Assembly (NCBI GenBank): GCA_973895155.1
Contig: OZ316894.1
Coordinates: forward strand, 17,266,563 to 17,330,562
DNA: 64,000 nucleotides
From: Marsupella aquatica
Lineage: Eukaryota > Plantae > Marchantiophyta
Direction of reading: 5' to 3'
This document shows positions 1-64,000 of the stretch, in pieces. The translations under genes were made by a program, and so were the position numbers. Position 1 is the first letter of the stretch; every line of letters starts with the position of its first letter. Below the pieces are notes generated by a model. That model was given only the letters and a program-made list of their open reading frames with translations, had not been told where the DNA came from and did not search any database.

Positions 1-2454
1 ACTGCCATTCAGCTGGAGCCTGCTTGTATCAATGTTCGGGGCTGAGCTTTCTCGCACACCAAAGTCATCATTCTCAAACCTGATTAAACGACTTCAATCA
101 GAAGAGTATTGGAAGAAGGGGAAACAAATCAAAACATGTGAGGAGGCTATGGCCATAACACACAACTTTGGTAGAGGAAGGGGACGCTTTCACCCTCGTG
201 ATGGCAGACACTATCAGCCACGAGCAAATACAAACTTCCGTCATCCTTGCCCTCGTGCTGATTGTGAACGTGGACACAGACCTGGCAACTGTAACTATTG
301 CAACAAGCCTGGCCATAGGGAAGTAGCTTGTGAATTCAAGAAGATAGAAGAGCAGATTGCTGATCTACAATTTAAAGCTGCATGTATCCAAGCAAACCGC
401 CATTGCCAATTGGTCAATGTGGTGGAAACTAACCCTCCAACTGAAGATGCAGATGCTGAAGATGACGACTTCTGAGACAACTTCTACGCAACCAATGAAG
501 GTGAACCCATTGAGCCAACTTCACCGAAGTGATGGTTGAAAACCATTTTTCAGCAACAATCGAATGTCTTTGTTCCAACCATGGCGAGGCCTACATGTCC
601 ACCAAATTTTTGGAGTTCTACAAGACTCACGGCATCTGAAGACAGCTTACGGTTTCCCACACTCCACACCAGAATGGAGTTGTTGAGCGCGAGAATCAAA
701 CACTCCTTGAGGTTGCCCATAGTTACACTCCTCATCAGTTTCGGCTTGGACTGAGGCCGTTCTTGCTGCCAACTATCTCTAAACTTGGTCTGGGACCAAA
801 GTGTTGTCCCGAACAACTCCCAAGACAACTCCATATCAAGCTCCTCATGGTACAAAGCCAATCTCAATCATCTTTGCATTATTGGCTGTCAAGCTTATGT
901 ACTTATTCCTGCTTCCATGAGGTCTAAACTTGGACCCAATTCAAGGCCATTCCCACTACTCTCTTAGGCTACGTGACAACTCCAAAGCATATTGATGCTT
1001 TGATGTTGCTCATAATCGTGTCATAATCTCCCAGGATGTTACATTGGATAAAAACAAAATCATGGGACTGCTCAACTCTACTCTTGCTCTTGCCTCAGAT
1101 CTCTTTAATTTCCTATTCTCCACTTTGAATCTCCCGCTGCCTACTCTAGACCGCATCCAACATCCTGCTATTCTAGGGCCTGTCGTCCCATAGGGGGAAA
1201 ACATTCCAGCTGCCGACCCTGAAGAAGCCCCATTATCATTGTACCTGTTGCTGACCCTGAACAAGTCCCACTCAATGTTGTGTCTCCTATTGATCTTGGC
1301 ACATTGCATAACAATGTCACTTTTGACCAACTTGTGCTTCCTCCACCTAGACCTGCTGCAGTTGTCATTCTCTTTGACCTCATCGTCCTCCCCCATGGCA
1401 TGCTAACTATGATATGAGCACTCTCTTAGTCGAGTCTCATAAACCGGAATGTGAAAATCTCTCCATCAAATAGGTACTCAACCATCCACGTAGGAAAAAG
1501 GCTATGCTGGAAGAAATTGCCTCCTTCGCCAAGATGGGTACATGGGAGCTGTATATATCTTCCAGCTGGCCGTTGGGCTCTTACGGCAAAATTGGTGTTT
1601 TGGACCAAACCTGACTCCACCAAGTTTCGTCTTAAAGCTAGATTGGTTGCTAGTAAGGGGATTTGAGCAAAAGTATGACATTGATTATAATAAGACTTTT
1701 GCACATGTAGTAAAATGGTCTACTCTGCGCACCATTATTGCCCTAGCAATCTCAAACGGATGGGAACTACATCATATGGATGTAGTTACGTACCGCCTTT
1801 CTCACTGGTACACTCACAAAAAATATTTACATGCAGCAGCCACAGGCCGGGTTTTAAAGTTCCTGGCAAGGAGTCCATGGTCTGCAAGCTTTGAAGGTCT
1901 CTATACGGTCTAAAACAATCTCCTCAGGCCTGGTACAAGGAACTAGATTCACATCTCCAATCCACAGGATGGACTCAAAGCCTGGCCGGCTGAGCCCAAC
2001 CTTTATTTCCTTGATGGCCAGATTATGATTCTTATGCTCAATGTTGATGACTTGCTAATCACTGGAAGTAATCTTGACCAAATTGCACAGTCAAGGCTCA
2101 TCTCCAACAGCATTATCACATGAAGGATCTTGGTCTGGCTAAAAAATACCTTGGTATTGAGTTCTACCACACTTTGACAGGTCTTATTCTACACCAAACG
2201 TCTTATTGTGAAGCACTGGTTCATGAATTTGGTATGAATGACTCCCAAACTGAGTACGTTCCAATTCCCGAGGGGCACATTCTCACAAGCCAAACTGATA
2301 CACCTCCTATTGACGTGACTGAATACTATCATGCAGTCGGCAAGCTAATCTTCCTTACACATACACGCCCAGATATTGCAACATTGTGGGTACATCGTGA
2401 GTCGATACATGTCTAATCCACAAAAATGCCACTGAGAGTCTGTGAAGGATATTA

Positions 2455-2742
2455 TGTTGGAATATCTCATGTCCAGCTCTCATCATTGTTGGACCTGTCA
2501 TCTTGCATCCTTGTATCATGCTGGCAGCTTTGCGTTAATCTAGGAGTAGATCAGTGTACATTAATTAGCAAAAGCACTTAGCACCAGCCTGTAGTTCTAT
2601 GTCCTTTGCGTTTACTTATTGTGTGACTCTAAGCGAGTCACGTAATCCTCTTATCCCGGCTCCACGGGTGATTCATTTTGTACTTAACGCCTCTCAACTG
2701 AGGCAGTAATCAGAGTTTCAATATTACTTTGAACTTTCTTCA
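2455..2742. mobile_element. Solo LTR (288 bp) nested in the copia RT
   Basis: Starts TGTTGG and ends TTCA. Flanks are TATTA (2450-2454) and TATTC (2743-2747), a 5-bp TSD with 1 mismatch. Removing it rejoins the copia sequence ...VKDILHYLKGT. Confidence 0.75.
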
Positions 2743-3021
2743 TATTCTACATTACTTAAAGGGTACCAAAGATTTTGGTATTCATTTTCAGTGTTCCACC
2801 AAAACACTTCTCCAAGGATTCACTGACGCCGACTTCCTTGGTTGTAGTGATACACGTGGTTCCAGAGGTGCATATATACTTAATTCAACTCTCCATTGGT
2901 CCTATTTCCTGGTCCAACAAGCTCCAACTACCGCTTCTGATAGCACCACGGAGGCCGAGTACAAAGCGCTCTCTGAAGGAGCCAAGGAAGTAGTACATCT
3001 ACGTCGGCTACTCCTGGAACG

Positions 3022-3368
3022 TGTTGGAACTTACTGATTACTCGCAAGTTAGGTAGCGATAGAACAAGTAAGCATGTGATTTAGATTAGCTATAGATCAG
3101 ATTAGGATTAGACACAAATCTCATAGATAAGACATAATTTGTTGTGCATACTTTATGGTAGCCTGTTTAGCTGTTAGATCTTAGGAGAATTTGGAGATCC
3201 TTTGATCCTCCACCAAGTGTGGTTCTCTCCAACCCTACATATTTTGCCCACTATGATGTTCTCAATATAGTTCTCTTAAGTTAGAGATTGTCTCCAACTC
3301 CAACAATTAGTGCATCGAAGACGCTGGAATTCCAGTGAGCTCATTTTGAATGAATAATTTCCTTAACA
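3022..3368. mobile_element. Probable solo LTR interrupting the copia RNase H
   Basis: TGTT...AACA termini. The copia reading stops at its left edge and RNase H-like sequence (VPDSLPLF/CD) resumes after it. No clean TSD. Confidence 0.45.
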
Positions 3369-4052
3369 GTGTACCTGATTCGCTGCCACTCTTCCTGTGA
3401 CCAGTATTGATGCCCGAGTAATAAGATAGTTTTGGCCAAGCTCATAGTTGATTTCAGGTATTGGCAGAATTAATAGTTGATTTGAAGTGAACTAAGAATT
3501 GACCGATTTGATTCCTTGGTTGGCTCAGTTTCAGTGACTGGGATCTAAAAGCAGGTGTTCACTCTCCCTATTGACGCGCCCCAACGAGGTGACCTGATGG
3601 GAACTCTGAGCACCCATAATTGAGTCGTCTGTAGGCCACAACTGCCCCTCATAATGCCCTTGGATTTGATCCTATCCATGACGTTTGTCCAGTATCTTGT
3701 TTTGTACAAACTTGGGGTTTTCACTTCCACAAAAATAACACATCACGTGCGACAAAGTATAGGGTCATTTTATTGGTTCAAAACAAAAACTTAAGAATTT
3801 TCTGAGAAAAACAATAGTGTTTTCTAAATCAAATTTTGAGACTTATAATAACATTAGGCTCCTTATAACCAAATTTTTTGGAATATTCCAAGAATATTCC
3901 AACTTTATAGGGGTTGAAAAATACTTTTTTTCTTACATTTTAGGGGGTCCGAGGCCTAAAAACGTCGCAGGTGATGGGGAGGCATCCATATAGTGAGACC
4001 CCCGAGTGTACAAACAGCGAGACCTCTACTTCTTCCCATCATGGACCTCCCG

Positions 4053-4184
4053 ATGGACCTTCTGTATTCCATGAAAATGATGGAAAGGTTTGCCATGAGC
4101 TAGCGCTAGACTTTTCCCATTATGGACCTTCTGTATTCCATGAAAATGATGGAAGGGTTGGCCACAAGCTATCCCTAGACTTTA
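4053..4184. repeat. Tandem duplication, 69-bp period, ~2 copies
   Basis: ATGGACCTTCTGTATTCCATGAAAATGATGGAA at 4053 and 4122. Confidence 0.8.
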
Positions 4185-5460
4185 GCTTGAAGGAGCTTCA
4201 GGTCCCGATCCAAAGTGGACATTGAAATAAATAGTTGGCTCCAGACCAGACAACAATGCGAAACATCAGAGCACTTAATCTCACATTACATTAACATGAC
4301 ATCACGATGAAGAAACTCCTGAATGATCCATAGCTCATGAGAATGTACATGTGAAGAATGAACCTATTCCCCCAAAAGAGTCGAGATGAGTGGGTCTAAT
4401 CTAAGCAAATCTTATCATAATGTAATTTGGGTTAACTAACACTAGTAGCCCAAACTAACTAAAGTCGGGATCTAGAGTCAATTCCTAATAGACGTTTAGA
4501 CTTGAAGAGGACTCCAGTGCTACTCTATTCCCTTTCCTCTCATACAAAATGGCATCACTTGAACCACATTACTGTAGGGACGACCAGGTTCATAATAGTT
4601 TCTCTAGATTGCAGTTTTCCTTTAAAATAATATCTACACATTGATAGTACACTGTTTGCGTCACTTGAGAGTCCCCGTGGTATTCTATGAAGACTACTTC
4701 TTCCCCCAAACAAAGAGTCATGGCCTTGTATTGAATAGTGGGCCATGGGGTGCTCTATTCAAATAGTACATCTGGGGCGTTGTATATGACTATGTGTTTT
4801 CATTTTTTGTAATTGGAGACATTATGTTTGAAAATGGGCTTAGGCTTTGTGTTTGAGTCTCAACATTGTCATATGATTCATGAATTTTTTAACATTTGTA
4901 CAAAACAATTTAGGGTCAAAATTCAAGCACATCTTCCAACTTGAACACAATGCCAATGTTCAAACATAAAGCCCGGCAACCCGCCCGGCAAGTAATCCCC
5001 ACAATCAAAAATGAACAACAATCCCAAGATCCCACTAAGTGACCAAGAAAACTAACACCCTATAGGGCATAGAACTGAAAACCCTGGTAGAGCTCCGGAA
5101 TAAACCACATAAGAGGTTCACAAAGTGATTGGGCAGCTCACACGTCTTTCCTTAGCAGATTTGTGGAGATTTGAGGAGAATGTTTTACCCACAATTAGGG
5201 TCAAGTAAGGGTGGATTGTTTGAAGACCTTTCACATGCAAGACAGCCCTTATGAGCACCTCCAGCGGTTTAGGGGGTCAATGACCTTTAAACTCAAAACA
5301 TAGCCCATCATTTGGGGGCTTGTTAGAAATTTGAAAAGCCCTCCTACTAAATTCAGTCACCACGGTTTCCCCATTCTTTGACCTCTATCCCTCCAAAATT
5401 ATGGGGTGTCATCTAGATTCAAAATCTCAAGCATATCCAGGATGTGGTGGCATGAGGTGG

Positions 5461-5811
5461 AATCTCCACCATAGATGGGGATAGAGAAGGTCATAATAGA
5501 GGTCTCTCTCTCCTGGGTGCCATTTCTATCAAATATGGAGGTCATGGGTTCTGAAAATGGAAACTGGCTGCCATTTGTTTAGAGATAGGGATCTCCCACA
5601 TAGATGGGAATAGAGAAGGTCATGATAGAGGTCTCTCTCTCCTGGCTGCCATTTCTACCAAATATGGAGGCCACCCATTCTCAAATGGAGACTGGCTACC
5701 ATTTGTTTAGAGATAGGGGCCACCATGGGGAAGTCATCCCTCCAAAATAAACCCCTATATGGTGCATTTGACCTTAGGACCAGAGATGCTCTTAGAAGCC
5801 CTATTATTAAG

Positions 5812-5849
<38 letters not shown>

Positions 5850-6010
5850 TGCCATTTGGTTCTACCAAAAATGGAGGTCACCGGTTCTGAAAATGGTGCC
5901 ATTTGTTTAGAGATAGGGGCCACCATAGGGAAGTCATCCCTCCAAAATCAACCCCTATATGGTGCATTCACCTTGAGGCCGGAGATGCTCATAGAAGCCC
6001 TATTAGTATT
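5461..6010. repeat. Compound diverged tandem repeats (~130-210 bp units) with a (CT)n tract upstream of the NCL gene
   Basis: Recurrent blocks ATAGAGAAGGTCAT..TAGAGGTCTCTCTCT, CCATTTGTTTAGAGATAGGG (x3) and GGGAAGTCATCCCTCCAAAAT..ACCCCTATATGGTGCATT (x2). (CT)n at ~5815-5846. Confidence 0.75.
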
Positions 6011-6382
6011 ATTATGCCCTTTAGATGCTCTATCATAGTGTTGTTGGTTCACCGTTCCTGAGATGATGAAGTACAGTAGACAGACAGACAGACAGACCGA
6101 CCGACAGAGAGAGAGGTAGATAGATAAGCCCCGTCAGGTCCAAATCCAAAGCGAAGGTGCTGACTGGAGGAGGACGATCGAATCGTCTTTCCTCCTCCTC
6201 TGCTTTTCTTTCGTAAAAAAGCACGGGAACCGCACTACAGTAAGTTGCTCTAATCGATCAATCAATCAGTAAAGTATAGAGCTCTGTGTCGCATCCCTCG
6301 TCGACCTGCTTCCTTTCGAAGCTGCGCGCCCCGGAGGCGGTGCGGTGCGGTCGATCGATCGTTTCTTCCTTCCTTCCTCTCC

Positions 6383-8335
6383 ATGGCGCACAGAAAAGAC
6401 ATGTCGATCGGTATCCTGCTCTGCTGCTCCTGGGCCCGTGCGCTTTTCCTGCTGTCTCTCGTAGTCTCGTCATCTTGCTCCGTTGTGCGATCATCCAACC
6501 CGATCCGGTCGACCGAGGTCGATCCAGCTGCAGCGCAGGTGTTTCATTCGAAATGGGAGTACCTGAGGCAGGCGACGACCTCGCCCTCGACCTCGCTGCT
6601 CCGGAGGGCGGTTCCGGGAGATGGAGATGGAGATAGGCAAGGACTTGGAGCGGAAGAGCTCGAGATTTGCGAGGAGGTGTACGGGTTCTTCCCGTGCTCG
6701 ACGACCATCGGCGGAAACCTGTTTCTTTTGATCGTGTATGGCTTTCTGCTGCTCAAGTCCGCGCAGTTTCTGTCCTCCGGGAGCGAGCTGCTGCTCACCG
6801 TTTTGAATCCGGGCCTAATTGGAGGACTTCTGCTCCCCATTCTCGGCGCATTGCCCGATGCGTTGCTCATCCTCGTCTCCGGGCTCTCGGCCAGCGCGGC
6901 CGATGCGCAATCGGAGGTGCTGGTCGGCATGGGGCTCCTCGCGGGGTCCAACATCATGCTGCTCACGGCCCTGTGGGGAGGGTGTCTCTTGTTGGGGCGC
7001 TGTGACCTAGTTCGTCAGAGACGGGGGGCGCTCGTGGCGAAGGAGAAAACGTTGACGAATCCATGGAGCCTGAAGGGAACTGGAGTGACGACGGATCAAC
7101 AAACGCGAGTGGCTTCGTGGATAATGGTTGCCACGGTCCTGCCTTACTTGGTGGCACAGGCGCCTGTGGTGTTCGGGTGGTCGGACAAAATAGGGTCAAT
7201 GTTTGTGTTGGCCGGTTGTGCGATATCTGTGATTGGTCTTGCAAGCTACTGTACGTATCAGGTTACCTTTCCGTGGATTCAGCAGCGTTGGATTTACAGA
7301 GCGAAGGAGAAAGTGCGACAGTCTCTTGCTCTGCACAAGTTTTCTCAGTTTTCCGCAGAACAATCGTGGGGAAGCCTACTTGACAGCGATGGTGTTACCC
7401 CGAACAGGGCGGTTCTTCGTAGGATTCATGCTCACTTCGATCAGAATTCGGACAGGGCTCTGTCAGAGGCTGAGATGAAAGGGCTGATAATTGGCCTCGA
7501 GATCCAGCACGAAGGGAAAGTCCCAGACCAAGCCGAGGTTGGCGACTGGTTCGCGGATTTTGACTTTTCTAATGACCGACAAATATCTGAGGATGAATTT
7601 GTGGAAGGCATGTCAAAGTGGGTGCGCTCCTTTGTTGAGAAAGCTCCCACAAGGAGTGCTAAAACTAAGCGCGGAGGAGGAGCTGACGAAACCGGACGGA
7701 GTGCTTCCAGTGCCATGTATGACACCGGCCCACATATCTTCTGGAGGAACCACTTGGATCGAGCTCAGTCATCTCTGTCAACTTTACTTGAAGATCAAGT
7801 CGATGAGGATGAGGATGAGGATGATGAGAATGAGCAGGTTCCACCCACAAAGACGCAGGTTATCGTTACCGCCGTCGGTTATTTAGCTCTGGGTGCATTT
7901 GTTGCAGGAGTTGTAGCTGACCCATTGGTGGACGCCATTGGAAACTTTTCGACTGTGACTGGCATTTCTCCATTCTTCATCTCCTTTGTTGCAACTCCTT
8001 TGGCAACCAACTCCAGCGAGGCAATCTCATCCTTGATGTTTGCTAGGCGAAAGAGGAAGACCAACATCTCCATGACATACTCCCAAATCTATGGTGGCGT
8101 GACAATGAACAATACATTGTGCCTAGCTATTTTTCTCGCCATCGTGTACATTAGAGGTTTGGTCTGGGACTTCTCCTCGGAGGTACTAGTTATTTTGGTG
8201 GCCACGGTTGTCATAGGTGCTCTGGCTTCTGTGCGGGTCACTTTCCCTTCCTGGATGGCTATTGTTGCTTTGATTCTTTACCCATTCTCTATAGCACTAG
8301 TTGCAGTCCTCGACTATGTCTATGGATGGGAATGA
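6383..8335 (+). CDS. NCL: EF-hand-containing sodium/calcium exchanger-like protein (NCL / EF-CAX family), intronless, ~650 aa
   Basis: Signal-like N-terminus; CEEVYGFFPCSTTIGGNLFL; alpha-1 repeat GGLLLPILGALPDA; VGMGLLAGS; EF-hands FDQNSDRALSEAE and FDFSNDRQISEDEF; acidic tract; alpha-2 repeat ISFVATPLATNSSEAIS; YSQIYGGVTMNNTLCL. These match plant NCL motifs. The start may instead be the ATG at 6401. Confidence 0.92.
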   Translation: MAHRKDMSIGILLCCSWARALFLLSLVVSSSCSVVRSSNPIRSTEVDPAAAQVFHSKWEYLRQATTSPSTSLLRRAVPGDGDGDRQGLGAEELEICEEVYGFFPCSTTIGGNLFLLIVYGFLLLKSAQFLSSGSELLLTVLNPGLIGGLLLPILGALPDALLILVSGLSASAADAQSEVLVGMGLLAGSNIMLLTALWGGCLLLGRCDLVRQRRGALVAKEKTLTNPWSLKGTGVTTDQQTRVASWIMVATVLPYLVAQAPVVFGWSDKIGSMFVLAGCAISVIGLASYCTYQVTFPWIQQRWIYRAKEKVRQSLALHKFSQFSAEQSWGSLLDSDGVTPNRAVLRRIHAHFDQNSDRALSEAEMKGLIIGLEIQHEGKVPDQAEVGDWFADFDFSNDRQISEDEFVEGMSKWVRSFVEKAPTRSAKTKRGGGADETGRSASSAMYDTGPHIFWRNHLDRAQSSLSTLLEDQVDEDEDEDDENEQVPPTKTQVIVTAVGYLALGAFVAGVVADPLVDAIGNFSTVTGISPFFISFVATPLATNSSEAISSLMFARRKRKTNISMTYSQIYGGVTMNNTLCLAIFLAIVYIRGLVWDFSSEVLVILVATVVIGALASVRVTFPSWMAIVALILYPFSIALVAVLDYVYGWE

Positions 8336-10400
8336 GGGCGATTATTTTAAATAGTTAAGAGCTACTGCAGGGGAGTACATATCTACATAGAAGGAGACAA
8401 CTTCGAGGGGCAATCAATGGCATAAATTATTTGCCTTCACGGTCTGTGTCAAATGGCAATTTTTGTTTTTCACTGCATCGGAGTTTGTTTGAGTAGACAA
8501 GGGAACTGGCGAGCCAGAGGAAGACAACACGCTGAGGATTATTGGACTTGGGCAGGTAAACACAGCCAAAGAACAAATGCAGAGAAAATTACTCTTGCGG
8601 GTGGTCTACCCAAACGGTCTGTAGAACCCAGACGAAGATTTCAAGAGCAGGGTCCCGGCAAGGAGAGTTTGCACTCGGTGACAGGATTTTGGCCTTCAAA
8701 TGTTCCCCTCTCACTCCCTTACTGGAGATATCGGTGGATTCTTTGAAGTTACTGCAGGTTGGAGGTTGGGCTGACCGACGTTGGACAGACTCGTTGAGGT
8801 TTTCTGAATTCAACAATGATTTCAAAATTTCGTGGCTCTCGAGTCATGATCTTCGTTTCTGTGGGAGCATGAGGACATGTGCCGAGTGCAATGAATAACA
8901 TAATTGTTGGAATAGGGAAGTGGTTGAAATTCCACCCCTGGCAGTGCAAATTTTGCCCTATTGTCCCCGTTTATCAACCTTGGATTAAACAAAAGGCAGT
9001 CGTCGGAGTTTTAACCTGATTTAGGGATCGTTCTAGCGTCGTCTCAGTCACAGGTACAATCAGGTTGACTCTGGTGGGATGACGACCGTCAAAGGACAAG
9101 TTTGGCAGTGTCTTGTTGGGGACATCCAAAGTAATACTGATGTAGGTCAACCTACTTTATGATCAATTGAGTTTTGCCGATTAAGGTGAGTTGCACGATT
9201 AGGGCAGTCCGTGGTTTCTTCAGATGAATTAGCACGCAAGAGGTTTATGACGTTTTTTTCTGTTCGTGACAAGAATTCTTCATGACTGGCTACTTACCAC
9301 AGGATTGAAATAGGCGTGAACTACAAATCAAGTTGAAGTTAGTAGTAGAACTCTAAATTTTGGTAAATATAGGTGCGGAAATTCTAGACAACGAGAAACG
9401 GCGAGAGGGTCAAACAAAGGAGAACGAGAGGTAGGAGTCCCACATTCCGAGCTAGAGAATCATCATCACTTTAGGTAGGGCTCGTTGTCAACCGACAATT
9501 TCAAGGTGAAGAGTGAGCTCTGATGTGAAGGAAATTTGTTAAACAATACATCAACTTAGACAAGTACCAATTAATGGCGTGTGCAAGAGAGTTGGGTCAT
9601 GGGTGCAATGACTACTCGGGAATTCCTGTCTTTGAAAGTGATACACAGCTCATGCTGATTGAATCATTTCCCGTACTGTTCACAAGGAGGTGTAAACAAC
9701 AGCTTGTGTACTTCACGAGTCGCTGCCACTGCATGTGACCAATATTAATGAGTTGTTTCGAAGAATCGTCGTTGCACCCCATCCGGACAATTGATAAAAC
9801 AAACTTCATCAATCGTTGCTACACTTCATCGTCGTAAGTTATGAACAACGGCTGAAGAAACCTGTGATTAATTCATTTTGGACAACAACTTACTGCTGCT
9901 GGACTGAGCAGACGCCCAAACTCCATCCGAGCAATCGCTGCTTCTCTTGATCTGACAATCGCAGCTTACTATCATCTCAGCAATCTCTTTTACACTTAAT
10001 CTGGCTTTTCTCTCGCAGACTTCACCCGAAACCATGTGAATGGCTCGCAATCGTTCAATAAGGGAGAAATGTTCCCACCTGATCCAAAGTATCCGTTTCA
10101 ACAATGGGTTTTTGCTTTGTACATTGTTTAGACAGCTGCTTGTCCAATGGACGACCCCAAGACTTAGCAAAGAACTCCGTAGACATATGACGTAGGAGCA
10201 ATTTTGTTGTAGTTCTTCATTTTCAATAGTATTGTGTAATAGAGTTCTACGGCATGAATGGGGTGACATGCAATGGTGATCATTGCTGTTAAGCCCAAAC
10301 AATGAGAAACCATAAATTTTCGCACCAACACAGATTGACTCACGGGACTCTTGTTGAGATCGTAGGACAGTGCTCAAACCTCAAAGTTGTCTCATTCTTT

Positions 10401-10605
10401 AAGTTGTCTCATTCTGCTCCAGCAGAGTTGCTAGTGACTTACAGCTCATTGTCGAAATTGTCTCATTCTGCTCCAACAGAATTGCTAGTGACTTAGAGCG
10501 CAGCACGTTTCAAAGGTCTTCTGGAAGTTGAAATTGTCTCATTCTGCTCCAAACAGAATTGCTAGCGACTTAGAGCAAAGCACATTCCAAAGGTCTTCTG
10601 GGAGT
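10401..10605. repeat. Tandem repeat, three ~53-76 bp units
   Basis: TTGTCTCATTCTGCTCCA.CAGA.TTGCTAG.GACTT occurs three times. Confidence 0.8.
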
Positions 10606-11320
10606 TTCAGCCCCTCTTCAAATTTTTTAGTAGTTCATCTGAGAGAATGCTTACACACCCCTGATTTGTGCCTAGAGACTCACCAGGACTTGGCCACATT
10701 CAAAACAGCTTCCATCCATTGTGCAGGCCCTTTGAATTGTGACAGTAGTGAGAAGAGAGTCCGGTTGACATGCCAACCAAGGGCAGTTGATTGAATGATA
10801 GAGCAGGGCAGTTGGTCTAAGTCTATCTTTGATTAATGGGCTAAGGTATCCTGCCTTCTTGTTTCTGGAAGAACAAGCACAGAGTGTACCAAAACCCTGG
10901 GGATTCCTGAGCACTCATGGGGATTGATCCAAGAAAAGGAGAGAATGCTCCAAACTAAGAGCAAACTGTTCAAAGCTCTCATCAAAGAGCCAAGCAAGCT
11001 ATTTCTCCAGGCCCACCACTCCTGGTATGTCTTGGTGGGCCAAGTGGCCCTCTCTCCACCTGGTAATATTTATCTGGATGTCTTTGGGGACCCTCCTCCC
11101 TGGTACAAGTGATCCCTCTCCAGCTCTAAAACAACACAACCCAATTCCTCCCATTGTTTCCCTCGAGACTCCAATCACTCCCATTACTTCTGTGGAGACC
11201 GTCCCTCCCCTATTGACAAGCAATTCCCCCTTACGTGTTCGCCAAATTCCTACTCCTCGGTTCACAAGCAATTTACCTTTCCCTCCTCAGTTCAAAAGTG
11301 ATTGCGATCCACCTCCAAGG

Positions 11321-11663
11321 TGTTAGGTATTTACTCTTACGTCTAGGGTTACGACATGTAACCGTAGTTAGGCTAACCATAGTCGAAGACATGGTTAGGT
11401 TAACTAGGATGCACACTATATGCCAAGCGGTGTTTGCTTGGATAAGTGGAACTAAGGCTCATTGTTACGGAGCCACTTGAGAGATGAGGAGAGCTTGCAC
11501 TGTGCAGTCTATCATGGTCGACGGGCTTAGAGTTCAGTAAAACTCTCTTGTGTGTTCCCGTGGACAGACCCTCGAGGAGGTGAACCGAGTATCTCTTGTG
11601 TCGACTACTTGCACGTTGGATGTGTCATGGGCTTATCGTTGCAATTGTTGTTTATGCTCAACA
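11321..11663. mobile_element. Solo LTR (343 bp), family A copy 1
   Basis: TGTTAG...CTCAACA termini. Perfect 5-bp TSD CAAGG (11316-11320 / 11664-11668). Homologous to 27597-27941. Confidence 0.88.
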
Positions 11664-13084
11664 CAAGGGTTCAGAGTTACCATTGCGATTGTTGTCTATG
11701 CTCAACACAAGATTGAGGCTAATCAATGCGATTAGCCGTACAACGCTGCCTGATCCCCACTTTTTGTGACGCTGGTATTAGGTTAAATACTGGGCGCAAA
11801 TCCCTTTGGTGAATGGATCACATCACAGTGTGCCAAGATCAGTCTGTGCCTAAACGGGTTGGGGAGAATGCACCTTCCACTCTACCAACGTTGCTAGTCG
11901 TAGCCACCAAGGCACCCCCCAATATCATGCCTGGGTTTGGAAGAGAGTAGAGTCTTGGGGGATTTGACATAGGGCCCACATTGTCTCACCAAGTGGCAGG
12001 ATTTTGACATTGGGGTGACATTGTCTCACCAGGACACACATAGAGGTATGTCCCTGGAAGCATGAATGACAACAATAAAATCCAAGGGCAATTCTAAGAT
12101 TCTAGAATTATAACTTCTAAACTTTTATAACCATGCAGCCTCTTGTTGAGGTTGATTTTCAACCATCTTGTTGAGGAGCTTGATAAGTGATTCAGCTCTG
12201 ATATCTGTAATCTTCATTTCATTTAGTCCTCTCCCACGCAAACATTCCAAGTATTTCTTCTTGATATGACTCACCGGCCAGCGCCAATAGGCTGCCCCAA
12301 GCAGCCAAATTTCAAAATGGGGCAGCAGAATTCACTGGCCAACTGCCCGTGAAGGCAACAAACATAATAGAGGAGTTGACCAAGGCTGCCCCAACCAACC
12401 CCATAGTTCAAACATTTTATCAACACCATCAGATTTTCCAATGCAAAGACCACTTGTATGCAACAACCTTGGACAACAGAGCCTCTCAAACATTCTACCA
12501 ACACCATCAACTTTCCACTATTTTTTCTGACCATTGGATCTGGCATTGGATGTGGCAACTAAAGCCTTGGAAAAGGGAGCCTCTCTCACATTTATCAACA
12601 CCATCAGATTTCTCACTATTTGGGGAAGACTATTGGATGTGGCAACTAAGCCCTTGGAGAAGGCAACAAATGTGTTTAATTTGATCTTCCTGTTTGTTTT
12701 CTCTCTTTAAACCGCCACTAGCCATGACAAAAGTTGGATCAACCAGGTTTCACCAATAACGGTGATTTTCCCCTGAAATTGTGGAGCAAACTAGCTCGGT
12801 AGAGGAAGGGAGTGAGTGGAATGTGAAAAGTGAAGGGATGTCCTGCACACTTCCCTCTTATACATGGCCACTGGCTGTAGAGGAGGGAAGGGAGTGGAAT
12901 GTGTCTCCAAATAGGGGTGAAAGAAAATAATATTTGGATGAGTTGTGATCGATAAATCAATGTTTCACTTTTCTATTTAATTTACACATATTTAAAACAA
13001 TGACAAATAGAAAGAAACTATTCAACTACTCTAATATTTACCAATAATAAACCCAAAAAACTTTACAACTTCTCTAACATTACC

Positions 13085-13266
13085 TACTCATAGTTGTAGT
13101 CAATGAAATTGTCCTAACCATGAATGTACTCATATTTGTAGTAAATGAAATTATCCTAACTATCTTTAAAATTTACTCATAGTTGTAGTCAATGAAATTG
13201 TCCTAACCATGAATGTACTCATATTTGTAGTAAATGAAATTATCCTAACTATCTTTAAAATTTACT
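13085..13266. repeat. Exact 89-bp tandem duplication, each unit made of two related ~42-47 bp subunits
   Basis: TACTCATAGTTGTAGTCAATGAAATTGTCCTAACC... starts at 13085 and 13174. Confidence 0.9.
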
Positions 13267-15409
13267 TGATTTATAATTCTCTATTTAATGTTTGTCGTGT
13301 CACCTATACATTCTAATGTGTAACACTTCAGGCCTCCAAATAGTTCAATAAAACAAGCTTATATAACCAAGGGGTACTCTTCTAATTAGGGTTATTGCAC
13401 ATCATAATGTATTAATGCACTCCATAATTCAAACACATCAAATAGGTTTATCATGATAAAGGAGTGATCTCATACACCATACATTTCATGTTGATGTGCA
13501 ATCATGGGAAGCCTTATATATGGCCGCCAGCGACGTCAGTTAGTAGGCCAAATTCACAGTAAGAAAAAAGCAAACCTTTGCGATCTTTATTTTTAATCGT
13601 AGCACCTCAAGAGAGGAGTTATGGCTCGTTAACAATGCGTGTCAAAAGTCAACCCTTTGAAGACTACAGGGCAGCCATTCCGTTTGGAGCAAAGTCCATA
13701 ATGATTGTGAAGCTTTCTGTGGGATGCCATGGCGCCATCAGTCACGTTGGAGCTCTTGCTGATCAAGCCTGAAGGTAGGTCCTTGCTGATCAAGCCCCAA
13801 GCCCAAAGGAAGAGACTGTTGTGTGACAGCATGCTGCAATCACCACCGTTTGACATCGTTTGACCAGAGGGCCTGAAGACAGGATCTCTCCCCCAGTTTG
13901 ACCAACCACAATAAAGAGCAGGGACTTCTGCTAATTGTGTGAATCAGGTGGAAAGTACAACAGTCATTAATGGACGACCCCAGAGCTGTAAGAAGCGTTT
14001 CAAACGTGGCCCAATGTCAACAGAGACCAGAGGCAACAGAGGCGGCACAAAAGTGCAACAATTGACAGCGACAGACAGTCATGGGGAGGAAGACAAGGCT
14101 GTACATTTTTCTGTATAGTATAGAGAGATGGCATTTCGTTGCATGTCACACAATGCTCCCCTTCAGTAACGGCTCGAATCTGATACGGTACGCGAGTCTT
14201 CGGCATTCCCAATGGAGTCACGCTGATTGACACTGGCATTGCTATGAAGGGCGTCGTCGTTCTGCTGAAATGGAACTCAATGACACTCTGCCATGTTCAG
14301 CGTACAGTGGGGTACGGTATAACCGGCTTCCAAACACATTGGATGTTACTTTCTTTCCAGTGAAGAGCATTAATCATTGTGTTGTAGGAGTTCTGCATTC
14401 CTGTAAGTTGCGATGTCCACACCAGCCTTTGACACACGGAAGCATGTCAAGCAACAAACGAGTTGAGCCATATGCGATTGGACATGTTTTCTGATGACAG
14501 CTTGGTTCTTTGTCAAGGCCGCGGATCCAGGAGTATAGCTCTGCGTTAGGAAGCTATAAGGGCTGTACTTTGTAAAGCCAACACACCACCCACCTGTGGT
14601 AAACGGCAGCAGCCCTCTTGCCTGCTGAGGCCCCCACACGTGAGCAGTTCAAGCCAAATGAATTTCCAGCAAGCAGACAGAAATATGGCACATGTTGGAA
14701 AGAGTCGAAAAAGTTAGCTACTGTACACAGAGCTGATCGAAACTGAAAGGAGCGGAGTAAGTGTCAAGGACATTCCACGCCACTCTCTTGATTTCATGTC
14801 AAAGTTATTATCGAGACGGAGGACATTAGAAATGGAATACCTAAATGCTAGCTCAGCTACGAGGTTTTCTTCTTCAAGGGACAACTAAGGGAGCAAGCGC
14901 CATATTCCTGCTACGACATGCGCATCCATCCTCTGTACAAGGTGAAGTCCAGATGATCTGAACATGGTCACTAGAGACCGGCAGGAACTGTATTTAGAAA
15001 AGAGGACCAGCTTACCACAAGATATCTGTACAAGAAGCTTACACCCACTGACTAATTCTAGTGCCCAAGAATCTAACACAAAATGCCGGAAGGCGGGATC
15101 CACCAAGCTGGAGAGGAGGGGGCGGGGGGAGGTGAAGTAGAGGCTTTACCTATACACAAGAGGAGGAAGAAACGAGATTTGATGAGGAATTCTGTTGGCT
15201 CTAATCGATATGGAAAAAAAAATTCGAACTAGAATTTTTGACCCACATCTTACGACCATCATCCCTGCACTCCGATCAAGAGAGCCGGAGTCCGTCTCGT
15301 TGCATAATCGCAGGGACCGCGGCTGCAGTGGTTGCATGAGGCAATCGATATGCCAGGACAGAGACCCAATTTAGACAAATATCTTCTTCAGCGTCTGCAA
15401 CTGCGTGTA

Positions 15410-15892
15410 TCACTGCGGGTGACTGGGCTCTTCTCCTTGTTGTTGCGGTTGTTGCAGCTGTTGTTGTTGTGCCAACAGTTTTCCCTTCTCGTCTTGGATA
15501 ATGAGGAGTCTGGCTCGTGCGTCCTGTAGATCCCTGTCCAGCTTTTGGTTCTCGTCACGGACCTCTAGTAGCTCCCTGTCAAGCTTGCGGCTTTCGTCAC
15601 GCTCGGCAAACAGTTGCTGTTCAAGCTCATGATGCGATTGCACGAGCTTCGCGTACGCAGTGGCGTTCTTGGCCATCTTTGTGTGCAACGCTGCCAAATC
15701 CGCAGCTGCAGATGCGTCCACCCTCGCCTTTTCGCTCTCCTCTTTCTCGTAAGCGAGATGCCTTGTGCGGTCCACGAGCTCCACCAAGCGTTTCGTACAT
15801 TGTTCCACGGCATTGAGTTGCTCATGAAAGGCATCGACGGGTTGCTCGTTCGCAAGTCCGTCCACGTACTCGAATGCCGGTGCTGCAGCTTC
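15410..15892 (-). CDS. Exon 2 of the BED-finger protein: coiled-coil C-terminus with poly-Q
   Basis: T-rich tract then AAAG|GAA acceptor at 15893/15892. A phase-0 splice gives KKK|EAAAPAFEYVDGLANEQ, in frame with ORF 15410..15865. Heptad-like LEQQLFAERDESRKLDRELLEVRDENQKLDRDLQ. Spliced product ~334 aa. Confidence 0.68.
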   Translation of the reverse strand, partial: EAAAPAFEYVDGLANEQPVDAFHEQLNAVEQCTKRLVELVDRTRHLAYEKEESEKARVDASAAADLAALHTKMAKNATAYAKLVQSHHELEQQLFAERDESRKLDRELLEVRDENQKLDRDLQDARARLLIIQDEKGKLLAQQQQLQQPQQQGEEPSHPQ

Positions 15893-16263
15893 CTTTAAGA
15901 TAATTCACAAACAAGAAAAATCCCAGTCAGAGCTACACAATTCTCCTGCTCCCTCTGAAAGCGACAAATGCGTTCACTGATTTCCAGTGCCGTCAAAGAG
16001 GTCAAACATGTCACCGCTCTCCAGCCGCCGGAGGGCGACTGAGATTGAGACAGAATTCGTAGCTCTCGACGACAACCACACTTCGCAAATCGATGCAATC
16101 GATGTTCGCCCTTTACACGGATGAATGCAACTGACATGTAAGTGAATCTGAGGCCGAGAGATTTGACAGTGTCAGCCTTCGACAGGTCTTGACACACACG
16201 ACATGACATGAAAAGAACGAGGCTATTGTCAGTGAAATTCAAAAAGTGAGCGAGTGAGCCAAC

Positions 16264-16785
16264 CTTCTTTTTCTCCCTCCTATTCCGAGGGCTCACGGCG
16301 CTGCTGCAGCTTGTGAGTCGTCCTTGAGAGTCAGCTCGAAGCATGGCCTCCTTGACCTCCATCTCCGTCTCTGCCAGTCGCATAGCATCCTCATGGGTCA
16401 GGAACTCCTTGCACTTCTTTAGGAGGTGATCTTTCAGCCTGGTCGGATTACAGTGCGACAGCTCTCCCTGACAGAATTTGCACTTGGAATACCCCGGTCT
16501 CGTGTCGACGAGTGGCGTCCAGAAAGGCCAAATCCAACCCTTCTGTCCTACTTGTTTCCTCGGACCCGGTGACAGAGTGCTATCCCCACCTGCGGCATTC
16601 TTCCGCCTTCTTTTGGGTGGCAAGCTTCCCGGCGCACTGTTCGACGGCCTCTTGGATTTGGTTGGAACCACTGGGAGCAGTAGCGAAGGTGGTGGCTGTT
16701 GCTGTTGTTGTTGCGGCTGCTGCTGCTGCTGCTGTGGTGGCTGGTGCGAAGCCAGGGATGCTGGGGCTTGTTCATTGAGGCTCAT
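16264..16785 (-). CDS. Exon 1 of a BED-type zinc-finger / coiled-coil protein (poly-Q, NLS-like PPKRRRK, BED finger)
   Basis: First ATG at 16785 follows an in-frame TAG. WIWPFW...KCKFC...PTRLKDHLLKKC fits the BED consensus. Donor AAG|GT at 16264/16263. Confidence 0.7.
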
Positions 16786-19700
16786 GATGCTGCCGTTGTT
16801 CAAGACCTGGGGAGGAGCCGTGGTGGCGATCGAGACGTTCCTGGCCTAGGTTGGAGCTCGGCAACTCTGCCTGGAGTGACAATTCTTGGCTAAACCCTAA
16901 ACCCCCCCAGACGAACCTCCCCCAATTCCAATCTTCAGCAAAGATACCGAGAGCGGGATGCGCAATTGACCGCTTCTGCTATCATTCTACCTTACGGTGA
17001 AATGGCTGCACCATTTGCATACTGCCCAGAAGTTCTATGCTGCGTTCGACATGACATTAGAGTTTGCCTCCTTGCCCTGTCCCTCCTGGTCGTACTGCAT
17101 GAAATCTAAACATGTCTCTGTTCCGCTACACTACTACTATTACTCGCCTGCTGTGCTTTGCCTCGCCCATCTGCTCCTCCTTTTCATCATCATGCTTGTC
17201 GACATCGTAGTCATTCTTTTTCTTCTTCTTGTTCTTCCCCTTCACCGCGAGTGGCTTCAGTCGAATAAACTCCAGCAAGCTGAAGACACGAACACGAAGG
17301 CGACGACCTGACGCAACTCCTCGCCAGCGACCGAGCCACGCGACTAGAAGCACGTCGTCTGTGTCCTTCCTTTCCGTGAGAGAAGAAGAATCAAGCGCGC
17401 TTGACAGTTACTGCCTTTGCTTCTGCTGTGTCACAAACTACTTACTCCTACTACTACTACTGCGCCTGTGGTTCCACGGCCCTCTTCATCGTCGCCACCG
17501 GACCGGAAGACAGGGTAAGATAATCCCGTAACACCGTAAGCAGCACTAGGGAGGAAGTTCGAACTTCTTATCCCCCGAAAGAAGATAGCAAAGATGGCAA
17601 GAAAACTCCCTCGAACCGCATGACACCGCACTACACCCTGCCTGCCTCCCTGCTCATGGTGCCTTTTCCTTCTCCACTTGCGTCAGTGCGTGCGTCACAA
17701 AATCGCCAACGTAGGCGAACCTCCGTGACCCGGCCTGAACCAAAACAAAAAGCTCAAGACCTTCCGCCACTCAAAGACCGCAAATTCTCCAACGGCGTCG
17801 CAGCTCGAAACTCACTCGGCTGCCACCGATAATCGCAACAACGGCAACGACATCGACATCGGCGGAAACATTTCAGGCCAGGGGAAGAAGAGGAAAAAGA
17901 AGAAGTAAAGGAGGAAAAAGACGACGCACGGAGAGGGAGGTCAAAAGGGTCGTCGCACAGCGGCGGAGGGGGAAAAAAACCACCACACATCTTCAGACCG
18001 TGCGCAGCACGAGCAAGCAGAAGAAGAAGAAGCAGCAGCAGCAGCACGAGGCTTCAGCCACTCCAGCCATCCTCTCGGACCGGCAAAAAGCCACCGATTT
18101 CTCGACCAATGCCCATGAAAAAAAAAACCCCACTGCGATTGACGATGCAAAGACCAAAACTCCGCGACTCCCTGCCCTTTCCTGTGCTGCCTGTTCGTCG
18201 GTCTGTCTGGGATCATCACCATCGACGAGGCTCCACTCCCTCGCTCTAGCTCTCGCCCCACTTCCTCGATTTCTCTCGCTCCCTCGCTCTTCTCCATCAC
18301 CTCTAACGGGAACGAGGATTTTCTCGTTTGGGTACGGCAGCGCCGGCATTACACTGTAAAGCATCTGAGTGGCGTGTAACCTACACATGTAAGTGTATCT
18401 GGCCCCACCCGCCTTCCCACATGTCCTGCTTTACCGCCCGCCCATACATGTAAAGACCAATGGTTGCGGCGCACCGCCTAGTGGGCTGAGGCTCACAATG
18501 CCGACGGTAACACTGTCATCAGCCAACGCTTGACAGGTCGCAAAGGGCGTGGTGGGTGTCAAAAGGCCTCCAACTTACACCTGCGCTCCTCCGCATCACG
18601 TAACCGCTTTTTCGATTCTTCTTTCTCTCTCCCTCCCCTCCTGCTGCTCCGTTGCTCCGGTCCGGTCCGGCCATGCCCCTATCGATCCCCATTATTAAAA
18701 TATAACCGTGTCATCGGACTGTGTTGCAGCTTTGGTTTTTGGTGTAGTTTGGTTTAAGGGTGTCTATCACACTGCCAAATAGACGGGAACGTTAAACTGG
18801 GACATGGTCTCAAGGGTACATGGTCTCAAAGGCAAAAGAACTCAATATTAATAGGGAAAGAGTCTTTCCATCCATTTTGGTGTTTTCATTTATTGTGTTT
18901 TTCGCCAGTGGGATCCTGTGTGTCGGGATTTGGCTTTTTTGTTCTTTGGGCAGTTTGATATTGCTCCATTCTCTTCAGTTTAATATGTTTGTCCAGTTTG
19001 GACTTCTTTTGTTTATTCTCCACTGGACATTGTTAGGCTCTTTTTGTCAAAAAATATATTTGTTAAACAATTGATACCGATCTCTTTTCTTTTGAGAAGC
19101 TTGGGTAAGATCCCTATCCTAAAATGTTTTTTCCCCATCCCTTTTTGTAAAAGCTAGGGTAGGATCCCAATGTATTCTTTCTGTTTAAAGTCCGGGCCAA
19201 TTTTATTGCTTTGCTCTGAGAGTACGACATGTGCATGCCACGCTATGATCTGGAGAATTGAACAACAATGGTGTCATCTGGGTACTGCCAGATTTTGGCT
19301 AAGGCGTTCTATTTATCCGTGTCTTTTTTGAAAGCACTGGTAGTATCTCTATCCCCCAAAAACTTTATCCCAAATGTTTTGCTCATATAAGTGAAGGGTC
19401 CATGTGTGTATGGCGAGGGTGCAGACTCCACCCTGCCCCTCGTGTCCAACGACTTGGGAGGTCGTTGGCTGGCTGGGCCAGAGTTGCATGGGGCAACTGC
19501 ACCCTAACCCCTCACTCCCCACACCCTCTGGTTCCCAATACCGGGCGCCTAAGTGCTACACACAGTCTATTGTCTTTACATTCTGATTCACTCGTTACAA
19601 AACAGGAGAGAAACACAACAACTCATCAAAGTTTGTTGCAAGAAATTGCACTCTCTATCAGAACATAAAATTGAGGTTTTGTGTACAGGATTGGAGGCTC

Positions 19701-22639
19701 AATTCCAAACAGGAGAGAACACAACAAACTCAACAAAGTATGTAGCAACAGATTGTGTTGTATGAGAACATAAATTGAGGCTTTGTGGACAGGACAATCC
19801 AAGAATTATCAAAGCTTGTTAGGCATCATATTGCAGGAGGAAAATTGCCTCATTGGAGAGACCACAGACTATTCATCTATCCAGAAGATTGTCCACTTTA
19901 ATTTACAATGGTCCATTCATATTCAGGATTTTCTGGATCACTCATACATTGAAGAGAAGGAATGCCTCGTTGGATTCAGTAGTTTTCTATTGAACCCATC
20001 TCCTAGAGCAGTTGGTTATTGCTGGATTTGCTGTCATCTCCAGAATGGTCCATAGAGCTCTCAATGGGTCCTCAAACCATTCCACAACAGATAGTATGAG
20101 TGCGTCGGGAACAATGGGAGCTATGGCGCCAGCAGGAGTAGGAGCACCAGCTATGGTGGAAGCAACAATGTGGACCTTGAAGCCACCTCAAAGCTGTGGC
20201 GGGAGCTGCGTCCACTAGCAATTTTGTGCAAGGCACGGTCGTGAGAGGCAGACGAACCCGCATCGGTCACCGCAGTCAGGTCCACTCTGTTGGGCTGGGT
20301 CAGCCATGGATTGAGTTAGTGGGCGGTTCTGGAGGGCAAATGACTTGGGCAGGCCCGTGGCCCACAAGGGGCAAGGGTACCCCGCAAGGAGTGGGTGGGC
20401 TTGCCATCCTCCTCCCGCCCCACTCTACTCGCACCCCCTGTATGGCAATGGCCCAGTGTCCTTGGGGCATCTGTGAGGCTGCTCACTCCCTCACCATACC
20501 CACATGGAACCCTGCTCTAAATCAGGTGATGGATAGATGGAGTAGAGAGAGCATGACTTTGGCTAGGTTCAGTGTGTCTGTTGGGTGCTGACTCTGTTCT
20601 TGGAGTTGACTTTAGTCAATATTTTAATACCATGTTTTCATTCATTATCCCCTTCCGAAAGTAATGTTGTCATACTACAGTACGTAAAAAAGAAATACTG
20701 CCAAAGAGCATCTTTGTGGTACCTTCTCATGTGGGCCATGGGATCTACCCGACCTACTGTGGACTGTCTTATTTTATTGTTGCCATAGATATACTAGAAT
20801 TATTATGCGTAATTATTGATTGTTGATATGGGAAACTATTCACGCATATGGGTTCTAATAATAAGTACTGTAAATTTTTTCAAGTCTAAAACCTCCTAAG
20901 ATATTTTAATGCATCCATAATCTATTTGATGAAGAAATGCTCCCGGAAATCATTGTATCAGTTTGAAGGATGACATTCCACGTGTCCTCGTCCCATACGA
21001 AGACATTTTTGTAACAAGGATACCCACTAATTTTCATCAGTTCTCTATCAAAAATGACAACGCTTACTTTTATTCTTCTGCCTGTCTTTTTTGGAGGCAA
21101 CTTCTTTGGAATAGATGACAACTTTTACTCACCCACAAGAGTAAAGCACCAATGCTTGTCCATCCACAAAAGATACAAAGTAATTAGAAAAAGTACAAAG
21201 CATCTCAAACCTAACCAGCCTCCATTTCCACTCCTGTCTGATTTGATAGAACCTATGTCTATTTGTTTCTTTGTCAAGCCGCCTCCATATTGCAATCCTA
21301 TCCAAACCAGTGTTGATACAAGCTATGGAGATCTTTCCTTGTCAAAATTGTTGCTGGCTTTTTGCCCTTTCAACCACTGCTGCTATTATAAAAAGGGCCT
21401 GCCCCTAAAATCTCACTGTTCACTTTCCTAGGTGAACAGCAGACTGAGATTTACCCTGCTGGCTGTATCACTCACTTCCATCATAGGACCGTGTACCTTA
21501 CAAATGACTTTTGATGTTTACTTAGATAAATAAGAACTCGTTTTAGATGCGGTTATTTGTAAAGATTTGATCCCAAATCTCTGTTTGAAGCTTGATAGCG
21601 CGTATGGTGAACTGATGCTCTGTCATATGTACATGATTGTACTTTTTGTGAAATGAATCATGCAAGATACCTGGGATACACTAGTGACACCAAATTTGCA
21701 CAAAAGATAATTCATTATTGAAAATATGTGATGCTCCCATGGACTACAAGGTTGGGCTTTGAGAACCCCATGGACCACATTTCCTAAATTTTAAGTTCAA
21801 TTGTTAGAACTTGATGTTCATAAATTCAAATATTTTCTGGTTTTAAGGATGTGCTAGAGGAATAGGTAAGCTACACCTTCATCAAAATGACAATGAATTT
21901 TTGGCCATGTTAGTTGAGTTATTCATCTCCAAATGTGGAAGGGTAAATTCTACTAGATTGCTTTTCATGTAGAAACTGGAATCTCGAGGAATTATCTAGG
22001 TCATTGTAATATTCTATGAAATGTAGAAAACGTAATGGTATTGAGATGGGCATACACGAACCTGATCCCAAAGCAACTTTATAGAATTATAGGGGAACTT
22101 GTGAATTCGGGAGACGTGTAGTTCTCTTTAATAGGTCTGTGATTACTGTAGTAGTTAAGGGACAAGGTCGGTATTGTGGTTGACCAGATCTCTCCTCGAC
22201 AGTGTCAACAAACACTCCTCCTGATGACATGTGGGAGCTTTTAGAAACACACTTACAAGAGAACTTTTTAACTTTGCATGTATATAAAGAAAAAGGGATG
22301 AGGTGGGCTGAACTTGACACACGCCTATCATGTGGAATGGAATCTTGATTGGTGATTCCAGTCCCCCTCAAGTTTAGCAAGCACTGTTGAAAAGATGATG
22401 TAGACATAATAAGTTGTGATATTAATAATTAGTGGGATCAAAAGCTACTCTTCAGAGCCTAGGATCAAAAGCGAATCCTCTAGGCAACTCTGGGTTCTAC
22501 CAAAAGTTGGAGGTGAGGGTGAAAAATAGAGATTAGCGGGGCTGGGGCAGTTTTAGAATGTTCTGGCCTCTATTTATGTTAATGAAACTATTATAGTCAA
22601 CTACATGTGAGTGATTTTACGTCACATTTAAATGACTAC

Positions 22640-25600
22640 ATAACATATTCGACTGAAGGTGGCTCTCCCCCAGGATGCGGATAATGTAGAGCCATGGTGC
22701 CAAAAACAAAAAGGTCATTAGTGGTCGAAGTATCCCATTGGCAGGGATGCTCTAAGGAGCCAAAAAGATACAGTAGTCATTGATTTTTATGGCAGTAAAG
22801 AATCTTACTGAGTTTGAAACTTTGAATCAACAACTCTTCTACGAGTGAGATTGTACAAGGTCGCCCTCTCAAAAATGGCCCTTCTACGATAAACTACAAA
22901 ATGCAAAATATCACTCTAGCGAGGGTAATAGTAGGCAAGAAAGGACAAGGCTGTTTCTTTCTTGGAGACATCTGAACTAGGGTCATTAAGCTTGGCCTAT
23001 GTCCGTGTCAGAACCACCTAAGACCAAAAGTTTAATTAGACTCCACCCTATTGCATCCATGTCCTTGTCATTTATTTGGCTTTTGCTCTTTGCGTTTTGT
23101 TGGAAGCTTGAATACTAAACCGTCATTGTTCCTTTGAAAAAAACCTCGCCCCTCTTCTCTTTAGCAGGACTGACTTGCTCGATGCATACGTTTTGCTTGC
23201 CAATAGAAGTTGCTTTGGTGCCACATCCAAGCAACATCCTTTGGACATCAATGTCCCACTTGGAGATTTGGTTACGATGCTAGATGTGTATCATTAGATC
23301 ATCAGGCTATTTGCACTTGTAAGTTTTTATTTCTCATATTTTCTACTTCGTAGATTTTGGGGGTTTGTATTTGGTCTCTTCTTTTGAGTTTTGGCTTTGT
23401 CTCTTTAGAACTCTTTTGCTTATACTCAGGTGTACTTGTTTGGCCTTTTCTGTAAATTGGTACTTTTTCCACCTTGGAGACAAACAGACAATCAAAAAGG
23501 AAGACCTACCCAAACATGATACTCAGCAAGTTGAGTCCCTGGAAAATCATTTATGGCATGGACTGTCAGCTGCCCCTCGACTGCCCACAAAAAAAGTAAA
23601 TAATTATATGTTTTGTCTAAGTGTAAGGAGCTTTGTCTGAAGCCCACTCTGGGTGTGGCTTGTGTAACAAGCATTGCACCTAGGGGGTTTTGAACCCAAT
23701 TCTCCACCTCACCACACAGATGTTTGGACCACAATCCCCACAGCTTATTGGACTGGAATAGAGGTCCCACTCTTGATATTTATATTAATATCATTTGCGC
23801 ACAATTTGGGTGGACAGCCTGAAAGTGTTGTAAGTGACATTCCAGGGATCCATTGCCAGTATCTGCTTTCATTAAATTACACCCGCTTTAGTTGAAAATT
23901 AACAATTAAAAGGTACATTCAAGACAAAAATATATATATGCAAGTTAGACCCACCCCAACAGAGGGGTCTCTGGTTCCATAGAATTACACTCACTTTAGT
24001 TCCAATCAACAATGCCTCTAATTTACTTTGTAAGTGAAATTTTGCCACTGAGATTGGAGCTACATGCAATCCTTCGTAATTCACATTTCTATGAGAAGCT
24101 TTGACTGTCAAAGAATCTATGTGGGATGTGTAGTGTTAACGTTTATTAAACCAAGCCGCCACGATTAAAGCGGCCCTGCTCCTGAGCAACCAATGTTTGA
24201 ATGTTAAGGTAACTGCCCGGCACAGAACCCTTGGAACCGGCCTTGAACCTAGAAATCTATTTTGGTGATTTCTCAATATGTGGGCTATTTTTAAATGTGG
24301 TTTCTGCTGGAAAGCGTATCTCAATTCGATCTACATGTTGAGCCGTAGATCACGCCCATGGGGAAATAATGAGATGCCACTTGTAATCAGAAATTCACAA
24401 ACAGAAGCTATGCTCTTCAGTATACTTGATTATAGTATATGTGCAATGAGTACTAATGTACATATTACCTGGAGTACTTTATAAAAGAGCTTCTTATTGT
24501 GTAAAGATGAGTAAGTTTACTTCAAATTTAGTTCACTAGACAACATTAATCGACTGAAGGTGGCTCTCCACCAGGATGCGGATAAAATAGAGCCATCATG
24601 CCAAAACAAAAAGGTCATTGTTGGTGGAAGTATCCCATTGGCAGGGATGCTCTAAGAAGCCAAACAAATTCAACATTCATTGTTTTCATGTAAGTTAAGA
24701 ATCTTTACTTAGTCTAATCAACAACTCTTCTACGAGTGAGATTGTAACTACAATGTAGCCCTTACAACTATGGCGATTCTATTATAAGCTTCAAAACTCC
24801 AAAATATCACTCGAGCTTAGAGGGTACTAGTAGGCAAGAAAGTACAAGGTTGTTAATTTCTTGGAAGCATCTTAAAGAGACTCATTAAGCTCGGCCTATG
24901 CCTGTGTCATAACTACCAAACGCCAAAAGTTCACTGAGACTGAGACTCCACCCTCTTGGATCCAACTCCTTCTCATTTGTTGGCTTTTGCCCTTTGCCTT
25001 TTTAGGAAGCTTGTATAATAAAGCCTCATTGTTCCGTGTTTGAAAAGAAAACTCACCCATCTTATCTTTTGAAGGCCTGGCATGCTCCATGCATGCATTT
25101 TACTTGTCAGTAAAAGCTGCTTTAGTGCCGCATCTACACAAAGTCCTTTGGACATCCATGTCCCACTTGGAGACTTTGTTACGGCATTAGATGTGGACCA
25201 TTAGATCATCACACTATTTGCACTAGTATATCTTTATTTCTCATATTTTACACTTTCTAGTTTTGGGGGGCTTGCATCTGGCCTCTTCTTACAAGTTTAA
25301 GGTTTGCCCTCTCCAGAACTCTTTTGCTTTTACTCCTTGTACTTTGTTTGGCCATTTTTTGTAAATCGGTAGTTCTTTACTCTGAAGACAAACAAACAAT
25401 CAGAAAGGAAGACACACCCCAACTCACTGGTCTCTGTTTTCATAAAACTACAACTCTAGTTAAATTGACAATTAAAAGGGCATCCAAGACAAACAAATGC
25501 AAGTAAGTTAGAGCCACACAAACACAGGGGTCTCTGGGGTCATAGAAATACACCCACTTTAGTTCCAATCAATAATGCCTATAAATTGCTTTGTAAGTGA

Positions 25601-26070
25601 GATTTTGCTACCGAGATTGAAAGCTACATGCAATCCTTCATAAATTACATCTCTATTAGAAACTTTGAGCTGTCAAAGAATCTCTCCATGTATGTTGTAA
25701 TGTTAATGTTTATTAAACCACAGCCGCCACTATGAAAAGGCCCTTGCCCCTACCTGCCCACCACAATTTTTCAAAGTGACGTATAGACCTCGCAGACTCT
25801 CCCACTCACTGCCCGTCATGGGATCCTTGGACCCTAGAAATGTCTTTTGGATTCTTAAACATGTGGATTAATTTTAGATTTAGCTTTTGGTCGAAATTAG
25901 GTTCAGGTAGATCTACATTCTGAGCCGTAGATCATTCCTAAGGTGAACTAATTAGATGCCACTTGTAATCAGAAAAACCACAAAAGTAAGCTATGCTTGT
26001 TAGTATACACGATTATAGTATGTGTGAAATGAGTACTACATGTTACCCAGAGCACTTTATGAAAAGCTGG
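22640..26070. repeat. Diverged tandem duplication: copy 1 ~22640-24490, copy 2 ~24545-26070; copy 1 has an extra segment at ~23517-23885
   Basis: Colinear shared blocks CGACTGAAGGTGGCTCTCC, AAGTATCCCATTGGCAGGGATGCTCTAAG, AACAACTCTTCTACGAGTGAGATTGTA, ATGTCCCACTTGGAGA, TGAGCCGTAGATCA and GATGCCACTTGTAATCAGAAA in both copies. Confidence 0.85.
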
Positions 26071-26694
26071 TGGTTTAAAAGGAATTTCCAAGGCAAAAAG
26101 AAATGTCAAAGGATCCTTGTCTTGGGTTTATTATTCAAACCCATACTACAGTAGTAGAAGGGCCTACAATGACCAGGCAAAAATACAAAATAAAAGGGAC
26201 AATGGTATTTTAACTTTGATCCACCCACTCTACAGTCTACACCGTAGTGCAAATAGTTACTGTCCCCACCGTTAAACAATGCTGAGCTCAACATTGTACG
26301 CCGTTGACAAAAGATACAATAAGCCAAACGGGGGCCCCAAGAAACCTTTTGCAGAGTCTGAGGTAGGCGTTACATCTCCCACACAAATAGTAATCATACT
26401 CCCTGGAATATGCTCAAACTTAATTATCTTTACATTGAACAGTGCCCATCTTGTGGCGTGTTACATAGTCCTTTTAGGGATAGACTTTGAAAATTGATCC
26501 ATGAAATAAACATGCAAAAGCAAATCTGAGGATTAGCTAAAGAGGATAAAATAAAGTAAAAGTATGAGGAGTGGCTGGCTACAGGTCCTACACAAGAGGC
26601 AACATACATCATTCTGAAGTAACCACCACGCAAATTGGGGGGAGGGGGGAAGATTTATCCCTAATAAATTACTAGCTCAATACCAGTGAGTTTG

Positions 26695-26890
26695 TACAAA
26701 CGATGTCCTTGCCTAGAAGATGTCATTTGCAAAAAGAATGTTCTTGCATAAAAGATGTCATTTGTGGAATAGATGTTTTTGTGCAACAGACATTGTTATG
26801 TGAAGATGTTTTTTATCCAAGGGAGGACATTGGGTAAAAGATGTTTGCATTGCGCAAAGATGACTCTTTGTAAACGATGTCATCTCTGCC
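26695..26890 (+). repeat. Degenerate AAAGATGT-based repeat array (family also at ~28381-28640 and ~39717-40080)
   Basis: Recurrent (A)AAGATGT motifs roughly every 20-40 bp. Confidence 0.55.
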
Positions 26891-27234
26891 CCATCAATGT
26901 GCAAGAGTCACATTAGAACTTCATTCTGGTGTTTGTTTGTTTTGGCCTAGTTTTCTATTGTAACTTAGATTTTCTACCCCCTGCAAAAAAATGCTGTCCT
27001 TCTCTCTCCCCAGAAGGAAAAAAAGCCACACCACACAACAACTGAAAAACAATTATGACCTAATGTAACAATATAACAACCCCGCCCTCAACTACTCCCC
27101 CCCAACCTCCTGATAAAATGGAAAGAGGTAAAACCTTTCTAAAAATGGTTGAAATTAATTTGGGAAACAAAAATTCCTAAGTGCTTGTCCTTCTTGCCTA
27201 GCTGTCATACCTATTAGGGTTAGTCATACCTGTT

Positions 27235-27503
27235 AGGGTTAACTCTAGAACCACTTGCGATCCAAAATAAAGTCTTTTTGATAAAAAATAATTAATTTTG
27301 TTTAAAGCATACGAGGCAAAAGATTGTATTATAAACTCATATTTACAATATATTATCTAATATATACCTTTTATAAAGTAAAATAGATCTTGATATTGAA
27401 AATAGAGAATTTTTATGGAAAATTTTTTGTTTATAAAATAGGTGTATTGATATCAGGCTAGGATCATACATAGTACTCAAAAATATACACTAAGTTAAAC
27501 TCC
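27235..27503. mobile_element. Degenerate copy of the MITE at 31996-32284
   Basis: Shared AT-rich core (TATTATAAACTCATATTTA, TATAAAGTAAAATAG, TATTGAAAATAGAGAAT, AAAATATACACT.AGTTAA) with eroded termini. Confidence 0.7.
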
Positions 27504-27596
27504 CAATTTAAGGCCGATCATACTTCAGATTCATCAGTGGGAGGCAAGATCACTCCACTTTTGCTTCACATTGTTCCCACAAGCTCTTGTGTGTGG

Positions 27597-27941
27597 TGTT
27601 AGGATTTACTCTTAGGTCTAGATTTACGACTGTACCGTAGTTAAGGCTAACCTTAGTTGCAGACTTGGTTAGGTTAGTCATGCTGTGCACACTCTATAAC
27701 CAAGTGGTGTTTGCTTGGAGAGGTGGAACTCAAGCTCATTCTTACGGAGCTAGTTGAGAGATAGAGAGAGCTTGTGTTGTGGATGTTTGGTATGGCCTGT
27801 CGGCCTGGAGTGCAGTAAAGCTCTTGTGTGTTCCCGTAGACGTAACCTCATGAGGAGATGAACCACGTATCTCTCTGAGTCGACTCTTGTGCGTTGGATG
27901 GTTCATGGGCTTGCCGTTGCGATTGTCGTCGATGCTCAACA
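27597..27941. mobile_element. Solo LTR (345 bp), family A copy 2
   Basis: TGTTAG...CTCAACA termini. Perfect 5-bp TSD TGTGG (27592-27596 / 27942-27946). Homologous to 11321-11663. Confidence 0.88.
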
Positions 27942-28380
27942 TGTGGAGACTCTTCATGGAGGCGAGCATGGACCTCCAACTAACTTCACTGGGTTGTCTG
28001 CAAGCCCAGTGCATTGTTGAAGTTGTTTTGTGAGGTTGCAATGCTGGTCAAAGCTCATGACTCATTCCCTCTCCTATTAAGAGTGATCCTGCCCCACATT
28101 GTCAACACATGGTCCACTATGACAAGCCCGAACCATTTGGAGCTTGGCCAGGCTTGCATGATAGTTGTCCACAGACATCACAAAAATCATTCAGGGTAAT
28201 TTTGATGTTTATGAAATATAGAGTTAGATTGATGTAAATTTCTACATGTGCTTGATATTATTTCTATGATACCTGATCAATAATGTTCACCTAATTATTA
28301 GATATAATCACATTGTCATTCAGAATACATATACATTTATTAATATAAACAAGAGTGTTATACAAAAACCAGCCCTATGC

Positions 28381-28640
28381 CTGTGCTTTGCACAAAAGAT
28401 GCTTTGGGGACAAAAGATGGTGAGACGAGGAAAGATGTCACGGAGAGAAAAATTGTCAAGGGTGAGGGAAACATGTTGTGGTGTGATGAAGATGTCAAAG
28501 TGCAAACAAGATAGCGAGATGAGAAAAGATGTTGAAGGTGAGAAAAGATTTTGAGGAGAAAAAAGGAGCTTTGAGTAGATAAAATATGCCAAGGTGAGAT
28601 AAAAATATCAATGTGAGAAAAAGATGACGATGTGAGAAAC
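28381..28640 (+). repeat. Degenerate AAAGATG repeat array
   Basis: Starts CTGTGCTTTGCACAAAAGATG, similar to the start at 39717. Many AAAGATG motifs. Confidence 0.55.
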
Positions 28641-29414
28641 ATATTTGCTTCCAAGTAAGGCCTTGGAACTATATATGGAAAATTTTGCAAGACAATCATG
28701 ATTTTGTCTTATTGGGTGTGAAAATCTCATCATTTTCACCCAATACATTTACAAATATTTAGGTATATTTTTTAAACACTTGGAGACATAAAAATACTAA
28801 TATCAATACTTTTTCTCCCTTTCTGGTCCTTTTCCACATTCTAATATCTCTTCTTGTCCTCACTTTTTATTTTTTCTTTGGGTTTTCCTTTATTTCCCCC
28901 CTCCCACTTTTCTTCCTCCCGACCAGTTTCTTTCCACTCTCCCATCATTTGCGGAGCATCATACTTTTATGGGACCATAATAATTGGTAGGACATTACAA
29001 TTCATATTCATGGTACTTTCAAGTATATTTGTATTATATGCATGTACTATGGACATGTGTATAGGTGTCTTTTGTCCTATGTGCATACACTAAAGGCAAG
29101 TGTATTTATTTTGAACCTGCTAGGAGACCTATTAATGTAAAACAGAAGAGACAACGATATGGTTTTGTATACATCTTATGATGGAAAATAAATAATCAAT
29201 CAATGGACGATCAAGATTGGATCACCCCTTTTCTGATTTTCACAAACTAAAAAATACAAAATTATACTGGATTGAGTAGTATTATCGTTGTAGATGTTTG
29301 TTAATCCAATATACATTTCTATACGCTAAGACTCTGGATCTGAAAAGGATAAATAACTCACTTTGGTGATGGATGTAAGGACGGGAGTAGGAAGGTGGGT
29401 AGGGAGAGCCGGGT

Positions 29415-29650
29415 TGTAAGGATTATCCCAGAATGGCCTTTGGAAAGAAGGGGACTCGTTGGATGCTTTGTTTATAAAGGGGCCCATCTAGTCGTTTGTT
29501 GTATACTATTAACTTATTGAGACGAGGCAACAAGCAAGCCAGAGAACAAGCAAGGTAGTGACGAGCAAGCTGTAGATTCTGTCCTATAGTAACCTTTTTG
29601 TCAAAGGCTTCGTCACAAGGTTGCTTTTATGGCCTGGCCCATCACTTACA
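29415..29650 (+). mobile_element. Possible short LTR preceded by a purine-rich tract
   Basis: TGTAAG...CTTACA perfect 6-bp terminal inverted ends, internal TATAAAG, and a purine-rich stretch just upstream. No TSD found. Confidence 0.35.
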
Positions 29651-31995
29651 CTTACAGCTGTCATAGCTGACAAGACGGCAGCGTAAGGTCTGACCCACCT
29701 TAAGTCCCTTGATTGTTAAAAAATACCAATAATCATGTACGAAAAAGTCAATCACGCAATTGTACCACTATCTCAAACCTGACTGACTACGTAACATTCG
29801 CCCACACTGCACTAGTATTTCACAAGTTTATATTTCATATTAAAAATTCCCTCGTGTTTTCAGTAAATCCGAGTTTTTTAGTGATACTATAGTTTATTGA
29901 GATCTGATTAGCTAACAAATGCTTGGAATAATATAATCCAATCTCTTTAGGTGTTCTGAAGGAATGGAATGAGCGTTGTCTATGTACTTTCAGACGAGCA
30001 TATATAATTATACGCAGGATTAAACTTTTTGCGTGCCCGAGTAAAATGTCATTTCTACTCGAAAGGTGTAAATGCCTAAAGTTACTTTCTCAAGAAGCAG
30101 CATGGTATAGCATTCATAAAGGGACTTGCTATTTTGGCTTAAGAAAAAGTTGGGTGCAGCTTTCATAAGCAAATTTTGGAAACCTCTCAACCCCAATGTC
30201 TTCTTTGTCAAGTTCAAACTGTCCTTGCACAGCTTGCTTTCCTGAGTCTTCCCCAAACAAGGGAAGAAAAAGGAACCTCAAAGTGGCAATCTACAAACTG
30301 ACAGTTGACTGGAATACAGACTTGGCCTAGGAGAAACTCTTCAAGTTTATTACATGAAAACTCAAAGATGACCTTGTGAGGTAAACACGTAAGGCCAGCC
30401 CAAAGCAGAACCTGGTCCAAGAGAAGAGAAATGAAGCTCTTGTACACTACAGCTCTATTTCAAAGCTAGTACGACAAAGGGGTATTGTCTCAACTTCAGA
30501 ACCTATTGAAAGTAAAGGACTAGTACACACACAAACACACTTTTGTTTTAAGGGAAACAACTTTTAAGCACATTGTCACTAACTATGTTTGAATTTACAA
30601 CATTATCACTGTTTCTTTTGTAGTTACAAAAATGTCACAGTTTATGCATATAGTTCCCGTTGTTACTTTGATAAACTTGTCATCCATGTACAAAACTGTG
30701 ACATTTTTATAAATACAAAAACATTAATGACAATATTATTAATTATAACATCTTTAGTGACAAAGCACTTAAAACCTGTAAGGGGAAATAGCCTTTGAGA
30801 AAGCCACACAAACCCAAATTGATGTAAACAAGAGTTGATGAATTTGAAAGTACACAAACTTGGAAAAGGAAGAGTAAAGTATAATTGAAACTCAAACAGT
30901 AGGCCACATCCATAACGAGAGGAATAGTTTAGTGATCCTGTTTTAAAAAAAATTAGTGTTCTTTGTTTAATTTATAGTTCGAAATCTGAAAAGTGAACGG
31001 CTGCTTGTACAAACGTGAACTGGTGAAGGTTCACGTGGTACTTATATCTCCTAGTATTCTCTCGTGAAGTTGACTGAAGTCCATGTCTCACTAGTGCACT
31101 GGAAAGAAGTATGACTTCTGATTGGGTGTCACTCTTATATATTAAGAGAAGTAATGGTTTGTCTTTATGATAAGATTATCTAGCCAGTATCTTAGGTGAA
31201 CATTTTGATACTCCGGGAATGGCCAACATGTGTCAACTGAATGAAGAGATCAACTTTCCAGTGTATATGCTTGTATTATCTGGTGATTGGAAGGAACAGT
31301 CCAAATGAAAGTATCTAGTTTTAAATTTTATTTTAAATTTTAGAGGGAAAGGACCAATGTACTGAAGGGCCAAACAAAGTACAACAGAGTTAAATCAAAA
31401 GTGGTACAAACACCAGACTCCAAAGAAGAGGACAACCCGAACAAGTTGGAAATAATGACCTACCACTGCCATAGTGGGATGAAATTATCCTAATATACTT
31501 TTCGAAGGTGGTAATAGATAGACCACCATATTTGATCTGAGGATTGGGATGAAACTATCTTACATTGTTTTAGAAGATGGTTCTAGATAGACTACCATAT
31601 TTGATCTAAAGCTTCCAATGGATAAAAATGATTGTTGAGCAACAATAGTGTCAGAATCAACCATATATACTTCAATGGTCCATCTAGCCGTTTGTCAAAC
31701 ATTGTGATCTACAGGCTTCAAACTCAAAGAGTTTTAAGGCCGAATCAATTTGGAAACTTCTGGTCAGCTCATCTTACAAACAAGCCTATCGGAGAAAACC
31801 ACAATTTAGTGTTAGAAAAATAGTAATATATTGCCTTTGCCAAGGAAGAAAACTCAAATTCCTGGTGTAGGCTACAAAAGGCAAGCAAACCGGAGGCATT
31901 GTGTTTCAGTGTTGTTGCTAGGAGGTCAATTGTCTCATTTTAGCTGTAGGCACAGGGGCCCCTGTTATGTGAGCTCAAGATTAAATCAGATCCAC

Positions 31996-32284
31996 ACTCG
32001 GGGGGTTGACTATCAAAAATTTTAGGAACCACGTGCAATCCAAAATAGATATTTTTGACAGATTTTAACTAAATTTTTAAAAAACATAGGAAGCAAAAGA
32101 AGATATTATAAACTCATATTTATAGAATATTCTTTAATATATATTTTTTATAAAGTAAAATAGGTTATTAATATTGAAAATAGAGAATATTCTTGAAATA
32201 TTTTCTTTATAAAATAGGTCTATTTATATTAGGTTAGGATCACACGTGGTACCCCAAAATATACACTTAGTTAACCCCCCGAGT
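31996..32284. mobile_element. MITE (289 bp) with terminal inverted repeats
   Basis: ACTCGGGGGGTTGACTA / TAGTTAACCCCCCGAGT (17 bp, 1 mismatch), extending imperfectly to ~45 bp. Direct repeat ATCCAC at 31990-31995 and 32285-32290. AT-rich noncoding core. Confidence 0.85.
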
Positions 32285-35200
32285 ATCCACATTGGCCCAC
32301 AAAAGGGCTCTCAAAGCTCTCCCTCCATTTGTGTCGCCTACGTGAGTGCTCAGTTCAGATTGGGCTTACAATTTGCCTTTGATTCTCTATTGCTCTCTCT
32401 TGCTTTCTTGTTGTGGTTGGGTAGTCCTTTACTATTATTTCTGAGTCTCATGGAGATTTTGCTGGCAGGTGCTGGTTTTCCATGGCAGACCTGGGTCCCC
32501 ACTAATAGGTACAAAATAAATATGAGTGTTTTCTCTTGACCAAGCCCAACTAAAACAATGCTTCCGTACAAATGCTGACATGATTTGAAGGACCACCCAA
32601 CACCCTCAAAAGATCAAAGGGGTCTATGCTATGCAATATTTGTGTTAGCCAGTTTGTTATTATTGCAAGCAAGGCTTTTCTTCTTTTGTTCAAAAATATT
32701 GCATACATATGTTGTGAGGAGTATGTCCATTCCCACTAAGTGTTGTGGCTCATTTGGCAACAATAATCACAGTATCAATCATTCATTGCATGTAAAGGAG
32801 CTCCAAGTGAAGCTTTACATGCCAAGACTAAATAAATAAAACTTGTACACCTCTATTATGAGGAAGGGACCATGTCCATCCCCACACAAGATGGGCCACC
32901 ATGTCCATTTCCACACAAGATGGGACACATTTGACAACACTACTGTAATGATGGTATCCACTATTGCATGTAAAGAAGCGCCAGGTGAGGCTTTACAACT
33001 AAGCCTGGCGCTCCTTTACATGCCAAAACTAAATTCATTAGTTTTACAGTTTGAGGAAAAGCTAACTACACTACACTACAGAGCAACTTATTTTTTTAAG
33101 TGCCACAATTGACCGAATTCCACCCCACTAAAAAGTATTCTGCACTTTTGACTAAAACTAGCAAGTTTTGGTGTCTTCCGTTAGCCAGTTTCTGACCTAG
33201 CCGGGGACCTAGCCAAAGACTTAATGTCAGTCTAGAATCTAAGGGTTCTCCTTAAATCTGGGGAGATCTAACCGTCAGAAGCTTATTACAAATATTAGAT
33301 TGAATATCCTTAGAGTCTCCATCTCCAAACCAGGTGCCATTTGCCACTCCGGCAAAAAAGGGATAGCCCTTAAAATATGCAGCTGTAGAGAAAGAAGTTG
33401 TTGAGACCAGGCTTCTCAGTTTGCCACCCAGTAGGGTTGTAGTAGGGTTGTAGGTTGTAGCCCACTCTTGTGGTGGGCTCTTGTTTGGGACTGGTGGGCT
33501 CTTGTTTGGGACTCTCACTCAGGCTTTTGGGGATCTTTCCCTTGTTTTCGGCCTTTATTGGATCTCCTCCCTTTGGGATAATGTCTCCCAGTTAGGCTCT
33601 TAATTTTTTTGTCAGTGTAATATTTAGTGCCTAGGCTCCTGAAGCTGAAAAAGCACATCCCCCAAGGGACTCCAAATACTCATATAGTACTTGATGTACT
33701 ACAAAGAGACCCTTACAATCTAGTGTAATTGATTGCTAAGTCTCCTCTCAACATCTCTTGAAATAGTTTCATGGCTAACAAATTTTCCAGTTTGGATTTT
33801 GACGCACAATGAAGCATATTCACACTTATTCATTACACAAAACTCTCTGTCCTGTGGTCTTCTTGTGAGAAGATAATAACATTAATTAGAGAGCATCAAT
33901 TTTCCAGGCCTACTTGTGAATTAGTGTTAGTCACATTTTTATGCTAACACTATTTTTGTGCACATGAATTAGTGTTACTCTATTCTTAAGAATGGAAAAA
34001 TAAAAAAAAATAAAATTTAAAAAAATCTACAACAATTAGTATTATTTTGGATTCAAGATCATCTATTTTTTATAAACAATTTAAACTAAAGTGAAAAAAA
34101 ATTATTTTGAAAATAGACAAATATTAGTGTTATTTGGACTTAAAATCATTTTAGGGTCCTAACACTAATTCTTGCATAACACTAAGTTACGGTGAACAAT
34201 GTACAAAATCTATCAAATGTCCTCAAAGTGATTGCCCACAAGCATATCTAGTGCTACCGATGTCAATCAGGCATTTGCCAGCAATCACCCAAATCGAGCT
34301 TCAATCTTATACAGGATGCGTTTTGGCTTCGGTTTCCATAAACTTCCTACCTGTATGCTGAGCCAGACTCGGCCAGAATGTGCCAACCCGCAACAAACGC
34401 ATAGCTGTTTCCCTGCAGCTGTGGAAAATTGCGAAGCCATGGTCTGCTGCCAATATGTCCATTCCATCAGCACGCTATGGAGCCTGCTCCTTAGGCTACT
34501 TACTGCCAGCCTATATTGGGAGATTGGAGGATCCTGAAAGTAATCAGAGGACGATTTTTAAAAAAATTGATTGTAACAGATATGAGCAAGGGTTCTCCAG
34601 GCCATAAGAACAAGAAGTGTCGGGGTGTTGTCCAGCTTTGCATCAAATTGAGCCGTTTCAACTTTCCAAATGATGGAATTTGTCACGACTTTGTATTAGG
34701 AGCAGGGCTATTGTTTTAAGATGACAATAGTAAGGGCGCACCCCCCCATCCTACCTAGATGCACTTAAACTAAGACCTAGTGTGGGAGCAGTACTTATCC
34801 CCTTTGGGTGCTCAGGAAGGGAGATTGGAATACATGCAGACGATGTGAACAAGACAGGTCAGTGACTAAATAGCAACTTGACGAGTCCAAGCACCGCGAA
34901 AGAGTTGTTAGAACAAGAGCTGTGGTATTCTTTGTATATGAAGATGAGAGAGATTACCTTATTTATTGTCCTAGACGACCAACTTGGACAATACAAAGCC
35001 TTGTCAAAAGGATCCTCATTCATTCACTTATTGAACTTCATCAACGGGAAATCTACAAGGTATTGAAGGTTTTGAGATTCTTGAATCTAGAGTAAACTAG
35101 CTGCTGTCATACTCTTGGTCATCCTCTCATCTCTAGGGAATACGGAACGAAGCAATGAGAGTAACTTTCAAATATTACAATAGTCAATAATTAGCAGCCT

Positions 35201-36449
35201 CGAGGGCTCTATTATCATCATCCATGAGCCGAAGCCTAGACTTACACTGAAGGTGGGGAATGGCATTTTGCAGCCACAAGCCAGCTTCTTTACGGAAATA
35301 GGAATGAAATCATAGGATTTTTCAGTCCAAGGCCGTCCGAATCAGCTATAGGACCAACAAATTTAGTCAACAGTTACACGCCAGGTAGTGGACAAGGGCT
35401 CACTCGAGCAAGCTCTAAAGTCTCCCATCTCCACTAGAAATCTGATGGGCTGGGCAGAATATTTATAATCTGTGTGACAGAAATGATCAATTCATCAATT
35501 CGCTTCCCCGGAGAGGTATCGAGAAGCAGGTCTAGACATAGCGTTCTCATGAAACCTGTTATCAAGCAGGAATTGTTTCTAATTATCTGCACGCTGCTCA
35601 TCCGTGTTACAACACCGACTGGTCTAGGAGTGCTTTTTTGATGAGAAATTTTGACATACATCTAGAGACTCTACGATACGAATAACAGAGTTTGAAGCAT
35701 CTATATGTAGGATATCATTATCCCGATTCAGACGTCCTGCAAGTCATCCAACAACTAGGGTGTTACTGCTAATTCTTTTTCGGGTGGCTAGAATTTCAAT
35801 GCCCATCATGCGTAGCTTCACAGCAAAGGATTTTTTGCCACACTGTGCATCCCATCGAGCATAACTCATCCATTGGCTGTGTATAGCATGATTGTTAGAT
35901 GAGGAACATTTACCAAGGAGAACATATTTGCTGAAAGAGCTCTCCGAACCTGGACCACACAGCCAACGAAATTCCTTGGGTAAAAGTTCCACTCAAAGAT
36001 GGAACAGATGACAACCACTCTATGCTCACAAACAAGGAAAAACACACACATGTAACTACCACTACGAGGGAGAATCATTGGGGAGAGCTTGAAATCGGAA
36101 TGGCAAGTACCAATCGGAGGGTTGTACTCACGCTGGGCTTTAATCTCCTGATCTCGATGCCAGCGTCTTCAGTCTGTCAATGTCGTTGCAAATTTTTTAT
36201 TCTGGAATTTGCCTCCTTTTTCACCACGATTGGCGATCGACTTGGCCATGCTGAAAATTCATAGAGGGCTCGCAGAAGGTACTAAAGATGAACGTCGACG
36301 CTGACCGGGCTTCTTCCATCATCCAGAATGGAAACAAAGTGCAACTAAAAAGTAAGAAGGTAGTGACGTACTGGTGAATAGAACGCAAATGACTGGCAAC
36401 GTCTTAAACCTCCCTGAAGGATCCTTCAAATGGACTCATCTATGTAATC

Positions 36450-37856
36450 CTATGGGTAAGTGCACTTGTAAAAGACTACTTCGGCAGCACCGAGGACGGC
36501 TTCCCGCGAGATTTGAGGACAACCCTCTACCTTGAGGCATGCCAACTTTTTGGAGGCCTTCAGTGGAGTTAACCATGCCTCTGTCAATCCAAAACATCTG
36601 CACACCTTCAGCTCCTTCAGATTTGTGCAGGCCACCATTTTCAGCCCTTCATCAGTAACCTCATGGCAATTGATGAGCTCCAGAATCTCCAGAGATTCCG
36701 ATTGGCAGACAGCTAGCATAGTTGAGTCGAAGAAGGGGTAAGCACGATCGAGAGACAACACCCTCAGCCGCGTGCATCCATTCACAATGGCCACAATTCC
36801 TGCCCCCGTGAAGGAGGGAAAGAAGTCCCCAGGCGCGAAGGAGAGCCTCATGGTCTCAAGAAAATGGCAGTGCCGTGCAATCGCAAACAATGCCGCATCA
36901 GTCAGCATCGGGGGCAATTCGGAGTTGGGACCATGGGACGGGACTCGTAAACTGATTGACGAAATCAGGGAAGAATTCTCCGCAAACAATAGCAGGTCTC
37001 TATCCTGGACTCCAACACATGAATCCAGTTGAAGCATTCGCAGGGCTTTGCACTGGGAGATAAGCCAAGCCACGCCTGTTCCAGACATGGACAGGCAATT
37101 CGTGAGACACAAAGTTTCCATATTGGGGCAGCATTCTCCCCCCTGAGGAGCAGTGAATCTCCAGGCATTCAAGAGGCTGGCACCGCGACCATTGTGGCCA
37201 TAAAAGTCTCCCGTGGGTCTGTGTACCACATCCACCTCGTAGAAGAACTCGCGCAAATTCTGCCAGCCTCGAAACCCCAGTCTGGCAAGCTCCGCCTCCC
37301 CCACACCTTTGCAATTCCGGATGGCTAAACTCTCAATTCGGCGATTGTTGCCAACGAACTCGAGCCATTCCAACACCCGCACATTCATCAGGCGATTGAT
37401 ATGAAGCAGGGTAAGAAAGTAGCAGCCACTGACGAGCGAGAGAAGACCCCTCCCGGACACACACGGCGCGAAATTGAGCCTGACAGCTCTCAATTGCTGG
37501 CTGTACTGCGTGAGATTCGTCATCCCGACATCAGTGATGAAGGAGCAAAAGTTGAGAGACAGATCCGAGAGGTTTCGACAATTGACAGCCAGTATTCGCA
37601 AGCTCTCGTCGTCCACCTGCTTCCCCATGTCCGATCTCCATCCCGAATAAGAAATGTCGACAGTGTTCAGGTTGAGGAATCGAGCGCACAACGCAGTTAG
37701 AGCAGGTTCGGGCGGATTCAACCCACAGCCCGTGAAAAGCCGCCGCCTCATGACTCTGTCGACCTCATACCACTTCCTGCACACCAGCGCCACATTGTTC
37801 CTGGCTCCCAACCGCTCAAAAACCTCCGCCAGCACGTCGTCCGGTAACTCCTCCAT
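36450..37856 (-). CDS. FBL14: F-box/LRR-repeat protein, FBL14-like, ~468 aa, single coding exon
   Basis: F-box MEELPDDVLAEVFERL...VALVCRKW, followed by GCGL.P, YSGWRSDMGKQVDD, LNFCSFITDVG, LNFAP, EWLEF and IRNCKGVGE, which match the plant FBL14 family, plus cysteine-containing LRRs. ATG at 37856; the ORF track starts at an upstream GTG. Confidence 0.88.
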   Translation of the reverse strand: MEELPDDVLAEVFERLGARNNVALVCRKWYEVDRVMRRRLFTGCGLNPPEPALTALCARFLNLNTVDISYSGWRSDMGKQVDDESLRILAVNCRNLSDLSLNFCSFITDVGMTNLTQYSQQLRAVRLNFAPCVSGRGLLSLVSGCYFLTLLHINRLMNVRVLEWLEFVGNNRRIESLAIRNCKGVGEAELARLGFRGWQNLREFFYEVDVVHRPTGDFYGHNGRGASLLNAWRFTAPQGGECCPNMETLCLTNCLSMSGTGVAWLISQCKALRMLQLDSCVGVQDRDLLLFAENSSLISSISLRVPSHGPNSELPPMLTDAALFAIARHCHFLETMRLSFAPGDFFPSFTGAGIVAIVNGCTRLRVLSLDRAYPFFDSTMLAVCQSESLEILELINCHEVTDEGLKMVACTNLKELKVCRCFGLTEAWLTPLKASKKLACLKVEGCPQISREAVLGAAEVVFYKCTYP

Positions 37857-38975
37857 CCACAACCTATTCAACAGCTCCACACCCAACCCTGTCTATCTAT
37901 CTATCTATTCCATCAATTCCATCAATCAATGCCAAGCTTCGGTCCTCAATCTCAATCTCAATCTCCAATTCATTTTACATGTTTCTTCGTCAAATCAGAG
38001 AGAGAGAGACACACACACACACACACAGATCTACTGAGGACAATTCCGGGTGGGTTACGCAGGATCGCAAAGAAGCTAACACGACCTTCAACGTACTCGG
38101 CACGATCTGGTGCATACGGCGATGTGAGCAAGCCCTGAACTGTGTGTCGCTCACCAGCACCAGCTTCACCCGCTTGGGAGCTCGATCGAGAAACCTTGTT
38201 CCATTCGATTAAGAGTGCAACGAGAAGGAAAACATCTACTGTACGCCTCGTTGGATTTCCTTGGATTTCGTTGTCAGCAAAATGTGCCCTATCTCGCCCA
38301 ATTTGATTTTTCCCCCCTTACAGCATAGGAGAAAAATGGAGAGCCCATCCTGGCCCTTCATGGGAACCTGGTTTTTGCCCTTCCAAAATATGAGAATAAT
38401 AGGAAGCCAATTCTGGCTCTTTATGAAAACCTGATTTTGGGGGCACCATCAGATCCCCAGGACACCCCTCCCATCTCAAATGTCTGCCCAAGCTACCCTA
38501 AGCCCTCCCATCATTTGCCCAAAATGAAAAATTAGACAATAGAAAAATTGAGAAAATATTTAAATTTTGAAAAAATGTGAATGAGTATAAAACCAGAAAT
38601 ATTTGTTTAGTCAGGGAAGAATTGAAAAGAAAACAAACTAATCATTGTTTTCCACCTCTACCCCCAATTTCAGTCATGGTCTGGAGGCTTTACACTAGAC
38701 TTTTGATCACCATTGTGGGATCTCAAACCTCAAAATTTGATGAACTTAACTTAGTAGTTAAGGTTTAGGAAAAAAAAAGTTATGGACTACCATAATCCAT
38801 TACTTGTTGCTGTAAAGATTAGTCCTATGTCACCATGTCATTTTAGATTCATATTATGTGAAAAATTTATGGCCAAAAACCTTCATCTTCAACTTTGAAG
38901 CTTTGAGATGCACTATGATGATCTTACTTATAAGGAGCGAAGGAGAAGCTAGAGTCAGGGTCTAGGCCTCTAGAG

Positions 38976-39078
38976 TGTGATTCTAGGGCCCCACCAAAGT
39001 ATATGTGCATGTGACTCTAGGGCCCCACCAAAGTATATATGCATGTGACTCTAGGGCCCACCAAAATATATGTGCATG
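38976..39078. repeat. 34-bp tandem repeat, ~3 copies
   Basis: TGTGA.TCTAGGGCCCCACCAAAGTATAT.TGCA repeated. Confidence 0.85.
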
Positions 39079-39716
39079 TAAAGAAGATGTGCACAAACAT
39101 GATAATATCTTATGTATGACATGAATAAAAGTATATGTGCATGTAAAAAAGATGTGCATGATGATATATTACATATGACATGAATGATTTTTTTTAATAA
39201 TTTTTTTAATATATAAAGAATGGGAATAAGGGGATATATTTTGTTACATTTTATTGTCCACTTCTCCATAAACAATTAATATTTTGGGGGGTGACACTAT
39301 GGTAACTACTATACTGTAGAGTTGTCTTAAATGTGCTCTCATTGGGGCCTCTCTGGTATTATGATGGTCTTTCCTGTCCGCGCCCCCCCCCTCCCCCTTC
39401 CCTGGGGTTTACGCAAAAAAACAGAGTTGTCTAGAAAGCAGAGCATGGGAACACAGGACTAGCCTCTTTTAACACCAAAAAGCTCTGGTTGCTGTAAAGT
39501 CACAAAGAGATGATAAATACTAAAGTCACAACAGAGAGGACGAGTTAAGTGTTGGATTCAACAGTATAGCCACAAAGGAGGGGATGAGTAAAGTTCTGGA
39601 AGGGAGGCAGCTCACTGAAGAGTGCTGCACATCCCCACCATAGTTGTTTAATCTTGTTTCTCACTGTAAAGTTCTCCTTAAAGTTTGCTTGCTTTTATGT
39701 CCAACTAGCTCATTAC

Positions 39717-40080
39717 CTGTGCGTTGCACAAAAGATGGTGTGGCCTAAAAAAGTCAATGCATAAGATGTTGTTATGCAAAGATATATGTCAACGTGTAAA
39801 AATGTTTTTGCACAAAATTTTTCATTGCATAAAAGAAGTAGTTGCCGAAAAGATATTGTTGATGTCATGGATGAAAAGATGTTGTTATGTGAAAAAAGTT
39901 GTTCAGCAAAAGAGATACTTGTGTAAAAGATATTATTGCATACAGATCGCTCCACAAAAGAGATGGTTGTGTTTAGGATTTCATAGCGTAAAAAATGTTG
40001 CATAAAAGATGTTGTTGTGCAAAGATGTTATGGAGGAAGAGACATTGTTATCTAAAAGAATTTGTTGCCTAAAAGAGGTC
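39717..40080 (+). repeat. Degenerate AAAGATG repeat array
   Basis: CTGTGCGTTGCACAAAAGATG start, followed by many AAAGAT(G/A)T motifs. Confidence 0.55.
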
Positions 40081-40280
40081 AAAGGCAGGCACTTGGGTAT
40101 AGGCTATAAAAGGCCTTTAGCAAGAAAATGTGTAAGATTGGCCCACTTGACTATGCAAAATGAGTTTAGTTGCATTTTGTGGCAAATGTCACAAACAGGA
40201 TACTCAGGATTGACAGGGATGGACCACTTTTGGGGCTTTGTGTAATTGGTGCAAAGTAACCTGGCAAGTGGGAGGATAAA

Positions 40281-40431
40281 GGAGGAGAAATACTCCTTGA
40301 TACTCCCACCTCCAGTTTCTCATGGATCTTTTTTTCCTTTTTCCAATTTTGTAGGATATAGGAGGAGAAATACTCCTTGATACTCCCACCTCCAGTTTCT
40401 CATGGATAATTTTTTCCCTTTTTCCAATTTT
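40281..40431. repeat. 80-bp tandem duplication
   Basis: GGAGGAGAAATACTCCTTGATACTCCCACCTCCAGTTTCTCATGGAT at 40281 and 40361. Confidence 0.85.
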
Positions 40432-41718
40432 GTTTGGTCTCCTCCTTGCTTTGGTTCCTTCCGAAAAACCTTTGGCACTGCAAATTTGTAAGACAACCAC
40501 TGCAAAAAAGGCAGGGCCTTGTATTATTGGCTTTAATGGCCCCTCTCACATCAGCCGCATGGTCGGAGGCCATGCTTGTAGGTCATATAAATTTGGTACG
40601 AAACAAATGTTACCAAGGTGTAATGTTTTTTGGAGACCCCTGCAATATCCATCATCTCCTGCCCGTGAGGTCATACTCTTTAACATTTTTCCGGACAGTA
40701 TTTACATACCACAAGGACAATCTGGGCTGGGGTTCTAAATTCCCAGATTGAGCCTCTAGAAAATCTTTCTGACTATTGCCCGTCAGCTATTCTTCACTTT
40801 CTGGTCGCATGTTTACCTTCTACAAACCATGTGCCTAGACCGTCACTATCCTATACCTTCAACACAATTAGCTTTGAAATGAGAGTGTGCTCCCCCAAGA
40901 AAATCACAAAATGGTTCCACCAAGCTACTGTGCTTCCCCCTCCAACAAACTGCCCTTACTCAGGTAATGTCAGCAAAATTCTGCTCAACCCGTAGTGCTA
41001 CTTTTTTGCTTCCCCACTCCGCCCAAAGTCGCCAGTATGAAACAGCCAGCCCAAACAATGTTGGGAGGATGTTTTGGCTGTTTGTTGCTAAGGTGACCTG
41101 AGTAGATAAGAAGTTAACTTGTACCCTACCAGGCCAAAAAGACACCATGAGTAGTTCACTAATTTGAATAGCTGAGAATAAATTGCACATTTCTGAAAGT
41201 CTTAAACTGGTCCAGTACTATATGAAAAGGAAGATTCACAAAAAGGGTTTACTATGCTCCAATTGGACTGTGCCCCATGGAACCCGAGATGGAACCCAGG
41301 CTGATGAAATGCCCAAAGAGTGGCTTATTGACAGAGGATTTTGGCACCTCAATGTCAACTCATCACATCCTTGGGTTGAAGGTCCCAAGGGTTTGCCAAT
41401 GATAGTGGTATGTGAGTTGGGTTTAGAACATTGCAAGACAAGGAAGTGGAGCCGGGTTTGGGGGTGGAAGGGGGATCCTTCTGCAAGAGGGTTCTAAAGC
41501 TCCAATTTGATTGGGGCACATGGAGCTTAGTCTTAGGGTGGCTACAATACGTGGGGGCACTTGTGATGTTTTCGCCAAACCAAACTAGAGGCCGCTTTTT
41601 GTTCTTAACATAGACCCAAACCAAAAATCTTTTGAAATGAAATTCAATAAATGTAAATCCCTTGAACTAAGTAACCAAAGTTTGGAAATGTTTGGATCAC
41701 ATCTCAAGGTGGTCTGAA

Positions 41719-44478
41719 TTTTTTTTATTTTTTTTTTGAAAACTTCGTTTATTCCGCTTGAACCCCACGGTGAGGGAAACCAGCAGGCCCAAAGGCAAAA
41801 AGGCCACAAGGGCAGTAAAAAGATTATCCACAGAACCTAAGACAAAACTAAGACCATCCTTAGAAAGAATCCTTTGATTGTTGTGACCAGTAGATCCATA
41901 GAAGGAGCTCATTGGTGTCTTTGCTCCAAGTGGCCTAAGGACTTCAACAGTATCGTGTTAACCTGTTACCGTCTACAAGTATAATTCTCAAGCGAATCCA
42001 TAGTTCTAAGGTATTCTTTGTGGTATCGTATGCCAACCTAACTTTAGTAGAACCTACAGAGTTATCAGCCTTCTGACTCCAGATCTAATAAGCCTTGTGC
42101 GTTCCTCTTTAAGCATTTTGGATGTAGCATGTAATCAAGCTAGCTTCCTATCAGAAGCGAGGGGAACAGCTGCAGTAACGGCAGCAAGATGATCCATTGC
42201 TTCCGAAATGACCTGTAATTGATCAAACACCCGTCTTTGTACCAAATCAAAAGTTTGACTGTTCCTGGCAAGCCAAATGCTCCATAAAATCTGGTAGATC
42301 ATAAATGCCCTCAGTGAGTGGAGAGGTGTACGACCGTGGAATGATCTTAGGAGTCCAATGATACTCAAATTGGTACCGATGAGATCCCCATTCACCCACG
42401 GTCTTGCTTCAAGCCAACAACTTTGTGCATGGCGGCAGTGACAAAATAGATGGGGGATAGTTTCCAACATAGAAGCACAGAGCATACAATTACCATTTGA
42501 TTTCCCGATCTTCAGTGCCCTAGATCCCGAAAATAAGCCTTGTGCTAAGATTCGCCAAATGAATACTTTCGCTCTCATGGAGAGATCTACTCGCCACAGT
42601 ACTTTCCAAATGCTACTCCATTCTATATCTGTAAGTGCTTCTCCCCAGATGTTGTTTAGGTGGTCAGAGTTGGTGCCCTTGGGTCGTAGCATCTTGTAAA
42701 CCCTCCCGTTTGATACTCCAAAATTCCTCATACCTGCATCTAAGTCTAACCACCTCCAAAGGCACGCATCCGCGAGTAGTGCTCTACTTCCGATCCTTGC
42801 CCCGCTGCTCTTTATCATAAGCAATTCACATTGTGCACGACCAGTGGCCGTGAATCCTCTCAGCCTTTGTAATTTTCCTGACATGTCTTTCCATCCATTG
42901 TTTGTTGTAGACCAGAGATCCTGCATAGTCCGAATTCCTAGCCAAGATTTGAACTATCTCCATGATATTTCTCTTGGGCAGCTGGTAAAAGCCTTGCAGA
43001 CATGGCATCGTATCCTCTATGCCCCAGTTCCCTGGGATAGAGCCTGTGCCAGGGCAAAAAATCAAATATTCTCTTACCTTTGCCCACGCACCCCAAAGAT
43101 TCCCCGTATATGCCAATTTACCGAAGGATCTTGAGGTACTCTATAAAAGCAGATCCGTCATGGAATAGTGATTCCTCCTCACAGTCTTGTAATTTTGCCA
43201 CTTTGTCAGCCTGAGATTCACAACAAACATTTTGCCCATTCCGAGTTAGGATCATCCAATGCCCCTATAAACCATTTACATAACAGAGCATCAAAATGAC
43301 TTCTAAACTCCTTCAATCCAAGTCCCCCCTCTTGTTTAGGGCGTGTCTCCCACGCCACCAACGGTATTTGACGTCCTCCGAGAAGATTGCAGCCCCACAG
43401 AAAAGTTCTATTCAGAATCGTCATCTTCTTTGCTAGCTCCCCTGAAGATAGTATAAACATCATGTGGTAAATTGGAATAGCCTGTAGGACGTGTTTGATT
43501 AGCAGTAATGGCCCTATAAAAGATAAGAATCTAGTGGACCATGATGATAGCCACGCCCCTTCTTATCCAAGCAAAAGTTGTGTAACTGTGTTTCCAACAG
43601 ATCCACTCCAAATGGTGCTTCGAGGTAGCGCTGCACCGTACCCTTTTCACTAATTTTACATCCGGTATTCCTAAGCCACTCCGGAATCACCTCTAAAGCA
43701 AATGGAATTATTATAGATTTTTCAGATTCAGTTTGGCACCTGTGGCCATTTTGTAATAGTTGATTGTCTCTTTTGCCTGGTCAAAAGCTTCAGCAGTAGC
43801 TGGGATGAACAATCCTAAATCTTTGGCGAACAATCTAAAGCATATGTGTAAAGAATAATTGATCCTAAGACCCTGCAATCTACCCGTAACGAGCTCTGCA
43901 TTACAAAAATCCATAAATGGCTGAGTAGAGATAGCAAATAGCAGTGGGGAGAGAGGGCATCCTTGCCTCACACCCCGGCCCATATCAATATCTTCTGTCC
44001 ATAATCCATTTACTAACGCTTTGGATAATCCATTGCTAAGTAGAGATCTGACAAGATAAATGAAATGGGACCCTATCCCTAATAAGTTCATCGTCTCCCA
44101 GATATAAGAATGATCTACCCTATCAAAAGCCTTTTCAAAATCAAGCTGTAGAAATAAAGTTGGAGTTTGCATAAGATTAATCCAATCACTTGCTAACCAT
44201 GAGAGGGAAATGTTTCCAGAATGTGTCTCTCGGGGATGAATCCCGTTTGCTGCGGACTGATCATTCTTGGTAGCAATGTCTTGAGTCGCAGAGCAAGTAG
44301 CTTGGCGATCACCTTGTATGTAGTTGTTAGCATAGTTAACCCTCTCCAATCTCCTAGCCTTCTTTTATCAATCTTCTTGGGAATGAACCGGATCACCCCT
44401 TCTTTGATTCCGTAAGCAATGTTGCTAGTCCTCCAAAATCGCACACCATTTCAAAAAAGTTTTCTTTCATGAAGCCCC
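41719..44478 (-). mobile_element. 5'-truncated L1-like LINE (ORF2 RT + zf-RVT remnants), frameshifted
   Basis: DWRGLTMLTTTYKVIAKLLA, LDFEKAFDRV, GRGVRQGCPLSPLLF, FAKD (FADD site), and zf-RVT KVFIWR...CMLC...ETIPHLFCHC. AATAAA plus an A-tail at the 3' end (~41719-41753). 14-bp TSD CAAGGTGGTCTGAA at 41705-41718 and 44479-44492. Confidence 0.92.
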
Positions 44479-45599
44479 CAAGGTGGTCTGAAATTAAGCA
44501 CTTGTGACGGGGTCCCCGTCACTCGAAATCATGAATAATGGGTTGCAGAGGGGTGTGCCTTGTTAATAGCCACTGTAAATAAGCCATTTTTAATTTTTTT
44601 TTAGTTATTTCCGCCATTGTAGGTTGATGATGCCCCGGGTGACTTTATATTCTTCCTCTCGTAACAGTTCTAAGATTTGTGGCGACCTAAGCAGGCAAAT
44701 ATTTTGGGACCTAATACATACTTGATTCATATTATCAGCTGCTAATCGCGTCGTTGGCTCCAAATGCTTATTTAAAGCTTATGCCATTCCAAGCCATTAG
44801 CGGTATGAGCTGCCCCGTTAGCAGCCTTCGATTTATTCAATTCGACTTTTCGGTAGTTCCCCACGGCCGTGGCTGTCGTACCCAGCACGGTCTTTATTTC
44901 CATAGGTTGAGACTTGATGCGGTCAGCCACCGATACCCCCCGAAGCGCTCGGGCGGCCCTTTTGATGCTACTATTAAATGTAGTGCCTAGTGAGTATATA
45001 ACCCCATACATGAGGTTTATTTGCGTGGGGATATGGGAGTGGCGGCTGGTGCTACGAAAGTGACCAAACAGCACATCTGATTTGTTAGGATAATGGTTAG
45101 GTCTTGGCGGTCGCTCAACAGCTATTTGCTCTTGCAGAGCAAATGCCCGGAGGTACCCTTCGAGCACCAGAAGAAGAATACTCCCCATGTGGGTGGAAGG
45201 CCTTCGCCCTCCAGGGCATCGGTCAATAAATTCGAACCTGGTGAAATAAATCCTCCGTAGTTTTGAAAACTGAACCAAACAGCTGTTCCAAGTTAAATTC
45301 TATAAGGCCATCAAAACGTACTCCTTGAATAATTGATCCATGGAAATACATCGAAATCACAGGTCTTGTAAAATCTTAGAGCCAGAGTGTGGGACCCGTA
45401 GTAAAAAGACTTTTCCTGTAACTGTAAAAAATAAATAGAAATTACGTGTAGCAAAATACACACGGAATATACCAAAAATCCACTTGATCTTTTAAGACTC
45501 AGATGAAAAAACCAAGAATGGGGAAGGAGCGAATGGAAGTCGGGTACACTAAATTTAGAGCTATCCAACTCCCGGACCTACTTGGTTCACTCGTGAGAA

Positions 45600-45795
45600 C
45601 ATTCCGCCCTACACAGTCATTGCTCTGCTACGCGCCTACTTTTTCCTGCGGTACCAGTCGTTTTCTCAGTAGGATACAGGGCGGCCATTCAGTATTGGTA
45701 AAAACCAATACTGAATATAAGACGAAATGGGGAGTAATATGAACCAAACATAACCGAATGAATTGTGTCAAATACGTAAATTGATCTAGTTGAGG
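45600..45795 (-). pseudogene. atp8: Diverged partial duplicate of the atp8 5' region
   Basis: PQLDQFTYLTQF...LRKRLVPQEKVGA*QSND. ATG is replaced by CGG and AAG by TAG at 45628-45630. Confidence 0.8.
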
Positions 45796-45858
45796 CCGGA
45801 GATGTAGGGCGTTAGTTCTACATAACATTTTTTTTCCTTTCCCCTTCTTCGTTACATC

Positions 45859-46377
45859 TCATGAAATTTTTTTTTTTCTCGGTCCGTTCTTTATCTTCGC
45901 CAGAGTTCTCTTTTGCCCGCGTAAAACATAGATTTTGTTAAGAGCGGTGGTTTGACGTGAAGCTAGAAAAGTTGTTTGATAAGTAGAAGGACTCAGGGTT
46001 GAAAGTGCGTTCTTTTTGATCACTTGTGATACACTAATCTCTCCCAAAGAAGATACATAATCTTTATTCATTCGTTGCAATTTATTAGTATTTGCGAGTT
46101 GGACCATTCCTTTACACCACTTAGATGCTCCGGATACACTTGAGTACAGATAGTTTGCACTGGCTTGAAAACATTCTTTGAAAACCACATCCTGTTCTAC
46201 ACGGTCATTGCTCTGCTTCGCGCCTACTTTTTCCTGCGATACCAGTCGTTTTCTTAGTTTGATAATTCGACTTATTTTGGGTAATCCATCATTATATAAT
46301 AATACATAAAAAGTCATATAAAACACGCATAACCAAACGAATTGTGTCAAATACGTAAATTGATCTAGTTGAGGCAT
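45859..46377 (-). CDS. atp8: Mitochondrial ATP synthase subunit 8 (NUMT copy), 172 aa
   Basis: MPQLDQFTYLTQFVWLC...LPKISRIIKLR signature of plant atp8/orfB. Confidence 0.92.
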   Translation of the reverse strand: MPQLDQFTYLTQFVWLCVFYMTFYVLLYNDGLPKISRIIKLRKRLVSQEKVGAKQSNDRVEQDVVFKECFQASANYLYSSVSGASKWCKGMVQLANTNKLQRMNKDYVSSLGEISVSQVIKKNALSTLSPSTYQTTFLASRQTTALNKIYVLRGQKRTLAKIKNGPRKKKIS

Positions 46378-46874
46378 TTTTTTCCACTTTTTTTTTTACC
46401 GATTCCAATACTTATTGAATCGCGCTCCGCCCAGCCAAATAAAATATATACTTTATTTGCGCTCTGAGTCGTTCTGGGTGGGGGATAATTATTTTATCAT
46501 CCGAGGCCATGCGCGTAGTCTGGGTCCGAAGGACACGGGGGAATCATGCCTGTATCGGGCCAGAACGAAAAAGCAGAGCTTTTATTCGCTTCGCAAAGGA
46601 CCCGCCCGAAACCTAGTACTCCGCCATGGGCCGGAAATTTTAAAGCCGGCCGGAAACGCAAAGAAAATAATTTTTCAGTGATTAGCTAAAGGGCCGCAGG
46701 CAACCTCCCCTTTTCATTACTGAGGTCCTGAGTATACATGTGGGCATACCCCCCCGCATTACCTGAGGCTTGGGGCGATGAGACATCGCTTGTAGTCGCA
46801 CTACTGGATTATTTGCGTGACATCCCCTCTTCGCATCTAGTTTTTAACCGCGTTAACGCACCAACAAAAACTAA

Positions 46875-47654
46875 TTATTTGCCCCGGCCTTGGTCTTTGA
46901 GTCGAAATACGTTATTTTTGGTGGGTTGTTTAGTAGTTTCACGTTTTTTCTCGGTATGGGTGAGAGGAGGCTTTGGGCCTAAATGCTTGAAGCTCTGTTT
47001 GGTCCTTTTGGTCGTAGGAACTTTCTCGGAAAAAATATTTTTTTTCTTGACGTTCGTGTTCCTCTCCACGTCTCGCCGGTGTTTTAGCTTCGCGCCTAAA
47101 TGCTTTGTTCGTTCCTGATGCGATCTTGGCGTCAAAAAATAATCTATTTTGCCATCACCAATCTCTTTTACCACGATATTACTGATTTCTGGTTTCATGT
47201 TCAAAATGGAGAATATTCTCCATTGACTATAAAATACTTTTCTACTTTTGAGAAGACTCTTGGGGAGAAAAGCTATATACCCTGCGATTGCTACAGCATA
47301 ACCTCCTTTCACTGAATTCAAAATAAATCCTTTGACCAAATTTTGGTCACTTCGCCAAATCTTGGTGAGTTCAATCCAAACTAGTTTTCCTTTACATCTT
47401 ATTTCTAATGGTTTCGGCAGAAGCATCTTTGGTTCACCAAACACTTCTACATCTTCAATTCCAAAATTAAACCTTGCTTGCTTGGTGATTGGCACTTTCT
47501 CCAGTTCATGTTGGAAACAAATTATTGGAGTTTTCAGTCCCGTATCCACCAAGACCTTGTTTTGTTGTAATTGTATCACTGAACATTGTATAGCACTCCC
47601 ACGTAATGGATTAAAACTAGAATTATATTTGGGAAATAATTGACTAAAGCTCAT
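46875..47654 (-). CDS. rps1: Mitochondrial ribosomal protein S1 (NUMT copy)
   Basis: MSFSQLFPKY... with VLVDTGLKTP and KGFILNSVKGGYAVAIAGYIAFLPKS. ATG at 47654. Confidence 0.9.
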   Translation of the reverse strand: MSFSQLFPKYNSSFNPLRGSAIQCSVIQLQQNKVLVDTGLKTPIICFQHELEKVPITKQARFNFGIEDVEVFGEPKMLLPKPLEIRCKGKLVWIELTKIWRSDQNLVKGFILNSVKGGYAVAIAGYIAFLPKSLLKSRKVFYSQWRIFSILNMKPEISNIVVKEIGDGKIDYFLTPRSHQERTKHLGAKLKHRRDVERNTNVKKKNIFSEKVPTTKRTKQSFKHLGPKPPLTHTEKKRETTKQPTKNNVFRLKDQGRGK

Positions 47655-48320
47655 TTTTATTCCTTTTCCTTTTTCAGTACTTCTGTCACCCAATTCGTTT
47701 GCTTATAAGGGCCTTCGGACTAAGCAGTGCCCTCATAATCAGTTTCATGAGGCCTTTAGGGCATAGTAATTAATTGCTAGGGGGAGAACAAAATTATTTA
47801 TTTGTGCTGCGCCGAGCCTTCCCGTATTTCGACTTGGAACCATCCCAGTTGAATAGGCCTGAAGTCGACGAGACTCGTTCAGTCCGGGAACGAAAACGAC
47901 CCAAGCTCTATCATTCTCATTTTAGAGAACCTGAGATAACCGTGCAGCCGTAAGCCGCAGGCCACCCCCATAGGGCATAGAACGAGAGAAAAAAAATATA
48001 TATAAATTTTTATTTGTTTCCGGCCCTTTCCCGGCGTCGGCCCGGCTGGAGACACTCCGGTATCGGCTAAAGCCCGAACCCTATCGGCCCGAGGGCGCGA
48101 TACTATAGATAGAAGTGCTACGCACTTTGTGGGTCCGAAGGGCCGCCGAAGGCCAGACATGGCTTGTAGATTTCCTTCTCCGCCTTTACGAAGGACGGGT
48201 TAAGCCCCGTGAAGCCAAAGAAGTATCCCAAAGAAGTCTCCCTCGGACCCTAAAAAAATTGTTTCTGCTCTTGAACCTCAATTTACCATTTTATGATGAC
48301 ATAGCACTTTATGATGATAT

Positions 48321-48698
48321 TTAAACACGACGTTTTTTAGGGGGTCGGCATCCATTATGTGGCGTTGGGGTTACATCGCGAATTTTGGTAATAATAAGAC
48401 CTCCTGGTTTTAAACCACGTAGCGAAGATTCCTTTCCATAACCCAATCCTTTGATTCTCACTTCAACAAACTTAAATCCAAGTTGAATGGCAGCTCGCGC
48501 GACATTTTCTGCGGTTGCTTGAGCAGCATAATTGGTTGAGCGACGAGATCCCTTAAACCCCACTGAACCCGAGGGGGACCAAGTTTTTGTATTTCCGTCA
48601 TAATCCGTTAAAGTAATAATTGTATTACCAAAAGTTGATTGAATATAAGTAATACAGTGTTTTTTTTGCATATTAGTAATACCGTGCTTTTCCTGCAT
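48321..48698 (-). CDS. rps11: Mitochondrial ribosomal protein S11 (NUMT copy)
   Basis: STFGNTIITLTD, GFKGSRRSTNYAAQ, IRDVTPTPHNGCRPPKKRRV. Confidence 0.95.
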   Translation of the reverse strand: MQEKHGITNMQKKHCITYIQSTFGNTIITLTDYDGNTKTWSPSGSVGFKGSRRSTNYAAQATAENVARAAIQLGFKFVEVRIKGLGYGKESSLRGLKPGGLIITKIRDVTPTPHNGCRPPKKRRV

Positions 48699-48816
48699 GA
48701 TTGTTTATTGAATGTTTTTGGTGTTGCTCGATATCATCGATTTCGTTTTTTTATGATCCATCCAATTCGTTCACCAATTACAGAGATATTTTGTACGAAC
48801 TGGAAAAAAACTTTTC

Positions 48817-49179
48817 TCAACTTCTGATCGAAATGTATCTCAATTTGCGAGAAGTCTTAGCATTAGTATGAGTCCGTTGGCCGCGTAAGGGCAATCCTGC
48901 ATTATGGCGAAACCCGCGATAACAACCAATACTAATTAATCGTTTGATGTCCCTCTGAATGACTCTCTCCAATTCCGAATCGACTAAATAATTTTGACTT
49001 ATTATTTCTATAATTTGGTCAAATTGATATTTAGTTAACTTATTAACCTTAATGTTATCGCTGAGGCCTAATCGATCACAAACTTGAATTGCCTTTTTAG
49101 GCCCAATTCCGAAGATTCGGGTTAAGGCAATTTTCACCTGTTTATTGGAATTCAGATTGGTTCCTAAAATATATGACAT
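48817..49179 (-). CDS. rps13: Mitochondrial ribosomal protein S13 (NUMT copy)
   Basis: IALTRIFGIG, CYRGFRHNAGLPLRGQRTHTNAKT. Confidence 0.95.
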   Translation of the reverse strand: MSYILGTNLNSNKQVKIALTRIFGIGPKKAIQVCDRLGLSDNIKVNKLTKYQFDQIIEIISQNYLVDSELERVIQRDIKRLISIGCYRGFRHNAGLPLRGQRTHTNAKTSRKLRYISIRS

Positions 49180-49182
49180 GAT

Positions 49183-49488
49183 TTATTTTTTTTTCCCTTG
49201 TTTTTTATGTATAATTTCGTTCCGATATTGTATACCCCTCCCTTTATAAACTTCGGGAGGTTTACAACTTTTGACAATGGCAGCAAATTGAGTGACTTTT
49301 TGATGATCCATTCCGGTACAACAAATAAGATTAGGCTTTAAGCAAAAAACGCGAACTGAAGGTGGAACTTGAAGTCGAATCTCATGACTAAATCCTAATT
49401 TCAAATATAAAATAGAGCCTTGTGCGTTAGTACTGGCTTTATATCCAACTCCAATTATTTCCAAAAAACAAAAGAATTTGGCTTCCAT
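49183..49488 (-). CDS. rpl6: Mitochondrial ribosomal protein L6 (NUMT copy)
   Basis: LEIIGVGYKA, LKLGFSH, KPPEVYKGRGIQY. Confidence 0.93.
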   Translation of the reverse strand: MEAKFFCFLEIIGVGYKASTNAQGSILYLKLGFSHEIRLQVPPSVRVFCLKPNLICCTGMDHQKVTQFAAIVKSCKPPEVYKGRGIQYRNEIIHKKQGKKK

Positions 49489-49506
49489 AAACTTTACTTT
49501 ATTTTT

Positions 49507-49965
49507 TTAAAAAACTTGGCAGAGAATCTCACCGCCACCAAAATTGGTTTTTTGTGCTTCACGATCACATATCAAATTTCCCCTTGAAGTGGATAAGATG
49601 GTTATACCAAGTCCTTCCCTTTTTTTTGATAAACGATTTTTTGATGAATAAATCCGAAAACCTGGTTTAGATATTGTTTCCATCTTTTTCATTACACCCA
49701 TTCCAGAAAAATGATACTTCAAGACTATTCTCAAGCTTCCGTCTGCTTCCTGAGAGAATCCGTGGATATAACCCTCATCGTACAGAATTCTGCAAAAATC
49801 CCAACAAAGACGCGAAACGAAAACGCGAGGGGTAATTTTACAAGCGGAGCAGACAAAGCGTTTTTTTCTCTCGCTTATTTTTTTGAAGGAGGAAAAATAA
49901 AGAACACGCTTTTGAGCTTTTTGCGCATTTTTTATACCGGATAAAAGATTACTTAATGTATGCAT
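49507..49965 (-). CDS. rps8: Mitochondrial ribosomal protein S8 (NUMT copy)
   Basis: LSNLLSGIKNAQ, ILYDEGYI, ISKPGFRIY, GITILSTSRG, GGEILCQVF. Confidence 0.93.
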   Translation of the reverse strand: MHTLSNLLSGIKNAQKAQKRVLYFSSFKKISERKKRFVCSACKITPRVFVSRLCWDFCRILYDEGYIHGFSQEADGSLRIVLKYHFSGMGVMKKMETISKPGFRIYSSKNRLSKKREGLGITILSTSRGNLICDREAQKTNFGGGEILCQVF

Positions 49966-50465
49966 AAAAAGAATATTTTTTTTCTATTTTTTCGATTCGA
50001 ACAGCACTTCGCGCCTCGCGGGGCGTTCGATTTATTCCTTATTAAGAGACATTTGATTTATTCCTTATTAAGAGACATATATCTAAATTGGTGGTTTCAA
50101 CCCTCCCTATAGTCCCGTGCCCGAAAAAAGCGTTTTTCGTCAGTCGCGGGCCCTTCGGGCACTCTCGCCTTCTTTCTAAGCCATTTTTAGAAGACTTCGG
50201 GCACTCCTCCCACCTATTAGGTCTCGTGCCTTTGGCGGCCGCAGGGTTCGGAAAAATATTTGTTGTTTTTCGCTACATTCCCAATTTAGCTATTAGATTC
50301 TACCTGGAGAAAGTTCAGCGTGTAGTAACCAAATGTTCGAATCATAAGCGAGGGAAAAAACGTATTTCATTTTATGAGCGCCTCGTATACTTGGCAGGTT
50401 GGGAGGCAGTGGAGGAAGACCTATATATAGGTACTCCTCGAAGAGCTAACCTTTTCTTTTATTGG

Positions 50466-50651
50466 CTACCAACACGATTTGTTTATGCCTATCAAAGAAC
50501 CTTTAGAAGCTAATTCACGAAAAACTATACGAGAAATGCGAAATAACTTATATACGGAACGAGGGCGCCCTGTGAAAATACACCGGTTTCTTACTCGTGT
50601 TTTGGAACTATTTCTTGGCAACTTAGACAACTTAGAAAAATATTCATAACG
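50466..50651 (-). CDS. rps14: rps14 exon 2 (NUMT copy)
   Basis: RYEYFSKLSKLPRNSSKTRVRNRCIFTGRPRSVYKLFRISRIVFRELA...KSCW*. Confidence 0.9.
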   Translation of the reverse strand, partial: RYEYFSKLSKLPRNSSKTRVRNRCIFTGRPRSVYKLFRISRIVFRELASKGSLIGINKSCW

Positions 50652-51546
50652 GTTACAGTAGACGTGGAATTTCCTCTGACGCCCCTGATTCAAAACCGTA
50701 CGTGATAGTCTCCTATCATACGGCTCCTTGCACCCAGATTGATAAATTATTACGACTTAAAGAGACGTTGTGTCTCTCATCCTCGATTTTGAAGCATATA
50801 TGTTGACTGCTCTTTCATCCCTTGGGATGCATGGACACTTTAGCATATCCCGATCGTAACAACCGGGCAAAAAAAAGTTTTTTTTAGCTTTTTGCCCTAT
50901 CCCAATCCTACACACCATGAAGTTAGCCCGCCTGAGTTCAAGCTCAGAGGTGCGCAGGATTACACAGTTCCGAGATTCCATTCATCCTTTTGGATTGGGC
51001 CGTAAGGCTCCCGCTCTACGCCGGAGGCGCACTGAAAGAACGGGAAAGGGCAGAAAATACCTTTCCCTGGGCCTCTGTCTGATATTCCGGACGCGGCGGG
51101 GGGTCAGTAGGAAGCAATACCACCCCGCTTTCCTATTACGACGCTTCAGATGCTACGGTTCAGTAATTAGCCTTCGTAGGTAGAATAACCACCCTGTAGT
51201 ATTCACCCGGACAATACCCAACAAAGGGTATTTGTCACGCCCTTGCTAGAGATTATTCGTTCCCCACTTCCTAAGGGGCGAAACTCGCTTATCCCCGCGG
51301 GGGAGCGAAGACTGCGGAAAAGGCTTGCTTTAAAATTTCCGGGTTCTTCATCCCTTTTCTACCCAGCTTCACACCTTTGGATGCCACTCCAAACGCATGT
51401 GGGTACGCTGTTACCCTGTTCTCAAGGGAGAAGGACTTTCACCTTCATGGAAACTCAGTTCACTCGCTCCGCCATCCGGGTGCGGATGAATGCGGAATAG
51501 AGCGCACAGGCGTGACTCAACGTCTTGACCTGTGAACAGGTCGCAC
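50652..51546 (-). other. Group II intron in rps14 (position 114), 895 nt, no intact maturase ORF
   Basis: 5' GTGCGA and 3' AAC boundaries. Domain V GAGCCGTATGATAGGAGACTATCACGTACGGTTT at ~50692-50727. Removal gives a 99-aa Rps14. Confidence 0.9.
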
Positions 51547-51660
51547 TATCTTATTAGGAAGATTTCTATCTTGACAAATGGCTTTGTAATACATTCGTTT
51601 CAATTCATATTTAGCCACAAGCAATCTACGTTTGTGATCCCGCATAATTTTATTTGACAT
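51547..51660 (-). CDS. rps14: rps14 exon 1 (114 nt; NUMT copy)
   Basis: MSNKIMRDHKRRLLVAKYELKRMYYKAICQDRNLPNKI, followed by the GTGCG intron start. Confidence 0.9.
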
Positions 51661-51664
51661 ATGA

Positions 51665-52225
51665 CTAAACCTCTTTTTGCAAAAAGCCACTCCACAAAAT
51701 TACAGTCTCATCTTGTGTGTTAGCTGAAGTGACAATAGTTACATCAAACCCTCGAATATGCTCGAAAATCTCGAAATGATCCTGTATTTCGGGAAATAAT
51801 CGTAACAACGACGTTGCCATTGATAATTGAATGGAGTTTTTACGTATTTTGACCGGATAATCGTAGAAGGATATTATTGTAACAAGTTTTTCCAAAAAAT
51901 TATACATGATATGCCCTCGTAGAGTGCTTCGTGCTAGGTGAGTGACATATCCTGTGTCTCTCTTGGACTCCTGATTTACTACGAATTTATTGAATCGAAA
52001 CGACTTTCCTGTCGAACCCCTACTTCGTGTCTGTATGAATTTTTGACCACAAACAATTTCCATGGCTAATTTAACATTCTTTATGAAACTTGAGGGTGCC
52101 TTTGGAACTACTATTGTTTTACACAATCTGGGAACTTCCATTATATTTTCGTAATTAATTTTTAGCAAGAAATCTGGACGTATTACCTGATCGTAATGAA
52201 ACTCGAGTCTATTTGGGGAGAACAT
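51665..52225 (-). CDS. rpl5: Mitochondrial ribosomal protein L5 (NUMT copy)
   Basis: [50 protein letters not shown]. Confidence 0.94.
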
Positions 52226-54309
52226 AATTCGATTTGGCCTTTTTTTATTGAAATGGAAGCATCAAGGGCATCGAAAACCAATGTACCAGCCCGTTTATCG
52301 GGAAGGGCGAGCAGTCATCAGCTCACCCCGATGGATATAGAGACAGTAATACTTGATGGCATGGTGCGAAGTTAAGACCACGCACCCTAGAGATTCGACC
52401 TACTTCATCGCAGGCACTTTTGACAGCACCCATAATGACCACCTTCTCGATCCTTTCCTGAAGACTGCGCGTAAACGACGGCTCTTGGCGGGAATGAGTC
52501 CGAATCCTTTGTAAGTCTTCTGGCGTTCCCTGAAAGTCCGGCGATAACATTTTAAAGATATTTTTGGCGTTGTTATCCCAGTCATTAAGTCAGTAACAAT
52601 ATTGATTGTGCAACGTGCGACTAGCGGAATAAGCAGCTATGCCGGTTTCCCAACCATGGAAAAGTGCCAAAGCCCACCCGTTTGCGCGGCCAATCCGGGC
52701 TAAAGTCACGTTGTAGCCGGAATGACCGGTAAGCGCGGTACGAAAGATAGCAAGCACCACGCGCCTCTATAAGCGCTTCAATCGACAAGGGCTTCAATCT
52801 ACAAGCCCGAACACGCTTCCCGCGCACTCCGTGCCGATGGGTCCGAAGGTGAGCAATGCTTGCCAATAATAAGCGACTACTTATAGTAAAAGGTAATATT
52901 CCTTTTCGATAGTAACACCGGATTAGCAAAATGGGGTTACTATTGACGGTTCATTAGGAGAAAACAAGTTGTCCAAAGAGTTTTTCATTTAAAATATATC
53001 ATCTTTTTCTCCATTTTTCTTTCTTCCGATGAAAAAATATACACATATTTATTTGCGATGGGTCACGGATGATTAGCTCAGATTAGCTCAGAAGGATCTG
53101 CCTGCAAAATGTATTTATTTTTTGCCGTCGGGTAACGGATGCTTAGAGGGAGCGGGAGATCTTTGAATAAGGTCTCCCACTGTGAGAGATTGGGAATAAG
53201 TAACCTTCCGCAACGATTAGAGCGGGATAATACGTATAGAACTACGCCGAGCTGTACATATAACAATACGAGTATCAAGATCTTAGTATACTTTGAGTAC
53301 GGGAGGTACCGATCGAAAAGATACAAGAGCAAACGTTCTTAGTTTCGGGGGTTATTTCGGGCGTTGAACGCCGGCTCTTATAATCTCCTCGACCCAATTT
53401 GTGGGGTTAGCAAAATAAATCCACTAGTAAGTAAGGTGCAAAAAAAGACAGTGATCTTCAATCAAAATAGGAAGGAAGGGATCGATTTCGAGGGAGCTGG
53501 GCTCGCTGGAGGGAGTAGGTGTCATCTTATTTTTCCAATGATTCGCGGCGGCTTCTAGCCCTCGTGTTGGGGGCCCCTCCAAATCCTTGGGTTAGGCCGG
53601 CAGGATGGTTGTCCCCAAATACTTGGTCTCCTAGGGTTCAAGGGCTACCTTCCGTTCTTAGAGTTGTGCGAAGAACCGCTTCATCAAGTCATTCTGTTTC
53701 GTATTCATACATGGCCGGAGTAGCTTCGGCCTCGGCAGCTCTTGCTTTCGTCTCATTACCAGTTGCAATAAATTTTGCTCGCTCAGTGCCCCCCCCCCCG
53801 ATTTGTCGGATTTCTCCTCAATTACCAAGGGTTTCCCGGTCGGCGGCACCGCTTTACCCGAGATATGAGCGACCCCCGTGAATATACCACTACTCCTACT
53901 ATCGGGGTCGATGTCGAACCTTGCAATATCGAATTGTATTAATCTGTACGAGAAAGGGACCCGGACTTTGTTTCGTCGGACACCACAAGACCAAGATACT
54001 GTCCGACAAGGGCGACTGTCTGACATAATCCGAGCCGACACGAGGGTGGTAACACTAAAACGCAGTAATGAAATAAGTAAAGGCGGAAAGCGCCATTGAG
54101 CATATACATAGGGATGATCGGAACATAAAAGAAATCTTGATTGTAGGTGCGTGGGACTCGACCAGGTGGAGAGGTGTATAGCACTCGACCAGAAAGAGAG
54201 CGTGCGGAATGCCACTTTTGTCTCGAGCGCGGACTTCTCCAATAGAGCTAACTAACGTAACGAAGGTTACAAGCTTATTTTGACTTTCCGCCATATTTTT
54301 TTCTCTTTC

Positions 54310-54717
54310 TCACGACCACTTAAAAAACTTTATCGACAACCCCAGTTTATGCGCGGCCAATGTAGCAGCTTGTTGAGCATTTGACAGACTGACGCAATCC
54401 ATTTCAAATAAGATTTGTCCCTTCAACACACGAGCAATCCAACCTTTAGTATTTCCCTTGCCCTTTCCCATTCGCACTTCTGCCGGTTTACTGGTAATAG
54501 GAATATCTGCGAAAACTCTTACCCATATTTTAGAATTTCTTCGAAATTTTCTGCTTATAGCACGACGCGCTGCTTCGATCGCTTGATACGAAATACGGCC
54601 AGCTTCACAACTTTTAATGCCGTATTTTCCAAAACAAAGTTCTGTACCGTCTGCTTTGCAACCTTTACATTTGCCTTTTCGATATTTACGAAATTTTGTA
54701 CGTTTTGGATATAGCAC
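54310..54717 (-). CDS. rpl16: Mitochondrial ribosomal protein L16 (GTG start, overlaps the rps3 end; NUMT copy)
   Basis: YPKRTKFRKY, GRISYQAIEAARRA, TSKPAEVRMGKGKG. The GTG start inside rps3 is the known plant mitochondrial arrangement. Confidence 0.94.
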   Translation of the reverse strand: MLYPKRTKFRKYRKGKCKGCKADGTELCFGKYGIKSCEAGRISYQAIEAARRAISRKFRRNSKIWVRVFADIPITSKPAEVRMGKGKGNTKGWIARVLKGQILFEMDCVSLSNAQQAATLAAHKLGLSIKFFKWS

Positions 54718-55978
54718 AACTTGTCCCTTTTTTTTGTGTTAGAAAATACGAAACCCACACTTTGACACCTAAGATTCCATAAGGGGTAGATGCTTGTGTT
54801 TTCGCATAATCGATTTGATCGGAAAAAACATGTAAAGATGTTTCGCCGTATTTTTTGTATTCAGTTTTAGCTATTTCCGCGCCATTCAATCGACCTGAAC
54901 AACCAATACGGATCCCCTTCACATATGGGCATTTTTTAATTCGTTTAAATATAGATCTACATATTTGTCGAAATGATTTTTTTTGTTCTAGTTCCCAAGA
55001 TATTTCTTGAGCAATTAGAGAGGCACTTCGATAAACAGAAGCTATTTTGACTGGCTGAATTAAGGTATTAGTTTTTGTTTGATTAGCAAATAAAGATTGC
55101 ATTTTTTTCAAATAATAATAACGACTGGAAAGAGATGTAGCTTTCCTAAATCGGGCATACCTTAAGAATATGATAGCATCGAAATACAATGTGGACCTGG
55201 GTTGACGAATTGACTCCCCGCTTTGTGTTCCTTGCTTGGCCAGCGGAATGGCTTCCCCAATCGTGGATGTTCTAGCTGGGCCTTGTGCCACGGGACTTCT
55301 GTTAACCATAGGATCGAATTGAATTTGGTTCTTTAGATTGAAGAAATATTGCATTACGAAATAATCCAAGGAAGCACGCCCGGTAAAACCAAAGAAGTCT
55401 TCTTCGGACCCAAAAATATCTCTTTTTTTTTCAGCACGCACGGCTACCGGGATGTAAGGCGCGAAGCGAGAGAACGCATAGCGTTCTTCTGAGGCTCTTC
55501 CGTCATCATTTTCGTCTTTCGGCCAGATACTTTGAAAAGTAGAGTGTATGTCGGCCATCCAATCGCTGACTCGAAGTAATTGGTCAATCTTATGTATTGA
55601 TGGCGATCGACCATGGTATTCATAGCGGCGTTTTCCGGGCCAAATCCCGACTTCATTTCTCTGTTTTACTGTATCGTCGTTAATACGCCCGATCGACTTG
55701 ACAGATGGTAGTGCCCCAAGGCCTTGATGTCTTGATTGGCTAAGTCGATCCAGAAAAGATAGATGAATAAATGTCCTTTTAGGAAAATGATGGATAATAC
55801 ACCTACCGAGACGAAAGCCAAACGTGTTTCCCGTAGGTGGACGTATTGAACCAAAATAATCTCTAAAATTTAAATCTTGATACAACAATTTTCCGTAGTA
55901 GTAATCACTAAACCAACTGGAATCTGAACTACGATTCAGATTGAGTCTGACTGAAATCGGATTTACTTTTTGTGCCAT
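54686..55978 (-). CDS. rps3: Mitochondrial ribosomal protein S3 (NUMT copy), 430 aa
   Basis: MAQKVNPISVRLNLNRSSDSSWFSDYYY, GIRIGCSGRLNGAEIA, STPYGILGVKVWVSY. Confidence 0.95.
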   Translation of the reverse strand: MAQKVNPISVRLNLNRSSDSSWFSDYYYGKLLYQDLNFRDYFGSIRPPTGNTFGFRLGRCIIHHFPKRTFIHLSFLDRLSQSRHQGLGALPSVKSIGRINDDTVKQRNEVGIWPGKRRYEYHGRSPSIHKIDQLLRVSDWMADIHSTFQSIWPKDENDDGRASEERYAFSRFAPYIPVAVRAEKKRDIFGSEEDFFGFTGRASLDYFVMQYFFNLKNQIQFDPMVNRSPVAQGPARTSTIGEAIPLAKQGTQSGESIRQPRSTLYFDAIIFLRYARFRKATSLSSRYYYLKKMQSLFANQTKTNTLIQPVKIASVYRSASLIAQEISWELEQKKSFRQICRSIFKRIKKCPYVKGIRIGCSGRLNGAEIAKTEYKKYGETSLHVFSDQIDYAKTQASTPYGILGVKVWVSYFLTQKKGTSCAISKTYKIS

Positions 55979-55984
55979 AATTTA

Positions 55985-56266
55985 CTATCGTACCTTTTTG
56001 ATCGGTTTGATCTTGGTTTTCGAGGGCAAAGCTCTCTTACCCAAGGAGGAGGTTTTCCGTGTAGAAGCAAACTCTCCAAATTTATGACCAACCATTTCTT
56101 CAGTAATCTTCAAACCAACAAAACCTTTTCCGTTATAAATTTGTGCATAGCAACCAACAAATTGAGGCAAAATACAAGATCTACGTGACCAAATTCTCCA
56201 CCTAATCTTTTTTTGCTTGAACAAGCAAGTATCCACAAAAGGACCTTTCCATATAGAGCGTGTCAT
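55985..56266 (-). CDS. rps19: Mitochondrial ribosomal protein S19 (NUMT copy)
   Basis: [31 protein letters not shown]. Confidence 0.95.
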
Positions 56267-56269
56267 AAA

Positions 56270-56737
56270 CTAATTTCTGCGTTTTCTCACTACTGTTTTG
56301 AATCCACCTTTGGTAGGCTTGCCCCAAGGTGATACCGAAGGTCTACCTCCTTTAGTGCGTCCTTCACCGCCTCCATGAGGATGATCAACTGGATTCATAG
56401 CCACACCCCGAACGATGGGGCGTCTGCCTAACCACCGGCTTTGTCCCGCTTTGTCAAGCTTATGTTTACCATGATTAAGATTGGAAACTATACCAATAGT
56501 AGCTCGGCATCGGGAATCTATTAGTTTGTCAACACCCGAAGGTAACCGCACAATACATTGCGGTGTATTCTCAACCTTCTTAATTATTTGAGCAAAGGTT
56601 CCCGCGGCTCGAGTCAACTTTGCGCCTTGACCTGGGTTCCTTTCAATGTTATGTACCCACGTGCCTATAGGTATTTTGGCTAATGGTATGCAATTTCCGA
56701 CCATTTGATAATATGAATCAAGTATGTAATTTAAAAA
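56270..56737 (-). pseudogene. rpl2: 3' fragment of mitochondrial rpl2, truncated at the NUMT edge
   Basis: [55 protein letters not shown]. The N-terminal part is absent and there is an in-frame TAA at 56764-56762. Confidence 0.9.
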
Positions 56738-56796
56738 GCTAGAGGGCCAACCCCATAGGAATTATCGTTTGCTTGAGCTATCGTTGCCACCCCCCT

Positions 56797-57980
56797 TGTA
56801 ATTTGAATAAAAGGGAGCTTTGGGGGGATTAAAATTCCCCATTAGGGAGCCCTGCGAGTGACCAGGTGGCGCCCGAGAAACCTAGCCCTTGCATAGGGAG
56901 GCGTGCCGCGCGAGCGAGGGTGCCGCAAGCTAGGGGCTCCCGTGAGCCGGGCCCAAAAGATGCAGTGAGGAGGGGGGGTATTAAACCCTCCCGCGAGGAG
57001 GGAGCAGGACCGGGTGAGCCCTGCATAGGGCCGCGAGCCCACCAGCCGCAGCCGCAAGTAGACGTAGCGGCGAGGGGGAGAAAGCGAGAGGCGAGCCAGG
57101 GCGCATGGCTTGTGCGCAACCGGGAGGTACCGGGCGGCTTGCCGGAGCCGGGAGGAGCCCGCGAGTAAGAGCCCAGGTGAGCCGAGCCGGGGCGCGAGGC
57201 GAGGGGCGCAGCTGGGTCGCAGCCGGGAGGAGAAGATCGCGGAGTGGGGAGGGGGGCAATTAAGTTCCCTTGGGAAGGGTCCGCATGAGGGGCTGTGAGT
57301 AGGGGGAATTAAATTTCCCCGGCCTTGGAGGACTGGAGGCCACCGCGAGTATGCCCCGGAAGGGAGGCGCGAGGCGCTCCCGCGAGTAGTGGGGGGAGAA
57401 TTAAATCCCCCATTAAATCGCAGCCGGGACGCTTCGGAGGGCAGGTGAGAGGGGGGCAGGTACGCGAGCGGCAGAAGGGGGGAGAAAATACTCCCCGATA
57501 CACGGGTGAGTCAATACCCAGGAGAGGGCAGCGGACGGCACCTGGTGCTTAGGGGTATACTTAAGGGGGGCCTGCGCCCTTAGGAAAGCCACCACTTCTT
57601 GCTTTCCCCTTAACTTTTTTCTTGCTTCCCTTGAGATGCCGAAAGCTTCCCTCAAAACTGCTTCTTTGTAAACAGTACCCTGGTTCTTGGTTCTCCAATT
57701 TGTTTTCCCCTTTCTCTCTAGCTCGGCATTGAATTGGGGGACTCACTGTCTCCGAGCATTAACGGTGGCTGCAGTGAATTATGTCTAGGAAATTGAGATT
57801 GGGTCATTGATTGATCGGGATACGGGGGCCGTTTCGGGCCAGGGAATTGACATTGCTACGGGTGATGGGATTTGGTGATTGAGGATCGGATTTCTGGATG
57901 CATGGATGCTGGATCAACCAGAGTTTAGTGAGGCACGCATTCGGAGGTACAAGGCTGCTTACCGTGACTACGTTGAGACA
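56797..57980 (+). mobile_element. GC/CpG-rich LTR-like block with repeated G-run/AT-core/C-run mini-palindromes
   Basis: TG...CA ends are possible. A TATA-like TATACTTAAG (~57556) is followed by a pyrimidine-rich tract. Six GGGG(G)-AT core-CCC(C) motifs. No TSD found. Confidence 0.4.
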
Positions 57981-57982
57981 TT

Positions 57983-58554
57983 TGTCGTGCGCATACATAT
58001 CGCTACACAACATACATCGCTTGTCACATACATCCAGACATAGTCACACTGCCACATCACAAATACAAGAGAATGGAATACAAGTGGAACTCATGTCCAC
58101 ACATGTCCAAAACCCACAATAATCTCCATACAATCGGCACAACGATCTCGGTCAACAATACCCCATCGATCCCGCACCGATCCGATCACACACGTATGTC
58201 AAGCCAACGCACCTTGCACTACTCAAGGAATCCACGTTACACAAGCGGAGCTCACAGCCACCATAGCCACACTCAAGCTCCTCTCTCTCCAAGGCTCAAC
58301 ATTGAAAGATGACCTTTCAATGCCTCACAAGTGAGAAGTACCCTCTCACACAAACCTGACAGAACCTTATCGGCTCCAATAGCACTCATACCAAACGTAC
58401 ATACTCTAATAGCACGATATACTACTACACTACTCAGAATGGTGTGATAGCTGTCGTGCGCATACATATCGCTACACAACATACATCGCTTGTCACATAC
58501 ATCCAGACATAGTCACACTGCCACATCACAAATACAAGAGAATGGAATACAAGT
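57983..58554 (-). repeat. Putative LTR (57983-58429, TGTCGT...ACTACA) plus a second copy of its terminal 103 bp (58452-58554)
   Basis: Direct repeat TGTCGTGCGCATACATATCGCTACAC...GAATGGAATACAAGT at 57983-58085 and 58452-58554. The second copy abuts the end of the gypsy RNase H region. Confidence 0.55.
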
Positions 58555-60119
58555 CCACAGATCCACTATATGCTGGCACCCAACAAAGAAAGGCAGATGC
58601 ATGCCATCCTGGCACCATCTCCTTATCTGACTCATCATGCCATCTGGCTCCAGTCTCATCCTGCTGACTGGTACATGGATTGCGGCTTAATCCATCTGCA
58701 TCCAAGTTCACTTTTCCAGGCCTATGCACCACCTGGAAATCATACTCCTGTAACAACAATGCCCATCGTGCAAGCTTCCCTGTAAGCTTGTCAGACTCCA
58801 TTAACCACTTAAGAGGCTGATGATCAGTGATCAAGGTGAAGGGATTACCAAACAAGTAGCAACGAAAGTGTGCAACAGCCCACACTGCTGCCAAACACTC
58901 TCCCTCATAAGAGCTATTCTTAGCCTCTGCTGAATTGTTTGATCTACTGGCATAAGCCACAACAAACTCATTCCCCTCATCATCCTTCTGAGTCAGCACT
59001 GCTCCAAGTCCTACTCCACTCCAATCAGTGTGTAGCTGAAATGGTCTGCCTGAAATGGGTCTTCTCAAAATAGGGGATGATGCCAACCTTTGCTTCAACT
59101 CCTGAAAGGCATGCTCCTGGTCATCACCCCAAATCCATTCCTGATCCAACTTAGTGAGTATGGTCAAAGGTTTAGCAAGCTGGCTAAATCCTTTAACATA
59201 CCTCCTGTAGTAGCTCGCCAATCCCAAGAATGCACGAACTCTACTCACATCAGTAGGACAAGGAATCTGTGTAATGGCCTCCACTTTAGTCTGCTGTACA
59301 CCCAATCCCCCTGGGTATATGGTGTGGCCCCCAATACTCAATCTGGTCTTGGAAGAACTTACACTTGCTAGGATGGAGCTTCAACCCATGTGCTCTCAAT
59401 CTCTCCAACACAGTCTGCAAGTGCTGCTGATGTTCTTCCACAGTAAAAGAATAGACCAAAATATCATCAATATAACATTTGACAAAATCCAAACCTGCAA
59501 GGATTCGATCCATGACTCTCTGGAACTCAGCTGGTGCATTCTTCAACCCAAATGGTAAGAATAACCATTGATACAAACGATCTTTGCCATAAGAATCAAT
59601 CCCCCAGAATGCTGTCTTGGACCTGTCAGCATGCCTAATTGGAAGCTGATGGTATCATGCCCTCAGATCCAATGAACTGAAAACCTTTGCATGCCCCACA
59701 GCATCAAAGATCTCCTCAGGTGTGGGCATGGCATATCGATCAGATTTTGTCTGGCGATTAATAGGTCTGTAATCACCACACATGCGCCTATCTGTGTAAT
59801 TGCCATGCACATCCTTCTTGGCTGGCATCACTGTGGCAGATGCATACTCCCCATATGAAATCTCCACCAATCCAGCCTCCACCAAATCTTGAGTTCTGCT
59901 TTGAATCAGAGCTCTCTCCATGTCACTATAACGGTATGGTCTACGAAAGATTGGCGCATCACTAGCCAATTCAATCTGAATACCGGGGCCCTTCAATGTC
60001 CCCAAATCCTTCATGCTGAATGCAAAACAATTCCAATAACTCTTCAGGAATCGATGCATGCGACGTCTCTCCTCCCCTGTTAACTTAGGGCCAAGCTGTG
60101 GTTCCCAACTCTCCACCAA
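58555..60119 (-). pseudogene. Ty3/gypsy reverse transcriptase and RNase H
   Basis: RMCGDYRPIN, FSSLDLRA*YHQLPI, KTAFWG, LPFGLKNAPAEFQR, YIDDILVYS, FLGLASYYRRYV, FQLHTDWSGVGLGAVL, YEGECLAAVWAV, TDHQPL, ADGLSR. Confidence 0.93.
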
Positions 60120-60349
60120 ATCCCTAATATCTCTTTGTAGGGTAGAAGAGATAGCCGATGATTGCTATTTAGCAGTAGATTGAGCAGTCCCTTCCTGCTC
60201 AACAATCTGTCCAGCCGCCAATCCTGTCATAGGTCCATGGACTGTCTGCTTGCCCCCAGCTGTGGTCAATACTGTCTCAGTGGACCGCAAGCTCACCAAG
60301 GGACAATCAGTAATTCCGGCATAGCGCATCCGCAACTGTTCAGCTACTC

Positions 60350-61301
60350 CCAAGCTGATAATCCAAGTCAAACAATTCAAATCCATTGCTTGACCAAGAA
60401 CCTGGCGCCGCAAACCCTCTGACACAGAGGCAACTGCAGTGGTGCCAGTCAAAAATCCCATAGCACGCTCTCTCTCATCAGCAGTAGGCTCCACTAACTG
60501 CTGGAGAGCTGTGTCCCATACAAGTCCAGGGCCACCTGCTCTGAATGCATATGAAGCAGAGTGGCTTACAAGAGTGGGTAATGCACAACGTGGGCACCCA
60601 ACTGCATTGACCATTGCCAATGGAGGTCTATCAGGTTGGGTCACACCCTGTGCACGACGCCTTGGATCCAAAATATCATCCACCACTAAGGCTGGTGAGC
60701 GTGGAATGCTGTCAAATGCGCGCTTCAGCACCTCACATGGGATCAAATTAGTCCACCATAAGCGTGGACGATGTGCACAAGAACCCACATGTGCAGCATC
60801 CAATAACACAGCAGGTCCAATCCAAGACCTCACTTGGTGAACACTGGCAACAATCCGACTACGATCATCACCTAACAATGGTACATTCTCCAAAATGTAT
60901 GCTGGAGACTGTGTCTGATGTAGCTGGAGGTGACGCAGCACCCGTAACATCTCCCAAAACAATGCAGAGCGTGGATCATGAAGTCCATGCCCAATACCAG
61001 CTCTAGATTGGCCCTGACATGGCCAACCAGCAATCACCAAATCAATGGGGCCAACACGATGTAGATGATCCGCCCCCAACAATGAAATATCAGCAGGTAG
61101 TGCATGCTGATAACCACGAACAGCATCCACTGGCAGCAACTGTGGATATCTATCCACCAACATAGCCACATGTCACAATGAGACCCTCCGTGTTGTCTCA
61201 TCTGTCTCCACATACAAATAACGACGCACAGGAATTCTTGCCTGAAGAACAGCAGCCAATCCAGTGCTAATCCCACCAAAAAGATCCAACAAACAAATAT
61301 C
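60350..61301 (-). pseudogene. DNMT3-like C5-cytosine DNA methyltransferase domain inside pol (one internal TGA)
   Basis: Motif I LLDLFGGISTG; II YVETD; III ADI; IV GPIDLVIAGWPCQ (catalytic Cys codon 61019-61017); V LFWEMLRVL; VI YILENV; VIII LDAAHVGSCAHRPRLWWTNL; IX ERERAMGF; X RRQVLGQAMD. Canonical non-permuted order. Confidence 0.9.
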
Positions 61302-61699
61302 CTCCGGTGGATACTGCCAAGCAATAGGAGTGGTATCCAATGGTGAAAGAGTCACAGGTCCATCTGCAAGAGACTGCTCTGCTCCTGACTGTGGTGTAAA
61401 AGCATGACGCCATGCATCATGTACCAATCGTGCTGCTGCCTGTGGCAAGGCTTGTGCAGTGCCCCACACTGGTGGCACAACACTGCCAACAGGTAATCCT
61501 CGCATGATGTGCTCCTCATGAGACTCCTCCAATGGTGGAACATCGGCTGCATGCGCATTACCCTCAATCAAATCATCAGGTCCAGCAATTACACCACTGA
61601 ATGCTGCCAAAGACAATGGTGTGGATTTAGGGCCTCCCATAGGTCCACTAAATCTCACTGGCAATTTGCTCAATCGAGCATCTCCTGACTGCCAATCAG

Positions 61700-62060
61700 G
61701 TCTATATGACACTGATTCCTCCCAAAAATCAAGAATAAATCCCATGGGGTAGAGCACTGTACATCCCACCAACACATCATATGACTCTGCCTTAGTCAGA
61801 ATAGCTCGCGCCTGTATCTGTGAGCTATCTGTGGTATGACCTTCCTGAATCCTCAAATCAAGTGGTCTTCTGGTGATATGTTGTGTAGGTGTAGGTCCCC
61901 CCAATGAAGTCTGAATGGGAAAGGGACAATCCTCCAAATCCTCTGGACGCAATCCCAATCCACGTATGGCAGACTTCCCCAACATCAAGGGCTGAGCACC
62001 AGTATCCAGTAACACTTTCTCTGGCTGGTATACTGCTCCAGAAGGCCCAACTAATCGGAA
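61700..62060 (-). pseudogene. Retroviral-type aspartic protease domain
   Basis: VLLDTGAQPLM catalytic DTG motif and the C-terminal YDVLVG motif. Confidence 0.8.
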
Positions 62061-62162
62061 GATACCACTACGATTATCCAATGACACAACACTAGGTTTA
62101 AACCTAGTCCTCTCAAATGTAGGGCGTGCTGGTAAATCCACCAACCTCGCTGCTGCTGCATG

Positions 62163-64000
62163 TCATGTCTCACTAGTAGCAGTAGGTGGCATGGTCTTCA
62201 TTGCATCAACACTGCAAGTTGCTTCTGCATGGGAAGCAACCACTGGAGTGTCCTCACAGAGTGTAGCTGCCAATCTGAACACTTCTACAGGACCAACTCC
62301 CAAGTTCAGCATGTCTGTCGCTGAAAATAATGAGGTGCGTACTATGGCAGTAGCCGCCCCCAACAAGGTACCTGTCATCCCTGCTGCATCACTACCTGAT
62401 TCTGCCAACTTACCCACATCAGGGTTTGTCCGAACCGGGTTCATAGAGGCAGTCTGAACTGTCTCTGACAATGTAAAAGACTGAGGAAGCTTTGTCTGCC
62501 GACGTGCATCCCCCCTTTGTGGATCTAACTCCACTACTGCTCCTCGGGGCTCAAGAGCATTGGCTGCCCCACGTGTCAAAGCTGCTGATGCATCAATATG
62601 TGCAGTGTCACACATGAATCCCATGGTGGCAAGGTCTCCATTAGCTCCATAAGATGTGGAAGGACCATGGGATGTGGAAGGTCCATAGGATGTAGATGCC
62701 CCATCACCAGAATTAGGTATCACTTGGGAACTAGCCATGGCAGCTAGTTGTTGCTCCAATTGAGCAATCTTAGCATCCTTTGGATCTATGGTTACAGCAG
62801 GGGCAGCGTCACCTCCCTGTCTCCCTGCATGTGGCATGCCACGACCACGCCCACCACCTCTACCTCCTCCTCCTCTTCCCTGATCATGTGTACGGGATCC
62901 TCCTCTCCGTAACTCAGGGTGGAGTGAGAAACACCTATCCTTGGTGTGTCCAGGAGCTCCACAATGATCACACTGTCGCTGATCAGGCGCTGATGCTCCC
63001 CCTGATCCTCTATGATCTGGACAATATCTTTGTGCATGATCCCCACCACAGGTCCAACATCCTGACTGCTGTCCAGCATAAGAGGGCACAGGTCTCTGGC
63101 TGGTAGACTCTCGTGCAGTAGGCTTCTCCCTCTGGCTCTTCCATGCAGTAGGCTGTGGTGTGGATGTAGATGCAGCCTTTGGTGCTTCCTTGGCAAATCC
63201 GAAAGTCACCACCTTCTCATTCACCATATTGAGCTCAATGCGCTCAGAAAGGGTGAAAACAACTGCTAATGTGGGATCTGCATCCCTAAGCAGAGTGACA
63301 TCTCTCACTCTGCGTCGCAATTCTCTGTCCAGAATTGCATACCAAAACTGGACTGCCTGAGCCTCTGTCACTCCCTTGGTGACAGTGATCAATCTGCGCA
63401 TACGTGTGTATGCCTCACGTAGACTCTCTCCAGTCTTGCGTTGGAACTCCTGAAGACCCTTCAACTTATCAGTTCTCACACCCTGATAGTTCTGCTTCAG
63501 TACCTCAAAGAATTCCACCACAGGATTAAATGCTGGCGCAACTCCAGTTCCTGTCACAATCACACCGGCAGGAGTAGTGGTGGATGCTGCTGGAGTGTTG
63601 CTGGTGGATGGTGTGCCACTCTGGCTAGTGCTGCTAGAAGAAGCAGCAGCTGTGGCAATTGGTTGGGCAGCCGCACTAGTGCCATAGGTGATGGACACGT
63701 AATTAGGCGACCAATGCTGCCTTCATGCCTCAATCTCAACCAAATGAGCCTTCCGAAACTCATGGTAGTCATCCATGGGTGGCCCCTCCAAATGCTGGAA
63801 TAATCCCTTCCATGCCATGAAAGGGGTAAACAACGTGACATTACGCAATGTCTGCATATCGCACCACGTATCAAACTCCTGGATGAAGTCATCCAGATCA
63901 ATTGTGCCAACTGCACCAGAGTATCGTCGTGGGCCCTTTGTAGCCCCGTACATCTCGTCCATATCCCACAACAAAGGTGCAACCACCTGATGATGAGGAG
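62163..64000 (-). pseudogene. gag region of the gypsy element (capsid-like region plus two CCHC zinc knuckles)
   Basis: LQEFQRKTGESLREAYTRM (retrotransposon gag motif), CWTCGGDHAQRYC, CDHCGAPGHTKDRC and an RGG-rich tract. One internal TGA at 63723-63725. Confidence 0.85.

Follow-up and report, generated by a model that had tools for sequence, protein, structure and literature searches.

The question of why a retrotransposon retains an enzyme that normally silences it has stood since 2018, and its known hosts, dinoflagellates and Klebsormidium, are difficult to handle. DNMT-carrying retrotransposons have been described in Symbiodinium and in Klebsormidium nitens (PMC5890265), the dinoflagellate and charophyte occurrences to which the preliminary description of the present locus had referred. 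In the accessible text of that study, KnitGypsy-Dnmt3 of K. nitens is an element with an unpermuted, intronless Dnmt3-related domain in a gypsy polyprotein, DIRS-like A-coding-B-A-B repeats combined with gypsy domain content, and a Ka/Ks below 0.2. SymbioDIRS-Dnmt3 has the same repeat layout, and its related domains carried out de novo CG methylation in yeast; the KnitGypsy-Dnmt3 domain gave no methylation there, a result graded inconclusive by its authors (PMC5890265). EpiLTRs and DAM-LTRs are also retrotransposons with DNA methyltransferases, and according to the available text the EpiLTR DNMTs form the sister group of DNMT4, those of Cymbomonas occupying the 3' end of pol together with DAM and a chromodomain (bioRxiv 10.64898/2026.05.21.726589).

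The minus strand of the window, the 64-kb stretch of DNA analysed here, contains a decayed copy of a Ty3/gypsy-type bryophyte retrotransposon with a DNMT3-like methyltransferase (MTase); all features below lie on that strand. ORF and Pfam analysis of a single frame (63998-59286) identified gag, protease, an unpermuted DNMT3-like C5 MTase and reverse transcriptase (RT), so that the MTase indeed sits between protease and RT in the same frame as gag, as initially claimed. The gag region (62931..63998), open at the window edge with a Met at 63962, has two CCHC-type knuckles (63059-63021 and 62972-62931) and a weak Retrotrans_gag match (E 0.052), and a by-eye alignment pairs its N-terminal part with M. 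polymorpha Mp4g09160. It is followed by the aspartic protease (61638..62117; LLDTGA at 62012-61995; Asp_protease_2, weak, E 0.0067), the MTase (60351..61310; PF00145, E 2.6e-11) and RT (59301..60158; YIDD at 59474-59463; RVT_1, E 1.6e-25). The connection and RNase H (58556..59344; RT_RNaseH, E 5e-36) lie in a second frame, past a frameshift at about 59301-59344 near the 3' end of RT, and stop at a deletion that, judged by the order known from relatives, took the integrase, PHD finger and G-tract. Contigs of run X2 diverge from the window sequence at 58552, in the region of this deletion point, and no integrase remains anywhere in the 64-kb window. The copy is dead, with the frameshift, the lost integrase and four premature TGA stops, in gag (63723-63725), immediately upstream of the protease (62163-62165), within the MTase (61173-61175) and in RT (59655-59657). 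CpG observed/expected is 0.31 for the element, compared with two genes (0.72-0.90) and a LINE piece (0.51) of the window, a depletion that host methylation explains equally well; it is weaker in the open-frame relatives L044 and L041 (0.55 and 0.70). ARAGORN found no tRNA genes in the window. A cluster labelled Calypogeia suecica shares 97% identity with a mitochondrial rps3 near the element, and mosses share 66% at most, which supports the liverwort host suspected earlier; the genome is that of a leafy liverwort.

The MTase carries motifs I (61292-61260), IV (PC, 61049-61017), VI (ENV, 60899-60882), VIII (60773-60744), IX (60476-60453) and X (60410-60384) in canonical, unpermuted order, in agreement with the preliminary description. 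However, most of the strings quoted there (GPFDLVIGGSPC, FENV, AAHRARYFWGNL, EMERVFGF, RQRLLG) are those of the DNMT3A side of the alignment; the element's own read LLDLFGGISTG, GPIDLVIAGWPC, ILENV, CAHRPRLWWTNL, ERERAMGF and RRQVLG. The DNMT3-type assignment itself stands on this alignment, on PDB profiles (DNMT3A 1e-20 as the best match, DRM2 4e-9, DNMT2 6e-7, HhaI 8e-7, with no DNMT1 or CMT chain names among the 53 matches) and on a predicted structure (pLDDT 77.6) whose top fold match is DNMT3A (E 4.8e-17) and whose 32 listed fold matches are all DNMT3A/B/C. A plant DRM identity was ruled out, as the circularly permuted motifs are absent. In the ESM Atlas the top cluster is PF00145, eukaryotic and mostly Streptophyta (0.96), but two viral clusters tie with it, so this result does not discriminate; a scan of IMG/VR returned just six phage C5-MTases, all of them weak matches (no E value better than 2e-6), which align poorly and served as an outgroup.

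Behind the MTase, the frame is interrupted by a TAG that, unlike the four premature TGA stops, is not decay. Together with the following CAA TCA it spans 60159..60167 (TAG at 60165-60167) and closes ORF1, Gag-PR-DNMT. The window sequence, TAG CAA TCA, is the exact TMV consensus UAG-CAR-YYA (motif defined in PMC2754532 and PMC2194720), and with an in-phase open downstream frame it fits by sequence the description of a type I readthrough site; TMV, using this signal, produces the short product in roughly 10-fold excess (PMC2754532). A stop followed by CAR-YY is present at 43 of the 52 DNMT-RT junctions examined, across six lineages, and the full stop-CAR-YYA at eight, against a background of 10/861 and 0/861, respectively, for other in-domain stops; at a further three junctions a second stop replaces the CAR codon. 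The count covers loci with both a DNMT end and RT, leaving outside 21 of the 79 loci as well as L021, L027, L051, L062, L065, L069 and L079 (insertion, deletion or truncated RT at the junction). Most of the 43 (35) read CAA CCC followed by ATG rather than CAR-YYA and represent one moss-like family, including repeated assemblies of the same insertions. Six lineage representatives (DNMT identity 45-76%) all have TAG at this point, and most of them continue with CAR-YYA in the six bases behind it; the 30 bases ahead of it show no conservation. No common RNA structure behind the stop was evident in eight single-sequence folds, made without shuffles. The open-frame relative L044 has two open frames of 1369 and 1047 codons in the same phase, with only TAG CAG TTA between them.

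Protein ends agree with this: 32 of 42 selected long proteins finish without RT, 289-399 aa past the PC motif, and the distance is 289 aa in the closest relatives (P0121/P0298) and 288 in the window. In M. polymorpha, five proteins (1278-1281 aa; identity 95.5-97.8%) keep motifs I, IV and VI intact and all stop 309 aa past the PC motif. The signal is absent from the six loci of the L070 group, and in P0309/P0310 one uninterrupted polyprotein holds both DNMT and RT, so the stop is dispensable in some relatives. We consider it likely from the conservation of the stop that ribosomes read through it at times. In-frame stops between two retroelement frames are known from SIRE1, Tca2, RIRE2 and MuLV, where, in the parts of the sources available, they lie at gag/pol or pol/env (PMC2754532, PMC2194720), whereas here the stop lies behind protease and MTase. 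This position would put the MTase into the abundant first product, and not, as originally described, into a pol domain at the level of RT.

The ends of the element are equally distinctive. Past the deletion lie repeat B1 (58452..58554, 103 nt, ending CGACA), a 2-nt GC spacer (58450..58451) forming the internal end-to-end junction B1|GC|A2, repeat A2 (58086..58449, 364 nt, starting TATCA as against TGTCA in relatives) and repeat B2 (57983..58085), the 3' terminus, also ending CGACA. The element is thus present in 58555..64000, as first delimited, but it reaches left to 57983, while its 5' end, with the predicted A1 partner of A2, lies past 64000. B2 is identical to B1 (103/103), which suggests a young insertion, although the repeat is too short for dating, and the AATG directly past B2 is the predicted 4-bp target duplication. 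The split direct repeats A-ORFs-B-A-B are complete in L043 and L068; A1/A2 pairs are present in these and L002, and B-xx-A-B in the window, L011, L070 and L071. Five loci with both ends have termini TGTCA..(C/T)GACA or CAACA, i.e., TG..CA, with a 4-bp target-site duplication (TSD) exact in four and matching at 3/4 bases in the fifth; by eye, a TGG-type primer-binding site directly behind A1 was absent in 6/6 loci. Ordinary paired LTRs were ruled out, since the repeats are split and two complete LTRs are lacking. Troyka LTR retrotransposons, considered because of the three-repeat end, were also ruled out, having CG..CG termini, a 3-bp TSD and only animal hosts in the available text (PMC12440569).

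The family is large and multi-copy in liverworts and mosses, which excludes a one-off capture, and its order in relatives is gag-PR-DNMT-RT-RH-INT-PHD. The second frame of L044 contains RVT_1, RT_RNaseH, Integrase_H2C2, rve and PHD, that is, a DDE integrase with the PR-RT-RH-IN order of Ty3/gypsy (Metaviridae), and no tyrosine recombinase family was found on either L044 frame. The integrase anticipated in relatives was therefore found, whereas the anticipated paired LTRs proved to be split repeats. PAT/Ngaro elements share the A1-ORFs-B1-A2-B2 layout with its internal copy of the joined ends but, as described in the part available, use a tyrosine recombinase, and PAT has an adenine-type methylase (PMC7192593); SymbioDIRS-Dnmt3 likewise integrates by tyrosine recombinase, and the bryophyte family instead has the rve integrase with a PHD finger, TG..CA ends and 4-bp TSDs. 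Since the A-B-A-B layout is described for KnitGypsy-Dnmt3, this kind of element is already known. The bryophyte family differs in having land-plant hosts (liverworts and peat mosses) rather than an alga, and the KnitGypsy-Dnmt3 arrangement of DNMT, RT and RNase H in one ORF is found in the L070 group and P0309/P0310 but not in the window clade. Given the stop, the window element is KnitGypsy-Dnmt3-like in its working and is not placed as a member, in a comparison with the available text, which for the algal element gives no domain order, TSD, end sequence or junction. What appears new, then, are the land-plant members and the readthrough stop, neither of which came up in the literature searches; the preliminary description, too, knew of no characterised land-plant family.

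The MTase is kept vertically under purifying selection in the family, as in KnitGypsy-Dnmt3. DNMT dN/dS between lineages is 0.11-0.19 (NG86, partly saturated; eight pairs with computable dS) and 0.12 at dS 0.26 for L044/L045, a constraint close to that on the protease (0.10-0.24) and weaker than that on RT (0.04-0.05). The higher within-family values (0.36-0.87) are post-insertion decay. DNMT and RT are co-inherited vertically, their DNMT and RT-RH trees, built without host DNMT3 or K. nitens sequence, having identical branching among the stop-bearing lineages. In Marchantia polymorpha, young copies with an open ORF1 carry the annotation 'hypothetical protein'. The searches for relatives also returned a PR-DNMT protein from Mesostigma (P0172), but nothing named K. 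nitens.

A leaky-stop model probably accounts for these observations. The main product would be Gag-PR-DNMT, ending at the conserved stop, and occasional readthrough would add RT-RNase H-integrase-PHD, such that the MTase would be made in bulk, at Gag level, alongside the particle protein. Quite probably it would be released by the element's protease and packaged, and it probably methylates the element's own cDNA in the particle; whether this would be CG methylation before or at integration is evenly balanced. A new copy methylated in this way would arrive with the mark that host repeat DNA bears. In replication, the internal B|GC|A junction would serve to restore the two ends, and the DDE integrase would cut at CA and TG.

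Enzyme at Gag level exceeds the need of one 9-kb cDNA and fits a role outside the particle too, namely that the abundant MTase acts mainly on chromosomal DNA, damping resident copies or other repeats or adding to host de novo methylation. The placement of DNMT in the abundant product, the several young open-frame ORF1 copies in M. polymorpha and the role of host DNMT3 as the de novo enzyme in Physcomitrium, according to the available text of PMC10952607, are compatible with this. However, no targeting domain is fused to the MTase, the PHD finger being on the integrase end; K. nitens, which has such elements, shows an ordinary plant-like methylome; and the purifying selection seen along the element's lineages suggests that the benefit is in cis. 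An off-particle role is unlikely. It is less likely still, indeed very improbable, that the domain is retained as a DNA-binding or structural module, e.g., holding the CG-containing terminal repeats or the junction, with methyl transfer minor. The inactivity of the algal relative in yeast (PMC5890265) and the change of PC to EC in 7/48 aligned domains, and in Mesostigma, would agree with it, but the catalytic Cys (47/48), the ENV Glu (47/48) and the SAM-binding FxG are near-invariant.

The downstream frame could also be reached by reinitiation or splicing in place of readthrough, which we regard as improbable. An ATG lies at +7, two codons past the stop, in the CAA CCC family (35/43 junctions), but it is missing there in the window, L003, L041, L044, L045 and L058. 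The TAG doubles as a YAG splice acceptor and is invariant in the six representatives; against splicing, no pyrimidine tract lies upstream (43-60% Y) and 12 of the 43 junctions have TAA, which is not an acceptor. Moreover, the conserved bases follow the stop, which is where readthrough signals have theirs, and linkers whose length varies from 207 to 420 nt leave both frames open and in the same phase.

The conserved stop is informative on how the enzyme is used, as it would mean that selection grouped the MTase with the abundant structural product and not with RT and integrase, and the split repeats with TSDs present a DDE integrase operating with a DIRS-like end structure. The fullest version of this picture is less likely than not: an old, recently active bryophyte gypsy lineage in which virus-style readthrough loads particles with DNMT3 at Gag stoichiometry, cDNA is methylated before integration, no tRNA priming is used, integration starts at an internal palindromic junction of the two ends, and the open-frame copies supply M. 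polymorpha with de novo cytosine methylation from a transposon, so far unrecognised. Since open-frame members exist in Marchantia polymorpha, the question of why such an enzyme is retained becomes testable in that plant, and bryophyte methylome studies may have to include these extra DNMT3-like genes.

The retrotransposon with a built-in methyltransferase is a real feature of the window. On the minus strand, a single reading frame from the window edge at 63998 to 59286 encodes gag, two zinc knuckles, a protease (LLDTGA), a C5 methyltransferase (PF00145, E 2.6e-11) and reverse transcriptase (RT), with RNase H (RH) lying downstream of RT past a frameshift. The one-frame arrangement given in the preliminary description is thus borne out, as is, by motif reading, the canonical order of the methyltransferase motifs (I, II, IV, V, VI, VIII, IX and X). 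The copy itself is dead: it carries four premature stops, all TGA, as well as the frameshift, and a deletion at 58555 has removed the integrase (IN) and PHD. Three of the four stop positions show another letter in nearly all contig depth across four public runs, and in one of them (X2) nine contigs diverge from the window where the deletion lies.

It was further claimed that the enzyme is of DNMT3 type and not DRM, and this holds. A profile of 30 relatives places DNMT3A first among PDB matches (E 1e-20), followed by DRM2 (4e-9), DNMT2 and HhaI. The structure model, with the internal stop entered as X (mean pLDDT 77.6, pTM 0.81), predicts a fold whose 32 listed matches all belong to DNMT3A, 3B or 3C, the best at E 4.8e-17. 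The label 'DNMT3-like' rests on profile and fold and not on a tree.

The multi-copy family that had been anticipated is extensive. A search with the window methyltransferase matched 266 of 3205 candidates of like length and 57 of 6697 longer proteins, including sequences from Marchantia polymorpha, M. paleacea, Riccia sorocarpa, Calypogeia fissa, Sphagnum troendelagicum, S. fallax and Mesostigma viride. Of 422 stretches from a metagenome scan, 273 were confirmed; the 79 loci retained are ordered gag-PR-DNMT-RT-RH-INT-PHD. Among 1.84 billion representatives, a profile search found 502 clusters at E <1e-30, and 103 of the best 150 representatives combine the methyltransferase with a retroelement domain in one protein. 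In the four public runs, 584 to 18,617 contigs per run map to the element stretch, mostly with differences; the best-matching runs may be the same species or sample as the window, and contig depth does not equal copy number.

Selection among copies was also to be gauged: DNMT dN/dS is 0.11-0.19 between lineages and 0.36-0.87 within families (NG86, many pairs being near saturation). FastTree trees of DNMT (60 rows, 319 columns) and RT-RH (63 rows, 485 columns) agree in the branching of the stop-bearing lineages (clade support 95 and 100); the comparison with host DNMT3 and Klebsormidium nitens falls outside their rows. In the DNMT tree the window sequence groups with an 86% relative (P0121), adjoining Calypogeia, Sphagnum and Marchantia sequences (support 78). 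One member grouping there with metagenome locus L045 (P0023) bears the name of a bacterial MAG (Candidatus Obscuribacterales) in its database entry; the bin was probably contaminated with eukaryotic sequence.

A second, larger architecture was also seen, in which a DNMT of the same kind lies between RNase H and integrase (RT-RH-DNMT-INT-PHD); P0169, P0174, P0175 and, among the 150 best representatives, 65 have it. In the RT-RH tree it is a clade of its own (FastTree support 93, midpoint root). Within this PHD-bearing gypsy group the domain has either changed place or been acquired on two occasions.

A conserved stop codon lies behind the methyltransferase. The sole TAG of the window frame (60165-67, minus) is followed by CAA TCA. 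From 59 sequences with a DNMT end and RT, seven were excluded for insertions or truncation, leaving 51 loci and the window. Stop-CAR-YY stands at the same position in 43 of these 52 junctions (full stop-CAR-YYA in 8, CAA CCC in 35), two consecutive stops occur in three, and the six of the L070 group are without the signal. As background, 861 other stops within domain hits precede CAR-YY 10 times and CAR-YYA never. Since many loci are near-copies, the fair count is six lineages (45-76% DNMT identity): TAG is kept in 6/6 and the following six bases in 3 to 6 of 6 at each position, with neither conservation nor a pyrimidine tract upstream. In locus L044, two open frames of 1369 and 1047 codons share a phase with only TAG CAG TTA between them. 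Five M. polymorpha proteins (Mp4g09160, MpVg00370, MpVg00540, Mp5g06330 and Mp5g06860; 1278-1281 aa, mutual identity 95.5-97.8%), known from protein sequence alone, end 309 residues past PC and have intact motifs I, IV and VI. In TMV, UAG-CAR-YYA serves as the readthrough signal, and the short product is reported at about ten times the long one (PMC2754532, PMC2194720). We infer that ORF1 (Gag-PR-DNMT) is the main product and that RT-RH-IN-PHD is reached via readthrough.

At the 3' end of the window element (minus strand) lie repeat B1 (58554-58452), a GC spacer, A2 (58449-58086) and B2 (58085-57983). The complete layout, A1-ORFs-G-tract-B1-GC-A2-B2, spans 9.1-9.2 kb in L043 and L068, and the G-tract precedes B1 in most loci covering the region. 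Five loci with both ends start with TGTCA and terminate in (C/T)GACA or CAACA, four of them with exact 4-bp target duplications; in six loci inspected by eye, the sequence after A1 shows no tRNA primer site. B1-GC-A2 therefore represents a stored copy of both joined ends with a 2-nt spacer (GC; GT in L044, AC in L011). The junction is palindromic (GACA GC TGTC; L041 8235, L070 9031, and longer in L043, 10343-10358). Both ends would be rebuilt from it during replication, as modelled for DIRS-type elements (PMC7192593), but with the final cut here probably made by the DDE integrase. Nine loci (L015, L029, L032, L035, L036, L038, L050, L052 and L063) end in a single B and lack A2-B2; in three of these both ends and a target duplication are present. 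Recombination between B1 and B2, a collapsed assembly or an integrase cut at the internal junction could account for this structure.

The presumed liverwort source is upheld by the adjoining mitochondrial rps3, with 97% identity to a cluster labelled Calypogeia suecica, 95% to Ptilidium and Odontoschisma, 93% to Marchantia and at most 66% to mosses, which indicates a leafy liverwort. This gene belongs to a block at 45860-56760 (minus; atp8/ymf19, rps8, rpl5, rpl16, rps3 and rpl2 by Pfam or search, and by eye an rps1-like ORF at 46875-47702) with open frames and undepleted CpG (o/e 1.1), between nuclear-type genes and the element; it probably reflects either a recent transfer of liverwort mitochondrial DNA to the nucleus or a join made in assembly. 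The GC-rich sequence that separates rpl2 from the 3' end of the element (56830-57980) possibly derives from a mitochondrial intron in which, or next to which, the element landed. Elsewhere lie an intronless Na/Ca exchanger-like gene with EF hands (6254-8335, plus), an F-box/LRR gene (36450-37892, minus) and a broken LINE-like non-LTR RT with zf-RVT (42135-44364, minus).

The anatomy, conservation and selection of the element are established. In the mechanism proposed, occasional readthrough would supply the downstream enzymes, while the protease would free the methyltransferase, packaged in Gag-like amounts, to place CG methylation on the cDNA, such that a new copy may arrive already marked. 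In favour are the near-invariant catalytic residues, a CpG o/e of 0.31 within the window element and the de novo CG activity reported for SymbioDIRS-Dnmt3 of Symbiodinium (PMC5890265). Against it, the K. nitens domain is reported inactive in yeast (PMC5890265), and the CpG depletion can be explained by host methylation alone.

The Gypsy-DNMT3 kind is already published. De Mendoza et al. 2018 (PMC5890265) describe KnitGypsy-Dnmt3 of K. nitens, with DNMT in one ORF with RT and RNase H; its repeat layout is common to the present family. PMC12344493 and bioRxiv 10.64898/2026.05.21.726589, citing that work, place it in 'streptophytes'. Literature searches, with subscription journals and Repbase outside their coverage, returned no account of land-plant members and no description of the five Marchantia gene ids or the readthrough stop; the land-plant range and readthrough arrangement were thus not found in the literature searched. 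Together with young copies in a model liverwort, these two features make directly testable the question of why such retrotransposons keep a DNMT.
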